Source: an uncultured bacterium
Lineage (GTDB): Bacteria > Oederibacteriota > Muellerivitia > Muellerivitales > Muellerivitaceae
Direction of reading: 5' to 3'
Assembly: GCA_964392085.1 (NCBI GenBank)
Contig: CAYMOV010000002.1
Location: 27,314 to 91,313, forward strand
DNA: 64,000 bases
The notes beneath the pieces were generated by a model, which had not been told where the DNA came from, searched no databases, and saw only the letters and a list, made by a program, of their open reading frames with translations. The translations under genes and the position numbers were made by a program. Positions 1 to 64,000 of the stretch are shown in pieces (the first letter of the stretch is position 1; each line of letters starts with the position of its first letter).

Positions 1-70
1 TTGGCCGTTCGCCGCTAGCCGTTGGCTTAAGCTTAAAAGGCTAACCGCTAACGGCCAACGGCTACCACCC
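1..70. repeat. Palindromic intergenic element built of AACCGCY/GCCAACGG-type heptamers around a central TTAAGCTTAA. Perfect inverted repeats AGCCGTTGGC (17-26) / GCCAACGGCT (54-63) and TTGGCCGTT (1-9) / AACGGCCAA (51-59).
   Basis: Read directly: reverse-complementary arms flank an AAGCTT core. A TAG at 16-18 is preceded by CGTTCGCCGC, resembling the aroA 3' end (CGTTCGCCGTTAG). The element is truncated by the window start. Confidence 0.6.
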
Positions 71-122
71 CATCGGATGTCGTGCCTCGAGTGTCGATAA
101 GAACTGCCAGGATTGAAGGCGC

Positions 123-1229
123 ATGGACATGCCTGAATTCAAAGTCCCGTTAAGGGAACAGATCGCCTCCATCGCGCCCTACGTCCCGGGAAAACCCATC
201 GAGGAAGTCGAGCGGGAGTACGGCATCACCGGCGCCTCGAAGATCGCCTCGAACGAGAACCCCCTGGGTCCCTCGCCCAAGGCGCTCGAGGCGGTCCGGC
301 GGGCCGCGTCGGACCTCCATCGCTATCCCGACGGGTCGGCCTTCCGCCTCCGCCGGGCCCTCGCGGGAAAATTCGGCCGACCGGAGGAAGGCATCCTGCT
401 GGGCAACGGCTCCAACGAACTGCTGGTGCTCCTGGCCCAGTGCGTCCTGGCCCCGGGTGATGAGGTCCTCTTCGCCCAACCCAGCTTCGTGGTGTATCCC
501 CTGGTGACCCAATTGTTCCAGGCGAAGGCCGTCACCCTTCCCCTGAGGGACGACGCCCACGACCTCCAGGCCTTCAGCCGCGCCCTCACCCCGAAGTCCC
601 GGCTGGTCTTCATCTGCAACCCCAACAACCCCACGGGCACCGCGGTGTCCCTCCTGGGGATCGAGGCCCTGCTCAAGACCTGTTCCCCCGAAACCCTGGT
701 GGTCTTGGACGAGGCCTATTACGAGTACGTGGAACTCAAGACCTATTTCGAGTCTTTGGACCTCCTCGAGCGTTACCCGAACCTGGCGGTGCTCCGGACC
801 TTCTCGAAGGCCTACGGCCTGGCGGGACTTCGGGTGGGGTACGGCTTCGCCCATCCGGCGTTGGCCGCCGCGGTGCAGAAGGTACGCCAACCCTTCAACG
901 TGAACAGCCTTTCCCTGGTGGGGGCCGAGGCGGCCTTGGGGGACGGCGAGTTCGTCGCGAAGGCCGTGGCCCTCAACGCGCGGATGCGCTCGCGGCTCCA
1001 GGAAGGCCTCCGGGATTTGGGGTTCCAACCGGCGCCCAGCCAGGCCAACTTCGTGTATTTTAGGGACACCCAGGCCCCGGCCCACTACGAGGCCTTGCTG
1101 CGCCGGGGCGTGATCGTCCGGCCCATGGGGACGGGCGCCTTGCGGGTGACCACCGGTTCTGAGGCGGAAACCGAACGGTTCCTGATCGCCCTGCGGGAAA
1201 TCCTTGGACGTTCGAATGGGGAACCATGA
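123..1229 (+). CDS. hisC: Histidinol-phosphate aminotransferase (class II PLP aminotransferase)
   Basis: 368-aa ORF with HisC hallmarks: SNENPLGPS, NPNNPTG and the PLP-lysine region RTFSKAYGLAGLRVGY. Its stop overlaps the tyrA start (ATGA at 1226). Confidence 0.9.
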   Translation: MDMPEFKVPLREQIASIAPYVPGKPIEEVEREYGITGASKIASNENPLGPSPKALEAVRRAASDLHRYPDGSAFRLRRALAGKFGRPEEGILLGNGSNELLVLLAQCVLAPGDEVLFAQPSFVVYPLVTQLFQAKAVTLPLRDDAHDLQAFSRALTPKSRLVFICNPNNPTGTAVSLLGIEALLKTCSPETLVVLDEAYYEYVELKTYFESLDLLERYPNLAVLRTFSKAYGLAGLRVGYGFAHPALAAAVQKVRQPFNVNSLSLVGAEAALGDGEFVAKAVALNARMRSRLQEGLRDLGFQPAPSQANFVYFRDTQAPAHYEALLRRGVIVRPMGTGALRVTTGSEAETERFLIALREILGRSNGEP

Positions 1230-2065
1230 AGCCGAAAATCGCGATCATCGGGGTGGGGCTTTTGGGCGGGTCCTTGGCCCGGGCACTCCGCCGGAACGGC
1301 GGCTGGGAGATCGTGGGTTGGAACCACCGGGCCTCCTCGCGCCGACGCGCCGCGAAGCTCTTGCGGGTCGCCCCGAGCCTGGAAGCCGCCGTCCGGGGGG
1401 CCCAAGTGGTGGTCCTCTGCGCCCATTCCCTCGCGGTGTGGAAACTCCTCCAGGAGATCCTCCCGTGGTTGGGGAAGGACACCCTGGTGCTGGATGTCTC
1501 CAGCCTCAAGAAAAACCTCTCCGACCGCGCCAAGACCTTGAAGGTCCTCCAGGGCCGTTTCGTGCCCTGTCACCCCATGGCGGGCAAGGAGCAATCCGGG
1601 CCTGAGGCCTCCGACGCGGACCTGTACCGGGACCGTTGGGTTTTCGTCACCCCGATCCCCGGGACGCCGAAAAGGAACATCGCCCGCGCCGCATCACTTT
1701 GGAGGTCCGTGGGCGCCCAGGTGGCGGTTTGGGACCCGGGGGACCATGACCGGCGGGTCGCGGTCACCAGCCACCTGCCGCACCTCCTGGCCTGCGCCTT
1801 GACGGAACTTTATGGGAAGCGGCTGAAGTCCGACCGGGTCCTTTCCGCCGCCGTGGGATCCGGTTTCCGGGACAGCACCCGCATCGCGGGGGGCCATCCC
1901 GTCATGTGGGCGGATATCCTCACCTTGAACGCGCCTGAAATCAGCAAGGCCCTTGCCGCCTACCGGCGGAGGTTGACCGGACTCGAGAGGGACCTGGCCC
2001 GGGGCGACCGGTCCAAATGGGTGAGGTTTTTTGAGCGTTCCCGGTCCATCCGCGAGAAGCTTTGA
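1226..2065 (+). CDS. tyrA: Prephenate/arogenate dehydrogenase
   Basis: N-terminal Rossmann motif IAIIGVGLLGGSLARAL, a conserved HPMAG motif, and the SHLPHLLA region typical of the TyrA family. Translationally coupled to hisC. Confidence 0.85.
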   Translation: MKPKIAIIGVGLLGGSLARALRRNGGWEIVGWNHRASSRRRAAKLLRVAPSLEAAVRGAQVVVLCAHSLAVWKLLQEILPWLGKDTLVLDVSSLKKNLSDRAKTLKVLQGRFVPCHPMAGKEQSGPEASDADLYRDRWVFVTPIPGTPKRNIARAASLWRSVGAQVAVWDPGDHDRRVAVTSHLPHLLACALTELYGKRLKSDRVLSAAVGSGFRDSTRIAGGHPVMWADILTLNAPEISKALAAYRRRLTGLERDLARGDRSKWVRFFERSRSIREKL

Positions 2066-2213
2066 AGAAAATCAAAACCCATTCACCACGGAGGCCACGG
2101 GGGTCACGGAGTTTTAAAGGTCTTTAACAGGGATTTTCTCCGGGCCCTTCGTTTTCCCCGTGGTTCAAATTTTGCCTGAGTCGAAACCGGACCTTAAAAC
2201 CGAAAGGCGCAAC

Positions 2214-3509
2214 GTGACGACGCTCAAGATCCAGCCGGCCAAAAGGATCCAAGGCCGGATCCGGGTTCCCGGGGACAAGTCCATCTCCCACCGCGCGATC
2301 ATGCTGGGATCCCTGGCTTACGGCACCACCCGCGTGGAGAACTTCCTCGATTCGGCCGATTGCCTCTCGACCGCCGAGATCTTCCGGTCCCTGGGGACGA
2401 GGATCCAGCGCGCGGGAACCCGTGTGGTGATCCAGGGCCGGGGCCTCCAGGGCTTGGCGGCGCCGAAGCGGACGCTGGACGCCGGTAATTCCGGCACCAC
2501 GAGTAGGATCCTCCTGGGCCTCCTGGCGGGACAACCCTTTGAAAGCCGGCTAACGGGTGACAAGTACCTCCGCAAGCGTCCCATGCGCCGAGTGACGGAG
2601 CCCGTGTCCCGGATGGGGGCCCAATTCATCGGCAAGGAGCAAGGATCCTTCCTGCCGATCCGGGTGAAGGGCGGCGCGCTCAAGGGCATCCAGTACGAGT
2701 TGCCGGTCGCCAGCGCCCAGGTCAAGAGCGCGATCCTCCTGGCGGGGCTCTACGCCCAGGGGGTGACGTCGGTCACCGAACCCCTTCCCACCCGGGACCA
2801 CACCGAGAGGATGTTCGCGGCCTTCGGGATCCCCCTGAAGCGACGGGGAAAGACCGTTTCCCTGAGGGGCCCGGTCCAACCCTTCAAGGGACGGAACATT
2901 CGGGTGCCGGGGGACATCTCTTCGGCGGCATTTTTTCTGGTGGCGGGGCTCCTGGTGCCCGGTTCCGAACTGACGATCGAAGGCGTGGGGGTGAACCCCA
3001 CCCGAACGGGCCTCTTGGAGGTGCTCCTCAAGATGGGCGCGGACATGTCGGTGACGCCCCGAAAAGTGGGAAAGGGCGAGGAGCCGGTGGCCGACCTTAC
3101 CGTCAGGGCCTCCAAGCTCAAGGCCGTCCAGGTCTGGGGCGCCACCGTGCCCAAGATGGTGGACGAGTTCCCAATCCTGGCCGTGGCCGCGACCCAGGCC
3201 CAGGGTACGACCGTCGTGCGGAACGCCGAGGACCTCCGGGTCAAGGAGTCGAACCGCATCGAGGCCGTGACGGCCTTCCTCACGCGCATGGGAGCCAACA
3301 TCTCCTCGACCCCGGACGGGTGGATCATTAAGGGCCCGACCCCCCTGATGGGCGTCTCGGTGGATTCCCACGGCGACCACCGCATCGCCATGTCGGCGGC
3401 CATCGCCGCGTTGGTGGCGAAGGGCCCCACGGTGATCCGCGACGTGGACAACATCGAGACTTCCTTCCCGGGCTTCGAGAAGTTGTTGGGAAAGGTCGTT
3501 CGCCGTTAG
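2214..3509 (+). CDS. aroA: 3-phosphoshikimate 1-carboxyvinyltransferase (EPSP synthase)
   Basis: LKIQPAKRIQGRIRVPGDKSISHRAIMLGSLA aligns with the E. coli AroA N-terminus ([31 protein letters not shown]). A GTG at 2214 with an upstream GAAAGG is preferred as the start. The ORF is open from an ATG at 2160, which is an alternative. Confidence 0.85.
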   Translation: MTTLKIQPAKRIQGRIRVPGDKSISHRAIMLGSLAYGTTRVENFLDSADCLSTAEIFRSLGTRIQRAGTRVVIQGRGLQGLAAPKRTLDAGNSGTTSRILLGLLAGQPFESRLTGDKYLRKRPMRRVTEPVSRMGAQFIGKEQGSFLPIRVKGGALKGIQYELPVASAQVKSAILLAGLYAQGVTSVTEPLPTRDHTERMFAAFGIPLKRRGKTVSLRGPVQPFKGRNIRVPGDISSAAFFLVAGLLVPGSELTIEGVGVNPTRTGLLEVLLKMGADMSVTPRKVGKGEEPVADLTVRASKLKAVQVWGATVPKMVDEFPILAVAATQAQGTTVVRNAEDLRVKESNRIEAVTAFLTRMGANISSTPDGWIIKGPTPLMGVSVDSHGDHRIAMSAAIAALVAKGPTVIRDVDNIETSFPGFEKLLGKVVRR

Positions 3510-3565
3510 TTTTGTTTTGGCTAACCGCCAACCGCTAACCGCCAACGGCCCTAAGTGACCGACTG
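3510..3565. repeat. Heptamer tandem element (TAACCGC CAACCGC TAACCGC CAACGGC) immediately after the aroA stop codon
   Basis: Read directly: 4 tandem AACCGCY-type heptamers, same family as 1-70 and 5494-5580. Preceded by a T-rich TTTTGTTTTGG. Confidence 0.6.
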
Positions 3566-3605
3566 ACATACCCGAAACTGTTTCACAACAACGAAGGGTG
3601 ATCGC

Positions 3606-4292
3606 ATGACTCAGCAGCCTGTGATTGTCGCCATCGATGGACCGGCGGGGGCGGGAAAAAGCACCGTGGCGAAACGCCTGGCGAAGATACTCGGCTTCCT
3701 CCATATCGACACGGGCGCCATGTACCGTTCCGTCACCCTCGCGGCACTCCGGCAAAAGTTGGACCTGAAGGACGATTCCGCCTTGGAGGCCCTGGCCCGC
3801 CGCTCGAAGATCGTCCTGGAGCCGGGGGAACCTGAGAACAAGGTGTTCCTCGACGGGGAAGACGTCAGCCAAGCCATCCGCACCCCCGAGGTGACGGCGG
3901 CCTCGGCCCACATCGCCAATAGCGTTCCGGTCCGGAGGATACTGGTGGCCCGGCAACAGCAGATGGGCCGGGAGGACGCGCGCCCCTTCGGCGGCGCCGT
4001 CCTGGAGGGCCGGGACATCGCCACCGACGTCTTCCCGGACGCCCCATTCAAGTTCTACCTGGACGCTTCGGTGGAGATGCGGGCGAAGCGGCGCCTACGG
4101 GACCTGGAGAAGGCGGGGGTGAAGACCACTTTAGCGGAGGTTATGGCGGACGTGAAGGCGCGGGACGAGAGGGACATGGGCCGGGCCGTGGGGGGACTGC
4201 GCAAGACGCCCGAATCCATCGTGTTGGACCATTCGGACCTGTCGGTGGATGAGTCCGCGGAGGCCCTGTACCGCATCATTCGGCCCCATTAA
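3606..4292 (+). CDS. cmk: Cytidylate kinase
   Basis: P-loop IAIDGPAGAGKST and the DTGAMYR motif. Cmk-family length of 228 aa. Conserved aroA-cmk-rpsA neighbourhood. Confidence 0.9.
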   Translation: MTQQPVIVAIDGPAGAGKSTVAKRLAKILGFLHIDTGAMYRSVTLAALRQKLDLKDDSALEALARRSKIVLEPGEPENKVFLDGEDVSQAIRTPEVTAASAHIANSVPVRRILVARQQQMGREDARPFGGAVLEGRDIATDVFPDAPFKFYLDASVEMRAKRRLRDLEKAGVKTTLAEVMADVKARDERDMGRAVGGLRKTPESIVLDHSDLSVDESAEALYRIIRPH

Positions 4293-4377
4293 CCGGACGG
4301 GATGCCTTTTATATAATGAAGTAAAAGAATATAATCCCGCCTCCTGACGAACCCCGTGAACGGACCGGACGGCACCC
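4293..4377 (+). promoter_or_regulatory. AT-rich putative promoter region upstream of the DAHP synthase gene (TTTTATATAATGAAGTAAAAGAATATAAT)
   Basis: Locally AT-rich stretch with two TATAAT-like hexamers in an otherwise GC-rich genome. Inference only. Confidence 0.3.
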
Positions 4378-5493
4378 ATGAAGAAGGCGAATAAACCCAA
4401 GAAGCACAGGCTCTCCCAGATCGGGAAGGTGTCGGCCAACGCCCGCACCACCGACACCCACGTGGCCGCCAGCGAACTGCTGATCCCACCCCGCAAGGTC
4501 GCGAAGCTCCTGCCGGCCTCCAAGCGGCACTACCAGACCGTCTTGATGGGCCGCCAGTCGATCCAGAACATCATGGACAAGAAGGACCGTCGCCTGTTCG
4601 TGGTGGTGGGCCCCTGCTCGATCCACGACCCCAAGGCCGCCTGGGAATACGCCAACCGCCTCAAGCGGGTGGCGGCATTGGTCAAGCCCACGATCCAGGT
4701 GGTCATGCGGGTCTATTTCGAGAAGCCCCGCACCACCACCGGGTGGAAAGGCCTCATCAACGATCCGCGCATGGACGATTCGTTCCGCATCGAGGAGGGC
4801 ATCCTCACGGCGCGCCGACTGTTGTTGAAGTTCAACGAGCTGGGCCTGCCCTGCGCCACCGAGGCCCTGGACCCCGTCATCCCCCAATACATCGCGGACC
4901 TGATCAGCTGGTCGGCCATCGGAGCCCGCACCACCGAGAGCCAGACCCACCGGGAGCTGGCCTCGGGGCTCAGCATGCCCGTCGGCCTCAAGAACGCCAC
5001 GGACGGCGGGGTGCAGATCGCCATCAACGGCATCCAGTCGGCCCGATCGAGCCACCACTTCCTCGGCCTGAGCCCCGACGGCCGGTCGGCGGTCATCCGC
5101 ACCACCGGCAACCCCTACGCCCACATCGTGCTCCGGGGCGGCGCCAAGCCCAACTTCGACCCCGAGTCGATCCGATCCTGCGAGGAGGCGCTGGCCAAGG
5201 CGAAACTCCCGGTCAACATCGTGGTGGACTGCAGTCACGGCAATTCCAACAAGGACTACCGTCTCCAACCCGTGGCCTTCGAGAGCGCCCTTTCCCAGGT
5301 CGAGGCGGGGAACAAGTCGATCGTGGGCATGATGCTGGAAAGCCACCTGAACGAAGGCAACCAGCCGATCCCCAAGAACCTGAAGGAACTGAAATACGGG
5401 GTCTCGGTGACCGACGCCTGCATCAACTGGGAAACCACCGAGGAAATCCTCCTGGACGCGCATAAGAGGTTGTCGAAGGTGGTCAACCGATAA
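4378..5493 (+). CDS. aroG: 3-deoxy-7-phosphoheptulonate (DAHP) synthase, class I (AroF/G/H type)
   Basis: RLFVVVGPCSIHDPKAAWEYANRL and VMRVYFEKPRTTTGWKGLINDP match E. coli AroG nearly residue for residue. About 20-aa basic N-terminal extension. Confidence 0.9.
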   Translation: MKKANKPKKHRLSQIGKVSANARTTDTHVAASELLIPPRKVAKLLPASKRHYQTVLMGRQSIQNIMDKKDRRLFVVVGPCSIHDPKAAWEYANRLKRVAALVKPTIQVVMRVYFEKPRTTTGWKGLINDPRMDDSFRIEEGILTARRLLLKFNELGLPCATEALDPVIPQYIADLISWSAIGARTTESQTHRELASGLSMPVGLKNATDGGVQIAINGIQSARSSHHFLGLSPDGRSAVIRTTGNPYAHIVLRGGAKPNFDPESIRSCEEALAKAKLPVNIVVDCSHGNSNKDYRLQPVAFESALSQVEAGNKSIVGMMLESHLNEGNQPIPKNLKELKYGVSVTDACINWETTEEILLDAHKRLSKVVNR

Positions 5494-5580
5494 CGACGCG
5501 GTTGGCGGTTGGCGGATTGCGGTTAGGGTAAGCCTAAAGCTTAAAGCCTGATCCATCCGCCATCCGCTATCCGCGAGAAA
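5494..5580. repeat. Large imperfect palindromic element: (GCGGTTG)x4, then GCCTAAAGCTTAAAGCC, then (ATCCGCY)x3
   Basis: Read directly after the aroG TAA stop. The two heptamer blocks are mutually reverse-complementary around an AAGCTT core. Inverse-orientation copy of the 3510-3565 element. Possible hairpin or terminator. Confidence 0.6.
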
Positions 5581-5592
5581 GCGTCTTTCGAT

Positions 5593-6240
5593 ATGTATCT
5601 CCCCTCCTTCCCCGCGGTGCGGCTCGTCACCTTCATCCCGGTCCGCCTTTTCCTCCGGCCGGACATCCGGGGCCTTGAAAACATCCCCCAGACCGGGCCC
5701 TTCGTGGTGGTGTCGAACCACGCCTCCAACCTGGACCCCTACCTCATGGGCTACGCCAGCGTCCGGCGGGCCGTCGGCTTCATGGCGAAGGAGGAACTTT
5801 TCCGCATCCCGGTCTTCGGCCCCGCCATCCGGCGCTGGGGCGCCTTTCCCATCAAGCGGGGAAGGGTGGACGAGGAGGGCATCCAGAAGTTCTACGATTT
5901 CATCCACTCCAACCACCCGGTGGTGATCTTCATCGAGGGGACCCGCACCCTGGACGGTGAGCTCCAGCCCCCCAAGAAGGGCGTGGGGATGCTCCTGCAA
6001 AAGGTGCGCGTTCCCGTGATTCCCGTGTACATCGGGGGTACCTTCCAATGCTGGCCCAAGGGAAAGACCTTCCCGAAACCCGGCAAGGTCAAGATCATCT
6101 ACGGTCCGCCCGTCCCCTTGGACGACCTTTACGCGCTTCCGGCCGAGAAACCGACCTATCGTTTGATCGCCGAACGGTTGATGGATCGGATCCGCGGCCT
6201 GAAGGAATCCCAGAACCCCTCCGGGACCCCCATTCCCTGA
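5593..6240 (+). CDS. plsC: 1-acyl-sn-glycerol-3-phosphate acyltransferase
   Basis: HxxxxD acyltransferase motif (VVVSNHASNLDPYLMG), FPIKRG, and the EGTRT region. Confidence 0.8.
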   Translation: MYLPSFPAVRLVTFIPVRLFLRPDIRGLENIPQTGPFVVVSNHASNLDPYLMGYASVRRAVGFMAKEELFRIPVFGPAIRRWGAFPIKRGRVDEEGIQKFYDFIHSNHPVVIFIEGTRTLDGELQPPKKGVGMLLQKVRVPVIPVYIGGTFQCWPKGKTFPKPGKVKIIYGPPVPLDDLYALPAEKPTYRLIAERLMDRIRGLKESQNPSGTPIP

Positions 6241-6451
6241 GTATCCCCAATTGGTCAGGCCCTTTTCGGGTGGAAATGACACCCATGGCCGGGCTATCAT
6301 TCTTGACGAATTTCATGTTTCGACGAAGTGCGCTCAAACCCCCCCGGGGGAGTCGGAACGTCGAGTCAAAATAGGAAAGGCCACACCTAAATTGGAAACC
6401 GAAACCAACAACGAACCCCTAGAGTCTATGGAAGCCCTCGGAGAGGGCGAG

Positions 6452-8176
6452 ATGTCCATGGCGGAGCTTTTAGCCCAATCCACCGACCCCTCGGTCGGGA
6501 AATTGGTGAAGGGACTGGTCGTCAAGATCGACGAGGAGCAGGTCATCGTCGACATCGGCTTCAAGTCCGAGGGTTGCATCGCCAAGTCCGAGCTCCTCGA
6601 CATCGAGGGCAAGCTGACCGTGAAGGTCGGCGACGAGCTGGAGGCCGCCATCGAGCGGATGCGCGGGCCCAACGGCCTCGTCCGCCTGTCCAAGCGCAAC
6701 GTGGACAAGGGCCGCATCTGGGAGACCCTGGAAGCCGCCCTTAAGAACAACGAGCCCATTAAGGGCCGGGTCACCCGCAAGGTGAAGGGGGGCCTTCGGG
6801 TCGACATCGGCCAGATGGAAGGCTTCCTCCCGGCCAGCCAGGCCGCCCTGGAGAAGAACCCCAACCTCGACCCCCTGGTCGAACAGCTGTTGGAGTTCCG
6901 AATCCTGTCCCTGGAGCGCGCCCGCAACAACGTGGTGCTGTCGCGCCGCGCGGTGCTCGAGGGCGAGCGCAACGTCAAGAGGCAGGAACAGCTCGATAAG
7001 ATCCAACCCGGCGACCTGATCGAGGGCAAGGTCAAGAACATCACGAACTACGGCGCCTTCCTCGACTTGGGCGGCGTGGACGGCCTGCTGCACATCGCCG
7101 ACGTGGCCTGGGTGCGGGTGTCCAAGGTGGAGGAACACCTGCAGGTGGGACAATCGCTCCAGGTCATGGTCCTGCAGGTGGACCGCGAGAAGGGCAAGAT
7201 CTCCCTGGGCCTCAAACAGATGACCCCGGACCCCTGGTCCCTGGCCCAAGGCAAGTACGTGGTGGGCCAGCAGGTCGAGGTCACCCCGATCCATTTCGTG
7301 GACTACGGCGCCTTCCTTTCCACCGAGGACGGCCTGGAGGGCTTCTGCCACATTTCCGAGGTGTCCTGGTCGAAGAAGGTGAAGCACCCGACCCACGCCC
7401 TCAAGATCGGGCAGAAGGTCACCGCCGAGGTGCTGGAGATCGACTTCGAAAAGCACAAGATCAGCTTCAGCGTGAAGAAGACCACCAAGAGCCCCTGGGA
7501 GGGCGCCGTGGAGCGCTATCCCGTGGGCGACACCGTAAAGGCCCGGGTCACCAGCCTGGCCGACTTCGGCGCATTCCTGGAACTGGAGGACGGCCTCGAG
7601 GGGCTGCTGCACGCCTCGGACATCACCTGGGACAAGGCCCAAAAGACCCCACAGAAGAACCTCAAGTCGGGCCAGGAACTCTCGGTCCGCATCCTGGCGG
7701 TGGACCCCGCCAAGAAGCGCATCTCGCTCGGCCTGAAGCAGGTCGAGGGGGACCCTTGGGATAAGGTGGAGGAGAAGTTCCCGGTGGGCGCCAAGCTCTC
7801 CGGCTCCATCACCCGCATCGCCGACTTCGGGGTCTTCCTGGAGTTGGACAAGAACGTCGAGGGCCTCTTGCACCGCCAGGAGATGGCGGCGCCGCCCCCC
7901 AAGAAGCTCGAGGACATCTTCAAGATCGGGGACGTCCTGGAGACCCAAGTCATCGCCCTGGACGCCAAGAAACGCCGCCTGTCGCTGAGCCAGAAGGCCC
8001 TGCACCAGAAGGCCGCCCCCGCGGCCGCCGGCGCAGCCGCCGGTTCCACCCCCACGGAGGCCAAGCCCGAGCTGGACCTGGAGTCGGTCGAGAAGAAGAC
8101 CGGTTCCTTCCTCAAGGCATGGGGCAAGTTGGTCAAGCGGGTCAAGAAGTCCGAGGACGAGGACGATGACGAATGA
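6452..8176 (+). CDS. rpsA: 30S ribosomal protein S1 (six S1 domains)
   Basis: Repeated S1 motifs (GKVKNITNYGAFLDLGGVDGLLHI and similar). The ATG at 6452 is preceded by GGAGAGGG, so it is chosen as start. The ORF is open from 6251 and an ATG at 6428 is an alternative. Acidic C-terminus. Confidence 0.85.
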   Translation: MSMAELLAQSTDPSVGKLVKGLVVKIDEEQVIVDIGFKSEGCIAKSELLDIEGKLTVKVGDELEAAIERMRGPNGLVRLSKRNVDKGRIWETLEAALKNNEPIKGRVTRKVKGGLRVDIGQMEGFLPASQAALEKNPNLDPLVEQLLEFRILSLERARNNVVLSRRAVLEGERNVKRQEQLDKIQPGDLIEGKVKNITNYGAFLDLGGVDGLLHIADVAWVRVSKVEEHLQVGQSLQVMVLQVDREKGKISLGLKQMTPDPWSLAQGKYVVGQQVEVTPIHFVDYGAFLSTEDGLEGFCHISEVSWSKKVKHPTHALKIGQKVTAEVLEIDFEKHKISFSVKKTTKSPWEGAVERYPVGDTVKARVTSLADFGAFLELEDGLEGLLHASDITWDKAQKTPQKNLKSGQELSVRILAVDPAKKRISLGLKQVEGDPWDKVEEKFPVGAKLSGSITRIADFGVFLELDKNVEGLLHRQEMAAPPPKKLEDIFKIGDVLETQVIALDAKKRRLSLSQKALHQKAAPAAAGAAAGSTPTEAKPELDLESVEKKTGSFLKAWGKLVKRVKKSEDEDDDE

Positions 8177-8191
8177 TCCGGTCGTAAACGA

Positions 8192-8227
8192 AGCCCGGTC
8201 CCCACTGGGGCCGGGCTTTTTCGTTTT
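8192..8227 (+). terminator. Rho-independent terminator downstream of rpsA
   Basis: Stem AGCCCGG(T)CCCC / GGGGCCGGGCT with a short loop, followed by TTTTTCGTTTT. Confidence 0.7.
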
Positions 8228-8323
8228 GGGATGTGGAACGGCAAATCGGCGATCGTCGAATGAGGACCTGACAAGGACGATTGGGTTTCGAGTCAACGCA
8301 GGAAATACCCTGGGGGCGGTCCA

Positions 8324-9703
8324 GTGGCGAACCATCGCCTGATCGTGTTGAGGCTTTTCGTCTTGTCCCTTCTCCTGGCCCTTCCGATGCTTGGGGGGCG
8401 AACCCGTATCCAACCGCTTTTGTTGGGCCTAGGTGGTTGCTCAAAACCCGCATCTTCCGCCGGGACTTACGCGCCGGGCGCGTTGGCCAGCCACTGGACC
8501 CCGACCCCCGCCCCGTCCCCGACGGCCACGCCCGTCGCCACCCCGACGGTTACCACGACCCCTACGCCGAATCCCTGCGCCTTCCCCTACGGCATTGACG
8601 TCCTCGGCCGGGTGGACGGGAAGGAGGCCGGGGCGTTTGAATCGCCTTTGGACCTATCCCGTCCCGCGACGATCCAAGCCATCCACTGCTACTCATCACG
8701 GGCCGAGACGGTCACGGCGGGCCTTTACGATTCCACCAATACCCTTGTGAGATCCGCCAGGTTGGTTTCGCGGGGTGCCGGGTGGTACACCGCGGATTTC
8801 CCCGTCACGCTGGGGCCCACCCGGTATTACCTGGGAAGATTTGGGACGGATGGGGGCCCCCGATTGTCCGACGAGGCGGGCATCGGCTGTTCCTTCGCCG
8901 ATACGGGGAACCTGCCCGAACGGTTCATCCCGACGGGTTCCTACGTCACTTTGGGGCTGCCCGTTTATTTGACGGGATGCAGGCCCCTGACGTTGTCGGG
9001 GAACCTGATCGGCATCGGGGACTCCATCCAGGAAGGGGTCGGGGCCTCGTCCATCGAGAGCTCCTATTTCAGGCGGTTCGGGTCGTGGTTGGCCGCCCAA
9101 TATGGGCCGGTCACCGCCGTCAACCTGGCGATCTCGGGGGTCAACTCGAAATGCGTGAGCGTCAATATCGACGTCCAGATGAAGGGCCGGGAGGTCGCGC
9201 TCTGCGTCCTGGAGGGCGGCGCCAAGAATTTCGAGAACCCCGGGCAACCGGGGATCTCCGATTGCGGGGGGGTGTCCCGGGCGGTGGGCTACACCAACGC
9301 GCTCATCTATGGGAATGACATGAGGCACGCCATCGACGTGGTCAAACGCCACCTTCTTCCCGGGGGGATGGTGCTCGTCATGAACAACTACGAGAACGAC
9401 GAATTCATCGAGCTGGTCCGACCCGGCTGGGACGATTACCCCGCCATCCTGCGGGCCTACAACCGGGCCTTGGCGAAGGTGGCCGCGGACACCGGCGTGA
9501 GGCTGGTCGACGTCTACACCTTGTTCAAGGACCACCCTTCCTATAGGAAAATGCCCGATCTGCACCCGAGCGACGCCGGCCACGCGGCCATCGCTGAACT
9601 GCTCAAGGAGTGCGTCGAAGCGCCCGGGCCTTCCGCCCCGGCGGCTTCGCCGAACGGCCCGCTCGCTCCGATCCCCACACCGGCCCCATCGGCCCAGCGG
9701 TGA
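8324..9703 (+). CDS. Secreted/lipoprotein SGNH (GDSL-like) hydrolase with Thr/Pro-rich linker
   Basis: GIGDSIQEG (GDS nucleophile block) and the C-terminal DxxH block LHPSDAGHAAIA. Lipobox-like LLGLGGC after a signal peptide. An ATG at 8387 is an alternative start. TPTPAPSPTATPVATPTVTTTPTP linker. Confidence 0.7.
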   Translation: MANHRLIVLRLFVLSLLLALPMLGGRTRIQPLLLGLGGCSKPASSAGTYAPGALASHWTPTPAPSPTATPVATPTVTTTPTPNPCAFPYGIDVLGRVDGKEAGAFESPLDLSRPATIQAIHCYSSRAETVTAGLYDSTNTLVRSARLVSRGAGWYTADFPVTLGPTRYYLGRFGTDGGPRLSDEAGIGCSFADTGNLPERFIPTGSYVTLGLPVYLTGCRPLTLSGNLIGIGDSIQEGVGASSIESSYFRRFGSWLAAQYGPVTAVNLAISGVNSKCVSVNIDVQMKGREVALCVLEGGAKNFENPGQPGISDCGGVSRAVGYTNALIYGNDMRHAIDVVKRHLLPGGMVLVMNNYENDEFIELVRPGWDDYPAILRAYNRALAKVAADTGVRLVDVYTLFKDHPSYRKMPDLHPSDAGHAAIAELLKECVEAPGPSAPAASPNGPLAPIPTPAPSAQR

Positions 9704-9978
9704 GGACGGCCTGGGTCTTTAGGTCATCGTTGCATGGGGCCGGCATGACTTCTTTTATCCTCAAAGACAAGCCTTAACACTGGGCCCGGCTTTTCATTTA
9801 AGCTTAAAACAAGCCATAACCCGTCCCTGATAACGAACTGCTTGTTGGACTAGCGACATTGGAATAACATGGCTGGCAATTAGCTGGTGTTTGAAGGATT
9901 GGGCTTCAGGCGTACGTTCGCCGAATGGAATCTTGATCCGTAAGCATTACATTCTGCAGGCAAAAAGGTCTAGGACGA

Positions 9979-12900
9979 ATGGGTATCCATCCGGGTGGTT
10001 TCACCAAACTGTTTCGGTTAATGATGGCTTTCATGGTTTGCGTGGTCCTCTCGGCACAGGTCGTCCATTGTTTTGCACAGGGAAGGCCCCCTTCCAACAC
10101 TCCCACGCCTTCTATGGACCCCTCGACCGGGCCGTCGAATCTCACCTTAACTTCAGTAGGTACCCGGGTGATTCTATCTTGGGACCCGCCGACGAATGGT
10201 TTATTGACCCAGCCGGATGGGTATCGTTTGTGGCGTGCCGTCCTTCCGGGGGAAGCCTATAACACGATTGATGGGATATCCTCCAACGCCGCGACGGCTT
10301 CCAGTCCGACAGCCCAGGACTCACCGGGATACGGGACTTGGTTCTATAAGGTGGAGGCCTATCACGCCACGGCCTCGGGGAATTATTCCCAGTTCTCGAA
10401 CGTGGTGGGAGTGAACATGGGTCAACATATGACCCCGACTCCCACGGCCGCCTCTGGGTTGGCTTATTCGCTGGTCCAACCCTTGTTGGCGAACACCAGC
10501 ACCTTTACCCGGACTCCGACGAGGACCTTCACGCCGACCGTCAATAGGACCGGCACGGCAACCTTCACGCGCACGAAGACAAACACCCCGACCATCACCC
10601 GAACCGGCACTTTCACCTTCACACCGACGAAGACGGGGACGCCTACCGTCACCCGAACCGGTACTGCAACTTTCACCCTCACGAAGACGTTTTCCCCGAC
10701 GATCACCCGAACCGGAACATTCACCTTCACACCGACGAAGACCGCCACGGTCACCTTCACCCCGACCAAAACCAATACCCCCACCCTCAACCGCACCGGA
10801 ACGCCTACCCCGACCCCGACGAGGACCGGCACCCGGACCAATACTCCCACGCGGACATCGACCAAAACCTTCACTCCCAGCTTTACCCCAACGCGAACAT
10901 TCACATCCACCTCAACCAAGACCTTTACATCCACCTGGACGAGTACCCCGACCCCGTCTTATTCCCCGACGCCGACTTCGACCCCCACCTTTACTTGGAC
11001 TTGGACCTACACTCCGTCGGCCACGTTCAGCGCCACCTCGACGACGACTAGGACAGACACCTCGACCATGACCTTTACCTATACACCGACCCCGAGCGAA
11101 ACATTCACACCTACCGACACTTTCACCTTTACTTCAACATTTACCCTTACCGACACTTTTTCCCCAACGGATACGCCCACCTCTACGCCGACTTCCACCT
11201 GCACAGATACCCCCACTTCAAGTGATACCTTTACCCCGACCTGGACCGATTCGGCGACTCCAACAGGGACCGACACTTTCACTTCGACCTTTTCCTTCAC
11301 ACCGACACCGACCGACACGAATACGGCATCCCCCACCGATACAACTACGAATACCTTCACAGCCACTCCTACTTGGACCATCACGGATACCCCTACCTTA
11401 ACCGCAACCTCCACATGGACAGGAACCGATACGGACACCTTCACGCCTGTCGACACGAGCACGAATACAACAACTCCGACCATTGCCTCTACAGCCACAG
11501 TGACCCCAACCCGTACCGCAACGGCGACCAACACCCCCTCGAATACTATGACCTTGACCCTAACGCCCTCCAATACTCCAGCGGCTTTACCGCCCGGAAC
11601 GAATTTTGTCGGCAACCAGGCCCCGGTGGATGGTTATGACGACTTCCTGATGATGTCCCCGACGAGCCAAGGTAGTGTGCGCTTTACTTCGAGGCAAAGC
11701 GGGACCTTGACGTTTGTCATGGTTTACTTCAGCCAAGCGACGGGATCCCCGTTTTATTACGCGGAAATCCAGGGAGATAACGCCGGTGTTCCGAATGGAA
11801 TTGTTTTAGGTTCCTCTTCGACCTACCTCCTCGGCAGTAACCAATGGATCATGTTGATGTTCGGCTCTACGCATTTGACGGCTGGTACGGTGTACCACTT
11901 GGTCATGCGTGCCGGGACGGTCGACCCCTCGAACTACGCGACTTGGCGGATCGGGACGAGCCCCGGGCATCATTTATTCCCCTATGACCAAGTCGCGGAT
12001 CCAAACCAAGGGACCGCAAAGAATCTTGGTGCTGGGTGGGTGGCCTCGTCGGAACAGCCTGTGTTCGACCTTGTGTTTGGAGCATATCCATATTCTTTTG
12101 ACGGAAATCCATATTCAGTGGGGACCGAATACCAGGTGAACTCCGGTTCATTCTTGGGGGAACGGTTCGTGGTGGCAGCGGCGCCTCTGACACTGCAAGG
12201 GGTGGGTGCTTATGTGAAGAAGGTGGGGTCGCCCACGGCGGATCTCAATTGGCAGATTAAATCGGAATCCAATGGGGCTACTGTGGCTTCAGGGACTCTA
12301 GTTAATGCGGGAGCGGCCCCGGGTACCTACCAATGGGTTGATGCGTCGGCGTCCGTGACGCTGGGAACCGGAATTTACCGATTTGTTTTATTGTCGGGAA
12401 CGGCGCCCGGTTCGGATTATCGGTGGATATCTGGAAATATCGGCGGTGGCGGTGGATTCGGATCAACCCCATTAACCTATGGTGGTGAGACTGCTAGGGC
12501 CGGTCAGTCGTTTGACGGCATCAACTGGTCTGATTTTACGAGTGGCCAGGGATATAACGACGACTTCGCTTTCAGGCTCTTGCAGTCGACGGTTGCCGTG
12601 ACCCCGACACCCACCCCGACGGCGTTGCCGCCCGGGATGGATTTCGTGGGGAACCAGGCGCCTGTGGACGGATATGACGAGTTTCCCATGATGAACCAGG
12701 CCTACCAGGGAAGCATTCGCTTCACGGCCAGGCGAACGGATGCGTTGAATATTGTCTGGCTGTATTTCAGCCAGTCAACGGGCGGCCAATATGTCGTGGA
12801 AATCCAGGCGGACAACGCCGGTGTTCCAAGTGGGACGGCGCTGGCAAGGTCAGTGACTTTTTACGGAAATTACGGATGGACAATGGCGAGTTTCTCGCCC

Positions 12901-14523
12901 ATGCCGAACCTGACTGCCGAGTCGGTGTACCACCTGGTTTTGAAAGCGAGTTCGGTCAATGCGACCAGCTACGCGACGTGGCGGCTGGGGTCGAGTCCGG
13001 GACACCATTTGTATCCCTATGATCAGGTTTTGGATCCAAACCAAGCAACCTTGAAAAACGTAGGAGTGGGGTGGGCAACCTCGGTGGATCAGCCAATTTT
13101 CGCTTTAACGTATGGCGTATACCCGAATTTCAACTATGACGGAAACCCCTATGGAATCGGGACTGAATACCGGGTGAATGCCAGTTCATACTTGGGGGAG
13201 AGGTTCGTAGTGGCTGCGGCGCCGCTGACCCTGCAAGGGGTGGGTGCTTATGTGAAGAAGGTGGGAGTCCCGACTGCGGATCTACAGTGGCAGATTCAGA
13301 GGGAGTCAGACGGGACAACGGTTGTCTCGGGGACACTGGTCACGGCGGGCTCCGCGCCTGGGGCGTACCAGTGGGTGGATGCACCTACGACCGGGATCGT
13401 GCCAACCGGTGTATACCGGTTCGTCTTGTTGTCGGGTACCAATCCCGGAACTGATTACCGGTGGATTTCTGGAGGGGGAGAAGCTCTGCCGGGCGCATCC
13501 TCGATGACGTATGACGGGGATCGCGGGCGAGCCGTGACGTCGGCGACAGGGACCAATTGGATGAACATCAGCTATCTCGGATACACCAACGACGACTTCG
13601 CGTTCCGCATCCTACGGTCGACGGTTGCCGCGACCCCGACTGACACCCCGACATTTACCGCCACACCGAGTATAACTCCGACCCTAGATCCAACTGATAC
13701 CCCCTTCTTGACATCGACGCAGACCCCTACCGCTACCACGACTATTGATTTGAACCAAACCCCAAGTTTTACCGCGACCGCTGAATTGACCGATACGCCA
13801 ACCATTATTCCCCCCCTTACCTCGACTGACACGGCGACATCGACCATCCAATTAACGGTGACCTCCACTGAAACGCCAACAATGCAAAATACATACACGG
13901 AAACACCCACTTATACCGCCACACCCACCACCACCCCGCATACTTCTCCTACAAGCGCCATGACTCCACCACCGGGTGTTTATTGGGATTTGGCGGAATT
14001 CGGGAGATATCGACAAGCCGGCATAACACTCATATTCACTAATTTGCAGATATCCGCCAACAGAAGGCCGGATCCCACTGCGAGCGTGACCCTGACAACC
14101 CCCTTGGGGCCTGTGCCACTGGTTAACTTCATGAATACAGACACCTATTCTCATTTTTCTCCCTCGGGGGGTGTGTCTTATATACCAGGCGGAACCTACA
14201 TTCTCACAACCGTTACGTCGGCGGGCACCGCCGCCGCCACGTTGGTCGCACCCGGTGGAAATATTGTGATCACGCCGGATGGGAAGTCGGCCACATGGGA
14301 TGTTGAAGGGAATGAGGATTATTTATTCGACAACCAATTTGCTTCCTACAACGTCACGTCAGATATCGATTCGCCCTACAGCATTCCTGATTTGGCCTAT
14401 CCAGCCGCAGGGACCTATAATGTGTCGTTGTATTCACAAAACACGACCTATAACGTGAGCGGGGTTAGTGTGCCATGCCGTTTCACCATTAAAGATTCGC
14501 TTACGGTGCCAGTCGTTAAATAA
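9979..14523 (+). CDS. Giant secreted Thr-rich surface protein: signal peptide, FN3-like domain, Thr-rich 18-aa tandem repeats, two copies of a ~345-aa module of unknown fold, a second Thr-rich linker, C-terminal domain
   Basis: 1514-aa ORF. N-terminal hydrophobic signal (MMAFMVCVVLSAQVVHCFAQG). FN3-like LTLTSVGTRVILSWDPP...WFYKVEAYH. Repeats TxTKTxTPTxTRTGTxTF. Duplicated module NQAPVDGYD...DDFAFR(L/I)L. Confidence 0.8.
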   Translation: MGIHPGGFTKLFRLMMAFMVCVVLSAQVVHCFAQGRPPSNTPTPSMDPSTGPSNLTLTSVGTRVILSWDPPTNGLLTQPDGYRLWRAVLPGEAYNTIDGISSNAATASSPTAQDSPGYGTWFYKVEAYHATASGNYSQFSNVVGVNMGQHMTPTPTAASGLAYSLVQPLLANTSTFTRTPTRTFTPTVNRTGTATFTRTKTNTPTITRTGTFTFTPTKTGTPTVTRTGTATFTLTKTFSPTITRTGTFTFTPTKTATVTFTPTKTNTPTLNRTGTPTPTPTRTGTRTNTPTRTSTKTFTPSFTPTRTFTSTSTKTFTSTWTSTPTPSYSPTPTSTPTFTWTWTYTPSATFSATSTTTRTDTSTMTFTYTPTPSETFTPTDTFTFTSTFTLTDTFSPTDTPTSTPTSTCTDTPTSSDTFTPTWTDSATPTGTDTFTSTFSFTPTPTDTNTASPTDTTTNTFTATPTWTITDTPTLTATSTWTGTDTDTFTPVDTSTNTTTPTIASTATVTPTRTATATNTPSNTMTLTLTPSNTPAALPPGTNFVGNQAPVDGYDDFLMMSPTSQGSVRFTSRQSGTLTFVMVYFSQATGSPFYYAEIQGDNAGVPNGIVLGSSSTYLLGSNQWIMLMFGSTHLTAGTVYHLVMRAGTVDPSNYATWRIGTSPGHHLFPYDQVADPNQGTAKNLGAGWVASSEQPVFDLVFGAYPYSFDGNPYSVGTEYQVNSGSFLGERFVVAAAPLTLQGVGAYVKKVGSPTADLNWQIKSESNGATVASGTLVNAGAAPGTYQWVDASASVTLGTGIYRFVLLSGTAPGSDYRWISGNIGGGGGFGSTPLTYGGETARAGQSFDGINWSDFTSGQGYNDDFAFRLLQSTVAVTPTPTPTALPPGMDFVGNQAPVDGYDEFPMMNQAYQGSIRFTARRTDALNIVWLYFSQSTGGQYVVEIQADNAGVPSGTALARSVTFYGNYGWTMASFSPMPNLTAESVYHLVLKASSVNATSYATWRLGSSPGHHLYPYDQVLDPNQATLKNVGVGWATSVDQPIFALTYGVYPNFNYDGNPYGIGTEYRVNASSYLGERFVVAAAPLTLQGVGAYVKKVGVPTADLQWQIQRESDGTTVVSGTLVTAGSAPGAYQWVDAPTTGIVPTGVYRFVLLSGTNPGTDYRWISGGGEALPGASSMTYDGDRGRAVTSATGTNWMNISYLGYTNDDFAFRILRSTVAATPTDTPTFTATPSITPTLDPTDTPFLTSTQTPTATTTIDLNQTPSFTATAELTDTPTIIPPLTSTDTATSTIQLTVTSTETPTMQNTYTETPTYTATPTTTPHTSPTSAMTPPPGVYWDLAEFGRYRQAGITLIFTNLQISANRRPDPTASVTLTTPLGPVPLVNFMNTDTYSHFSPSGGVSYIPGGTYILTTVTSAGTAAATLVAPGGNIVITPDGKSATWDVEGNEDYLFDNQFASYNVTSDIDSPYSIPDLAYPAAGTYNVSLYSQNTTYNVSGVSVPCRFTIKDSLTVPVVK
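10500..11580 (+). repeat. Coding tandem repeat (about 54-bp period, Thr/Pro codon-rich) inside the giant surface protein gene
   Basis: Periodic ACC/ACG/CCG-rich units encoding T(R/P)TKTxTPT(I/V)TRTGT(A/F)TF. Decays into irregular Thr-rich low complexity. The minus strand reads as Val-rich shadow ORFs. Confidence 0.8.
11581..12615 (+). repeat. Copy 1 of an internally duplicated ~1.03 kb coding module (ALPPGTNFVGNQAPVDGYDDF ... FAFRLLQSTVAVTPTPTPT)
   Basis: About 60% amino-acid identity to copy 2 over about 345 aa, with collinear conserved blocks (GSPGHH(L/F)(Y/F)PYDQV, GERFVVAAAPLTLQGVGAYVKKVG, YRFVLLSGT). Confidence 0.8.
12620..13650 (+). repeat. Copy 2 of the duplicated module (ALPPGMDFVGNQAPVDGYDEF ... 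FAFRILRSTVAATPTDTPT)
   Basis: See copy 1. A near-identical 24-aa stretch GERFVVAAAPLTLQGVGAYVKKVG is shared. Confidence 0.8.
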
Positions 14524-14599
14524 ACCTACGATTTCCTTTGGGGCCAAAATGCCCCGATGCCAATTTCGTTGGAACTTTCGTCGTGCCATCTGCGATTTT

Positions 14600-14623
14600 T
14601 TTCGGTGACTGAAATTTGAACGA
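14600..14623 (+). promoter_or_regulatory. Degenerate copy of the TTTAAATG-N7-TTTGAACGA motif (TTTCGGTG-ACTGAAA-TTTGAACGA) in the AT-rich region upstream of the TPR/Exb operon
   Basis: TTTGAACGA is exact and the upstream half-site is 5/8. Sits about 200-400 bp upstream of the first operon gene. Confidence 0.35.
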
Positions 14624-15023
14624 CTTCCAAAATTCGATTTCCCCGATATTCAACTATCTGGATCCCAATGCGGAAATGCCCAAGGCTCCTCATTCCTTGT
14701 CCTTTAAATTGAAAAAGCCTGAAATGTTCTGCTGGTTATGGCGTGACTGATTACTGCGTCCCTGGAATCATTGAGGGTGTTTTGTAATAACCGAATGAAT
14801 TTACGGCGGGTCATAGGTGGACTCCGATGGGGTTGGGATTTTAAGCAATGGCTATTGTTCAAGGAGACCCCTGGGGCCCATAGGGGCTGGAACAGTGGGG
14901 CCGGGCAGGGGTCCTAGGGGGTGGAGCGGGGCCTCATTCCAGGCGCTTTCTGCTTCTAGGGGGCCCCAAGGGTGGGTATACTGGCCCACGAAACCACCAT
15001 CCTTGGGGGCGCAAAGACCCATC

Positions 15024-18020
15024 GTGATCCCGGAGAAAAGCCTGAAAGCCTCCTCCTTACCTATACGCCAAGTCCTGGCGCTTCTTCTCCTATTTGCGCC
15101 AGGCGGCATGGCCTGGGCCGCCGGTCCCTCGCCCATGGAAGAAGGCAAGGTCCTCCTTAAGGCTCGGGCCTACAAGTTAGCCCTGGAGCGGTTCTTGACC
15201 GCCGGGGAACGGTCCTCCGACGCCAGCGCCAAGGCCGAGGCCTTCCGCTTGGTGGCGGAAGCCCAGTTCCGGGCCAAGGATTTCGAGGCGGCCTATGAGG
15301 CCAGCCGACAGGCGATCCGGCTCGAGCCCCTCAGCTCCGCCGCCGACGATTCCGAGTTCCGCGCCGCCATCTCCCAGATCCACCTCCATGAGTTCCACTC
15401 CGCCCAGGCCGCATTGGAACGTTACCAGGCGACCCATCCCCACGGGGACCGGGCTTCCGACGTCCGGTTCTGGATCGGGGAATGCCTGTTCCAAACCGGA
15501 AAGTCCGCTGACGCCCAGGACCAGTACCGGAAGATCCTCGAGACTGACCCCAAGTACGCCCATACGGACCTCGTGCGGTTCCTCAACGCCTGGTGCTCCT
15601 ACCGGCTCGGCGCCTTCGAGGAGGCCCGCGAGGGCTTCGCCACGGCGCGGGACACCACGCTCGACCCGGCGCTCCAGAAACTGGCTTCCTTCCAGGTGGC
15701 CGAGGCGGATTACCGGTTGGGGCATTTCAAGGACGCCTCCGAAGGTTACTCGGCCTTCATGGACAAGTACCCGGGCGATTCGCTGGAACCCGCCGCACTT
15801 TATGGCTCAGGTTGGTCCAAGGCGAAGCTGAACGATTCCGCCGGAGCCCAGGCGGCGTTCGGCAAGGTCGTGTCGGGTTGGGGCTCCCATCCCCTGGCCC
15901 CCTGGGCCGCGGTTCGGCAGGGCGTCAACGCCACCCTCGCGGGGAAGACCGACGACGCCCGGGCGGCCTACGGCAAGGCCCTCGACCTGGCGGCGGGCAA
16001 GCCGCCCGCGGACCAGGCCGCCTTCGGCCTGGGTTGGATCGACTTCAAGGACGGCAAACGGAAGGACGCGGCCGAACATTTCCGTTTGACGGCGAATTTC
16101 CAGCCCGAGAGCCCCCTGAAGAACGACGCGACTTACCTGTTGGCGGGCTGCCTCTACCTTGACGGTAAGACCGACGACGCGCTTCCTTACTATGAGCGCC
16201 TGGCCCAGGCGAAGGCGGGTGAGTTGTCCACCGCCTCCGCCTATTGGAGCGGTTGGTGCTATTACGCCCAGGGCCGCGCGAAGGACGCCTTGGACCGTTT
16301 CCTCAAGCCGCCCGCCGGGATCGGGAGCCCCTGGAAGGCCCGGTTCCTCTGGGCCGCCGCCGAGTCCGCCTACCGGTCCGGCGATAAGGCCCAGGCGCGG
16401 CGCCTTTACCAAAAGTCCCTCGATGTCCCCAACAGCCCGGTGGCCCAAGAGGCCTGGCTTGGGTTGGGTTGGTGCTGGTTCGACGACGAGAACTACGATG
16501 AGGCCTACAAGGCGTTCCAAAAAGCCGCAGCCGCCAAAAGCGGTAATTCCGCCTCGGTGGAGGCCCGCCTCCGGGCAGGAGATTGCCTCTACAACCTGCA
16601 CCGTTACGGTGAGGCGGAGGGAGCCTACAAGGCCCTGGCGGATTCCAAACCCGGGGGCGACACCGAATTGGACGCCCTGGAACAATGGGGCTGGTGCGCC
16701 TACCGACAGGACCGTTACGGCGACGCGGACAGCCGGTGGAAGGCCCTGCTGGCCAAGCCTGAGGCGGCGGACCGGGCACCCCGGCTGAGGTATTGGATCG
16801 CCTGGTCGAAGTTCCGCGCCAAGAAATTCGAGGAGGCCGCCGACGCCTTCCAACAGGTCCTGGACAAGGACCCGGACCATCCCCTGGCCGCCGAGGCGCT
16901 CCTGCGGATCGGCGACTGCTATTTCAACCTGGGCCGCTTCAACAAGTCCCTCGAGACCTACCAGAAGTTCCTCAAGGCCTACCCCGACCACCGGCTCCTG
17001 CCGGACGCCCTCTACGGGGTGCAATGGTCCTACGAAAAGATGGGGAAGAAGGGGGAGGCGGCCAAGGCCGCCCAGCAATTCCTGGTCGATTACCCCAAGT
17101 CCGCATTCGCCCCCGAGGTCCAATACCGCTTGGCCGACACCCTTTACCACGACGAGAAGTTCGACAAGGCCGCGGCGGCCTACCAGGAACTGCTCGACAA
17201 GTACCCCAAGAGCGCCCAGGCCCCCCGGGCCCTGTTCTGGCTCGGCACGGCCCAGGTGAAGATCGACAAGCTTTACGAGGCCTCCCTGACCTTCAAGAAG
17301 CTCCTGTCCGACTTCCCCGACGATCCCCTCACCCTCGAGGGGCGCTTCAGCCTGGGGTCGGTTTACTTCCAACAGAAGGACTACCTGAACGCCTTGGACG
17401 CCTACCGGTACGTGTCCGACAAGTTCCCGACCCACCGGTTGGCGCCCCACGCCCTCTTCAACGCGGCCATCTGCGCCAAGGAAATGCACCAGGAGGACCG
17501 CGCCCTCAAGATGTTCGAGCGCCTGAGGGTGGAGCACGCCGCCGATCCCCTGGCCGACGAGGCCTCCCTCCAGTCGGGCATCCTGCTGGAACAGGCGGGG
17601 CGTCTCCCCGAGGCCTTGGCGGCCTACGACCAGGCCAAAAAGATCCCGAAGGAATCGTTGGCCGTGGAGGCCACCTACGACCACGCCCAGCTCCAGATGA
17701 CGATGAAGAACTACGACGCGGCGGCCGAGGAGTTCAACTTCCTCACGATCCATTACCCCAAACAGGACCAATGGGTGGTGACGGCCTTCGCGAGGATCGC
17801 GGAGTGCTATGAGGCCCAGTCCAAATACCAGAAGGCCGCGGACACCTATAAGCGCATCCTGAAATACACCGGCGTTAAGGAATGGCGTGATTCCGCCCAG
17901 AAACGCCTGGACGCCCTCCAACCCTTCCTCACCCCGACGCCCGGCGTACCGGGCGGGACACCCGCCAAAGCAAAAAAGAAACCCGCCAAGAAGCGCAAGA
18001 AGGCGGTGGCGAAACCATGA
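15024..18020 (+). CDS. Large tetratricopeptide-repeat (TPR) protein with signal peptide, about 1000 aa, Lys-rich C-terminus
   Basis: A GTG at 15024 gives a classic signal peptide (IPEKSLKASSLPIRQVLALLLLFAPGGMAWA/AGP). The ORF is open from an ATG at 14817, but that upstream part is Gly/Pro-rich and looks non-coding. Many TPR-like motifs (Y..A...Y..LL..YP). C-terminal KAKKKPAKKRKKAVAKP. Its stop overlaps the next start (ATGA at 18017). Confidence 0.7.
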   Translation: MIPEKSLKASSLPIRQVLALLLLFAPGGMAWAAGPSPMEEGKVLLKARAYKLALERFLTAGERSSDASAKAEAFRLVAEAQFRAKDFEAAYEASRQAIRLEPLSSAADDSEFRAAISQIHLHEFHSAQAALERYQATHPHGDRASDVRFWIGECLFQTGKSADAQDQYRKILETDPKYAHTDLVRFLNAWCSYRLGAFEEAREGFATARDTTLDPALQKLASFQVAEADYRLGHFKDASEGYSAFMDKYPGDSLEPAALYGSGWSKAKLNDSAGAQAAFGKVVSGWGSHPLAPWAAVRQGVNATLAGKTDDARAAYGKALDLAAGKPPADQAAFGLGWIDFKDGKRKDAAEHFRLTANFQPESPLKNDATYLLAGCLYLDGKTDDALPYYERLAQAKAGELSTASAYWSGWCYYAQGRAKDALDRFLKPPAGIGSPWKARFLWAAAESAYRSGDKAQARRLYQKSLDVPNSPVAQEAWLGLGWCWFDDENYDEAYKAFQKAAAAKSGNSASVEARLRAGDCLYNLHRYGEAEGAYKALADSKPGGDTELDALEQWGWCAYRQDRYGDADSRWKALLAKPEAADRAPRLRYWIAWSKFRAKKFEEAADAFQQVLDKDPDHPLAAEALLRIGDCYFNLGRFNKSLETYQKFLKAYPDHRLLPDALYGVQWSYEKMGKKGEAAKAAQQFLVDYPKSAFAPEVQYRLADTLYHDEKFDKAAAAYQELLDKYPKSAQAPRALFWLGTAQVKIDKLYEASLTFKKLLSDFPDDPLTLEGRFSLGSVYFQQKDYLNALDAYRYVSDKFPTHRLAPHALFNAAICAKEMHQEDRALKMFERLRVEHAADPLADEASLQSGILLEQAGRLPEALAAYDQAKKIPKESLAVEATYDHAQLQMTMKNYDAAAEEFNFLTIHYPKQDQWVVTAFARIAECYEAQSKYQKAADTYKRILKYTGVKEWRDSAQKRLDALQPFLTPTPGVPGGTPAKAKKKPAKKRKKAVAKP

Positions 18021-19762
18021 ACAAACCGAACCTTCCGAAAGCCATGATGAGGGCGTTCCTTTTCCTGCTCGCAGTCGCCCTCCTCCAGTCCGGACGGCTA
18101 TCGGCGGCTGACCAGATCTCCCAGCCGGCACCCCCGGAGTCGGCCCCAGAGGCGGCGCCGGAGGCGCCGGCCGCCGCGCCGGCCGAGAAGGCGCCTCCCG
18201 CCGCGCGCCCCACGGCCCAACCCCAATTCACCCTGCCCGAAGTGGTCATCACCGGGGACAACCAGCTCACGATCGGGGCCCAGCGGTTGGATCTCCGGGA
18301 GGACGACGTGACCCTCGGTTCCAAGGACCTCCGCGGGCTCAACCGGGCCTCCGACGACCTGCCGGGGCTCGACCAGTCCAGGACCGGTGTTTCCGCCCTC
18401 TCGCCGGAACCCCCGCGCGATACGGTGGGTATCCTGCACCTGGGCGCGGGCCTCAAAAAAAGCCTGGAGGGTTGGGGCTTGTTCGGGCACCAAGACAAGG
18501 CATTCCAAATCCTGCTTAAGGGCTTCGGCGACCGGTACGGGGGAGAAGTCGCGGGGCCGGGCCGAACCGCCTCGGACAGCTTGGGATGGGGCGCCGTGCT
18601 CCAAGCGCAACCTACCGACCGGCTGAAGTTCCATTTCTCACGCCAATTCGAGCAGACCCACCATGACCTGCCTTGGCAGTCCGGCGGGGAAAACCGGAAA
18701 CCCGTGGATCTCGACGGAAGCGCGGCCTGGAGCTTCGCGTCCGACTGGACCCTGTCCTTGAAGGGCGCCGCTTCCGATACCCGTGTGGACGCGGCCGATC
18801 CCTTGATCCCTCCGGTCACTGCCCGGGAACGGCGGGGTAGCGCCCGGGTCGAATATGAGGGCCCGTCCTGGGCCGAATCCCTTTGGGCCGAGGGCGGGGT
18901 GAAGACCTCCCGGATCGACCTGGCCCCGCCGGTCCTGTCGGCCTACGACGACTCTTGGGCCAAAATCGGGACGCGCTTGCGGCCCTCGAACAAGCTGGGT
19001 CTTACTGCATCCTGGGGATTCACCCGGTTCGCGAAACTGGACTTGCCGGACCGGGGGGAACCCTCGGTGGAACTCGAGTTCCTGCCCCTGGAGGCGACCC
19101 GGGTCCGGATCCATTGGAAAAGCGCCCGCTCACTGCCTTCGTTCCGCGACCTTGAAGGGGAGGCCTTCACCACTTTGCCCGTCAACGGCCTTCCGGTCCC
19201 CGGATGGATCCGGGATGAAATCGGGGGGGATCTCACGCACCGCTGGGGGGACCGTTTGACGGCCACCCTCGGGGGGCGGGCCTGGTGGGAGGAGAACCGT
19301 TCCCAATGGGAGGAGTCCTCGCTCCTCGAGAACCGCCAGGTCCTGGAATCCTTGGGGCTGGTCCGGCTTTGGGAAGGGACCGCGGGCCTGGAGTGGACGC
19401 CGCTCCCTTCCCTCGTGGCCCGGGCCGACCTGCGGTACGGTGAGGCCCAAGACCGCTCCGGGACCGACCTGCGGGTCACCGGTTGGGCCAGGCAACAGGC
19501 CCAGTTCAGCGTCGGCCACAGTCGGCCGGGCGCGTCCACCCGCCTCTTCGTCATGGCGTCGGGACGCCGGGAGGGGGATTCCTCGAACCCGGTTCCCTTG
19601 TCACCTTACTGGACCTTGGGTTTGGAGACCCGGCGGGATTTGGGCGGTCACGTGACGCTTTGGGGCCGGGCGGACAACCTGACGGGCCAGCGGTACGAGA
19701 TCCGGCCGGGCTATCCCGAGCCGAGGTTCCTCGCGCGGGTCGGGTTGGAAGTTGTTTTTTAA
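18017..19762 (+). CDS. Outer-membrane beta-barrel protein (TonB-dependent-receptor-like or porin-like), C-terminal Phe
   Basis: Signal peptide MMRAFLFLLAVALLQSGRLSAA. Pro/Ala-rich linker. Alternating amphipathic beta-strand pattern. Ends ...RVGLEVVF, a typical OMP C-terminal signature. Confidence 0.6.
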   Translation: MNKPNLPKAMMRAFLFLLAVALLQSGRLSAADQISQPAPPESAPEAAPEAPAAAPAEKAPPAARPTAQPQFTLPEVVITGDNQLTIGAQRLDLREDDVTLGSKDLRGLNRASDDLPGLDQSRTGVSALSPEPPRDTVGILHLGAGLKKSLEGWGLFGHQDKAFQILLKGFGDRYGGEVAGPGRTASDSLGWGAVLQAQPTDRLKFHFSRQFEQTHHDLPWQSGGENRKPVDLDGSAAWSFASDWTLSLKGAASDTRVDAADPLIPPVTARERRGSARVEYEGPSWAESLWAEGGVKTSRIDLAPPVLSAYDDSWAKIGTRLRPSNKLGLTASWGFTRFAKLDLPDRGEPSVELEFLPLEATRVRIHWKSARSLPSFRDLEGEAFTTLPVNGLPVPGWIRDEIGGDLTHRWGDRLTATLGGRAWWEENRSQWEESSLLENRQVLESLGLVRLWEGTAGLEWTPLPSLVARADLRYGEAQDRSGTDLRVTGWARQQAQFSVGHSRPGASTRLFVMASGRREGDSSNPVPLSPYWTLGLETRRDLGGHVTLWGRADNLTGQRYEIRPGYPEPRFLARVGLEVVF

Positions 19763-19847
19763 AACCATTTAACACAGGGACCACCGAGTGCACAGGGACG
19801 GCGGTCGACTCTTAGATTGAAGAGCAAGCAACTTACGGAGGGGTTTC

Positions 19848-20462
19848 ATGACGCACGAATTCTCGCTGTTGCAGGTCATGCTCAAGGGGGGATGGGTCAT
19901 CGGTTTCCTCCTGATCCTCTCCGTCCTGGCATTGGCCATCCTGATCGACCGCTGGCGGGCTTTCGCCCGTTCGGGCCGGGACCGGGGGGAATTGATGAAG
20001 TCCGTGGAGCCATTCTGGAAAAAGAACCCCCAGGAGGCCGCGGCCTCCTGTGAGCGGGACGGCAGTGTCCCGGCCCTGGCCCTGGCGGCCGGGTTAAGGG
20101 CCAAGAAGGACGGCACCGGGGACCCGCGAGGCGCCATGGACCGCGAGGCCAAGGCCCGTTTGATGGACCTAGAGACCCGGTTGCCCCTGTTGGGAACCCT
20201 CGGGAACCTGGCCCCCTACATCGGCTTGTTCGGCACTGTCCTGGGGATCATCCGCGCCTTCCGTGACCTCTCCCTGGCCAACGCCGGGGGCGCCGCCGTG
20301 GTGAGCCAGGGGATCGCCGAGGCCCTGGTGGCCACCGCCTCGGGCCTTTTCGTGGCGGTCCTGGCCAGCGCGGGGTTCAATTACTTCCAATCCCGGCTGG
20401 ATGTCCTGGCCCGCGAGACCGAACTGGTGATCGACGAGGCCGCCGAAAAACTCCAGGACTGA
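19848..20462 (+). CDS. exbB: MotA/TolQ/ExbB proton-channel family protein
   Basis: Three TM segments and the conserved LGTLGNLAPYIGLFGTVLGII...AIAEALVATASGL block of TolQ/ExbB. RBS GGAGGGG upstream. Confidence 0.85.
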   Translation: MTHEFSLLQVMLKGGWVIGFLLILSVLALAILIDRWRAFARSGRDRGELMKSVEPFWKKNPQEAAASCERDGSVPALALAAGLRAKKDGTGDPRGAMDREAKARLMDLETRLPLLGTLGNLAPYIGLFGTVLGIIRAFRDLSLANAGGAAVVSQGIAEALVATASGLFVAVLASAGFNYFQSRLDVLARETELVIDEAAEKLQD

Positions 20463-20492
20463 CCTTTTCGCCGTGATTCCCCGGGAGGCAAG

Positions 20493-20978
20493 ATGGAAAA
20501 CCGATTGAGGCACAAGACCAAGCTCATCACCGACATCAACATGGTGCCCTTCACCGACGTGGTGCTGGTGCTGTTGGTGATCTTCATGGTGACCACCCCT
20601 TTCCTGTTCCAGGGCGACTTCCAGGTGAGCTTGCCCAAGGTGGCGGCCCCGAACCCCAATATCCCCGAGGCCCTGACGCTCACGGTCGCCCAGGGTGGCC
20701 GGTTGGCGTTGAACGGCCAGGAGATCAAGTTCGAGGAACTGGCCGAGAAGATCGGGGTTTTGATGAAGCAGAACCCCAACCAACAAGTGGTCATCGAGGC
20801 CGACAGCGGGGTGTCCCACGGGACCGTCATGGGCGTCATGGGGGAAGCCTACGCGGCCGGGGTGACGAAGATGGGCATCGCGGTGGAGCAAAGCCACGGA
20901 TCGGTCGTGGAGCAGAACCCAAGCCCCGCAGGGGCGCAGAATCCAGGCGCCGCCGTGGCGCCCGTCACGGCGAAGTAA
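20493..20978 (+). CDS. exbD: ExbD/TolR biopolymer transport protein
   Basis: INMVPFTDVVLVLLVIFMVTTPF TM motif with the conserved Asp, plus a periplasmic domain. 161 aa. Confidence 0.85.
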   Translation: MENRLRHKTKLITDINMVPFTDVVLVLLVIFMVTTPFLFQGDFQVSLPKVAAPNPNIPEALTLTVAQGGRLALNGQEIKFEELAEKIGVLMKQNPNQQVVIEADSGVSHGTVMGVMGEAYAAGVTKMGIAVEQSHGSVVEQNPSPAGAQNPGAAVAPVTAK

Positions 20979-21021
20979 AGGGTAGCTGATCCGGGAACTT
21001 AAACCGGGAAAGGAGGCGGCC

Positions 21022-21795
21022 ATGGACAAGAACTTCGGACAGTCGTTCCTCATCTCGCTCGGCGTCCACCTGGCCCTGTTCCTGGTCCTTTTCGGGGTCC
21101 TGGGGACCTTCCTCGTGGCCCGGACGCCTGCCTTCATGGAACTCACCCTCATCGGCATCAGTTCCCGCGGCGACGGGCCCGGCGCCCAACAGACCCTGCG
21201 GGGCGAGACCTCCGTTTCGCCGGAGGCCGCCGACCCCGGAAAAGGGGACACCTTCTCAAGCCCCAAGGTGAAGTCCGACCTGAAACAGCAGGCCGCTCCG
21301 AAGGCAGGGGACCTCGCGGTCAAGCGGCCTACGCCCTCAACCGCCCAGACCAGCAAGTCCGACCAATCGGCCTACCTCCAGGCCCTTCACCAATCGGCGC
21401 CCATCGGGATTTCCCCGAAGCGGGCCGTGCCCGACAGCATCAAGACCACCGCGGGGCTGGGCTATGGAGGCGTGACGGGCACCCCCAACGGCCGGGTGGA
21501 CATTGAGGGCGAACTGGCGGCCCGGGGCATCCAACGGAAGGTCGTGCCCGCCTACCCCGATTGGGCCAAGAAGCAGGGCGTCGAGGGGACCATCCAATAC
21601 CGGGTCACGGTGCTCCCGAACGGGTACCTGCGCGACGACGTCCAATTGGAGCAGACCAGCGGGTGGCGTGAACTGGACCGACAGGCTTATGAGGCCCTGC
21701 TCCAATGGGAGTTTGACCCCCTGCCCTCCGCCATGCCCCAGGTCAACCAATCGGGGTTGGTGACCTTCAACTTCAGCTTCAAGAACCAACCGTGA
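21022..21795 (+). CDS. tonB: TonB/TolA-like energy transducer (N-terminal TM anchor, Pro/Ser-rich linker, TonB C-terminal domain)
   Basis: N-terminal TM LISLGVHLALFLVLF. C-terminal domain with PAYPDWAKKQGVEGTIQYRVTVLPNG...V, typical of the TonB_C fold. Confidence 0.7.
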   Translation: MDKNFGQSFLISLGVHLALFLVLFGVLGTFLVARTPAFMELTLIGISSRGDGPGAQQTLRGETSVSPEAADPGKGDTFSSPKVKSDLKQQAAPKAGDLAVKRPTPSTAQTSKSDQSAYLQALHQSAPIGISPKRAVPDSIKTTAGLGYGGVTGTPNGRVDIEGELAARGIQRKVVPAYPDWAKKQGVEGTIQYRVTVLPNGYLRDDVQLEQTSGWRELDRQAYEALLQWEFDPLPSAMPQVNQSGLVTFNFSFKNQP

Positions 21796-23894
21796 GAGCC
21801 CGCGGGTTCTTGGCCTTGTCGTTCCTGGCGGCCTGGGCCCTGGGCCTCCAATTGGTCGCCCCGGGCCTCATGGCGGGGGATTCCCCCGAATTGGCGGCCT
21901 CGGCCTACGGTTGGGGAATCTCCCACCCTCCCGGTTATCCCCTTTGGACCCTGTTGGCCCACCTCGCCGGTTCCATCCCCTTGGGATGCCCCGCCTTCCG
22001 GACGAACCTCGTCTCCCTTTTCCCGACCGCCCTCGCGACTGCGGCCTTGGGGTTCCTCCTGGCCCGCCGGACCGGTGGGGGCGCCCTCGGGGAATGGGTG
22101 GGTTACGGGACGGCTTTTTTCATCGGGACGGGTCCCTTGTTCCTGGACCAAGCCACCGGCACCGAAGTCTACGGTCTCCATGGGTTGATCCTGACGGGCC
22201 TCCTGGCCCTCACCCTGGAAATTTCCTCCGAGCGTTTTTACGCCGTGATGTTCCTCGTGGGGCTCGGCGTGGCCCACCACCACCTACTGCTCCTCTTCCT
22301 GCCGGCGATCGGTTGGGCCTACCGGGATTTCCTGCGAAGACCCTCCTTCCTCCTGAGGGGGATGTCGCTCGTAGGTTTGGGCCTCTCGCTTTATTTGCTC
22401 CTGCCCATCCGGGCGTTGGCCCATCCGGCGGCGGATTGGAGCCGTCCCGATACCTGGACCCAATTTTGGAGCCACGTGAGCCGAAACCAATACGGCGGGG
22501 ATCTCCAAAGCGGGGCCTTCCTCCACGCCCTTTGGAACGCTTTGTTTTTTTGGAAGGACATCCTACGGGACGGTTGGTTCTTGGCGGGGATCCTCGCGTC
22601 CTGGGGGATCTGGACCCGGCGGAAAGCCTGGAGGGGTGAAATCCCGATCGCCTTAGGCCTGGCGGGTTTGGGCCTGGGCCTGCCGTTGCTCCTTCGGGTA
22701 CATCCCGATCCCCAAAACAACTCGGTCATGGAGGCCTTTTTCCCCCCGATGATGATCTGGGGATCCCCTTGGGTGGCGGTAGGGCTCCAGGGGCTATCCG
22801 CGCGGATGTCACGACCCTGGGTCCGGACGGTCGGGGCCCTCCTGCTCACCGGATTATTGGCCGCGCGGGTTGGCTCCGCCCTTTTTGTCTCGAGCCAATC
22901 CCGAAACCTCGCCTGCGAGGACATGGGCCGCAACTTCCTCTTGAACCTGCCCCGGGGCGCGGCTCTCTACAGCGAGGGTGATACGGCCACGTTTCCATTG
23001 GCTTACCTAAAGCAGGTAATGGGTCTCCGGCCCGACGCCGAGGTTTTCGACCGGACCGGTGGGCTGTTCGGCGATTTTTACGGCTTGCTCGATGTCGGGG
23101 GGACTGGGTCGGAGGATCCGACGGTTATGGTCCGAAAGGAACGGGGCCGCGAGTCTTCCCATCCAAGCCAATCCATCTTTTACAGCGAGAAGGAGACTGC
23201 TCCCGGCAGGACCCTGGCCCCAGCCGGGTTCCTCTTCCAGGCGACTGACTCGGGCGCGCCCTCCTGGGACGAGTCCAAGTTTTGGCCGAGGGCCCGGGAG
23301 CCCCGGGCGGGTTTGGCCCAGGACTTCCTCAGCCGGGAAACCGGCGCCCGGTTCTACGTCTTCCGCGCCCTGGCGGGGCTCCGGGGCAAAGCCCCCCTGG
23401 GGAAGATCCGGGACGACTTCGCCGGGACGGCGCGTTTGGCCTGGGACAATACCCGTGTCCTGAATAACGTGGGGATGGAAACCCTCAGGGCGGGATGGGT
23501 GGACGGGAGCCTTCCGTATTTTGAAGGCGCCGTGGAGCAGGATCCGGACTTCACCCTGGGCTGGTACAACCAGGGAATCGTCGCGCGGCAACAGGGTCGG
23601 ACCCGGGACGCGGTCCAGTTCTTCCAAAGGGCGCTCCAGGCGGACCCGGCCTACAGCCCGGCGCGGGACAGTTGGGCGATCCTCCTCTACAACAACGGCC
23701 ATCCCCCGGAGGCCGTGGACCAATGGCAGAGGCTCCTGGAACTCGATCCGTCCTACGCCCCGGGGTACCGGAACCTGGGTTTCGCACTCGCCACCCAGGA
23801 CGTGACGATGTCCAAACAACTCCTGGCCCGGTACCTCCAAATAAACCCGGGTGCCCCTGAACGGGCCCAGGTCGAGGCTTTGTTGAACCATTGA
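21792..23894 (+). CDS. Polytopic membrane protein of the DUF2723/TMEM260-like (GT-C-fold-like) family with C-terminal TPR repeats
   Basis: N-terminal motif AGDSPELAASAYGWGISHPPGYPLWTLL matches the D-x-GE-(L/F)-x-x-A-x-x-LG-x-x-HPPG-YPL signature of DUF2723. 8-10 predicted TM helices, then TPR-like repeats (WYNQGIVARQQGR..., AYSPARDSWAILLYNNGH...). Start overlaps the tonB stop. Confidence 0.55.
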   Translation: MRARGFLALSFLAAWALGLQLVAPGLMAGDSPELAASAYGWGISHPPGYPLWTLLAHLAGSIPLGCPAFRTNLVSLFPTALATAALGFLLARRTGGGALGEWVGYGTAFFIGTGPLFLDQATGTEVYGLHGLILTGLLALTLEISSERFYAVMFLVGLGVAHHHLLLLFLPAIGWAYRDFLRRPSFLLRGMSLVGLGLSLYLLLPIRALAHPAADWSRPDTWTQFWSHVSRNQYGGDLQSGAFLHALWNALFFWKDILRDGWFLAGILASWGIWTRRKAWRGEIPIALGLAGLGLGLPLLLRVHPDPQNNSVMEAFFPPMMIWGSPWVAVGLQGLSARMSRPWVRTVGALLLTGLLAARVGSALFVSSQSRNLACEDMGRNFLLNLPRGAALYSEGDTATFPLAYLKQVMGLRPDAEVFDRTGGLFGDFYGLLDVGGTGSEDPTVMVRKERGRESSHPSQSIFYSEKETAPGRTLAPAGFLFQATDSGAPSWDESKFWPRAREPRAGLAQDFLSRETGARFYVFRALAGLRGKAPLGKIRDDFAGTARLAWDNTRVLNNVGMETLRAGWVDGSLPYFEGAVEQDPDFTLGWYNQGIVARQQGRTRDAVQFFQRALQADPAYSPARDSWAILLYNNGHPPEAVDQWQRLLELDPSYAPGYRNLGFALATQDVTMSKQLLARYLQINPGAPERAQVEALLNH

Positions 23895-23983
23895 ACGGTT
23901 CGAACGATCCCTCAGGACAGGGTCCCCAACCCAAGTCGGCTGGGTTAAACTACACATCAGCTTGAACAAGGCGGGATGCGGCC

Positions 23984-24922
23984 ATGGCGAGATTGGCGGG
24001 GGTATTCGCGAACGAGGGCGCCCAAAACGTGGGCATGGGCAAGGAATTCTACGACAAGTCCCTGACCGCCCGGAAATACTTCGATGACGCCGAGAAGATC
24101 CTGGAACTGAAGGTCGCCAAGCTTTGCTTCCTCGGCCCCAAGGAGGAGCAGGACCTCACCCCGAACGCCCATTACGCCACGTTTGTCTGCGGCGTGGCGG
24201 CCTGGGAACTCCTGGTGGCCAACAAACGGCGCGCCGAGGTGGTGACGGGGGCCGGGGTTGGCGAGATCGCCGCCCTGACGGCCGCCGAATGCCTGCCCTA
24301 CGGGGCCGCCTTGAATTTCATCTACAAACGCGCCCAATGGATCGACGCGAAGGTGGGCCCGGACAAGGGCCGGTCGCTCATGGTCCAGGGGATCCCCACG
24401 GAGAGGCTGTCGGGGGCCCTCTCCCGGGAGGAAGGTGAGCTCCACCTGACCCACCGGTTGGCCCCTGACGTCCAGGTGGTGTGGGGCCCGCGGGAGGCGG
24501 CGGAATCCCTCGAGCTGGAATTGCAAGGCGCACCCGGCGTGAAGGTTACGTCCGCCACCACCCGGGGGCCGCTCCACACGCCCTTGGCGGCCGCCTGGGA
24601 AGCCGACCTGGAGGCCCTCCTGACGGCCTGCCTGGCGGGCGCCCCCCTCAAGAACCCGAAGGCCACCGTCCACCGGGTCTCCGACGGGGAATACGTGGGG
24701 ACCCCCGAGGGTATCCGGGACATCCTGATCCGGCAGTATTCAAGACCGGTGGACTGGACCCAAACGGTGTCCGTCCTGACGGGCCGGGGGTACCGGACTT
24801 TCGTGGAGATGGGACCGGGGAAGGTCTACACCACCCTCGTCAAACGCATCGACAGCAACACCCGGGTGGCCAACGTGGAGGACGTGAAGTCGCTATCGGT
24901 GGCCCTGAAGGTGACTTCCTGA
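23984..24922 (+). CDS. FabD-like (malonyl-CoA:ACP transacylase fold) protein with degenerate active site
   Basis: Collinear with FabD: GVFANEGAQNVGM vs FVFPGQGSQTVGM, GAGVGEIAAL vs GHSLGEYSAL (nucleophilic Ser replaced by Gly), VEMGPGKVYTTLVKRI vs YEVGPGKVLTGLTKRI. No fab or acp neighbours. Confidence 0.6.
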   Translation: MARLAGVFANEGAQNVGMGKEFYDKSLTARKYFDDAEKILELKVAKLCFLGPKEEQDLTPNAHYATFVCGVAAWELLVANKRRAEVVTGAGVGEIAALTAAECLPYGAALNFIYKRAQWIDAKVGPDKGRSLMVQGIPTERLSGALSREEGELHLTHRLAPDVQVVWGPREAAESLELELQGAPGVKVTSATTRGPLHTPLAAAWEADLEALLTACLAGAPLKNPKATVHRVSDGEYVGTPEGIRDILIRQYSRPVDWTQTVSVLTGRGYRTFVEMGPGKVYTTLVKRIDSNTRVANVEDVKSLSVALKVTS

Positions 24923-24929
24923 GGACCGA

Positions 24930-25574
24930 ATGAAATTGCCCGTCCAAACCAGTTATTCCCGAGCCGGTCAATCCTCGTTTGGGACCCGGCGCCTTCGTCT
25001 CCTGGCCTTGGCCTTTGGGATCCTCGGGGTGTTCGGTTACGGCCCGGTCCCGGATCGGACCGCCGTTCCCGAGCCGCCGCCCCCCCCGACGGCGACTTCG
25101 ACCGACAGCCCCGCCTCGACCCCCACGGGGACCCTCACGCCGCCCCCCAGTCCCACCCCCACGGGTTCCCCGACGGCCACGCCCGTGATCGTATTGCCGG
25201 TTTACCTGGAACCGACCGAAACGGCGACGCCGGTGGTGCCGGTCCCCACCCAAGAGTTGGACGACGTGGGGCCTGTCCCGACGCTGCCCGAACTGTCGGT
25301 CTTCCCGAATCCCGCCCAGGATAAGAACGTTTATTTCCGCTTCAGGTCCCCGGAGGATTGGAAGGTGGTGGTGCGTATCTTCGATTCCTACGGCGACGAG
25401 GCGGCCCGCCTCGATCAGGAAGGCAAGGACACCTTCGACCTCCCATGGGCCTTGGGCAAGATCGAGTCGGGCATCTATTACTACCGGATCACCGCGGAGC
25501 ACTTGGCGTCCGGACGGATCCTGCGGTACCCCGTGGGCCGGTTCGTCGTGGACCGCATCAAGACCCGCAAATAG
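24930..25574 (+). CDS. Small secreted protein with Pro/Thr-rich linker and a Por/T9SS-type C-terminal beta-sandwich (FlgD-Ig-like) domain
   Basis: Signal peptide RRLRLLALAFGILGV. PPPPPTATSTDSPASTPTGTLTPPPSPTPTGSPTATP linker. C-terminal LSVFPNPAQDKNVYFRF...GIYYYRI resembles the T9SS sorting-domain consensus. Confidence 0.5.
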   Translation: MKLPVQTSYSRAGQSSFGTRRLRLLALAFGILGVFGYGPVPDRTAVPEPPPPPTATSTDSPASTPTGTLTPPPSPTPTGSPTATPVIVLPVYLEPTETATPVVPVPTQELDDVGPVPTLPELSVFPNPAQDKNVYFRFRSPEDWKVVVRIFDSYGDEAARLDQEGKDTFDLPWALGKIESGIYYYRITAEHLASGRILRYPVGRFVVDRIKTRK

Positions 25575-25649
25575 GGACGCCGGGACCGGGAAGGACTTTC
25601 CGTCGCTCGGGACCTGTTTTTCCCTTATGATGATCGGGGTTCTCCAAAC

Positions 25650-27173
25650 ATGAACGAAAAACCGCCTGAAATCCTGATCGTGGGCCGGCCCAACGTGGGC
25701 AAGTCCACCCTTTTCAACCGTTTCCTGGGCAAACCCATGGCCCTGGTGGACGACCGCCCCGGCACGACCCGTGACCTCAAGAGCGGTGAAGTCGAATGGG
25801 GAGGCCGGCTGTTCCAGGTGACCGATTCCGGCGGCTGGCTGCCGGGGGATGTCGAGGACCGAATCGCGGGCCAAGTGGGCCGGCTGATCGATGAGAAAAG
25901 CCGCGAAGCCGACCTCCTGCTCTTCCTGGTCGACGGCCAACAGGGCCTGACCCCGATGGACCAAAGCCTCGCCCGCTACCTGCACCAGCAGGGCGGCCGG
26001 GTGATCCTGGTCATCAACAAGGCCGACCGCCAGGAGGATGAGACGCCGTTCATGTCCGACTTCTCCCAACTGGGGTTCGAGGACGTCGTCTCCCTGTCCG
26101 CCATGCACGGCCTGGGCACGGATACCCTTTTGGACCTGCTCTGCGAACGGCTCCCCGTCACCCGGCTCGATCCGGAGGGGGAGGATTCCCAAAAGCCCTT
26201 CAAGATCGCGGTGGTGGGGAAACCCAACGTGGGGAAGTCCTCGCTCCTAAACGCCTTGATCGGGAAGAACCTCCTGGTCGTGGACAACACCCCTGGGACC
26301 ACCCATGATTCCATCGCCGTGGTCCTCGAGCAGGGTGAACGGGACCTCGTGGCGGTGGACACCGCCGGCATCCGGGCGCCCAAACAGGTCGAATCCCGGG
26401 TGGAGAAGATCTCAATCGACCAGGCGCTGTACGAGATCCAGACCTGCCAAGTGGTGCTCTTCATCCTGGACGGGGAATTGGGCATGGCCCACCAGGACGT
26501 GACCTTGGCTCGGATGCTCCAGGAGGCCTTCCGGCCCGTGGTCATTGTGGTGAACAAGTGGGACATCCACCCGCCCGGCGCGGAACAGGCTTGGGCCGAG
26601 AAGAATGCCCGCCACACCCTCCGTTCCCTACGGTTCGCCCCGATCGTCTTCATTTCCGCCAAGACCAAGAAAAACTTGGAAAAAGTGGTGCCCCTGGCGA
26701 AGCAGGTCTATGAGGAAAGCTGCCGGAGGATCTCCACGGCGAAATTCAACCTGGCCCTCCGGGACGCCGTCAGCCGCCAAGCCCCGCCGTTCCGGCGGGG
26801 CAACCGTCTCCGCCCACTCTATGGTTTCCAGCGGTTGGGGCACCCTCCGGCCTTTGAGATCTTCGCCAACCATCCCGAATCGGTGGTTCCTTCGTATTTA
26901 AGGTTCCTGGAGGAGTCCCTTCGGACGTCGTTCGACCTCCGAAACACCCCGCTTCAACTGGTGTTCAAGGCCAAGTCCCCCAATCCCAAGCGCCCCCGCA
27001 AACCCCATTACGTGAAGACCGAGAGATCCGGCCGGACCGCCCATCCGGACCCGGAGGTGCGGCCCAAAAGTCCCGGCGGTCCCCGGGTGGAGTCGTCCGG
27101 GGTCCCGAAGACGAAGAGAGAACGCCGGAAGCGCAGCGCCCGCCCGGGCTACCGGGGAGGCCGGCCGCGATGA
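25650..27173 (+). CDS. der: Ribosome-biogenesis GTPase Der (EngA) with a basic C-terminal extension
   Basis: Two GTPase domains (GRPNVGKSTLFNR and GKPNVGKSSLLNAL), a KH-like domain, and about 70 extra C-terminal residues rich in K/R/P. Stop overlaps the plsY start. Confidence 0.9.
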   Translation: MNEKPPEILIVGRPNVGKSTLFNRFLGKPMALVDDRPGTTRDLKSGEVEWGGRLFQVTDSGGWLPGDVEDRIAGQVGRLIDEKSREADLLLFLVDGQQGLTPMDQSLARYLHQQGGRVILVINKADRQEDETPFMSDFSQLGFEDVVSLSAMHGLGTDTLLDLLCERLPVTRLDPEGEDSQKPFKIAVVGKPNVGKSSLLNALIGKNLLVVDNTPGTTHDSIAVVLEQGERDLVAVDTAGIRAPKQVESRVEKISIDQALYEIQTCQVVLFILDGELGMAHQDVTLARMLQEAFRPVVIVVNKWDIHPPGAEQAWAEKNARHTLRSLRFAPIVFISAKTKKNLEKVVPLAKQVYEESCRRISTAKFNLALRDAVSRQAPPFRRGNRLRPLYGFQRLGHPPAFEIFANHPESVVPSYLRFLEESLRTSFDLRNTPLQLVFKAKSPNPKRPRKPHYVKTERSGRTAHPDPEVRPKSPGGPRVESSGVPKTKRERRKRSARPGYRGGRPR

Positions 27174-27820
27174 ACCAAAATTTCATCTTTTGGTTCGTCA
27201 TCCTCTGGTCATACTTTTGGGGTTCCATCCCGACGGGGTACTGGTTGATGAAGTTCGGCAAGGACGTCGATATCCGCCGCCAAGGGAGCGGCAATATCGG
27301 CATGACCAACGTTTGGAGGTTCGCCGGGGCGAAGTGGGGGATCGCCACCCTGATCCTGGATATCCTCAAGGGCGTCGTGGCGGTCTGGATGGCCGGGAAA
27401 CTGGACCCCGTTAACCGCGGGACGATGGTTCTTGCCGGGCTTTTCGTGATCATCGGGAACCTGTTTCCGATCTTCCTCCGGTTCAAGGGCGGGAAGGGAG
27501 TCGGGACGAGCATCGGGGTCTTTTACACCCTGTTGCCGATCCCCAGCCTGATCGGGACGGCCTTTTTCGGGCTCGTGATTTGGAGGTGGAAGATGGTGTC
27601 CGCCGCGAGCCTCGCCGGCGTCACGGCCATGGCCCTCGCGTCCTGTTATTTCCTGGGCGCCGACCAGGTGGAGCCCCATTTGGCCCTCTTGGTCTGCCTT
27701 TTGGTCTGGTACGGCCACCGCGCCAACCTGCTTCGCCTGTTGGCCGGCACCGAACGGAGAATCGGGTCCACGCCGCCTTCGGCCGCGCCGGAACCTCCCG
27801 GGAAGGACCAACCCGCATGA
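27170..27820 (+). CDS. plsY: Glycerol-3-phosphate acyltransferase PlsY
   Basis: GSIPTGYWLMK...QGSGNIGMTNVWR...RFKGGKGVGTS motifs. 216 aa. Confidence 0.9.
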   Translation: MNQNFIFWFVILWSYFWGSIPTGYWLMKFGKDVDIRRQGSGNIGMTNVWRFAGAKWGIATLILDILKGVVAVWMAGKLDPVNRGTMVLAGLFVIIGNLFPIFLRFKGGKGVGTSIGVFYTLLPIPSLIGTAFFGLVIWRWKMVSAASLAGVTAMALASCYFLGADQVEPHLALLVCLLVWYGHRANLLRLLAGTERRIGSTPPSAAPEPPGKDQPA

Positions 27821-28818
27821 AAACCGCGGTCCTGGGGGCGGGAAGTTGGGGGATGACCCTGGCGGTCCATCTCCAACGGGTCGGTCATGGGGTGCGTCTA
27901 TGGGAAATCGACCCGACCCGCGCGGGACGCCTCCAGGCGGAACGTGTGGATCGGGTGATCCTGCCGGGTTTGACCTTGCCGCCTCCCATCGAGGTGTCGT
28001 CCGACCTCGCCCAGGTTTTGGGGGGGGTCGGCGCCGTGGTTTTCGTGGTCCCATCGCACCACATGCGGTCCTCAGCCCGACGGGCCGCGTTATCCTGGCC
28101 GGGGGGGGCCTTCGCGGTCAACGCCGCGAAAGGTTTGGAGGAGGGAAGCCTCCGGCGCATGGATGAGGTGTTGGCGGAGGAACTCCCGAAAGGAACCTCC
28201 CTCGGGGTCCTTTCGGGACCCAGCCACGCCGAGGAGGTGGCCGAACTCCACCCCACGGCGCTGGTCGCGGCGGCCCGTGAGAAGGCCGAAGCGGCCCGGA
28301 TCCAGGATCTTTTCCATGGTGATCCCCTCCGGATCTACACCTCCTCCGATCTTGTGGGGGTGGGTTTGGGAGGGAGCCTGAAAAACGTCATCGCCCTCGC
28401 CGCGGGGGTCCTCGATGGCCTGGGACTGGGGGACAACACCAAGGCCGCCCTCATGACCCGGGGCCTCCATGAGATCACCCGGTTGGGAGTCGCCTTGGGC
28501 GCCGCCCCGGAAACCTTCGCGGGGTTGGCGGGCATGGGGGACCTGTTCGTCACCTGCATGAGCCGTCACAGCCGTAACCGCCTCCTCGGGGAGAAGATCG
28601 GCAAGGGTTTGACCTTGGAGGCCGCCCTGGGCCAAATGGTCATGGTGGCCGAGGGCGTCAAGACGGCCCGAGCCGCGCGGGACCTCGCCCACGGTGTCCG
28701 GGTCGAGGTACCGATCGTGGAGCAGGTTTGCCGGGTCCTTTTCGAAGGGGTGCCGGCCCGGGAGGCCGTCAGGGCCCTCATGGCCCGGGACGCCAAGCCC
28801 GAGACCGGGGAACCCTGA
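27817..28818 (+). CDS. gpsA: NAD(P)H-dependent glycerol-3-phosphate dehydrogenase
   Basis: MKTAVLGAGSWGMTLAVHL Rossmann motif. ATGA overlap with the plsY stop. The ORF is open further upstream (27580) but homology starts at 27817. Confidence 0.85.
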   Translation: MKTAVLGAGSWGMTLAVHLQRVGHGVRLWEIDPTRAGRLQAERVDRVILPGLTLPPPIEVSSDLAQVLGGVGAVVFVVPSHHMRSSARRAALSWPGGAFAVNAAKGLEEGSLRRMDEVLAEELPKGTSLGVLSGPSHAEEVAELHPTALVAAAREKAEAARIQDLFHGDPLRIYTSSDLVGVGLGGSLKNVIALAAGVLDGLGLGDNTKAALMTRGLHEITRLGVALGAAPETFAGLAGMGDLFVTCMSRHSRNRLLGEKIGKGLTLEAALGQMVMVAEGVKTARAARDLAHGVRVEVPIVEQVCRVLFEGVPAREAVRALMARDAKPETGEP

Positions 28819-29105
28819 TGGACCGCGTGGGGCTAGCGCGGGGCCTCAAGCCGTTGGGCCTCAACCATGAACGGGCGAGGGCCGCCGTGGACGCCTTCTT
28901 TGACCAGATGGCCGATGTCTTGAACCGGGGCCGGGCCGTTTCTATAGTGGGTTTCGGCAAGTGGGAGTGGCGGACCCAACCCGCCAAGGACGCCTTGGAT
29001 CCCCGGACCGGGGCGCCCCGTCGGGTCCCGGCCAGGCGAAAAGTGGGCTTCAAGCCGAGCGAACGGTTGAAAAGCGATCTCAATCCCGGCTTGGACCCGC
29101 CGTAA
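28818..29105 (+). CDS. HU/IHF family DNA-binding protein
   Basis: 95 aa. GFGKWEWRTQPAKDALDPRTGAPRRVPARRKVGFKPS is the beta-arm signature of IHF/HU. Start overlaps the gpsA stop (TGATG). Confidence 0.75.
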   Translation: MDRVGLARGLKPLGLNHERARAAVDAFFDQMADVLNRGRAVSIVGFGKWEWRTQPAKDALDPRTGAPRRVPARRKVGFKPSERLKSDLNPGLDPP

Positions 29106-29121
29106 CCGAAAGGAGGCCGTC

Positions 29122-29601
29122 ATGGTTCCTGAGGAAAAGTTGATTTATACTATCGGCGACGCCGCACGGTTGATCGACGTGAAGCCCTATGTCCTCCGTT
29201 ATTGGGAGACCGAATTCCACCGATTGAACCCCGAGAAATCCGTGACGGGTCAAAGGTGTTACCGCGCCAAGGACCTCCGGACGGCGCTGACGATCAAGCG
29301 GCTCCTCCATGCCGAGAAGTTCACCATCGCGGGAGCCAAGCAGAAACTTGAGGAATTGGGGGAGGATGGCTTGGACCAACTGAACATCTTCGGCGCTGCG
29401 GCCCCCAACCCGGGCCCTTCGGAGTCCTTGGTCCCGGAACCGGTCGTTCAGGCGAACGCCCCGGCCGCTAAGGAAAACCCGGTGGGGCGGCCCGCCATGA
29501 TCCAAAGCGGGGAAGACGAGAGTTTGGCCACCCGGGCTGATCTAGGAGCCCTTCGCCGACTTATCGCCGAAAGCCTGGAACTCCTCCGGAAATACCCCTG
29601 A
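29122..29601 (+). CDS. MerR-family transcriptional regulator
   Basis: N-terminal HTH YTIGDAARLIDVKPYVLRYWETEF. Located immediately after the IHF/HU-like gene. Confidence 0.75.
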   Translation: MVPEEKLIYTIGDAARLIDVKPYVLRYWETEFHRLNPEKSVTGQRCYRAKDLRTALTIKRLLHAEKFTIAGAKQKLEELGEDGLDQLNIFGAAAPNPGPSESLVPEPVVQANAPAAKENPVGRPAMIQSGEDESLATRADLGALRRLIAESLELLRKYP

Positions 29602-29849
29602 CCTGAGCCCGGGAATTCCCTTGATCGGTTGGGTTTCCGCTTGAGCTATTGAACCCTTTTCCCTAAACTTGGTGTCCCTTCGGCCCCCCTATTGGGAGGC
29701 CGCTTCTTTTTGTGGAGGGACGGGGCCGGGGTGGACCCGGGGGCGGATGAAAGTCCACTTTGGAACGGATCCCAAAGTGATGGCAACCCGTCTGCGCATT
29801 GGGTTCGGGACAAAGCTGGTCTTTTTGACGATAGATCTGGCTTCTTGGA

Positions 29850-29925
<76 letters not shown>

Positions 29926-30015
29926 AGAAGCCAGATCTGTAGGAAGTTTGGGTCAAACCCGACCAAGATGCCAGAAATGGATGGGCGGGATCACCCCGAC
30001 CCAGAAGCTAGATTT
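29926..30015 (+). repeat. Three tandem degenerate copies of the tRNA-Pro 3' end plus trailer (CCCGACCAAGAAGCCAGATCT-like)
   Basis: CACCCCGACCAAGAAGCCAGATCTG, then CAAACCCGACCAAGATGCCAGAAATGG, then CACCCCGACCCAGAAGCTAGATTTAATGG. The 5' leader AGATCTGGCTTCTTGG is the exact reverse complement of the trailer. Confidence 0.7.
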
Positions 30016-30067
30016 AATGGGGAGAAAAAGCCGGTTCGTTCAAGCCGTCAAATGGTCGGTGACAATT

Positions 30068-30144
30068 CGGGGCGTGGCGCAGCCTGGTAGCGCAATTGCA
30101 TGGGGTGCAAGAGGTCGCAGGTTCAAATCCTGCCGCCCCGACCA
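30068..30144 (+). tRNA. tRNA-Pro: tRNA-Pro (anticodon GGG)
   Basis: Acceptor CGGGGCG/CGCCCCG, D-arm GCGC-AGCCTGGTA-GCGC, anticodon loop ATGGGGT, T-arm GCAGG-TTCAAAT-CCTGC, encoded CCA. Confidence 0.8.
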
Positions 30145-30187
30145 TTTTAAACCCGGGAAACCTGGGGACCGGCAACGGTCATGACAA

Positions 30188-30216
30188 CCCTCCGAGCCCT
30201 CGGGGGGTTTTTCTTT
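30188..30216 (+). terminator. Putative intrinsic terminator after the tRNA-Pro pair (CCTCCGAG-CCC-CTCGGGGGG + TTTTTCTTT)
   Basis: GC stem of 8-9 bp followed by a T-run. Confidence 0.45.
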
Positions 30217-30469
30217 ATGGATTTTTCGGCAGTTTGGGATGGGCTGGTAATCCGACCCTTCCCTCAGTATATATATGCCGACATTTGACACTTTGTCCCG
30301 GAACCCAACGTCCAATCGACGAATCCCGAATGCTGAAGATGGGACATGACCGGAGAATTGGAACCGCATGGGCCGCCGCACCCACGTTCGTAACCTCCCC
30401 AAGCGAAAACGGCCCACGATCCGCGCCCGTCGGGCCCGTCTCGCGTCGGTTCCGGCCGACTCGGTGCCG

Positions 30470-30877
30470 ATGGATCCCGAGCGGAGCGGTCTTCCTTTCG
30501 CACCGGGATGGGGTTTGTTCCTATTGCGCCTGGTGTTCGGGTTGGGCCTCATGCGTCACGGCATGGGCAAGTGGGGACAAATGGACGCTTTCACCCAAAC
30601 CATCGCGGCCCTGGGGTTTCCCTTGGCGGAGCAGGCGGCTTGGGCGGCCATGGGGTCCGAGTTCCTCGGGGGCGCCCTTTGGGTCCTGGGTTGGAAGACC
30701 CGGTTGGCCTCCTTCTTCATTGGAGTGACGATGTCCGTCGCGGTTTTCCTGCAATACGCCCAGGACCCTTTCGAGAAAAAGGAAACAGCCCTGGCGTACC
30801 TGGCAGTGGCCGGGGTCCTGTTCATCGCGGGGCCCGGGCGTTGGTCGTTGGACCGATCTGAAAGGAACCTTTCCTGA
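30470..30877 (+). CDS. DoxX-family membrane protein
   Basis: [23 protein letters not shown]...[25 protein letters not shown], typical of DoxX. The ORF is open from 30368, which is an alternative start. Confidence 0.65.
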
Positions 30878-30879
30878 CC

Positions 30880-32292
30880 ATGACATCCCCGAATTCCCTT
30901 GGACGTATCGTGTCGCGATGCCTTTGGCTCGTCCCATTGCTGTTGGCCGGCTGTTCCGGCACCCGGGTCCGGGTGGGGGACGGGGTGGTGGAGGCGCCGT
31001 TACAAGAAGTGACCGGAGTGGATACGGCCGCTGTGGCCCGCGCCAAGGACAAGCCCGCGGTGGGCCTATGGGACGCCTATGCTTTTGCTGTGGAGCGCAC
31101 CGAACGGCTCGCGGTTGAATATGAGGATGTGGAACAGTCGCGTGCCCACGCCGAGGAAGCAATCGGGAGCTACCTGCCCCAGGTTTCCCTCAAGGGGTCC
31201 AAGGGCTACCAACAATCGGTCCCGGGCGTGGCGCCCCCGGTCCAAACGGTTTTCTTGAACGTCCATCAACCCCTCATCACGGGCTTGAACGAGGTGGCGG
31301 CTCTCAAGGGCGCCTCCCATGAGCGTTGGATGAGGATCAGCCTACTCCGTCATGACGCGGGCCGCCTTCTTCTTGACGTGGCCCGGGCCTATTACACCGT
31401 CATCCAGACCCAGGAATCACTCCGGACCGAGTTGTCGACCCAGGAAATCACCAAGAAGATGTTGGCCCAGGAACGGGTTTTCCGCGACCAGGGCCGTATC
31501 CGCCAGAGCGACCTCTTAAGCACCGAGGCCCAGTTGGCCCAGGGGGACGCCGTGGTCTCGACCCTCCAGGACCAGCTCGTGCAGGCCCGGGAGAATTTGG
31601 CCAACCTGACCGGAATGGAGCCGGACCGGGAACTGGCATTGGACGATCCGGCGGGCTTCCCGGAATATCAGGGAACGTTGGAAGACGCCGTCCATAAGTC
31701 CGGTATCCGTTGGGATGTCCGCGCGTCCTATGAGGCCTACCAGATGGCCAAGGACCAACTGCTGGCCGCCGAGGGAAGCCGCCTGCCGAGCCTTGCCGCC
31801 GACGGCGATTATTACCTCGACCGGACGGGCGGGAGCAACCCCGGTAAGTGGGACGCGATGCTGAGCGTCCAGATACCTATTTTCAACCTGGCGGGCCTGG
31901 AGGGGAAGGCGCGGGAATACCAGTCAAAAAAACGACAGGCCGCCTTGGCCCTCACGCAGGCGCTCCGCTCGGCCAAGGAGGAGATCCGCGAGGCCTTCCA
32001 GGCCTACCAGAATTCCCTGAAGGAAGATGAGGCCTACCAGAAGGCCCTGACGGCCACCCAAAAGAGCCATGACGCGATGGAGCAGGACTACAGCCACCAT
32101 CTGATGAACATCGTGGATTACCTGAAGTCGGTCTCCGACCTGGAACAGGCGGAATTGGCCCGGGCCAGGTCGCGCACCCAATGGCGCATCCAGCGCGTTT
32201 GGCTGGGGGTCGCCACGGGCGAGTTCCCGGTCACCCACGCCTTGCCGTCTGGAGAAGCTACCCCCGCCGTTTCCCCCGAGGTGAAGCCATGA
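30880..32292 (+). CDS. Outer-membrane efflux protein (TolC/OprM-family outer membrane factor) lipoprotein
   Basis: Lipobox LLLAGCSG. Two coiled-coil/beta repeats with OEP-family motifs (LSTEAQLAQGDAVVSTLQDQLVQARENLANLTG). 470 aa. Confidence 0.8.
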   Translation: MTSPNSLGRIVSRCLWLVPLLLAGCSGTRVRVGDGVVEAPLQEVTGVDTAAVARAKDKPAVGLWDAYAFAVERTERLAVEYEDVEQSRAHAEEAIGSYLPQVSLKGSKGYQQSVPGVAPPVQTVFLNVHQPLITGLNEVAALKGASHERWMRISLLRHDAGRLLLDVARAYYTVIQTQESLRTELSTQEITKKMLAQERVFRDQGRIRQSDLLSTEAQLAQGDAVVSTLQDQLVQARENLANLTGMEPDRELALDDPAGFPEYQGTLEDAVHKSGIRWDVRASYEAYQMAKDQLLAAEGSRLPSLAADGDYYLDRTGGSNPGKWDAMLSVQIPIFNLAGLEGKAREYQSKKRQAALALTQALRSAKEEIREAFQAYQNSLKEDEAYQKALTATQKSHDAMEQDYSHHLMNIVDYLKSVSDLEQAELARARSRTQWRIQRVWLGVATGEFPVTHALPSGEATPAVSPEVKP

Positions 32293-35200
32293 CCCTTTCC
32301 GACATCTCCATCAAGAACCCGGTCTTCGCCTGGATGCTCATGGCCGCGCTGATCCTGTTCGGCGCCATTTCCTTCTCCCGTATGGGCGTAAGCCAGATGC
32401 CCGACGTGGACTTCCCGGTGGTCAACGTCAGCATCACCAACCAGGGCGCGGCGCCCGTGGTCATGGAAACCGAGATCGTGGACATCGTCGAGGACGCCGT
32501 CATGACCGTTGAGGGCGTGCGCCACGTGACCTCCACCAGCCGGGAAGGGTCCGCCAACATCACCATCGAATTCAACTTGAACCGAGACATCGACGTGGCC
32601 CTCCAGGAGGTGCAGACAAAGGTGTCGCAAGCCCAGCGGTTGTTGCCGAAGGAAATGGACCCGCCGATCATCACCAAGACCAATCCCGAGGACAATCCCA
32701 TCATTTGGCTCGCGCTGACCGCGAACGACCCGTCCATCCACCCGCGGGACCTGATGATCTACGTCCGGGACGTCCTTCGGACGCAGTTCACCAGCGTCGC
32801 GGGCGTCGGCGACGTGCGTTTGGGCGGCTACCTCGACCCGAACCTCCGGATCTGGGTCAACGGTGACGCGATGTCCAGGAACCAGCTCACCGCCAATGAC
32901 CTCGTGAACGCCATCACTAATGAGCACGTCGAGCTGCCCAGCGGCCTGCTGGAGTCGGGGGCCACCAACGCCAACGTCCGCACGATGGGGGAAGCCACGA
33001 AGGTCAAGGAATTCGAGGACATCCTCATCAATACCAGGGGGGGCCAGCCCAATTACTCGCCTTTCCCCCTCAAACGGGTGGCCCGCATCGAGGAAGGCAT
33101 GGCCGACGTGACCCGTATCAGCCGGGCCAACGGCCTTCCCGCGGTGGGGTTGGGAATCATCAAGCAACGCGGCACGAACGCCGTCGAAGTGGCCCGCAAC
33201 GTGAAACAGAGGATTGAGGAGGTCCGGAAAGTCCTTCCTCCGGGCTTTGGGCTGGGCATCCGGGTGGACACCACCAAGTTCATCGAGAACTCGGTCCACG
33301 ACCTGAACAAAAACCTGGTCCTTTCGGCCCTGGGTACGGCCCTGGTCTGCTGGCTTTTCCTAGGCTCCTGGACCTCGACCCTCAACATCCTGTTGGCGAT
33401 CCCGACTTCCATTGTGGGGGCCTTCACCATCCTCTATTTCGCCGGTTTCACCTTGAACACCTTCACCCTCTTGGGCCTGTCGCTGGCCATCGGCATCGTG
33501 GTGGACGACGCCATCATGGTCCTGGAGAACATCGTTCGACACCAGGAGATGGGTAAACACCGCATCCTGGCCGCGTCCGTGGGCGCCCGGGAAGTCACCT
33601 TCGCCGCCATCGCCACGACCATGGCCATCCTGGCGATCTTCCTGCCGGTCGCCTTCATGAGCGGCATCATCGGCAAGTACCTTTTCCAATTCGGCGTGAC
33701 CCTGACCGCCACGGTCCTGCTGTCCCTGCTGGAGGCCCTGACCCTCACCCCGATGCGCTGCTCGCAGTTCGTGACGGTGGGAACGCGCACCTCGGGGCTC
33801 GAGAAGTTCGTGGAGTCCGCCTTCCACTCCATGGCGGACGCTTACCGGCGGATGTTGGGAAAAACCCTCCGGTACCGTTGGAGCGTCGTCTTGTTGGCCA
33901 CGGGGTTCTTCATCGCCAGCATCTTCCTGACTTTCTTCCTCCGTAAGGAATTCGTTCCATCCCAGGACCAGTCGATGTATCTCGTCTCACTGACGACGGC
34001 CGTCAACTCCTCGTTGGACACCACCAACGACAAGTTCGTGGAGGCCGAGAAGCTGCTGTTGAAACGGCCTGAAGTCGAAGGGTATTTCGGCAACGTCGGT
34101 GGTTTCCAGGGGGGACAGCTCAATACCGGCAGCCTGTTCGTCAACCTCAAGGATAAGGGCAAGCGAGGTATCGATCCGGAGGCACACCATGAATTGTCCC
34201 AAATCGAGTCCATGGGAGCCCTTCGCAAGGACCTTTCGAAGCTCACCGGTGTCCGGATCTCGTTTCGGGACCTTTCCACCGGCGGATTCGCCGCCTCCCG
34301 CGGATACCCCATCGAATTAGGTATCCGGGGACCGGATTGGGATACCCTCACCGGGGCGGCGGAGAAGATGAGGGCGGCCATGGCCGCAAGCGCCCTCATG
34401 ACGGACGTGGACACCGACTACCAAACGGGAATGCCCGAAGTGGATGTCATCCCCGACCGGGAAAAAGCCACCCGCCGCGGCGTCAGCATCGGGGCCATCG
34501 CGCAAACCGTGGACTTCCTGGTGGGCGGCGAAAAAGTGGGGGAGTATCCACGGGGAGACCACCGGGACGACATCCGGATCCGCCTGGAACCCGACCAGAG
34601 GTCCAAGGCCGAGCAGATCCAACGGTTGTATGTCCGCAATAACCGGGGTGAACTGGTGCCCCTTTCCGACCTGGTCACCCTCGTGACGAAACCGACCCTC
34701 CAACAGATCAGCCGGGTGGACCGCCAACGCACCATCAGCCTCTTCGCCAACGTGGCAAAAGGGAAGTCGCAGACCGACGCCATGGCCGAAGTCCAGAGAC
34801 TCGCCAAGAATATCCTGCCGCCGGGCTATTTCGCGGTCTTCACGGGATCTTCCCAAACCTTCAGCGAGTCCTTCAGCGACCTGGGGTTCGCCCTCTTGCT
34901 GGGCGTCCTGGTGGCCTACATGGTCTTGGCGAGCCAATTCAACAGTTTCGTCGACCCCTTCAGCGTCCTGATGGCGTTGCCTTTCAGCGTGTCAGGGGCC
35001 TTCCTGGGGTTGTTGATCTTCAACCAGTCCTTGAACATCTACAGTTTCATCGGTCTCATCCTATTGATGGGCATCGTGAAAAAGAACTCCATCATGATGG
35101 TGGACTTCACCAACCAGATCCGGAAAAGGGACAAGAAATCCGTCGAGGAGGCGCTTTTGGAGGCCTGCCCCCTGCGGTTCCGCCCGATCCTGATGACTTC

Positions 35201-35438
35201 CGTCGCCTGTATCGCGGCCGCCATGCCCCAGGCTTTCGCCCATGGGGCGGGATCCGAAACCCAAGTGCCTATGGCCGTGGTGGTGATCTTCGGGATGATG
35301 GTTTCCACCATCCTCACTTTGTTCGTGGTTCCATGCTTCTACAGCCTGGTGGCACCCCTGGAAAGCCGCCATGCCCATGAGGATCTCTTGGAGGAAGTCC
35401 TGGGCAACACCCTGGAACACGTGGAATCCCAAGCCTGA
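32289..35438 (+). CDS. RND-family efflux transporter permease (AcrB/HAE1-like), 12 TM
   Basis: N-terminus MTLSDISIKNPVFAWMLMAALILFG, large periplasmic loops, conserved GIVVDDAIMVLENI. ATGA overlap with the outer-membrane efflux gene stop. The ORF is open upstream but homology starts here. Confidence 0.85.
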   Translation: MTLSDISIKNPVFAWMLMAALILFGAISFSRMGVSQMPDVDFPVVNVSITNQGAAPVVMETEIVDIVEDAVMTVEGVRHVTSTSREGSANITIEFNLNRDIDVALQEVQTKVSQAQRLLPKEMDPPIITKTNPEDNPIIWLALTANDPSIHPRDLMIYVRDVLRTQFTSVAGVGDVRLGGYLDPNLRIWVNGDAMSRNQLTANDLVNAITNEHVELPSGLLESGATNANVRTMGEATKVKEFEDILINTRGGQPNYSPFPLKRVARIEEGMADVTRISRANGLPAVGLGIIKQRGTNAVEVARNVKQRIEEVRKVLPPGFGLGIRVDTTKFIENSVHDLNKNLVLSALGTALVCWLFLGSWTSTLNILLAIPTSIVGAFTILYFAGFTLNTFTLLGLSLAIGIVVDDAIMVLENIVRHQEMGKHRILAASVGAREVTFAAIATTMAILAIFLPVAFMSGIIGKYLFQFGVTLTATVLLSLLEALTLTPMRCSQFVTVGTRTSGLEKFVESAFHSMADAYRRMLGKTLRYRWSVVLLATGFFIASIFLTFFLRKEFVPSQDQSMYLVSLTTAVNSSLDTTNDKFVEAEKLLLKRPEVEGYFGNVGGFQGGQLNTGSLFVNLKDKGKRGIDPEAHHELSQIESMGALRKDLSKLTGVRISFRDLSTGGFAASRGYPIELGIRGPDWDTLTGAAEKMRAAMAASALMTDVDTDYQTGMPEVDVIPDREKATRRGVSIGAIAQTVDFLVGGEKVGEYPRGDHRDDIRIRLEPDQRSKAEQIQRLYVRNNRGELVPLSDLVTLVTKPTLQQISRVDRQRTISLFANVAKGKSQTDAMAEVQRLAKNILPPGYFAVFTGSSQTFSESFSDLGFALLLGVLVAYMVLASQFNSFVDPFSVLMALPFSVSGAFLGLLIFNQSLNIYSFIGLILLMGIVKKNSIMMVDFTNQIRKRDKKSVEEALLEACPLRFRPILMTSVACIAAAMPQAFAHGAGSETQVPMAVVVIFGMMVSTILTLFVVPCFYSLVAPLESRHAHEDLLEEVLGNTLEHVESQA

Positions 35439-35535
35439 ATGGGAAGAAACCCCGGTTGGGCCGTCCATAGGGGTGAACAACGCGGAATCCGAGGATCTGG
35501 GCTGCGGTCAGATGGGATGCAACTAGGGGGAAGCC

Positions 35536-35811
35536 ATGGGGAAGGCCTTCATCGGAGTCGTTTCCGGCCGGGTCCAGGGTGTGGGTTTCCGCTATTTCAC
35601 CAGGGACTTGGCCCAGGAACTGAAGGTCCAAGGTTGGGTGAGGAACCTCCCGGACGGCCAGGTGGAGTTCCATGTTGAAGGGCCCGAGGACGCCGTCGAA
35701 GAACTGTTGCTGCGTTTGAAGCAAGGCCCCGTCTCGGGAAGGGTGGACCGGATGGTGGGCGACTGGCTGCCCTCACCCCAAGGTTTCGGCCATTTCGAGA
35801 TCCGGCCCTGA
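35536..35811 (+). CDS. acyP: Acylphosphatase
   Basis: 91 aa. [14 protein letters not shown] and [12 protein letters not shown] motifs. Confidence 0.85.
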
Positions 35812-35812
35812 C

Positions 35813-36781
35813 ATGGCCCCCCGAACCCTTCCCCGCGAAAATGGCGCCCCCAAGAAAAAGGCCAGGGGCCCTTCCCTGGTGTTGGCCCGCGGCCAGAAGC
35901 CCGCGGCGCCCCAAGGGACCTATCCCACCCACCACGTCACCACGGACAGCCTGAAGCTCTACTTCAAGGAAATCTCCCGGGTACCCCTCATCAACGGCGA
36001 CGAGGAGAAGGCCCTTTCCAAACGCATCGAGCAGGGCGACCTGGAAGCCAAGCAAAAGCTCGTGGCGGCCAACCTCCGCCTTGTCATCAAGATCGCCAAA
36101 CGGTACATGAACCAGGGCATCGCCTTCCAGGACCTCATTGAGGAAGGCAACCTCGGCTTGATCAAGTCCGCCGAGAAGTTCAATTGGCGCCGGGGGTTCA
36201 AGTTCAGCACCTACGCGACTTGGTGGATCCGGCAATTCATTACCCGGACCCTCGCGAACCATTCCCGGACCGTCCGGGTCCCCGTCCATGTTTCCGAGGA
36301 CATCCAAAAGGTCCAGCGGACCGCACGGGACCTGGGGCGGAAACTGGGGCGCGAGGTGACCGCCTCCGAGATCGCCCAGGGCGCACGGATGCCCTTGGAA
36401 CGCGTGAGGCACCTCCAACGGCTGGCCCAACGGGACCTTTCCCTGGAGGTCCCCGTGGGGGATGAGGGCGGGTCGAAGACCTTCGGCGATTTCATCCCGG
36501 ACACCAACGCCGCGAGCCCGTCCGAAAAGATGTTTGAGCAGCTCCGCTCCGAGAAGCTCAAGACCCTGATGGGGCGGCTCAGCGAGAAGGAGAGGGCCGT
36601 CCTCCTCATGCGGTTCGGGTTCGACGAAATGGAGCCCAAGACCCTGGAAGATACCGGGCGAGTTTTGGGCGTGACCCGGGAACGGATCCGGCAGATCGAG
36701 GAGCGGGCCCTTAAGAAGATCCGGTCCGCGGTCAAGGGCAAGACCCAGGAGTATCGGGCCCTTTTGGAGGAATTCCTCTAG
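35813..36781 (+). CDS. RNA polymerase sigma factor, sigma-70 family (RpoD/RpoS-like; regions 2, 3 and 4)
   Basis: [28 protein letters not shown], region 2.4 [15 protein letters not shown], and region 4.2 [19 protein letters not shown]. Confidence 0.85.
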
Positions 36782-36825
36782 CTGTTTCCGGGGGACGGAT
36801 CCCCGGGTGCCCTGATTTAAAGACG

Positions 36826-37422
36826 GTGATATCCAGCGGTTGGATTTATAATCCTGGGCGAAGCGCCCGGGGGGGGACTCCTCCCGATCCCTTGGAGGAG
36901 ACGCCCGACTTGGACCTTAAGACCTACATCCGAGATATCCCCGATTTCCCGAAGAAGGGGATCGTTTTCAAGGACATCACCCCGCTCCTGAAATCCCCCG
37001 AGGCCTTCGGTTTCGTGATTGAGACCTGGGCCGCGCGCTACGCCTCCCGAAAGTTGGACGCCGTGATCGGCATGGAATCCCGGGGGTTCATCTTCGCCGC
37101 GCCCCTCGCGGTCCGGCTGAAGGTGCCCTTTATTCCGGTCCGAAAGCCCGGGAAGCTTCCCGCCAAGACCGTCCGGGAGACCTACCAGCTCGAATACGGA
37201 ACGGACAGCCTGGAAATCCACGAGGACGCCCTGGCCCCCGGGGCGAAGGTCCTGGTGTTGGACGACGTCTTGGCCACGGGCGGGACGGCCGAGGCCGTGG
37301 TCCATTTGGTGGAACGGGTGGGCGCGAGGGTGGAGGAGGCCTCGTTTCTCATGGAATTGGGCTTCCTGAAGGGCCGTGATAAATTGAAAAGCGTCCCGGT
37401 GCACTCTATAATCACCTATTAA
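36826..37422 (+). CDS. apt: Adenine phosphoribosyltransferase
   Basis: IRDIPDFPKKGIVFKDITPLL and the PRPP-binding VLVLDDVLATGGTAEA. The true start may be downstream of 36826, since the first 25 aa are not Apt-like. Confidence 0.8.
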   Translation: MISSGWIYNPGRSARGGTPPDPLEETPDLDLKTYIRDIPDFPKKGIVFKDITPLLKSPEAFGFVIETWAARYASRKLDAVIGMESRGFIFAAPLAVRLKVPFIPVRKPGKLPAKTVRETYQLEYGTDSLEIHEDALAPGAKVLVLDDVLATGGTAEAVVHLVERVGARVEEASFLMELGFLKGRDKLKSVPVHSIITY

Positions 37423-37474
37423 TTCCCGCAGCCTGAGGTCCGTTCCGTTCGGACTTCCGCGCTGTCCTTTGATC

Positions 37475-37551
37475 GCCCTCGTAGCTCAGATGGATAGAGC
37501 GACCCTTTCCTAAAGGGTAGGCCACGTGTTCGACTCACGTCGAGGGTACCA
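37475..37551 (+). tRNA. tRNA-Arg: tRNA-Arg (anticodon CCU)
   Basis: Acceptor GCCCTCG/CGAGGGT, D-arm GCTC-AGATGGATA-GAGC, anticodon arm ACCCT-TTCCTAA-AGGGT, T-arm ACGTG-TTCGACT-CACGT, encoded CCA. Confidence 0.8.
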
Positions 37552-37749
37552 CCGTAGTGCGGACCTTACCGAGCGGACTCTCATAGCCCCGTTCTCCATG
37601 ACCCGGAATTTAAATCCCGGGTCTGACAGGGAAACGGGGTTGTACCTCCCCAAGGCAAAGGAACGCTAGAGCAAAACAGCCTTTTGTGTTCAGGTGTGAG
37701 GGCCGATTGGGGGTTTTCAGTTGTCGGAGAATGTCCGGGAGGGTTCGGG

Positions 37750-39153
37750 ATGTCCCAGAAGCTGATAGCGGCTCTTATCCTCGGTTTCCTAGTCGTCATC
37801 CCCCCCTTGTCGGCCCAAACCGTAGTGGATCCCGTCCTGCTGGGGCAACGGACCTGGACCGCCGCCGCGGGCCCCTACATGATCAACCACGACACCCTCC
37901 TGCCGGCCGGCAGCACCCTGGTGATCGAGGAAGGGACCGTGGTGGAGATCTCCACGGGGAACGACGAAACCATCCCGAACATCTCCAAACAGGTGGATTG
38001 GGTGATCCAAGGAAAGTTGGTCGTCCGGGGCAGCGAGACCCGCCCGGTGAAGTTCGTCCCCAGCCAATCCACCGCGACCTGGGGCACCCTTTTTGTGGCG
38101 TCCAAGGATCCCCAGGATTGGAATTACCTCCAGGTCAAGACCGGCCGGATCGTCACGGCCCAGACCCGGTTGACCCTCGAGAATTGCAGGATCACGAACA
38201 GCCAAGGGCTCCTGGCGGGCGCGGGGTCGGTGGTCGATTTCGTCCAATGCCAGTTGGACGACAACCAATACGGCTTGGCCTTTTGGGACCCCGGGGCGAA
38301 GATATCCCTGATCCGGACGCGGCTTTGGGACAACAAATACTCCCTCTATTTCAAGGCGCCGGGGACCCTCACGGCGGTGGATTCCAGCGTTGCCTCCAGC
38401 GGCGAGTGGAACGTGGTGAACGCCTCCACGACCCCGGTCCACATCCCGGTCCTTTGGTGGGGAACCCAGGATTCCTCGGAAGTGGCGGGCAAGGTCCTCG
38501 ACGGCCGCAAACGGGCGGGCTTGGGCGCCGTGGAGTTCGATGGGATCGCCGCCAAGGATCCTTTCATGGCCCTGGTGGCCGGTTATGACCCTGGGGTGGA
38601 CCCCCGGAGCCGCCTTTGGGTGGGTCCCAAGTATTTCGGGGGTGTGATAGCCCAATGGGTGATGCCTTCGGTCAACCTTCCCAATTCCACCCTCGGCGGT
38701 TCCTTCGGGTACGGCGCCATGGCGGGATTCGTCATCAGCCCCCCTTTCGAACTTGGGGTCCTGGCCCAAACCGTGGCTTTTTCCGGCCGGAACCCGTCTC
38801 TCCTCAGCAACGTCGACCTTTCCCTGGTCCAGGCGGGCGTCGTGGGACGTTATCCCTTGGCCATGGGCGCCAAGAAGTCCTGGTTCCTGTTCGCCCAAGC
38901 GGGTGGGCTTTTCACCCAAACCAAGTTGACCTCCACCCACCCGATCGACTTTTTTAACCTGAGTTCCCCCATGATCACCCGGTCCTCGGTCACCTCCGGT
39001 ATCAGCGTGATGGCGGGGGCCGGGGTGGAACGGCGGATCGGCCAATGGCACAAGGCCGAATTGGGGATCCATTACATGCCCATCCCCTTGGGAAATGGGC
39101 TCAGTGGTTCGGCCATCCTGATCCAGGGCGGGATCACCCTTTTCTTCAGGTAA
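37750..39153 (+). CDS. Secreted protein with N-terminal parallel beta-helix repeats and a C-terminal putative outer-membrane beta-barrel (autotransporter-like layout)
   Basis: Signal peptide MSQKLIAALILGFLVVIPPLSAQ. PbH1-like repeats (NCRITNSQGLLAGAGSVVDFVQCQLDDNQYGLAF). C-terminal about 200 aa of alternating hydrophobic strands ending ...GGITLFFR. Confidence 0.5.
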   Translation: MSQKLIAALILGFLVVIPPLSAQTVVDPVLLGQRTWTAAAGPYMINHDTLLPAGSTLVIEEGTVVEISTGNDETIPNISKQVDWVIQGKLVVRGSETRPVKFVPSQSTATWGTLFVASKDPQDWNYLQVKTGRIVTAQTRLTLENCRITNSQGLLAGAGSVVDFVQCQLDDNQYGLAFWDPGAKISLIRTRLWDNKYSLYFKAPGTLTAVDSSVASSGEWNVVNASTTPVHIPVLWWGTQDSSEVAGKVLDGRKRAGLGAVEFDGIAAKDPFMALVAGYDPGVDPRSRLWVGPKYFGGVIAQWVMPSVNLPNSTLGGSFGYGAMAGFVISPPFELGVLAQTVAFSGRNPSLLSNVDLSLVQAGVVGRYPLAMGAKKSWFLFAQAGGLFTQTKLTSTHPIDFFNLSSPMITRSSVTSGISVMAGAGVERRIGQWHKAELGIHYMPIPLGNGLSGSAILIQGGITLFFR

Positions 39154-39271
39154 GCCCTGTTTTAGGGGGTTCTCACGGGCCCTCCGGACGCTGGACATTT
39201 CGGCCAGACGCTGACAGGCCCCTTTTCCATTGCTATAATCCACCGCCCGATAACCCAACCCCGAGGAAACC

Positions 39272-39970
39272 ATGTCCAACTGGAAGCCTAATCTTCATAT
39301 TGAAATCGAGCAGAAGGAACCCTGGGAAAAGGCGCTGGAATGGGCCAAGTCCAAGCAGGAAATCCTGGCGGTGGCCGCCATCCTGATCCTGTTGGTTTCC
39401 GTGGGCATCCCCTATTACCTTAAGAGCCAAGCCCAAACCGAAAAGGACGCACTGCAAAAACTCAACGTGGCCCAGTATTACCTCGGGTCCAAGGTGGACC
39501 CCAAGAACGGGCCCTTCAAGACCGACGACGAGAAATACAAGAACTCCCTCCAGCAGTTCGAGCAGATCTACCAGCAGGACGCCGGCACCTGGGCCGCCAA
39601 GGCCGCGCAATTTTACGTGGCCAAGTGCCAGTTGATCATGGGCCAGAACTCCCAGGCATACGTATCCTTCGATGAGGCGTCCCAGCGCCTGAAAGGCACC
39701 CCGCTGGGCGAGGCTTCCATGCTGGGTAAGGCCATGGCCTTGGTGATGCAGGAAAAATGGCCGGAAGCCATCGGGGTCTATAACGCCTACTTGACCCAAT
39801 ATCCCAACGGTTTCCTCGTGGAGGAAGCCCGGATGAACATGGCGGACGCTTATAACAAGTCGGGGGACCGGGCGCGGTCCCAGGAGACCCTGGAACAGGT
39901 CGCGAAAGAGGACCCGAAAGGGAATTACGGGCTTGAAGCCGCGCGGCTCCTGAAGAAATCAGCCTCCTAA
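39272..39970 (+). CDS. Single-pass membrane protein with periplasmic TPR-like domain (YfgM/UPF0070-like)
   Basis: N-terminal TM ILAVAAILILLVSVGIPYY, then helical TPR-like repeats (AQFYVAKCQLIMGQNSQAYVSF; EAIGVYNAYLTQYPNG). Confidence 0.55.
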   Translation: MSNWKPNLHIEIEQKEPWEKALEWAKSKQEILAVAAILILLVSVGIPYYLKSQAQTEKDALQKLNVAQYYLGSKVDPKNGPFKTDDEKYKNSLQQFEQIYQQDAGTWAAKAAQFYVAKCQLIMGQNSQAYVSFDEASQRLKGTPLGEASMLGKAMALVMQEKWPEAIGVYNAYLTQYPNGFLVEEARMNMADAYNKSGDRARSQETLEQVAKEDPKGNYGLEAARLLKKSAS

Positions 39971-39989
39971 ACGGTCACCACCCTGACCC

Positions 39990-41147
39990 TCAACCGGCGT
40001 TACCCCAGGCCTGGATCAACCGATCCAGGCCTTTTTCATAGGTCCCCGGCTCGCCCAATAGGCTGATGACCCAAAAGCCATCCACTGGAAAATCAAAAAA
40101 GGCGCCGGGAAGGGCCCAAACGCCCCGATCCAAGAGCCGTCTGGCCATCAATTCGTCCCCCAAGGCGGGATCCACCTGTTGAACCAGGGCCGACCACCCG
40201 CCTTCCGAAGGCCAAAGGCGCCATTGGCTTCCGAGGGGCGCCAAGGCGCGGTCCAACCGACCTTTGTTTTCCAAGACCCGGGTTAGGATGGCTTCCCGTA
40301 CGTCCCCTCCCATCCTCAGGAGATCCGGTAAAGACAACAGCACGGGCGATCCGACCGAAAGGGCCAGGTCGGCCGAGAATTCCAGCCGCTCCTTGGCTTG
40401 TGCCACCAACCGGGTCGGCCCACGGAGGCCCATCCAGGAACACTTTAATTGCGGCAACCCACAGGATTTGGAAAGCCCACCGAGGGTGAAGGTCAAGGCC
40501 TGTGGTTCGAAGGAGACCCGTTTCGGTTTCCCCGTCCAACCGTAATCCCAAAAGACCTCATCGAGGACCAGGGCCCATTGGTTTTTGGCGCAGAGGGAAT
40601 CCAGGAACTTCAAGTCCGATGGGGAGAGGTAGGTGCCGGTCGGGAAATGGGGGGTGATCGCCACCAAGACCCTGGCTTGGTCCTGGGGAATGGACTCCAG
40701 GGCCTGACGATCCAGGGGCCAACCCGGTTTGGCGATCAACGGATAACCCATGGGCTGGAGTCCCTCGGCCTGGGAAAGGTGAGCCAAGAGGGGGTACCCG
40801 GGGGTGGGGAAGAGTACGCCCTGCCCCGGATCCGCCATGAGCTTCATAACCAGTGAATAGGCCTCGCTGGTACCGGAAGTCAGGAAGAGGTCGTCGGGGG
40901 ATTGGGTTTGACCTTGACGTTGATACTCTAGGGCCACAGCTTCCCGTGACGGTCTCAATCCCTGTGGGTCGGGTTCGTAGGGACCGATGGAGATTCGAAG
41001 ATCTTTGAGACCAGACGGATAGGGAAGTCCCACGACCGTCGGATTGGAGGAGGACAAGTCGATCAGGCTGTCCTTTTGGGACTCGATCGCCTGAAAGAGC
41101 TCATTGGGGCTTAAATCCTCCGGATATCTGGATGAAAAGTTCAACAT
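39990..41147 (-). CDS. Pyridoxal-phosphate-dependent aminotransferase (class I/II fold)
   Basis: LTSGTSEAYSLVMKLMADPGQGVLFPTPGYP and the PLP-lysine block FTLGGLSKSCGLPQLKCSWM. Confidence 0.75.
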   Translation of the reverse strand: MLNFSSRYPEDLSPNELFQAIESQKDSLIDLSSSNPTVVGLPYPSGLKDLRISIGPYEPDPQGLRPSREAVALEYQRQGQTQSPDDLFLTSGTSEAYSLVMKLMADPGQGVLFPTPGYPLLAHLSQAEGLQPMGYPLIAKPGWPLDRQALESIPQDQARVLVAITPHFPTGTYLSPSDLKFLDSLCAKNQWALVLDEVFWDYGWTGKPKRVSFEPQALTFTLGGLSKSCGLPQLKCSWMGLRGPTRLVAQAKERLEFSADLALSVGSPVLLSLPDLLRMGGDVREAILTRVLENKGRLDRALAPLGSQWRLWPSEGGWSALVQQVDPALGDELMARRLLDRGVWALPGAFFDFPVDGFWVISLLGEPGTYEKGLDRLIQAWGNAG

Positions 41148-41459
41148 GAAGGCCTCAAGTTAAACTTTAACGCAATGAATATGATTGGGCATTTAGGGGC
41201 TTTTAGGGTTAGTCGACCCCGGGGATCCCCTATGAGATTAGAAATGTTTGGAAAACCGGGCCTTTCAACGGTGAATCGGGGTCCTAAACGAAACCTTTTC
41301 AATAAAACCAACATTTTTGAGGGGCTGAGCAGGTGCAGACCTGCGACTGCCTTGGAGAACTTCGTTTGAGGTCCTGGTCCAACCAGTCCGTTTTGAAACG
41401 CGAAAGGACCGCATTGAGCAAATGAGACGGTACATGCACGTGTTGCTGATGAGAAACAA

Positions 41460-41483
41460 TCGTTCAAAAAAACAGCATTTAAA
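41460..41483 (-). promoter_or_regulatory. Copy A of the bipartite motif (minus-strand reading CCGTTTTTGCATTTAAATG-CTGTTTT-TTTGAACGA), about 300 bp upstream of the minus-strand aminotransferase gene
   Basis: Read directly. Contains the perfect 12-bp palindrome GCATTTAAATGC. Same half-sites and 7-nt spacer as copies B, C and D. Confidence 0.5.
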
Positions 41484-41604
41484 TGCAAAAACGGCCTATC
41501 TGAGTGACCTAAACGGAGTAAGCACCTGAGGAGCCTCAAGGGTTGGACCCAATTGGCTTTAATGCACCTGAAAAATCTATAGTTAAGGTTGTGGTTATAA
41601 AGGT

Positions 41605-42678
41605 TCATTGTAATTTGTCGCGGCTGATGAGTATACGGAAAGTTTGGAGGATGGCCCCATGGGGACCGCCGGTGAGTTTCAAGGCATAGGCCCCAAAGGC
41701 CTTCTTGTGGGCGTCGCGGGCGCCCTTGGAGGCCATTTTGACGTAACTCTCGCTGACCGAGATGCTGGAATGGCCCATCAAGTCCCGGATCTCATACACG
41801 CTTGCGCCCGCCTCGGCTAAGCAAGACCCAAAGGTGTGCCTTAAAACGTGGACTGTGAGCTCGTCCGGGGACTCAAAGCCGGCCCAAAGGGCCGCTTTCT
41901 TGACCCATTGCTCCAGGAAATGCGGATGAATGGGCTTGAGGGAGTTCCTAGGACTGCAAAAAAGGTATGGGGAGGAAGCCAACTTCGCCTCCGTTTTACG
42001 GTCCTGAAGATATTTCTGGACCAGTTTCTTGGTCGCCAGGGTCATGGGAACGGACCGTTCCTTATCGCCCTTACCGATGACGGTGACCAGGTCCTCCGGT
42101 AGTTGGATATCCCGGACCTTTAGGCCGGCGATCTCGGAGACTCGGAGGCCGCACTCGAAGCCCAGGCGTACGGTCAAACTGACCTGGAGATCTTCCAGAA
42201 GGTCCGTCTTGAGCGAAGCCAGGAGGCTTTGGCGTTCCGACATGGGCAAGGGCCTGGGATTGCGCTTGGGCGAGCGGATCGGCAGGTTGTGGAAGACCGC
42301 CGTAGGATCCGTGGCCACCAATTGGCTGGCGGCCATATGGCGGTAAAACGACCGGGTGGTTCCCAGGATCCGTTTCAAGGACCTGGTGGAATAAGGAGGC
42401 CGGGGTTTGCCGGTGGGCGTTTTGCCGGCTTGGGCGAGAAAGCCCGCGAAACGGGTCATGTCCTGGTGGGTCGCCTGGAGGGGCCCTGGAACGGAGGATT
42501 CATCCAAGAAATACTTCAGCACCCGGAGGTCCTGGTGGTAATTGGTTTGGGTATGCTTGGATTTGCATACCGCCAGGAATTCGGAATAGGGTTTGAGGGT
42601 CCGTAAATCCTCAAAGCGCTGGAAGTCGATCGTTTCATCCATGAAACTATTATATCTATAAATATAGAAGATGTTCAA
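41605..42678 (-). CDS. Tyrosine-type site-specific recombinase/integrase (phage integrase family)
   Basis: Catalytic-domain motifs: GLRVSEIAGLKVRDI (Arg box), HVLRHTFGS (HxxR), and the LMGHSSISVSESY region with the catalytic Tyr. N-terminal SAM-like domain. Confidence 0.85.
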   Translation of the reverse strand: MNIFYIYRYNSFMDETIDFQRFEDLRTLKPYSEFLAVCKSKHTQTNYHQDLRVLKYFLDESSVPGPLQATHQDMTRFAGFLAQAGKTPTGKPRPPYSTRSLKRILGTTRSFYRHMAASQLVATDPTAVFHNLPIRSPKRNPRPLPMSERQSLLASLKTDLLEDLQVSLTVRLGFECGLRVSEIAGLKVRDIQLPEDLVTVIGKGDKERSVPMTLATKKLVQKYLQDRKTEAKLASSPYLFCSPRNSLKPIHPHFLEQWVKKAALWAGFESPDELTVHVLRHTFGSCLAEAGASVYEIRDLMGHSSISVSESYVKMASKGARDAHKKAFGAYALKLTGGPHGAILQTFRILISRDKLQ

Positions 42679-42780
42679 GGCTCATTTGGAGGCGTGGAGT
42701 CACAGGATTCCGTTCGATGGGTCCTTGAAGGTTCTTTTCATCTCCGAGCCGGTTCACCTGGAAAAAAACCTAAATTAAGC

Positions 42781-42814
42781 CGAATTTGCGTTTAAATGTC
42801 GTTTATTTGAACGA
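42781..42814 (+). promoter_or_regulatory. Copy B of the bipartite motif (CGAATTTGCG-TTTAAATG-TCGTTTA-TTTGAACGA), about 100 bp from the integrase start codon
   Basis: Read directly. Shares a 16-nt identical stretch CGAATTTGCGTTTAAA with copy C. Confidence 0.5.
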
Positions 42815-43904
42815 TGGTTGGAATCCGTGGATCTGATTACCCTTTTCGATTCAGCCCTGTTTAGTCTGGAGCGGTCAGGATCACGGACCGATTTGACCTT
42901 TCTTGGGACTGTCCGCGCTTCATTAAGCTTTCGGAATGACCCTGGAAGGCCTTGAGGACAACGGATTGCGCCAAGCCAGGGGTTCAAGTGCCCCTTGAAG
43001 GCTTCCAACTGGGATCATCGGGCGTCCCAATGGATTCGGTTCTCGGGGCTTGATCAAGGCTGGGTTACCCGGCCAGCCTGGGACTTCCTGAGGCACCCAA
43101 CCCCGTTCCGATGACGGCTATTTTCCGACCAGACGAAAGATCTTGGCAGGTTGGGACCGCCGAGGGGTCCTTGAGCCGGTTCAAGCCAGGGTTTGGCTTC
43201 AAGTGGTTTACCCTTTGAATGTCCGAGGGCGCCTTGAAGTCGAACTTGAAGGGTTCGAGGGCATTTCTGGGTCCGGCCTGTCCTGGGGTGGTCCCCGCAA
43301 AATGTTGGCTCATGGGTTTGGACTCGTTTCGGCGCCCAGCAAATCCTTGGCTCCCGGCTTCGCAGTCGCTGCCGTCTTCGCCTGGCTATGGCTCCCAGGG
43401 CGTCGGACATGCCGTTTTCGAGAACAGCCCTTTAAAGTATTTGTCATTCCGGAGAGGTATGAGGCTTGCCGGGCATGGCATTGCGAAATCAGGAGCAGAC
43501 CCGACAAGGAACCTGCCATCAGTTGATAAGTGAAAATGTTGCAGCGGCCTTCACCTGGAGGGTTCAAGCGATACCTCATCGCCCTGGGTGGAGCTCGCAG
43601 GGAAATTTACCCAGTTTCCACGCGGTAGGAGACCACCGAGCCTGGTTGTTGTTCCCCGCTTTTTGGGTTGAAGTCAAACTTGAGCAGGACTGGTTCGGCT
43701 TTCAGGGATTCTCCGAGGGTCGATGGGAGACAACCGGTATCCACCCCGAAGACGCGATCGGGTTCGTTTTGGTGGCCGTGGGTCTTTTGAGGCCCGGGAT
43801 TTCGATCAAAGGACGCGTTAGGGTGACTTGAGCGTTGTCGACGGAGGGATGGAAAGGATTAAATGAACCAGGGACTTTGTGTCAGAAGAATCCAGGGAAT
43901 GGGT
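42815..43904. other. About 1.1 kb non-coding, lower-GC stretch between motif copies B and C. Dense in CTTGAAG/TTCAAG-type short repeats, no credible ORF
   Basis: Only short overlapping ORFs on both strands with no recognisable product. Recurrent CCTTGAAGG, GGTTCAAG and GGCTTCAAGTGG motifs. Possible degraded mobile-element cargo, binding-site array or long ncRNA. Confidence 0.4.
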
Positions 43905-43938
43905 CGAATTTGCGTTTAAAGGGCCGAAATTTCAACGA
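43905..43938 (+). promoter_or_regulatory. Copy C of the bipartite motif (CGAATTTGCG-TTTAAAGG-GCCGAAA-TTTCAACGA)
   Basis: Read directly. Same architecture and spacing as copies A, B and D. Confidence 0.5.
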
Positions 43939-44027
43939 CCGATCGGTGGGATGAAGCCGAGGACGCTTCCTGATTTCGCTTCGGATCGGTCCTATTTGGG
44001 ATCCTCCCGTGGCGGATGAGAGTCGAT

Positions 44028-44813
44028 TCATCCAGGGAGGGTGCCCACGAACTCGTTCAGAAGGTTTTGAAATTGGTCCGGCGATTCCCAGGGCACCAGA
44101 TGGCCGACTTGATCCAACACTTGAAGTCGGATCTTGGAACTGAGCGAGGCGTTCTGGCGGGCCTCGTCGGTTGAAACGAACTGATCCTCGGCGCCGGCCA
44201 GCCAGAGGGCCGGGACCCGAAGGACCCTCAGGGTCTCGGATTGGTCCCGTCGGACCGCCATGGCCCGTTGCGCGCCCGCGATGGCTCGGGGCGGGGCTAG
44301 ACGGACGCAGTCCCGGACCCGTTCCAGCAACGCGGGGTTCCCTTGGATCGTCGTGGCCCCCAGTAAATTGTTCGGCATGACCTTCAACAGGAAACCGGTC
44401 CCCTCCCGTTCGACCTTGTCGGCGACCTCCAACCTCCTGAACCGGGCGGTCTCCTCATCCAGCCCGGCCTTGGTTCCGGCGAGCAACAGCCCCTCGACCT
44501 GGTCCGGAAAGAGCCGGACGTACTCCAGGGCTCCATAACCTCCCATGGAGACCCCCCCCAGGACCACTTTTTGGCGGACACCCAAGTCCTCTAGGGCCCG
44601 TTGGAGGCTACGAGCGAAGTCTTCCAGCGTCCATCCTGCCTCCGCCCAGGGGGTGGAACCGAATCCCGGGAAGTCCGGGAGGATCAGTTGGGTTTGAGGC
44701 GGGGGGAGAAGCTTGTCATAAAGGATATGGGACAGGGGATAGGCGTGGAGCAGGACAAGGGGTCGGCCTTCCCCGCGGGCCTGGACCTGGATTTTTAGGT
44801 TGGAAGCGGACAT
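44028..44813 (-). CDS. Alpha/beta-fold hydrolase
   Basis: LVLLHAYPLSHILY, nucleophile elbow GGVSMGG, and a C-terminal His (DQVGHLVPWESP). 261 aa. Confidence 0.75.
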   Translation of the reverse strand: MSASNLKIQVQARGEGRPLVLLHAYPLSHILYDKLLPPPQTQLILPDFPGFGSTPWAEAGWTLEDFARSLQRALEDLGVRQKVVLGGVSMGGYGALEYVRLFPDQVEGLLLAGTKAGLDEETARFRRLEVADKVEREGTGFLLKVMPNNLLGATTIQGNPALLERVRDCVRLAPPRAIAGAQRAMAVRRDQSETLRVLRVPALWLAGAEDQFVSTDEARQNASLSSKIRLQVLDQVGHLVPWESPDQFQNLLNEFVGTLPG

Positions 44814-44883
44814 GTCGGGACCTCGTTCCGATCGATCTTAAGCGTTTTCGTGGAAGGTGTCATGATCAAGGTCCCAAAACAAT

Positions 44884-44917
44884 CTTCGAAAAAAACAGTG
44901 TTTAAATGTAAATTCGC
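44884..44917 (-). promoter_or_regulatory. Copy D of the bipartite motif (minus-strand reading CGAATTTACA-TTTAAACA-CTGTTTT-TTTCGAAGA), about 70 bp upstream of the alpha/beta-hydrolase start
   Basis: Read directly. Weaker second half-site. Confidence 0.45.
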
Positions 44918-45221
44918 CACTTCCGCCTGGTTTTTAAATATGATTTTTAAAATCACCCAGCAACGGATTCGGTTCAAACCCTTTCACTTAAGGATGCCGG
45001 GTGAAGCGTCTGATGAACCTGAAGTTAGCCTGGTAAACCTCAAATCAAGCGGGTTAGATGGCCAGAAGCCCTAGATCACCCATCGCCAAGCCCATCGAAG
45101 TCCAAACGGGAAGTGGAACCTCCTGAAGGGGGCTGGAGACTCCGGCGATAGTCCCCCTAGGGAGTGGGTCTTGATAAGACCATGGAGTCCCAAACGGATG
45201 ACAGGGAAAGGGTTATGTCGT

Positions 45222-45246
45222 CTTGCTCAAGCGTCACTTGAACCCC
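45222..45246. other. Perfect 10-bp-stem hairpin CGTCACTTGA-ACCCC-TCAAGTGACG abutting the stop codon of the minus-strand dehydrogenase gene
   Basis: Exact inverted repeat with no adjacent U-run on either strand. Contains the CTTGAA/TTCAAG motif that recurs in the island. Confidence 0.45.
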
Positions 45247-46200
45247 TCAAGTGACGGGTGTGAGTGGCTCTTTCCCGCTTAAAACCAGGTCGATGTTCCG
45301 AGCGGCCAGGAGGGCCATCGTATCCCGGGTCTGGACCGTCGCGCTTCCGATGTGGGGCAAAAGGGTCACTCGATCCGAGCGAAGGAGACGGGGATCCACT
45401 TGGGGCTCCTTTTCGTAGACATCCAAACCTGCGTAAAAGGGTATTCCCTCCCCCAAGGCCCGGGCGAGGTCCTTCTCGATATGGATGGGGCCACGGCCGG
45501 TGTTGATGAAGACCGCCGTGGGTTTCATACGTTTGAAGTCCCGGTAGGTGAAACGGCCCCGGGTTTCCGGGGTCAAGGGCGCCGTGACGACCAGGAAGTC
45601 CGACTCCTGAACCAGCCGGTCGAAGGGGACGAACCGGGCTCCCAAAAGCCTTTCCAACCGGGGATCCAAACGGCGCCGGTTGTGGTAGATCACCTTCATG
45701 TCCCAGCCCCGACTCCTCCGGGCCACGGCTTGGCCGATGCGGCCGCATCCATAGATGCCCAGGGTCTTCCCTCGGAGATCCAATCCCAGGAGCATGAGGG
45801 GGTGGGTGCCCTTGAACTTTCCGGACCGGACCAACCGTTCCCCCTCGGGGATCCGCCTGGCGCAGGAAAGCAACAGGGCCCAGGTCAGGTCCGCGGTGGC
45901 GTCGGTCAGGACCTCGGGGGTGTTCGTGACCCGGATGCCCAGTTCCCGGGCCGCGGCCAGGTCGATGTTGTTGAATCCGACGGCGAAATTGGCGACGACC
46001 TTGAGGGCCCGGCCGGCCCGCAGGACCCGCGACGTCAGGGGGTCCGCGAGGGTTGTGAGGAGGCCTTGGTAGGGGCCGATTTTGCGGGTGAGCTGGTCCT
46101 CGGTGAGCTTCTTCTTGTTCCAGGTGACGGAATAGCGCCGCCGGAGGAAGGCGTAAGCGACTTGGGGGATCTCGTAGGTGATGAGGACCGTGGGTTTCAT
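45247..46200 (-). CDS. D-isomer-specific 2-hydroxyacid dehydrogenase (glyoxylate/hydroxypyruvate reductase-like)
   Basis: NAD-binding GIYGCGRIGQAVARR and catalytic His region LPHIGSAT. The start MKPTVLITYEIP is at 46200. The ORF is open further upstream but that extension is Arg/Pro-rich junk. Confidence 0.8.
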   Translation of the reverse strand: MKPTVLITYEIPQVAYAFLRRRYSVTWNKKKLTEDQLTRKIGPYQGLLTTLADPLTSRVLRAGRALKVVANFAVGFNNIDLAAARELGIRVTNTPEVLTDATADLTWALLLSCARRIPEGERLVRSGKFKGTHPLMLLGLDLRGKTLGIYGCGRIGQAVARRSRGWDMKVIYHNRRRLDPRLERLLGARFVPFDRLVQESDFLVVTAPLTPETRGRFTYRDFKRMKPTAVFINTGRGPIHIEKDLARALGEGIPFYAGLDVYEKEPQVDPRLLRSDRVTLLPHIGSATVQTRDTMALLAARNIDLVLSGKEPLTPVT

Positions 46201-46241
46201 GGCTTGTTTATAACAAAGGAAGGGATCCGGGCCAAGGGCCG

Positions 46242-47177
46242 TTATTCGGCAGCCAGATGGGCCCTGGCCGCGGTGAGCTCCGCTTCCTTCACGGCGGTCA
46301 ACTTGGGGAATTTGAGGCCCAAGGACCGGATGGTGTCGGTCAGGATGTCGGCCACGAGGGTCCGGGCGGCCCATTTGTGGTTGGCGGGGATCACGTACCA
46401 AGGGGCCCACTCGGTGCTGGTGGCGGAGAGGGCCTCCTCATAGGCCTTCATGTAGTCCTTCCAATAGGCCCTTTCCCTCAGGTCATTGGCCGAGAACTTC
46501 CAATGCTTGTCCGGATTGTCCAGGCGGGCCATGAACCGGTCCTTCTGCTCCTTCTTGGAGATGTGGAGGAAGAACTTCAGGACGAGGATCCCATTGCGGA
46601 CCAGGTGCTTCTCGAAATGCCGGATGTCGCTGTAGCGGGATTTCCAGAAATCGGTCTGCCGTAGGACCGGGGGGACCTTTTGGCTTTCCAGGATGTCGGG
46701 GTGGACCTTCACCACCAATACGTCCTCGTAATAAGACCGGTTGAAGATCCCGATGCATCCGCGCTCCGGAAGGGCCTTCATGTAGCGCCAGAGGAAGTTA
46801 TGGTTGATCTCGAGGGCGGAGGGCTGCTTGAAGCCATGGACCTGGCAACCCTGGGGGTTCAACCCGGTCATGACGTGCTTGATGAGGCCGTCCTTGCCGG
46901 CCGCGTCCATGGCCTGGAGCACGATGAGGATGCCGAAGGTGTCGCTGGCCCACAACAGCTCCTGGGCCCCGGACAGGTTCTCGAGGTTCTTCCGGAGGAG
47001 CCGTTTGGCGACCTTCTGCACCCGTTCTTCGCCGTACCGGTCGATCAAGTCCTTGCTGGAGGACCAATCGGGGTCGTGGTCCTTCAGGGAGAGGGCTTCC
47101 CCGGGTTGGACGAAGAATTGTCGGTGGAATTTTCGCAGGACCATCGGGGCGCCTCCTGGGCGGCGGTAGCATGCCAT
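46242..47177 (-). CDS. ppk2: Polyphosphate kinase 2 family (polyphosphate:nucleotide phosphotransferase)
   Basis: Walker A-like LIVLQAMDAAGKDG, lid and Walker B regions, and the C-terminal WAPWYVIPANHKWAAR typical of PPK2. The true start may be the internal Met (MVLRKF...). Confidence 0.8.
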   Translation of the reverse strand: MACYRRPGGAPMVLRKFHRQFFVQPGEALSLKDHDPDWSSSKDLIDRYGEERVQKVAKRLLRKNLENLSGAQELLWASDTFGILIVLQAMDAAGKDGLIKHVMTGLNPQGCQVHGFKQPSALEINHNFLWRYMKALPERGCIGIFNRSYYEDVLVVKVHPDILESQKVPPVLRQTDFWKSRYSDIRHFEKHLVRNGILVLKFFLHISKKEQKDRFMARLDNPDKHWKFSANDLRERAYWKDYMKAYEEALSATSTEWAPWYVIPANHKWAARTLVADILTDTIRSLGLKFPKLTAVKEAELTAARAHLAAE

Positions 47178-47228
47178 AAAGGGGTCGGGAAGGAGGCGGG
47201 TCCGGCGGAATTAACCCACTATTTACAA

Positions 47229-48380
47229 TCAGGTTTCCGGGATCCGGGTTTGGGCGTCGGGGCGGGAGGTCAGGCCGCCGAGGCGGTCCTCCAGCTTGTC
47301 CAGGTCCCGTTGGGACTTCTCGTAGTTCTGCCGGGCGTGGCCCAACTGGCTCCCGAGCTTCTCGAAGCTCTCGCGGAAGGCCCGGAGGTGGCCGTCGAAC
47401 TGCTGGAGGTGCTCCAGCACCTCCCGGGTGTGGGCCTCCAATTCCAGGCCCTTGAGGCCCAGCAGGATGACCTGAAGGTAGGCGTAAAGGCTGTTGGGCG
47501 AGACCGGGATGACCCGCTTTTCGAGGGCGGTCGCGTTGATCGAGGAACCGTCCTCGTCCCGCAGGATGACCTCGTAATAGACGTTCTCGGCCGGGATGTA
47601 CATCAGGGCGAAATCGTAGGTGTTCTCCGCGGGGCGGATGTATTTGGAGGCGATGTCGCCGATGTGCTTCTCGACGTCCCGGGAGAACTCCCGCCGCCTC
47701 TTTTTCCGCTCGGCCTCGTCCGTGGTTTCCAGGACCCGCTTGAAGTTTTCCATGGGGAATTTCGAGTCGATGGGCACCAATCGCCCGCCCAGGAGCAGGG
47801 CCGCGTCCACCTTCAGCCCGTCGGAGAAGCCGTATTGCAGGTGGATGTGGGCCGCCGGGAGGAGCTGTTTCAACAGGTCGCCGAGGAAAAGCTCGCCCAG
47901 CCCGCCCCGCAGTTTCGGGGTCTTGAGGATCTCCTGGAGCGAGGCGATGTCCTTCCCCACCTCATAGATGCGCTTTTGGGACTCCTCCAGCTGGGCCAGG
48001 CGGTTGGTGACTTCCCGGACGGCCACGGCGGCGCCGTCCAGGCGCTTCCCCACGGAATCCTGGGTCGTCTGGAGGGTGCCGGTCTGTTCCTTCAGCCGTT
48101 CCTGGATCTCGGACCGCACCTGGTGGAGCTGGGTCTCGACCTGCTGGGAAAGGCGGCCCGTGGAGTCCATCAGGGATTGGGTCAGGTTCTGGGAAAGGCG
48201 GCTGGTCTCCCCCCGGATCTCGGTGAGTTGCTGTTGGATCAGGGGGATCGCGTTGTTGGGCTCGGCCGAGGGGCTTGAGGGCCGAAAGAATGCCCAAGCC
48301 AGGGCCGCGGCCATGCCGACGACCAAGAGGAGGAGGATCCAATCCAGGGGTGTCATGGGGGTATTAAAGCATAAACCCAT
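47229..48380 (-). CDS. rmuC: DNA recombination protein RmuC
   Basis: N-terminal TM, a long coiled-coil (QQLTEIRGETSRLSQNLTQSL...), and the conserved RmuC C-terminal nuclease-like domain (FALMYIPAENVYYE). Confidence 0.8.
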   Translation of the reverse strand: MGLCFNTPMTPLDWILLLLVVGMAAALAWAFFRPSSPSAEPNNAIPLIQQQLTEIRGETSRLSQNLTQSLMDSTGRLSQQVETQLHQVRSEIQERLKEQTGTLQTTQDSVGKRLDGAAVAVREVTNRLAQLEESQKRIYEVGKDIASLQEILKTPKLRGGLGELFLGDLLKQLLPAAHIHLQYGFSDGLKVDAALLLGGRLVPIDSKFPMENFKRVLETTDEAERKKRRREFSRDVEKHIGDIASKYIRPAENTYDFALMYIPAENVYYEVILRDEDGSSINATALEKRVIPVSPNSLYAYLQVILLGLKGLELEAHTREVLEHLQQFDGHLRAFRESFEKLGSQLGHARQNYEKSQRDLDKLEDRLGGLTSRPDAQTRIPET

Positions 48381-48473
48381 GGGACGTAGAGCCGGGATTC
48401 AGGGCCTGGGCAATGGGTAAAACGAAAATGCCGCCTTCCCCTTGGGGGAAAGGCGGCATGGCTTTTCGGGGCA

Positions 48474-49211
48474 TCAGGCCTGGGGCGCTTTGTGGTGTTT
48501 CCTGGTGCGTTTCTTTTTCTTGGCCGTCGGATGAGACGGTCCCGGCGTGTCGGTCGGGGTGACGGTGACCTCGGGGCTCGATCCCGGGGTGGCGTCCGGC
48601 GTGATCGTGCCGGTGGGGGTGGCCGTTTCCTGGGGGTTGATCTTGGCCCAAGTGCGCTTGATCCAGCTCGGTCCCGGCGTGGGGGTTGGGGACGGGGTCG
48701 GCGTGAAGGTGGCGGCCATCCGGTAATCGCTTACCAGCGAATGCTCGAACCCGCCTTGGTCGATGGACTCAACCACGTCCACCACCAGGGACCATTCGCT
48801 TTGGGGCAGCTTGAAATAGGTGCCGTAAAGGGCCAGGTGCTGGCCCGGCCGCAGGCCCTTGAGTTCGGATTGGTCGCCCAGGGCCGCCCGGAAGAGGAGG
48901 ATTGGGAAGGAATAGCGGATGTCGTCGGACGGCTGTTCCTTCAGGGAGAACTTGATCACGTTGAACTCGCGGTTGTTCAGGCCGATTTCCTTCAGGCGGG
49001 CCTGGTAGGTATAGAGGGGCTGCCACTGGTTGTCGACGTACCAGCCCTCGAAACGGATTCGCCGCCCGTTCTCGATCAGGTTGTAGTTTTCCCGCAGGAA
49101 GCTGAGCTCGACCTTCTCATAGCCCTCGAAATAGAAATCGGGGGCGGCTTTGGCGAAAAGCGCCGGCGCGGCCATGAAGGCCAGGGCGATGACGGTCAGG
49201 AATTTCCTCAT
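48474..49211 (-). CDS. Secreted hypothetical protein with Thr/Pro-rich linker and Lys-rich C-terminal tail
   Basis: Signal peptide MRKFLTVIALAFMAAPALFA. TFTPTPSPTPTPGPS...TATPTGTITPDATPGSSPEVTVTPTDTPGP. Ends AKKKKRTRKHHKAPQA. Confidence 0.5.
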   Translation of the reverse strand: MRKFLTVIALAFMAAPALFAKAAPDFYFEGYEKVELSFLRENYNLIENGRRIRFEGWYVDNQWQPLYTYQARLKEIGLNNREFNVIKFSLKEQPSDDIRYSFPILLFRAALGDQSELKGLRPGQHLALYGTYFKLPQSEWSLVVDVVESIDQGGFEHSLVSDYRMAATFTPTPSPTPTPGPSWIKRTWAKINPQETATPTGTITPDATPGSSPEVTVTPTDTPGPSHPTAKKKKRTRKHHKAPQA

Positions 49212-49891
49212 GCGGGCGTTTCCTCCCAGGGTTTAAATCGATAGCTCCACGGGTTCGAGGACCGGACCTCGACCTTGTCCCGGGCCCAAATCGATTCGGC
49301 CCTCCGGGGTTCGACCCAGGAAGGGTAAAGCTCCAACAAGGTGCCGGGTTCCAACCCCAGGCTGTGGCGAAGGCGGTCCTGGATGAAGTTGCAGTCCTCC
49401 AGTTGGATGGGGCCCCTCGGGGCGGGTCCTCCCGCCCCCAAGACCGGTAGCCAACGCCAGACCAGGGTGTAGCAGCGTTTCAACCCCGGGAGGTAAAGGA
49501 ACTCGCAATCCACCTCGGGCTCCGGGTCCTTCGCGGCTTCCGCCCCGTTCAGCCGGACTACCCGGTCTTCCCCGCCCAAAGCCGATTCGAACCAGCGCTC
49601 GTGCTTGCGGAGAAAATCCGGATCCAGCGCTTGGGTAGGTTCCAGGAGGCGGTTATAAACGCTGAAGATCCTCTCGGAAGCTTCCTCCGGGTTCAACAAG
49701 GGCATCATGGTCCGAAAACGCCGGGTGAGCCTAGCCACGGACTCATCCGGCAGCGACCGGGACAATTTGAACAATTCTCCGGCTTGGCGAACGGCGCACC
49801 GGACATAAAGAAAAGCGTGGTTTCGGGATGGGCCTGGGGAGGCGTGAGAGTCCGCCGTCAGGTCCGGGTAGGCGAGGCAAGGGGCGTTCAA
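49208..49891 (-). CDS. Hypothetical protein (227 aa), no recognisable domain
   Basis: ORF with GC3-typical coding bias. 4-bp overlap with the downstream gene suggests co-transcription. Confidence 0.4.
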   Translation of the reverse strand: MNAPCLAYPDLTADSHASPGPSRNHAFLYVRCAVRQAGELFKLSRSLPDESVARLTRRFRTMMPLLNPEEASERIFSVYNRLLEPTQALDPDFLRKHERWFESALGGEDRVVRLNGAEAAKDPEPEVDCEFLYLPGLKRCYTLVWRWLPVLGAGGPAPRGPIQLEDCNFIQDRLRHSLGLEPGTLLELYPSWVEPRRAESIWARDKVEVRSSNPWSYRFKPWEETPA

Positions 49892-50148
49892 GGGGTCTCC
49901 CGGGGTCTAAAATGTTCGCACATTATAACGATTGCCGGTGCCCCTCCCAATGGAAAAAACCTCGGGAAAACCAGGCGGGAGCCTACGGAATGGGCCTGGT
50001 AGGTGGGTTGGGTGGGGCATTGGTTCAGGAGCCGAGGGCTGGATGGGCCTAAAAATGCCAATTCAGTGGGTTCCGGCCGTAAATGACGTTAGGTCTCGAA
50101 ATAAAAAACCCCGGCCGGAAGGTCCGGTCGGGGCTTGGGGCACTCGAA

Positions 50149-52167
50149 TTAACGGAGAACGCCGACCCAGATCCCAGAGGTAGTCGACCATCCGGAAAAG
50201 GGTTGGGGATACCACAGCCCAGGGGATCCCAAAAAAGCGATCTTGACCCCATCCGGCGAGAGGGCCGGGGCATGGTGTCCGAATTGGGGTTGGATAAGGG
50301 TGGCGCTGGTCCCCACGTTGACGTCTAAGACCCGGATATTCCGGACAGGGTTGACGAAAAAGTGGGTCCATCGGGGAGTGGTTTCCTGGAAAACCAACTG
50401 TTGTCCATCAGGGGTCCATGCCACATCGCTTATCTCACCGTAGGTCGAATATACATCCTTGGCCATTTCACCATCCGTCAGGACGGCCCAGATGTCGGTC
50501 GTTTTCCCCGTTTTGACGGTATAGGCCAACCGGAAATTATCCGGGGCCGCGACCACCAGGTTGATTCGTGAGACTTCCCTCGTTTTGGGCTTGGCCTGAA
50601 TCTTCAACTTGGCTTCGACGCTCGAAAGGGCTTGTTGGCCCTCGGGGGTCAGGTTGGACTCGTCATTCGACTGTTCGGGCCGGCCAACCACGGTGATCTT
50701 TTTGGTGGCCAAGTCCATTGTGCAAACAACCGGGTGTTCCAAGTCTCCGCCCACCCAGGTAATTTTCTTGCCGGCGTCGAACCATCCGAAAGACTTCATG
50801 GGCTTCGGGTCCCGGTAAAGGACCAGGGGCTTACCCCCCTTCAAGGGGTCCACGGTCCGGACCTCGTAATCCTCGCCGACCCGGGTCCCGTAAAGGAATT
50901 TCCCCGTGACGTCGGACCAAGGCTGGCCCTCTTCCTCGGCTAGGACGCCCTCCCGGGTCAAGGGCTGGGCTAAACCGGATTCGGTATCGACCCGATACAG
51001 GTTTCGGACGCCCTGAACGGTGAAGTCGGCCACCAGGCCCTTGCCCCCCAAAACGAAGAGCGGACGGAATTTGCTCTCGCCGGCCGGCACTGAGAGGGGA
51101 TGATCGGCCTTGGCCGGATCGAAGACCAAAAGGTCCCAACGCTTTTCGTTCAACTGGGCCAGTGCCAAAGTCTTGCCATCGGGCGAGTAAGTGAGGCTCG
51201 AAAGCTCGCCCTGGACGCTCTTATAGGCCGGCCCCAAATCCACCAACTTCAGCGTATGGGCGCCTGGCCGCAACATGCCGATGGCGGGCGGAATGAGGAG
51301 CAAAACCGTGAGCCCCAGGAACAAGTAGCGGAATTTCATCCGCCGCGGGGAATCGTCGGACGAGGAGGTCAGGAGACTTGCGATGGCGCAGATGAGGGCA
51401 TAGAAACCCAGGATCATGGAGGGGAAAAGCTCCTGCCCCGCGGACCAGAGGATGAAGGACATGGCCGCGATGGCGATGGCAATCATGGCCATGATCCGTC
51501 CTGCGTTGTCGGGGAACCGGTGGGAGACGTAAGCCAGCATGAACCAAACCGCATACCCAATGATCACCAAAAGGAACGCGATCATGCTCACCAAGCTTTC
51601 CACGGGAGGCCATCCCCAATGCACGAACGGGATGGTGTGGAGGTCGACGCCGAGGAGGTAGACGCCGATTGAGTACAGGATAAAACCCTGGACCGCCAAG
51701 AGGGAGATCTTCCAACCGTGGGCGTCCTTGCGGTCCTTCATGACGCCGATTTCATAGGTGCGGCGGGTCATGCCGCGGCTATGGGCGATCGCCAGGAAAC
51801 CGAACCCGGCGAACAAATGGGCCAGGAAAGTCCCGTAGGCGGGGACGTTTTGGATCCATCCCAAGAAACGGATTTTCGAGAGGATGCCGTTGAGTTGGGG
51901 GATCAAGGACAGGAGGGCGAGAAGCAACAATCCCAATCCGGTCAGGCCCCAGACCAGGGTGGCCATCCAGGAAGGCGGATCGGGGATATATCGAGGCTTC
52001 GGGGGCGCGATCGTGGCTTGCGTGGAGGCTTGGCGCCGTCCCCTCGTGGGCCCTGACCCGGGACCGGTCGCGAACTTATTGGGTGCGGCCCCGGCGGAGG
52101 GCTTGGCTTCCTGGTGGGCATCGGCCAGGGAGCTCAGGTCGTTCATCATCTGGGAATCATCAGCCAC
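50149..52167 (-). CDS. Polytopic membrane protein fused to a C-terminal TolB-like (PD40/WD40-type) beta-propeller domain
   Basis: About 8 TM helices in the N-terminal about 300 aa. C-terminal repeats with SPDGKTLA, TPDGQQLVF and SPDGVKIAF, the PD40 signatures of TolB-like propellers. Confidence 0.6.
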   Translation of the reverse strand: MADDSQMMNDLSSLADAHQEAKPSAGAAPNKFATGPGSGPTRGRRQASTQATIAPPKPRYIPDPPSWMATLVWGLTGLGLLLLALLSLIPQLNGILSKIRFLGWIQNVPAYGTFLAHLFAGFGFLAIAHSRGMTRRTYEIGVMKDRKDAHGWKISLLAVQGFILYSIGVYLLGVDLHTIPFVHWGWPPVESLVSMIAFLLVIIGYAVWFMLAYVSHRFPDNAGRIMAMIAIAIAAMSFILWSAGQELFPSMILGFYALICAIASLLTSSSDDSPRRMKFRYLFLGLTVLLLIPPAIGMLRPGAHTLKLVDLGPAYKSVQGELSSLTYSPDGKTLALAQLNEKRWDLLVFDPAKADHPLSVPAGESKFRPLFVLGGKGLVADFTVQGVRNLYRVDTESGLAQPLTREGVLAEEEGQPWSDVTGKFLYGTRVGEDYEVRTVDPLKGGKPLVLYRDPKPMKSFGWFDAGKKITWVGGDLEHPVVCTMDLATKKITVVGRPEQSNDESNLTPEGQQALSSVEAKLKIQAKPKTREVSRINLVVAAPDNFRLAYTVKTGKTTDIWAVLTDGEMAKDVYSTYGEISDVAWTPDGQQLVFQETTPRWTHFFVNPVRNIRVLDVNVGTSATLIQPQFGHHAPALSPDGVKIAFLGSPGLWYPQPFSGWSTTSGIWVGVLR

Positions 52168-52196
52168 GGTATCCTCCTGGACTTGGACGGACCGGC

Positions 52197-53165
52197 TTAA
52201 AACGCGCGGTAATCGATCTGCATGTTCCCGAGCCGCCGCACCGCGACGCCGCCCGGCACCATCGAGTCGAACAACTCATCCCATTTCACCGGCCGATCCT
52301 GGCGGATCTTCGGGTCGCCTTTGAGGCCCCCCAGGTCGGCCGCCAGCTTCACGGCGTCGTAATAATTGCCGAGGGAGTCGATGAAACCCTCGCGGAGGGC
52401 CATGCGGCCCGTGAAGACGCGGCCGTCCGCCCATTGCTTGACATGAGCCCTCACTTCGGCCGTGGTGACCTGGGAGGCCTTCTTGCCGAGACGCTTGGCC
52501 AGGATGGCCTGGAAGGCGGCCTTGCGGCCTGACACCACATCCTCGACGAACTGGTCGAAGACGTCGTTGATGGTGGACTGCATGTAAAGGCGCTCGGCGG
52601 GGGTCATGGGCCGGTCGAAGTTGCCCGTATCCTTGAAGGTCCCGCTCTTGATGGTCTCGAACCTTACACCGACCTTCTTCAACAGGGCGGAGGCCTCCGG
52701 CCATTGGGCGATGACCCCGATGGACCCAGTCACCGAGCCGGGATTGGCGATGATCCGGTCGCAGGCCGAGGCGATGTAATAGCCCCCTGAGGCGCAAAGG
52801 CTGGAAACGCTGGCGATGACGATCTTCTTGTTTTCTTCCCGGGCCCGTTTGATTTCGGTGTAGATCTCCTGGGAGGGCGCCACCCCGCCCCCGGGCGTGT
52901 TAAGGCGGATCAACAGGACCTTGTTGTCGCTTTTACGGAAACGTTTGATGCGACGGACGGTGTCGTCGCTGCTCTCGATGGGCCCGTCGATCTCAAGGAG
53001 CGTGATCTCACCGCTGTCCGAGAGCATGGTCATGGGTTTTCCCATGATCCGGTGGAAGGCCCAAAAGGCCACGGCCAGGCTGAAAAGGAAGAAGAACCCC
53101 AAAATCCCCAGGAGGATCCAAAGGGAGCGGTTCGATTTAGGCTTGTTTTCCGTAAGGGTGGTCAT
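52197..53165 (-). CDS. sppA: Signal peptide peptidase SppA (S49 family, 36K type)
   Basis: N-terminal TM. Catalytic Ser region GSVTGSIGVIAQ and the Lys region of the S49 fold. 322 aa. Confidence 0.8.
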   Translation of the reverse strand: MTTLTENKPKSNRSLWILLGILGFFFLFSLAVAFWAFHRIMGKPMTMLSDSGEITLLEIDGPIESSDDTVRRIKRFRKSDNKVLLIRLNTPGGGVAPSQEIYTEIKRAREENKKIVIASVSSLCASGGYYIASACDRIIANPGSVTGSIGVIAQWPEASALLKKVGVRFETIKSGTFKDTGNFDRPMTPAERLYMQSTINDVFDQFVEDVVSGRKAAFQAILAKRLGKKASQVTTAEVRAHVKQWADGRVFTGRMALREGFIDSLGNYYDAVKLAADLGGLKGDPKIRQDRPVKWDELFDSMVPGGVAVRRLGNMQIDYRAF

Positions 53166-53249
53166 AGGGGACTCATGATAACAACCCCTTAAATCGTTCG
53201 CAATTGAAAGGGTTTTGATCTTGGGCCTGGGTACGGGGGCCTCCAGGGC

Positions 53250-53696
53250 TCAATCCCGCCAGTTATTCCCCAAATACAGGCAGGGTCCCGTCCAGCCGGC
53301 CTTAAGACCCTCCAGGACCTCGGTTTTCACGTTGGGATAGACCGGAAGGCCCGGCAAATCCCCTAAGGGATGGAACTGGGCCCCTTTGAGGACCCGGTCC
53401 TGGGTGACCCGGATCTCCGGTTTGTCGCAGGTCACAAGGAAATAGAGGTTCAGGACCTGCCGGTGGCGGTCCGGCGGGATGGAGTCGTGGACCAAGACGA
53501 TCTTCCCCGCCTCCACCTCCAGGCCCACTTCCTCCCGGAATTCGCGCTTCAGGCCCTCCTCGGCGGTTTCCCCATAGTCCACTCCCCCGCCCGGGAGGAG
53601 CCAATAGGATTTTCCGTTCTTCTCATGACGGACCAGGAGGATTTTACCTTCCCGGACCAGGATGCCCGCGGCTCGGATTCGGATGTGGTTGGTCAT
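53250..53696 (-). CDS. NUDIX hydrolase
   Basis: Nudix box GGGVDYGETAEEGLKREFREEVGL. Start overlaps the miaA stop. Confidence 0.8.
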   Translation of the reverse strand: MTNHIRIRAAGILVREGKILLVRHEKNGKSYWLLPGGGVDYGETAEEGLKREFREEVGLEVEAGKIVLVHDSIPPDRHRQVLNLYFLVTCDKPEIRVTQDRVLKGAQFHPLGDLPGLPVYPNVKTEVLEGLKAGWTGPCLYLGNNWRD

Positions 53697-54643
53697 ACGG
53701 GTTCCTCGGGTCCTGGGTTTCCGGCTTGGAGGATATTGTAAAGGGCTTCGGCCGCTTGGGCCGAGGTTTCAAAACGATCCAGATCGAACCACCGGGTGCC
53801 GTGGTGGTGCCGGAACCAAGTCATCTGCCGTTTGGCGTATTGCCGGGTTCGCCGGTACATCCGTTCCAGGGCTTCGGGTTCGCCCAGCCGGCCCTCCAGG
53901 AAGTCGGCGGATTCCTGGTAGCCGATGGCGCCCCAAAGGGACGCCTCCCGGGGAACCTTGGCTTGGATCAAGTCCTTGGTTTCGTCCAGCAACCCACCCC
54001 GCCAAAGGGCCTTGGTCCTTATTTGTAGGGCTTGATCCAATCGGTCCCGGGACCGTTCCAATCCCAACACCAGCGACACCAACGGGTCTTGGACCTGAGG
54101 GACGGTCTGGGGCGGGGACAGGCTCTTCTCCAGGGCCCGGCTGATGCGCTTGAGGTCGTTCGGGTGGATCCGTTCCGCGGCCTGGGGGTCCCGTTCGCGC
54201 AGCCAACGGAGCGAGCCCTCCGTCCCCAACCGCCGGGTCTCCTCAAGGACATGCCGCCGTGTCTCCGGGTCCGGCGCCTCCCCGGGGGGCGCGCCCTCCA
54301 AAAGCGCCTGGAGGTAAAAACCCGATCCACCGACCACCAACATCTTCCGGCCCTCCCGGCCGGCTTGATCCAGGAGGGCTCGGGCCTCCAGGGCGAAATC
54401 GGCCGCGCTCCAAGACTGAGTCGCGGGGTCCCGGGACGAGATGAAGTGGTGCGGAACTTCGCGCATCCACTCCGCCGGAGGTTGGTTGGTCCCCACGGTG
54501 ACGCCCCGGTAGATCTGGAAAGCGTCGGCGGAAAGGATCTCGGCGTTGAGAAGTTTGGCCAGGTGGAAGGCGACCTCTGACTTGCCGACGCCGGTGGGAC
54601 CGACGATACAGATCAACTTGGAATTCATAATTTTATAATTCAC
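53693..54643 (-). CDS. miaA: tRNA dimethylallyltransferase
   Basis: P-loop IVGPTGVGKS and SADAFQIYRG. 316 aa. The start may be at MNSKL, 5 codons downstream. Confidence 0.85.
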   Translation of the reverse strand: MNYKIMNSKLICIVGPTGVGKSEVAFHLAKLLNAEILSADAFQIYRGVTVGTNQPPAEWMREVPHHFISSRDPATQSWSAADFALEARALLDQAGREGRKMLVVGGSGFYLQALLEGAPPGEAPDPETRRHVLEETRRLGTEGSLRWLRERDPQAAERIHPNDLKRISRALEKSLSPPQTVPQVQDPLVSLVLGLERSRDRLDQALQIRTKALWRGGLLDETKDLIQAKVPREASLWGAIGYQESADFLEGRLGEPEALERMYRRTRQYAKRQMTWFRHHHGTRWFDLDRFETSAQAAEALYNILQAGNPGPEEPV

Positions 54644-54728
54644 AATTCAAAATGTGAAATCGGATTTGAGCCTTGTTGATTATGTTTTCATTGTTCATTT
54701 TACATTATCCATTATTCATTTCTTCGTT

Positions 54729-56645
54729 TCAGTGCCTATCGAACCGCCGGTACAGGTCCGTCAGGGGGATGGACATCAGGGTGGGCCTCCCGTGCGGGCA
54801 GGTGAAGGGTATGTTTTCCTTCCGCATGCGGTCGATCAAGCCTCGCATTTGGTCCTCGTTGAGCCGGTCCCCCGCCATGACCGCGCTGCGGCAGGACATG
54901 AACGCCGCGGCCCTTCGGCGGATTTGCTCGATTCGACGCTCGCCCTGGACGCCGGTGGACTCCTCCTGGGCGATCTGGTCGGCCAGGTCCCGGACCACCG
55001 AGGCAGGGTCCTTCCCCGAGAGGTCCGAAGGGACGGCCTTCACGATGAAGGTGTTGCCGCCGAAAGGCTCGACCTCGAGGCCCAATCCCGCCAGGATCTC
55101 CAGGCACCCGGTGAGGTTCTGGGTCTCCCGGGGCGGCAGGTCGAAGGTGATCGGCACCAGCAGTGGTTGGACCTCCACTTGGCGCCTTTTCCATTGGTCC
55201 AGGATCTTCTCGAAGTTCAACCGCTCATGGACCGTGTGCTGGTCCGCGATGAAGAGCTCGGAATCGGATTGGAAAACGATGAAGGTGTTGAAAAACTGGG
55301 AGAACTGGTAAAGCGGAACGGTCGGATCGATCCGACGGGCGTTCATCTCCAGCGCGGCGGGGGCCTGGTGACCCAGGCCTTGGGTCAGTTGGGCGAACGG
55401 GAGGTCCGAGGGGGGTGATCCGGAAGGCGCTTCCCAGAGTCCGGTCGGCATGGGTTCCGCGGCTTGGGCCAAGGGGCCCTGGCGAAGGACGCCATAGGGG
55501 GTTTCGGGGAAGGGGACGGGTTGGGGCGCGCCACCGCCCGCGGGGGCCGGGGTTTGATACGACCCCGGCACACCCAAAGCGCCGCCTCGGCTGGAGGCCT
55601 CGGCGGAGGGGCCGAGGGGCGAATCCAGCAGGGTCCGCCGCACGGCCTGAACCAAGGCGTCATAGACCGTCCGGTCCTGTGCGAACTTCACTTCCCTCTT
55701 AGTTGGGTGGATGTTCACGTCCACGGCCTCGGTCGGGAGGTCGAGGAAAAGCGTTCCCGCCGGGAAGCGCCGGGTGGGCAGGAGGGTTTGGTAGGCCGTC
55801 ATCACGGCGTGGGAAAGCGAGGGGTTCATCACCCATCGCTTGTTCACGAAGAAGAAGAGGGATTCCCTCGTGGATTTGGTGACGGCCGGTTCGGTGACGG
55901 CTCCGGAGACCTGGAGGGGCCCCGCCTGGTGGGAAACCGGGAGCAGGTGCTTGGCCAAATCCTTGCCGAAAACGTCCCGGCGGCGGGATTCGGGGGTTCC
56001 GGGGGCCGAATCAAGGATGCGCCGGCCGTCCACCGTGAGTTGGAACGCCGTCCCGGGGAAGGCCAGGGCGTAGGTGGTGACCACCAGGGCCGCCCGGTCG
56101 TTCTCGGTGCCGGTCTTCTTCATGAACTTGAGTCGGGCCGGGGTGTTGAAGAACAAGTTTGAGACGGAAACCGTGGTGCCCCTCGGTCGGGGCGCCGGGG
56201 TGCCCTCGACGGCCCCCCCGCCCCGGACCCGGATGCGGTAACCGGTGTCCTTGGACTCGACCCGGGTGGTCAGTTCGAAATGCGAGACGGCGGCCAGGCT
56301 GGCCAGGGCCTCTCCCCGGAAGCCGAAGCTCCGGAGTGATCCCAGGTCCTCGACGGAGCTGATCTTGCTGGTGGCGTGGTTCTCCACGGCCCGGCGCGCG
56401 TCCTCGGGGTCCATCCCCGAGCCGTCGTCGGTGACCTTGATGAGCTTGAGGCCGCCCTCCTGGATCTCGACGGTGATGGACTGGGCCCCGGCGTCCAAGG
56501 CGTTTTCCACCAGTTCCTTCACGACCGAGGCGGGCCGTTCCACCACCTCGCCGGCGGCGATCTGGTTCACGGTCTTGGCGTCGAGGATTCGGATGGGTTT
56601 CAAGGATCGCCTTGGAGGTTTGATCGGACCTGAGAACGGTCCCAT
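54729..56645 (-). CDS. mutL: DNA mismatch repair protein MutL
   Basis: GHKL ATPase N-terminus (NQIAAGEVVERPASVVKELVENALDAGA; DDGSGM). C-terminal dimerisation/endonuclease region. Conserved mutL-miaA linkage. Confidence 0.9.
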   Translation of the reverse strand: MGPFSGPIKPPRRSLKPIRILDAKTVNQIAAGEVVERPASVVKELVENALDAGAQSITVEIQEGGLKLIKVTDDGSGMDPEDARRAVENHATSKISSVEDLGSLRSFGFRGEALASLAAVSHFELTTRVESKDTGYRIRVRGGGAVEGTPAPRPRGTTVSVSNLFFNTPARLKFMKKTGTENDRAALVVTTYALAFPGTAFQLTVDGRRILDSAPGTPESRRRDVFGKDLAKHLLPVSHQAGPLQVSGAVTEPAVTKSTRESLFFFVNKRWVMNPSLSHAVMTAYQTLLPTRRFPAGTLFLDLPTEAVDVNIHPTKREVKFAQDRTVYDALVQAVRRTLLDSPLGPSAEASSRGGALGVPGSYQTPAPAGGGAPQPVPFPETPYGVLRQGPLAQAAEPMPTGLWEAPSGSPPSDLPFAQLTQGLGHQAPAALEMNARRIDPTVPLYQFSQFFNTFIVFQSDSELFIADQHTVHERLNFEKILDQWKRRQVEVQPLLVPITFDLPPRETQNLTGCLEILAGLGLEVEPFGGNTFIVKAVPSDLSGKDPASVVRDLADQIAQEESTGVQGERRIEQIRRRAAAFMSCRSAVMAGDRLNEDQMRGLIDRMRKENIPFTCPHGRPTLMSIPLTDLYRRFDRH

Positions 56646-56646
56646 G

Positions 56647-58638
56647 TCACGGCTGGGTTTGGGTCGCTTTCGCCAACAGATCCAGGTACCCGCGCACGAC
56701 CGGGTTCCCGGGTTGGAGGCGGTCGGCTTGATGGAGGAAATAAGCGCATTCCCGGTAGCGGTGCATTTTGCCGTACTGGACCCCCAAATTCAAATAGGGC
56801 GTGAAATCGTCCGGGTGGGTCTCCAAGGCGTGGTTCAGGCATGCCAGGCTCGCGTCATCCTCTCCTTCCATCCGTCCGTAATAGGCGGAGGCGTTGATGA
56901 GGGTATGGAGGCAATCGGGCCCTAAGGCCAAGGCCCGCTGGAGCTCCAGCCGGGCGGATGGCCCGTCGTCCCGGTCCAGGTCCCAGGCGGCCGCCATCAA
57001 GTGGATGTCCGAGATGGACTCCTGGGCCTCCGGATCCCTCTTTTCAGCCCAGGTGGGGTCGCGGTCCAAACCCAGGGGCTTTGGGGGCGGCGGCAGGCGT
57101 TGTTCCGAGGCCCGGTCGGACATGCGGTAGACCTGGCCCCAGGGACGGATGTGGAAGTCGCCGGAAACGATGCGTTCGTCCGGCAAAAACAGCTCACCCC
57201 CGCCTTCGTCGTACCACTTTTTCTCGAGGTCGGAGCGCCGGGCCCCAGGCCTGGCCGCCGCGAGGGCCCTTTTACCCTCCGGAAAGACCGTGGTTTCCCA
57301 CTCCACGACCCGGAGGTCCGGGCGCAGGCCCTGGGCCAAGACGGCGTAGGCCAGGGGGAACACCTGGTTGTCCCCCGCGATCAGGACCGTGGATTTCCGG
57401 GGAAGCGGCTTGAGAAGGTCCAGGATTTCCCCCCAACAGGATTCGGACCGGTTGAGGTCCGACCATTTCCAGGCTGGGACGGAGAGCATCAACGCGCCCA
57501 AAAGGACGAGGGCGGTGACTCGGCTGATTTTCAGGGCGGGACCCCATCGCCGCCATAGCAGGTCAAAGCCCTTTCCGGCGAGCAACGCGGAGGCGAGGTA
57601 GGTGGGAAGGAAATACCGGTAAAGGATGGGAAGGTCGGTCTCGTTCCCATAGGCGTAGAGGAGCGCGAAGTTGAACAGGACCACGGCGAGGAGCGCCCAC
57701 AGCTTTGTCCGGTGGACGCGCCAGGCGGAGGCGGCCCCCGCGAGGGCCAGGACCCAGGCCAGCGGGTTCCACTCCCGGCTCCAGGCACCCGCGAGGACCT
57801 TCAAGAAAAGCCAAGATCCCATCAGGCCCCGTGAGAACTTCTTTTGGGCGTAGGGTTTTTGGCTCAGGTAACCCCAAAGGGCCCTGAAATGGTCCGGCTT
57901 TCCCCAGGCCTCGTTGGCCACGGGATGGGCCCGGAGGGGGATCCACAGGTAGAGGGAGAGACCCAAGGCCAACCCCGGCAAAATCCAAGTCCCGAACGGG
58001 CGGATCTCCTCCCTTTTTGCCCAAAGCAGGACAAGGGTGAAGAGCGCCCCACCCAGGAAAAGCATGTGGGTGCCGGCGGAGAGGCCGAGGACAAAACCGA
58101 ACCCCAAAGCCCAGCGTTTATCCGGTTGGAACGACGTGGCCGCGACCAGGACCGCCGCGAGCAGGGCCAATTGGTACGGATAGACCCGGGCCATGGCCGA
58201 ATGGAGCGTCAAGGTGGTGGAACCGGCCAGGACAAGTGTCGCGGCCAGGGCGGAGGCCTGCCCGAAAGTTTTCCGGGCCAAAGCATAGGCCAGGGCGAGG
58301 GAAAGGGCCCCGAAGGCGGAGGAGGCCAAGTTGACGTGAAAAGCGCCGAGCCGTCCTGGGAGGGTGGAAAGGAGAAGGAACAGCGGGAAGCCTGTGGGAT
58401 GCGGCACGCCGCCGATCAGGATCGCCGTCAGCATATCCCCATTGTCCCCGAAATAAACCGAGGGGACCGCGTGGAAGGCGAACCAGCCGAAGGAAAGGAG
58501 GAAGATCAGGACGGGGGTCAACAAGGACAACTCCAGGGGAGAGGACCTGTTTCGAACCACGGGGTACACGGAGGTCACGGAGGAACCTTTAAAAAGGATC
58601 GGCATTAGAATGAAAAACGGTCTCCGTGACCCCCGCAT
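56647..58638 (-). CDS. Second DUF2723/TMEM260-like polytopic membrane protein with C-terminal TPR repeats
   Basis: YFGDNGDMLTAILIGGVPHPTGFPLFLL matches the DUF2723 N-loop signature. More than 9 TM helices. C-terminal TPR-like block (NASAYYGRMEGEDDASLACLNHALETHPDDFTPYLNLGVQYGKMHRY). Its stop codon is 1 nt from the mutL start. Confidence 0.55.
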   Translation of the reverse strand: MRGSRRPFFILMPILFKGSSVTSVYPVVRNRSSPLELSLLTPVLIFLLSFGWFAFHAVPSVYFGDNGDMLTAILIGGVPHPTGFPLFLLLSTLPGRLGAFHVNLASSAFGALSLALAYALARKTFGQASALAATLVLAGSTTLTLHSAMARVYPYQLALLAAVLVAATSFQPDKRWALGFGFVLGLSAGTHMLFLGGALFTLVLLWAKREEIRPFGTWILPGLALGLSLYLWIPLRAHPVANEAWGKPDHFRALWGYLSQKPYAQKKFSRGLMGSWLFLKVLAGAWSREWNPLAWVLALAGAASAWRVHRTKLWALLAVVLFNFALLYAYGNETDLPILYRYFLPTYLASALLAGKGFDLLWRRWGPALKISRVTALVLLGALMLSVPAWKWSDLNRSESCWGEILDLLKPLPRKSTVLIAGDNQVFPLAYAVLAQGLRPDLRVVEWETTVFPEGKRALAAARPGARRSDLEKKWYDEGGGELFLPDERIVSGDFHIRPWGQVYRMSDRASEQRLPPPPKPLGLDRDPTWAEKRDPEAQESISDIHLMAAAWDLDRDDGPSARLELQRALALGPDCLHTLINASAYYGRMEGEDDASLACLNHALETHPDDFTPYLNLGVQYGKMHRYRECAYFLHQADRLQPGNPVVRGYLDLLAKATQTQP

Positions 58639-58665
58639 TCTCCGTGGTTAAAATGTCGGTTTTGT

Positions 58666-60228
58666 TCAGGCCTTGAGGCCGGTCACTTCGAAGACGGCGA
58701 TCTTGTGGCTCTTGCCCTTCACCTGGACGGGGTCGAGCTTCTTGGTTTCCAGTTGGTCCCCGACCGCCGCGAGGACGGACTCGGTGATGAGGATCTGGTT
58801 GCCGCCGCTCTCGCCCTCGACCCGGGCCGTGGTGTTGACCATGTCCCCGATGGCGGTGTAGTCCATGCGTTTCTCGCTGCCGATGTTGCCCACGATGCAC
58901 TCGCCGGTATTGATGCCGTAACCCACCTGGATCTGGGGCTTCCCCTCCTGCGCCCACTTGGCGTTCAGGGTGACCAACCGTTCCTTCATCTTGAGGGCGG
59001 CCTTCACGCACTTGAGGACCGGATCCTTCACGTCCAGGGGCGCGCCCCAAAGGGCCATGATGGCGTCCCCGATGAACTTGTCGATGGTCCCCTCGAACGA
59101 GAAGATCACCTCGCTCATGGCGCTGAAGTACTCGTTGAGGAGCGACACGATGGTCTCGGGGGTTTCTTTCTCGGCCAGGGGGGTGAAGCCGCGGATGTCC
59201 GAAAAGAGGACCGTGATGGGTTTCTTCTCGCCGCCCAAGGCCAGCACCCCGCCGCCCTTGGTGATGATGTCGTCCACCACGTTGGGGGAAAGGTACCGTT
59301 GAAGGGTGGTCCGCAGGCGCTCCTCGCGCCGGACATTGTCGAAAAGCTTCGCGTTGGCGATGGCCACGGCCGACTGGTTGGCGAAGGCCGAGAGGAAGTA
59401 CATGTCCTCCTCGGTGAAGGTGCTGGTGCCCTCGGCCTTGTCCACGTAGATCACGCCGATGATGTTGTCCTTCTCCCAGATCGGCACGCAGATGACCGAG
59501 GACAGGGGCAGGGCCTGGAGGCTCTCCCGGTTGGCGAAACGCGAGTCGTGGATGGCGTCCAGCACCAGGACGGGTACCCGCTCCCGCAGGACGGTGTCCA
59601 CGATGCCTTGGCTGTAGGGGGCTTGGGACTCGGCGGCCGTCAAGGCGTGGGTGGCGACCGGCGAAAGCTTGCCCTCGCCGTCCTTCAGCAGGAGGAAACC
59701 CCGGTTGGCCTGCATGACCTTGATGGCCATGCCCATGACGATCCCCAGCAAGGTCTTGAGTTCCAGGACCGAATTGACGATGTTGCCGACCTCGTAGAGG
59801 GTCAGGAGCTTCTTATGGGCCAGGTCCTCGACCTTGGGGGCCTTGGCATCCATGGTTTCCCGGGTCACCTCGACGGCGAACCGCATGCGGGTGTTGCCGA
59901 CCGAGATGATGTCCTGGTTGCGGAGGGGCGACTCGGAGATCTTGGTGCCGTTGAGGAGGGTGCCGTTGGTGGACCCCAAGTCCTTCACGTTCACCCCGCC
60001 CATGCCCAGCATGATCTGGCAATGCTGGCGGGACACCAGGGGGTCGGAAAGGACCAGTTCGCAGGCGGAGGACCGGCCCACGACGGTGGTGGGCTTGGTG
60101 ATGCGGAAAACCTGGCCTTGTTCCGGCCCGGCCAACAAGGTCAGGAGGATCTGGGGTTTTCCCCCTCCCCCCTTGGGCGGCGTCAGGACGATTCGGCTGG
60201 TTTTTCCCGGTTCAGCGGCCATGGACAC
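58666..60228 (-). CDS. FHA domain - GAF domain - class III adenylate/guanylate cyclase
   Basis: FHA: VVGRSSACELVLSDPLVSRQHCQI...GSTNGTLLNG. Central GAF. Cyclase: VLFSDIRGFTPLAE...KFIGDAIMALWGAP. Confidence 0.8.
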   Translation of the reverse strand: MSMAAEPGKTSRIVLTPPKGGGGKPQILLTLLAGPEQGQVFRITKPTTVVGRSSACELVLSDPLVSRQHCQIMLGMGGVNVKDLGSTNGTLLNGTKISESPLRNQDIISVGNTRMRFAVEVTRETMDAKAPKVEDLAHKKLLTLYEVGNIVNSVLELKTLLGIVMGMAIKVMQANRGFLLLKDGEGKLSPVATHALTAAESQAPYSQGIVDTVLRERVPVLVLDAIHDSRFANRESLQALPLSSVICVPIWEKDNIIGVIYVDKAEGTSTFTEEDMYFLSAFANQSAVAIANAKLFDNVRREERLRTTLQRYLSPNVVDDIITKGGGVLALGGEKKPITVLFSDIRGFTPLAEKETPETIVSLLNEYFSAMSEVIFSFEGTIDKFIGDAIMALWGAPLDVKDPVLKCVKAALKMKERLVTLNAKWAQEGKPQIQVGYGINTGECIVGNIGSEKRMDYTAIGDMVNTTARVEGESGGNQILITESVLAAVGDQLETKKLDPVQVKGKSHKIAVFEVTGLKA

Positions 60229-60318
60229 TCCGAATGCAATTGGGGATCAGGAATGCTGAATGGGGAATGCCTTTAAAGGAATCCCGCATTCCTCATTTCG
60301 AATTCCGCGTTGTTGGTT

Positions 60319-62127
60319 TCATCCCTTTTTCAACTCGTAGACCACTACGTTGCAGTTGGCGATGTCGGTCAGGTAGAGGGAATTGTCCACATCGGTGCAG
60401 GTCCCCCAGTAGCGCGGGGCTGTCTTGTAGGATCCCGAGGGGGTCCCGAACTCGGTGACGTAGTATCCCTCCGGGTCGAACACCTGCACCCTCAGGTTGC
60501 GGTCGGTCACGAACAGGTTGCGCTTGGTGTCGGCCGCCACCCCCATCGGGTAGGCGAACTCACCCCGGCCCGTCCCCCGCTTGCCGAACTTGTTCTTGAA
60601 GACCCCCCGGGGGGTGAAGATCTGCACCCGGTAGTTCTTCTCATCCACGACCATGATCTGGCCGCTGTTGTCGGTGGCGATACCCGCCGGCGCGTTGAAC
60701 TCGCCGAGCCGGGCCCCGTGGTTGCCGAACTTGTTCAGGACCTTCCCCGCCGGGTTGAAGACCCGGATCCGGTTGTTGCCCGAGTCGCAGACGTAGATGT
60801 TGTCGTTGCCGTCCAGGGCCACGCCCTGGGGGTGGGAGAAGCCCCCCATGCCGACCTCGATTTTACCAGACTCGGGGGAAGCGGGTTCCCCGAACTTGGT
60901 GAGCACCTGCCCTGATTTCCCGATGACCTGGACCGTGCAGAGCTTGGCGTCGAGCACCACCATGTTACCCGCCTGGTCCACGGCCAGGGAGACGGGCATC
61001 AGGAAGCAGACTTCCTTGGGATCGGGGGAATCCTTGCCGAACTTCCCCACCGAATAGAGGTACTTGCCCTCGGGGTCGAAGACCTGCACGTTGCATTTGA
61101 GCGCGTCGGCCACGTAGACCCGCCGCTGGGAGTCGACGGCTACCGCCATGGGCTGCATGAACTGTCCCTCGTCCTTGCCCCGGGTGCCCAGGACCCTCGC
61201 GGCGCGGTAGGAATAACCGCGGTACCGGAACTGGTTGATGTCGGGGACTTCCTTCACCTCGGGCTTCTTCTCGCCCTGGATCAGCGTGCCGGCGGATTGG
61301 GATTCCCCACTGGTCTTCTGGGTGACGGGCTTGTCCAGGAACTCGGCCGGGATGGCCTCCAACTCGGCCTTCATCTCCTGGGCCGACTGGTAGCGCTTGG
61401 CGGGCTCCTTTTGGAGGGCCTTGAGGATGATGTTTTCGAGCATGGGCGGGACGCTGGGGTTGATCTTGCGGGGCGGCATGGGGTCGTCTTTGAGGATCTT
61501 ATTCAGCAGGACCATGGCCACTTCATCGATGAAGGGCAGTTGGCCCGTGACCATCTCATAGAGTATGACGCCGACCGAGTAGATGTCCGAGGCTGGGACC
61601 GGGTGGCCCAACACCTGTTCCTTGGCCATGTAATAGAGGGTGCCGCCGATGCCGGGACCCTTGGTGGCCTGGGACATGGTGGCGGTTCCGAAATCGGTGA
61701 TCTTGACCTTGCGGTCGCTCGTCAGGAGGATGTTGGCGGGCTTGAGGTCCCGGTGGATGACATTCTTCTCGTGGGCGTATTGCACGGCGGATAGGATCTG
61801 GGAGACCAGGTCCACGACCTCGCGGAGCGTGAGGGTGGCGTCCACCATCAATTGCCCCAGGTTTTGCCCGTCCACATACTCCATGACCATGAAGAAGATG
61901 TTCTCGGCCTTATCGACGGTCAGGATCTGGACGATATTGGGGTGGGCCAAGGAGGCGAGGAGTTTCGGTTCGGCGATCAGGCGGGTAAAATCTTCCTTTT
62001 GGTTGTGGGGGATCTTAAGGGCCACCTGTTTGCCCATCCAGGTATCCTCGGCCAGCCAGACGGTCCCGAAGGTGCCGCTTCCCTTTATTTCCAGGAGTTT
62101 GTATTTGTCGATGAAGCCCTGGAGCAT
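60319..62127 (-). CDS. Ser/Thr protein kinase with C-terminal NHL-repeat beta-propeller
   Basis: Kinase: GSGTFGTVWLAED, VALK, HRDLKPANILL, DFG. C-terminus: six NHL-like repeats (GEFNAPAGIATDNSGQIMVVDEKNYRVQIF). Confidence 0.85.
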   Translation of the reverse strand: MLQGFIDKYKLLEIKGSGTFGTVWLAEDTWMGKQVALKIPHNQKEDFTRLIAEPKLLASLAHPNIVQILTVDKAENIFFMVMEYVDGQNLGQLMVDATLTLREVVDLVSQILSAVQYAHEKNVIHRDLKPANILLTSDRKVKITDFGTATMSQATKGPGIGGTLYYMAKEQVLGHPVPASDIYSVGVILYEMVTGQLPFIDEVAMVLLNKILKDDPMPPRKINPSVPPMLENIILKALQKEPAKRYQSAQEMKAELEAIPAEFLDKPVTQKTSGESQSAGTLIQGEKKPEVKEVPDINQFRYRGYSYRAARVLGTRGKDEGQFMQPMAVAVDSQRRVYVADALKCNVQVFDPEGKYLYSVGKFGKDSPDPKEVCFLMPVSLAVDQAGNMVVLDAKLCTVQVIGKSGQVLTKFGEPASPESGKIEVGMGGFSHPQGVALDGNDNIYVCDSGNNRIRVFNPAGKVLNKFGNHGARLGEFNAPAGIATDNSGQIMVVDEKNYRVQIFTPRGVFKNKFGKRGTGRGEFAYPMGVAADTKRNLFVTDRNLRVQVFDPEGYYVTEFGTPSGSYKTAPRYWGTCTDVDNSLYLTDIANCNVVVYELKKG

Positions 62128-62265
62128 GGTGGACCTTGGCGCGAGGTTTCAGAGGGGCCCGTATAACGTTACAACCCGAGGACGGACAAAAGCTGAAAAG
62201 GACAACCTTCCGCGCGGCATGGGTTGGGTTCTTATCTTATCAATTTGGCGGGTGGGCTGAAACCC

Positions 62266-62802
62266 TCATTTCCGGTGGGGATATTGGGCCAGCTCCTTAT
62301 GGAGTAATCGGCGTTTTAAGGGGATCCCGCCGCCGAATCCCCCCAGCTTTCCGGAGGATTCAACCACCCGATGGCAGGGAACCAATAACGGCACGGGGTT
62401 GCGGTTCAGCGCTTGTCCGGCGGCACGACAACCCCTGGGGCTTCCAGCCCTGCGGGACGTCCAGGCGTAGGTGCGGGTTTCACCGACCGGGATCCGCGAG
62501 GTTGCCCTCAGGATCTTTCGTTGGAATTGCGTGAGGAACCAAAGGTCCAGCTTGGGGACCCGGTGCCGCTTTCCCGCCAAAACCTTGAGGGTTTCCCTGG
62601 CGAAGTCCGCCGGGACCTTGGCCTCGCTGGGGGGCGCTGGGTTGGGAGGTAGATAAGTAGCCAACTTTCGGAACGCCGAGTTTTTGGTGGCCTGGGGAAA
62701 GGTCAGGGCGCTGAGGCCCCTTGGGGTCCAGGCGGCCGCGCACCAACCCATGGGGGTCCGGAAGGCCCCTTGGCGGAGGAACGGGTGGGATGAGGGTTTC
62801 AT
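62266..62802 (-). CDS. ogt: Methylated-DNA--protein-cysteine methyltransferase
   Basis: Active-site PCHRVV and the helix-turn-helix YAWTSRRAGSPRGCRAAGQALNRNP. Start chosen at MKPSSHPF. The ORF is open to 62919 but would overlap murJ. Confidence 0.75.
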   Translation of the reverse strand: MKPSSHPFLRQGAFRTPMGWCAAAWTPRGLSALTFPQATKNSAFRKLATYLPPNPAPPSEAKVPADFARETLKVLAGKRHRVPKLDLWFLTQFQRKILRATSRIPVGETRTYAWTSRRAGSPRGCRAAGQALNRNPVPLLVPCHRVVESSGKLGGFGGGIPLKRRLLHKELAQYPHRK

Positions 62803-62812
62803 GTCCAGGTCC

Positions 62813-64000
62813 TCAGGCGGTTTTTCCGCGGGATCGGACCCAGGCCAGGCTCCGGCACTTGAATGACTTCGCCGCGATGAAATAGACCCCCGCGCCCAAG
62901 GTGATCGGGAGGAAAACACGCCAGACCTTCATCCAGGGCAAGCTCCAGGGGTCCATCAGGGTCAAGGTGCCCCAGACCGCCAGGCCCATCACGACGGTGG
63001 CGGAGAGGATCCGAAGGACTTCCAAGCCGATGGCCCGGTATTCCAACCGGATGCCGTAGCGGTGGAGTCCCGTTTGGAGCATGGCGAAGTTCACGACGGC
63101 GGCCAGGCTGGTGGCGGCCGGAAGCGCCAGGAATCGCAGGTGCATATCATCGACATAACGGAAGGTCGAGAAGTTCAGGATGAAGTCCGCCGCCACGCTG
63201 GCGCTCGCGGAGATAAGGGGCCAACGGGACTTTCGGAGGGCGTAGAAGGGCGGGATCATGATCTTGTTGGAGGAAAAGAAGAACAGCCCGGCGACGTAAA
63301 GCATGGTGGCCTCGGTGACCCGGGCTGTCGAGCTTGGGTCGAAACGGCCGTGTTGGAAGGCCAGGACGGTGATGGGGGCCGCCGTCAGGATCAGCCCCAA
63401 GGTACAGGGCAGGGTGATGAAGGCGGCCGCCTCCAGGGCCCGGCTCAGGGTTTCCTGGAAGGCCCCGCGGTTCCCCTCGGCGGCGTGTCGCGACACCAAT
63501 GGGAAGACCACGGTGGCGATGGAAACCCCGAAGACGCCGTAGGGAAGCTGCATGAGGCGGTTCCCGTAATACAGGCAGGACAGGTCGCCATTGGGCAGGT
63601 ACGAGGCGAAGAATTGGTTGATGAGGATGTTGAACTGCATGGCGGATTGGCTGAGGATCGCCGGGGCCATCAGGGAAATCATTTCGAAGACCCCCGGGTG
63701 GGTCGGGGGCCAATGCCATTTGAAGGACCAGCCCAGGTTCCGGAGGGCGGGAATCTGGACGGCCCATTGGAGGGCCATGCCCAGGGTGGTGGCGCCCGCC
63801 CAAAGGGACATGTTTCGGAGCTCGCCCTGGACATCCACGGCGGCGTGGAAATACCTGAGGTAAAGGCCGGCCGCGATGAGGGTGAGGTTCATGGCCACAG
63901 GGGCGAAAGCCGGCACCGCGAACTTGTTTTGGGCGTTGAGGCAGCCCATCCAGAGGGCCGCGAGGGACACGAACATCAGGACTGGAAAGAGGATCCGGGT
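62813..64000 (-). CDS. murJ: Lipid II flippase MurJ (MviN), C-terminal part. The N-terminus lies beyond the window end
   Basis: YYGNRLMQLPYGVFGVSIATVVFP, typical of MurJ. Multiple TM helices. The ORF runs off the 3' end of the window. Confidence 0.8.
   Translation of the reverse strand, partial: TRILFPVLMFVSLAALWMGCLNAQNKFAVPAFAPVAMNLTLIAAGLYLRYFHAAVDVQGELRNMSLWAGATTLGMALQWAVQIPALRNLGWSFKWHWPPTHPGVFEMISLMAPAILSQSAMQFNILINQFFASYLPNGDLSCLYYGNRLMQLPYGVFGVSIATVVFPLVSRHAAEGNRGAFQETLSRALEAAAFITLPCTLGLILTAAPITVLAFQHGRFDPSSTARVTEATMLYVAGLFFFSSNKIMIPPFYALRKSRWPLISASASVAADFILNFSTFRYVDDMHLRFLALPAATSLAAVVNFAMLQTGLHRYGIRLEYRAIGLEVLRILSATVVMGLAVWGTLTLMDPWSLPWMKVWRVFLPITLGAGVYFIAAKSFKCRSLAWVRSRGKTA

What the first reader, a model, noticed from the sequence alone, without database searches (positions are those of the whole stretch)
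42679..44027. 1.35 kb lower-GC non-coding stretch next to the integrase, rich in CTTGAAG/TTCAAG repeats
Genes are otherwise tightly packed in this window, yet this region has only short, overlapping, unrecognisable ORFs on both strands. GC is visibly lower than in the flanks. Short repeats recur: CCTTGAAGG, GGTTCAAG, GGCTTCAAGTGG and CTTGAAGTCGAACTTGAAGG. The region is bounded by motif copies B and C, and B may drive transcription into it. It may be a long ncRNA, an iteron or binding-site array of a defunct mobile element, or pseudogenised cargo.
Basis: seen in the sequence. Interest (0 to 1): 0.55.

Follow-up and report, generated by a model that had tools for sequence, protein, structure and literature searches.

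The report
Fast-evolving spacer beside Xer-like recombinase
The 1.35 kb stretch is a real non-coding gap, but it is a lineage-specific, rapidly changing expansion of an ordinary spacer next to a conserved chromosomal recombinase gene; the more notable feature is the conserved ~45-base motif that bounds it.

Summary
Bases 42679-44027 are the largest gene-free gap in the window. No reading frame shows coding signal, no protein or RNA family matches, GC is lower than in the flanks, and CTTGAA/TTCAAG is about 6-fold enriched. The interpretation needs correcting. The "integrase" is not mobile. It is a Xer-like tyrosine recombinase held in the same gene order (2-hydroxyacid dehydrogenase, hydrolase, recombinase, aminotransferase) in about 25 uncultured lineages. 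Most of them have a 210-280 nt hydrolase-recombinase spacer with one copy of a conserved ~45-nt motif, and an inverted copy downstream of the recombinase. Only the window's clade has a 0.9-1.8 kb spacer with extra motif copies. Here the interior lies between two direct copies, B and C, which share an identical 16-nt core. Against the closest relative the flanking genes are about 90% identical, but the spacer centre cannot be aligned. Substitutions show no codon periodicity and predicted folding is no better than shuffled sequence. A few short islands, including same-strand CTTGAACCC sites, are perfectly conserved. Best reading: DNA lodged between duplicated motif copies, now mostly decaying non-coding filler with a few short binding-type sites. 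It is not a structured ncRNA and not a recognisable pseudogene. The function of the motif is unresolved.

The parts
42679..44027 (.). Expanded hydrolase-recombinase intergenic spacer (the finding). It is non-coding. The interior of about 1.07 kb lies between motif copies B and C.
42774..42823 (+). Motif copy B, about 131 nt upstream of the recombinase ATG. It is orthologous to the single spacer copy of most relatives.
43897..43947 (+). Motif copy C, a direct repeat of B, lying about 80 nt beyond the hydrolase stop. It shares the identical 16-nt core CGAATTTGCGTTTAAA with B. Its 3' half (CCGAAATTTCAACGACC) departs from the family consensus but is conserved in L006.
41452..41502 (-). Motif copy A, inverted relative to B. 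It lies about 100 nt downstream of the recombinase stop and about 305 nt upstream of the aminotransferase start. It is the best-conserved copy across lineages.
44872..44925 (-). Motif copy D, about 60 nt upstream of the hydrolase start. It is found only in the window's clade (L007 and L008 also have it).
41605..42642 (-). Xer-like tyrosine recombinase, 345 aa (Phage_int_SAM_1 plus Phage_integrase). It is chromosomal and syntenic. It scores below the NCBIfam cut-offs for XerC, XerD, XerA and XerS.
42649..42678 (-). Sigma-70-like promoter match TTGAAC-18-TATAAT that abuts the recombinase ATG. The sequence is nearly identical in L006.
44028..44813 (-). Alpha/beta hydrolase, the conserved neighbour on the other side of the spacer.
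42934..42960 (.). Conserved island GGAATGACCCTGGAAGGCCTTGAGGAC, 26 of 27 bases identical in L006.
42978..42989 (-). Conserved island holding a CTTGAACCC site (read on the minus strand).
43177..43203 (-). Two adjacent CTTGAACCC-like sites (CTTGAACCG and CTTGAAGCC). The first is conserved in L006.
43251..43259 (-). CTCGAACCC site, next to CTTCAAGTTCGACTTCAAGG. That string resembles the island at 43664-43685.
43558..43571 (-). Conserved island ATCGCTTGAACCCT (minus strand), 14 of 14 bases identical in L006.
43664..43685 (-). Conserved island GCTCAAGTTTGACTTCAACCCA (minus strand), 22 of 22 bases identical in L006.

Best explanation
The stretch is a lineage-specific expansion of the normally short spacer between a conserved hydrolase gene and a conserved chromosomal Xer-like recombinase gene.

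Shown. In most relatives this spacer is 210-280 nt and holds one copy of a conserved ~45-nt AT-rich motif (consensus AAAATGGGTCGATTTTGCATTTAAAnnnnGTTTwTTTGAAMGATTATT). A second, inverted copy lies downstream of the recombinase. In the window's clade the spacer copy is doubled and 0.75-1.2 kb of unrelated DNA lies between the two copies. In the window these are B and C, which are direct repeats with an identical 16-nt core and dissimilar flanks. The interior is not protein-coding, matches no known RNA family, and folds no better than shuffled sequence. It turns over by insertions, deletions and replacement much faster than the flanking genes.

Inferred. The interior is captured or duplicated DNA that is now mostly non-functional filler. 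The few perfectly conserved short islands, chiefly same-strand CTTGAACCC sites, are protein-binding or regulatory sites of recent origin. Any transcription across the stretch would be a by-product of promoter activity in the motif copies. The motif is the functional cis element of the locus. It is either the recombinase's own target site, or a promoter/operator module that has been copied in front of neighbouring genes. I cannot decide between these two.
For: Non-coding. Substitutions between the window and L006 show no codon periodicity in the spacer (13/14/13 and 30/26/28), against 6/17/4 in the recombinase gene.

Not a structured or known RNA.

Conserved synteny and short ancestral spacer. 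Expanded spacers (922-1810 nt) occur only in the window, L006, L007, L008 and L094.

Rapid turnover: against L006 the coding flanks are about 90% identical, motif C 88%, motif B 82%, adjacent spacer 58-70%, and the centre (43270-43530) about 30% with many gaps. The non-coding benchmark is the recombinase-aminotransferase spacer, at 66% identity with no gaps. Spacers of L007, L008 and L094 align with the window only at the motif.

Motif: 4 copies in 64 kb against 0.18 expected. 47 copies from 30 loci give a consensus with several positions at 90% or more.

B and C share CGAATTTGCGTTTAAA, including a G where nearly all other copies have A.

Conserved islands and CTTGAACCC sites.

Another variable insert in the same spacer: an HNH endonuclease gene present in L006, L012 and L015 but absent here.
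Against: Only one relative (L006) is close enough to align the interior, so both the fast turnover and the conserved islands rest on a single pairwise comparison.

Perfectly conserved runs of 14-27 nt in a background of about 60% identity argue that part of the stretch is functional, so 'filler' cannot be the whole story.

Interior GC (0.57-0.59) is well above that of the neighbouring intergenic DNA (0.46-0.49). This would fit ex-coding DNA or a GC-rich RNA.

Transcription was not measured.

The origin of the interior is unknown: there is no match in plasmids, phages, the window itself or the protein database.
Confidence: 0.55

Rival explanations
1. Integration scar of the IMEX type. The motif is the recombination site of the adjacent Xer-like recombinase, as in single-recombinase Xer modules where the site sits beside the gene. 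A small circular DNA carrying a motif copy integrated into the chromosomal copy. That left the insert between two direct hybrid sites, B and C. The insert is stabilised because C is degenerate, and it has since decayed.
For: Direct repeats B and C share an identical 16-nt core but have dissimilar flanks, like attL and attR.

B has the left flank typical of spacer copies and a canonical right half. C has the AATGGGTCG left flank typical of the other copy class and a degenerate right half, as expected of reciprocal hybrids.

Within the DNA sampled, the motif is seen only next to this recombinase.

The recombinase is Xer-like and 345 aa.

XerS/difSL and XerH/difH are genetically linked modules, with the site 16-282 bp from the gene in many species (PMC2731167). 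LME-1 integrates at the Legionella dif site and is stabilised by a modified downstream site (PMC9765430).

Gene orientation converges 1.6 kb away in all relatives.
Against: The motif has no clear dyad of 11-13 bp arms around a 6-8 bp centre.

There are two inverted copies per genome, not one.

0 of about 25 lineages have the recombinase gene flipped relative to its neighbours.

The two copies in one genome show no concerted evolution (0.704 within a genome against 0.715 between genomes, p=0.83).

In L094 the hydrolase-side copy is in the opposite orientation, which integration cannot produce.

Copy D upstream of the hydrolase is unexplained.

Cumulative GC skew has a minimum here rather than the maximum expected at a terminus.

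No cargo is recognisable.
Confidence: 0.2
2. Transcribed regulatory RNA. The motif is a promoter module, possibly two overlapping divergent sigma-70-like promoters: forward TTTAAA-16-GATTAT and reverse TTCAAA-17-CAAAAT. B and C then drive convergent transcription across the stretch. The product would be an unstructured long non-coding or antisense RNA that modulates hydrolase or recombinase expression.
For: Copies A and D sit upstream of, and point toward, the aminotransferase and hydrolase genes. The spacer copy lies 25-50 nt upstream of the HNH gene where that gene is present.

The four hexamers fall in the most conserved blocks of the motif (the hexamer assignment is my own reading).

Lineages without the motif have compact spacers of 10-125 nt, compatible with co-transcription.

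There is a weak resemblance between the motif's 3' half and the region just upstream of tRNA-Pro.
Against: Each hexamer pair matches the consensus at only 8 of 12 positions, and the promoter scan did not call them.

In B and C the forward -10 hexamer is GATGGT and GACCGA respectively.

The whole ~45 nt is conserved, including the T-run. That is more than a promoter needs.

The interior is not conserved and shows no structure signal, so any RNA would act through transcription itself or be non-functional.
Confidence: 0.15
3. Fully decayed protein-coding gene or genes. This would be a pseudogenised lineage-specific ORF or cargo whose homology is no longer detectable.
For: Interior GC (0.57-0.59) lies between coding (about 0.62) and intergenic (0.46-0.49) values. 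There are faint frame-specific codon signals at 43070-43250 and 43430-43650 and a GC-frame spread of up to 0.14.
Against: There is no homology in six frames to Pfam, to 5.8 billion proteins, or to the neighbouring genes. Substitutions against L006 show no codon periodicity. The frame signals are within noise for 300-nt windows. Spacer ORFs of relatives also lack family matches, apart from the HNH gene.
Confidence: 0.07

Closest known systems
Single-recombinase Xer modules with a gene-linked site (XerS/difSL of streptococci and lactococci; XerH/difH of epsilon-proteobacteria; XerL/dif of Legionellales)
   Same: A Xer-type tyrosine recombinase larger than XerC/D (345 aa) is conserved in the chromosome. 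A conserved AT-rich site lies 130-240 nt from the gene. Gene orientation converges nearby. (PMC2731167, PMC9765430)
   Different: There are two inverted copies per genome instead of one site. The element is about 45 nt with no clear dyad symmetry. The protein scores below the NCBIfam cut-offs for XerC, XerD, XerA and XerS. The GC-skew pattern is not terminus-like. No functional evidence exists.
IMEX elements (integrative mobile elements exploiting Xer, such as CTX phage, the gonococcal genetic island and Legionella LME-1)
   Same: Foreign-looking DNA without its own recombinase lies between direct repeats of a site next to a Xer-like gene. One flanking copy is degenerate (PMC9765430).
   Different: The insert is only about 1.07 kb with no recognisable gene. 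The repeats are not shown to be recombinase targets. The L094 orientation and copy D do not fit simple integration.
pdif modules of Acinetobacter plasmids (recalled from memory, not checked in the library)
   Same: Single genes are bracketed by inverted copies of a Xer-type site: the recombinase between A and B, and the hydrolase between C and D.
   Different: This locus is chromosomal and syntenic across lineages. The orientations are - + + - rather than strictly alternating. The sites are not dif-like in sequence. There is no evidence of module movement.
Ordinary expanded intergenic spacers and insertion scars carrying duplicated promoter/operator modules
   Same: AT-rich conserved elements lie upstream of genes. 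The spacer length is variable. The interior is poorly conserved. There is no coding or structure signal.
   Different: The element is unusually long and well conserved (about 45 nt over lineages at 55-75% protein identity). It is restricted to this locus in the DNA sampled. It has been copied up to four times within 3.5 kb.

Membership tests
Simple pseudogene (the finding's stated refutation) | Continuous, frameshifted similarity to a known protein | tested here: not met
   Ten ORFs against Pfam at E<=10 gave only one insignificant match (E=0.18). The six-frame concatenate against 5.8 billion proteins gave nothing at E<=0.01. Profile and phmmer searches with the recombinase, hydrolase, aminotransferase, dehydrogenase and HNH proteins gave negative bit scores.
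Structured non-coding RNA | Match to a curated RNA family | tested here: not met
   Rfam 15 at E<=1 on 40500-46000 gave only a chance snoRNA hit of 19 bits. Nothing reached the gathering score in the window, L006, L007 or L008 apart from tRNAs.
Structured non-coding RNA | Folding energy below shuffled controls, and conservation or covariation in relatives | tested here: not met
   z-scores are -0.22, +1.42, -0.91 and +0.81. The centre is unalignable with L006. There are too few close relatives for a covariation test.
Iteron array or plasmid/phage-type origin | Tandem or regularly spaced direct repeats of about 17-22 bp next to a replication initiator gene | tested here: not met
   TRF and the diagonal scan find no such repeats. 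No rep gene is nearby. The short CTTGAACCC sites are irregularly spaced (18 to 309 nt apart).
Chromosomal origin (oriC) | Cluster of DnaA boxes | tested here: not met
   TTATCCACA with up to 1 mismatch has 3 hits in 64 kb, none between 41 and 45 kb, against 5.2 expected.
Mobile-element integrase with its island | Patchy presence, variable neighbours, adjacency to tRNA or att sites, and mobile cargo | tested here: not met
   The same four-gene order is seen in about 25 lineages. The neighbours are housekeeping genes. The nearest tRNA is 4 kb away and separated by conserved genes.
Xer/dif single-recombinase module | Xer-type tyrosine recombinase (SAM-like N-terminal domain plus catalytic domain) | tested here: met
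   PF02899 plus PF00589. The best NCBIfam hits are XerC, XerD and XerA, but all fall below the equivalog cut-offs.
Xer/dif single-recombinase module | One 28-31 bp site with inverted arms around a 6-8 bp centre, linked to the gene | tested here: inconclusive
   A conserved site is linked to the gene. However, there are two inverted copies, the element is about 45 nt long, and only a 12-nt palindrome (GCATTTAAATGC) is present, in some copies only.
Xer/dif single-recombinase module | Location at the replication terminus | tested here: inconclusive
   Gene orientation converges at 39970-39990 in the window and in relatives. However, the GC skew changes from negative to positive there, which is the origin-like sign. 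A 64 kb window is too short to decide.
Xer/dif single-recombinase module | Recombinase-dependent recombination at the site, and a chromosome-dimer phenotype | not testable with these tools
   Needs genetics or biochemistry.
IMEX-type integrated element | Insert flanked by direct repeats of the recombinase target | tested here: inconclusive
   B and C are direct repeats with an identical 16-nt core. Whether they are recombinase targets is unknown. L094 has an inverted arrangement.
Integron | IntI-type integrase, attI, and cassettes ending in attC | tested here: not met
   The integron integrase models score 62 and 32 bits against cut-offs of 265 and 435. The neighbouring genes are syntenic core genes, not cassettes.
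Invertible DNA switch (inverton) | Segment between inverted repeats found in both orientations | tested here: not met
   The recombinase gene between inverted copies A and B has the same orientation relative to the hydrolase and aminotransferase genes in all of about 25 lineages. Read-level heterogeneity was not examined.

The most novel reading that the evidence does not exclude
The conserved recombinase and its flanking ~45-nt motif form an undescribed gene-linked recombinase/site module in an uncultured soil and peat bacterial lineage. It would be a new single-recombinase Xer/dif-like or self-flanked system. On this reading the 1.1 kb stretch is a small element captured at that site, and the degenerate copy C locks it in place. 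The variable HNH gene, the extra copies C and D, and the differently oriented copy in L094 would then be further products of activity at these sites.
Probability: 0.17. Interest if true: 0.65.

Novelty: new variant of a known kind. Interest (0 to 1): 0.35.

Why it matters
The stretch itself matters little. It is a young, fast-changing, apparently non-coding expansion of an intergenic spacer, and it should not be annotated as a mobile-element remnant, an ncRNA gene or a pseudogene.

The locus around it is more useful. A Xer-like recombinase sits in fixed synteny across many uncultured lineages. It is bracketed by a long, well-conserved, locus-restricted motif whose copy number and orientation change between close relatives.

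If the motif is the recombinase's target, this is a new gene-linked recombinase/site module, and a place where DNA capture can be watched in natural populations. If it is a promoter/operator module, it is an example of a regulatory cassette being copied in front of neighbouring genes. Either outcome can be tested with existing metagenomic reads and a simple binding assay.

Tried and rejected
Frameshifted known gene: rejected.

Decayed duplicate of the recombinase or another neighbour: considered because the A-B and B-C intervals are of similar length. Rejected.

Known RNA family or thermodynamically stable RNA: rejected.

Tandem or degenerate ~250-nt repeat structure: suggested by repeat families D1 and D2. 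Rejected by TRF and a diagonal scan against shuffles.

Plasmid or phage origin: no blastn match.

oriC: no DnaA boxes.

Sigma-54 reading of the motif: the spacing between the GG and GC elements is 10-11 nt, not 12 (my reading). Rejected.

Sigma-32-type promoters suggested by CCCTTGAA: no CTTGAA-N(11-17)-CCAT in the spacer.

tRNA T-arm remnants (GGTTCAAG): the contexts do not form 5-bp stem, 7-nt loop arms (my reading). Not pursued.

KOPS-like polar motif: CTTGAACCC-like hits outside the spacer show no clear strand polarity (13+/10- to the left, 4+/8- to the right). Not supported.

Conserved binding-site array across the clade: CTTGAA density is 6.5 per kb here, 3.3 in L006, 2.8 in L007 and 1.1 in L008, so it is not conserved beyond the closest relative.

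Concerted evolution of the two motif copies within a genome: none.

The genome-contig scan with the hydrolase found no close relative. The organism is labelled only 'bacterium' in public records, so the phylum remains unknown.
Full report
**What is at the coordinates.** The interval 42679-44027 lies between the 5' end of a tyrosine recombinase gene and the stop codon of an alpha/beta hydrolase gene. The recombinase is on the minus strand: its ORF runs to 42678 and the probable ATG is at 42642. The hydrolase is also on the minus strand, at 44028-44813. This is the largest gene-free interval in the 64 kb window.

**Coding tests.** I trained a codon log-likelihood on 25 long ORFs of the window. 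It is negative or zero in all six frames across 42700-43900, and +0.15 to +0.34 in the flanking genes. GC by codon position is flat, with a spread of 0.02-0.14 against 0.22-0.41 in genes. Ten ORFs of 45-127 aa have no meaningful Pfam match even at E<=10 (the only entry is E=0.18). A concatenated six-frame translation found nothing at E<=0.01 among 5.8 billion proteins. That search also did not return the 118-aa ORF that a gene caller predicted on a near-identical contig, so it is supportive but not conclusive.

**Composition and repeats.** GC is 0.539 against 0.620 for the window. The really low values are at the two ends, and the interior is 0.57-0.59. CTTGAA/TTCAAG occurs 8 times against 1.33 expected, and TTCAAGTG 6 times against 1.18. 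Among 418 sliding windows this k-mer enrichment ranks about twelfth. No tandem or long internal repeats exist.

**The bounding motif.** The core TTTGCRTTTAAA occurs four times in the window against 0.18 expected, all within 3.5 kb. The four copies align over about 45-50 nt:
- A, 41452-41502, minus strand
- B, 42774-42823, plus strand
- C, 43897-43947, plus strand
- D, 44872-44925, minus strand

A and B are inverted and bracket the recombinase gene. C and D are inverted and bracket the hydrolase gene. B and C are direct repeats and bracket the stretch in question.

**The 'integrase' is not mobile.** The protein has the Xer-type architecture, PF02899 plus PF00589. Its best NCBIfam hits are XerC, XerD and XerA, all well below the equivalog cut-offs. 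It has more than 100 cluster-level homologues at 55-75% identity, nearly all 335-360 aa.

I fetched DNA around 12 of these homologues by exact-protein look-up, and around about 26 more from JGI metagenomes. The same gene order appears throughout: 2-hydroxyacid dehydrogenase, hydrolase, recombinase and aminotransferase on one strand, then a convergent TPR gene, a phosphoribosyltransferase and a sigma factor. The rest of the window is housekeeping: GpsA, tRNAs, an RND efflux pump, a sigma factor, PPK2, RmuC and an S49 peptidase. So this is not a genomic island.

**The ancestral state of the spacer.** In most lineages the hydrolase-recombinase spacer is 210-280 nt. It is about 550-580 nt where a small HNH endonuclease gene is inserted. 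It carries one motif copy about 55 nt after the hydrolase stop and 130-190 nt before the recombinase. A second, inverted copy lies 150-240 nt after the recombinase stop and about 300 nt before the aminotransferase. A few more divergent lineages (L018, L019/L020, L027, L034) have compact spacers and no motif.

Forty-seven copies give the consensus AAAATGGGTCGATTTTGCATTTAAAnnnnGTTTwTTTGAAMGATTATT, with many positions at 90% or more. Long spacers of 922-1810 nt, with extra copies, are confined to the window's own clade:
- window, and the near-identical or identical contigs L001 and L013
- L006 (95% recombinase identity)
- L007, L008 and L094 (68-70%)

 Relative to the common arrangement, the window looks as if the single spacer copy had been doubled with about 1.07 kb placed between the copies. 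C keeps the normal distance to the hydrolase and B the normal distance to the recombinase.

B and C share an identical 16-nt core, CGAATTTGCGTTTAAA, which includes a G where almost all other copies have A. Their flanks differ. C's 3' half is off-consensus yet conserved in L006.

**How the interior evolves.** Against L006 the flanking coding DNA is about 90% identical, motif C 88%, motif B 82%, the neighbouring spacer 58-70%, and the centre (about 43270-43530) about 30% with many gaps. L006 also has a further 330-nt insert carrying the HNH gene between B and the recombinase. For comparison, the recombinase-aminotransferase spacer is 66% identical with no gaps, and third codon positions differ at 24-32%. 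So the interior changes by insertion, deletion and replacement, not just by substitution.

Substitutions in the alignable parts show no three-base periodicity, unlike those in the recombinase gene. The spacers of L007, L008 and L094 share only the motif with the window. None of their ORFs match a protein family. Rfam finds nothing in the window or in three relatives. The four half-interior folds have z-scores between -0.91 and +1.42. There is no similarity to plasmids, phages or the rest of the window, and no remnant of the neighbouring genes.

**What is conserved inside.** The window-L006 alignment contains short, perfectly conserved islands in a background of about 60% identity:
- 22 of 22 bases at 43664-43685
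- 14 of 14 at 43558-43571
- 12 of 12 at 42978-42989
- 26 of 27 at 42934-42960

Most of them contain CTTGAACCC, read on the minus strand, which is the sense strand of the recombinase. With one mismatch allowed, six such sites lie in the spacer, all on that strand. That is 4.4 per kb, against about 0.55 per kb elsewhere in the window. Four have orthologous sites in L006. The sequence around the sites is otherwise unrelated. L007, L008 and L094 lack same-strand copies.

**What the motif might be.**

*Recombination-site reading.* In favour: the motif accompanies a Xer-like gene; single-recombinase Xer systems keep their site next to the gene (PMC2731167); and elements that integrate at such sites end up between direct repeats, one of them modified (PMC9765430). 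B and C look like reciprocal hybrids. Against: there is no convincing dyad symmetry; there are two inverted copies per genome; no lineage has the recombinase gene flipped; there is no concerted evolution of the pair; L094 has an oppositely oriented extra copy; and the GC skew changes in the origin-like rather than the terminus-like direction, even though gene orientation converges 1.6 kb away.

*Promoter/operator reading.* In favour: copies A and D sit upstream of, and point toward, the aminotransferase and hydrolase genes; the spacer copy lies just upstream of the HNH gene where that gene is present; and the four most conserved hexamers can be read as two overlapping divergent sigma-70-like promoters with 16- and 17-nt spacers (my reading). 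Against: those hexamers match at only 8 of 12 positions, and the promoter scan did not call them. It did call a canonical TTGAAC-18-TATAAT directly at the recombinase ATG.

I cannot decide between these readings with the tools available.

**Verdict.** The stretch is real and non-coding, but it is not a structured RNA, a recognisable pseudogene or part of a mobile element. The best-supported account is a clade-specific expansion of a short spacer: DNA lodged between two copies of a conserved locus-specific motif, now turning over rapidly, with a few short conserved sites of probable binding function (confidence about 0.55). The main rivals are an integration scar at the recombinase's own site (about 0.2), a promoter-driven unstructured RNA (about 0.15) and a fully decayed gene (about 0.07). 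Interest in the stretch itself is modest. The conserved motif pair around a syntenic Xer-like recombinase is the feature worth following up.

Noticed in passing
L006 1619-2005; L012 9588-9956; L015 3800-4162: A small HNH endonuclease gene of about 122-128 aa lies between the spacer motif copy and the recombinase in some relatives. It is 62-70% identical between them and has weak PF21368/PF01844 hits. It is absent from the window, and only a 25-aa remnant remains in L011. The source pipeline did not call it as a gene on L006.
   Followed up: partly
window 39970-39990, and the whole window: Gene orientation switches from mostly plus (9979-39970) to mostly minus (39990-58638), and the GC skew changes from about -0.02 to about +0.07 near 40 kb. 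The convergence is conserved in relatives. The skew sign is origin-like while the gene orientation is terminus-like, so the two are contradictory and unresolved.
   Followed up: partly
window 41148-41604: The 155-aa ORF at 41141-41608 (minus) is almost certainly spurious. The interval is a 457-nt low-GC non-coding spacer holding motif A. It has exactly the same length in L006, at 66% identity with no gaps. Gene callers predicted similar ORFs over it in relatives (for example L007 5066-5545).
   Followed up: partly
window 42649-42678 (minus): A canonical sigma-70-like promoter (TTGAAC-18-TATAAT) ends 7 nt before the recombinase ATG, which suggests a leaderless or nearly leaderless mRNA. The sequence TATATTTATAGATATAATAGTTTCATGG is identical in L006.
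   Followed up: partly
window 41659-41683 (minus): A sigma-32-like match, CTTGAAA-N13-CCCCAT, lies inside the 3' end of the recombinase gene and points toward the aminotransferase. It may be chance, since the looser search pattern (CTTGAA-N11-17-CCAT) has 0.68 hits expected per window.
   Followed up: no
window 45227-45254: A hairpin, TCACTTGA-ACCCC-TCAAGTGA, overlaps the 3' end / stop codon of the 2-hydroxyacid dehydrogenase gene (ORF ends at 45247). It contains the same TTCAAGTG/GGGTTCAAG strings that are enriched in the spacer.
   Followed up: no
L094 384-418 and 1164-1193: In this relative (70% recombinase identity) the extra motif copy near the hydrolase is in the opposite orientation to the window's copy C. 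The two spacer copies are therefore inverted, not direct.
   Followed up: partly
L092 and L095 starts; L093 and L026 starts: Several short metagenome contigs begin about 180-195 nt upstream of the recombinase, exactly where the spacer motif copy is expected, or within about 100 nt of it. This could reflect assembly breaks at a repeat or structural heterogeneity at the motif.
   Followed up: no
window 9979-14523: A 1514-aa ORF has no Pfam match, strongly negative GC skew (-0.257 at 10-12 kb), lower GC (0.56-0.57) and the strongest local k-mer repeats in the window (CTTTAC 9 times, TGTGAA 6 times).
   Followed up: no
window 37475-37551: ARAGORN calls tRNA-Arg(CCT) here, but the Rfam tRNA model did not report it at the gathering threshold, although it reported both tRNA-Pro genes.
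   Followed up: no
L007 10876-12791: Two further adjacent tyrosine recombinase genes and an HTH regulator lie about 6 kb downstream of the conserved locus in this relative only. This is probably a genuine mobile element unrelated to the conserved recombinase.
   Followed up: no
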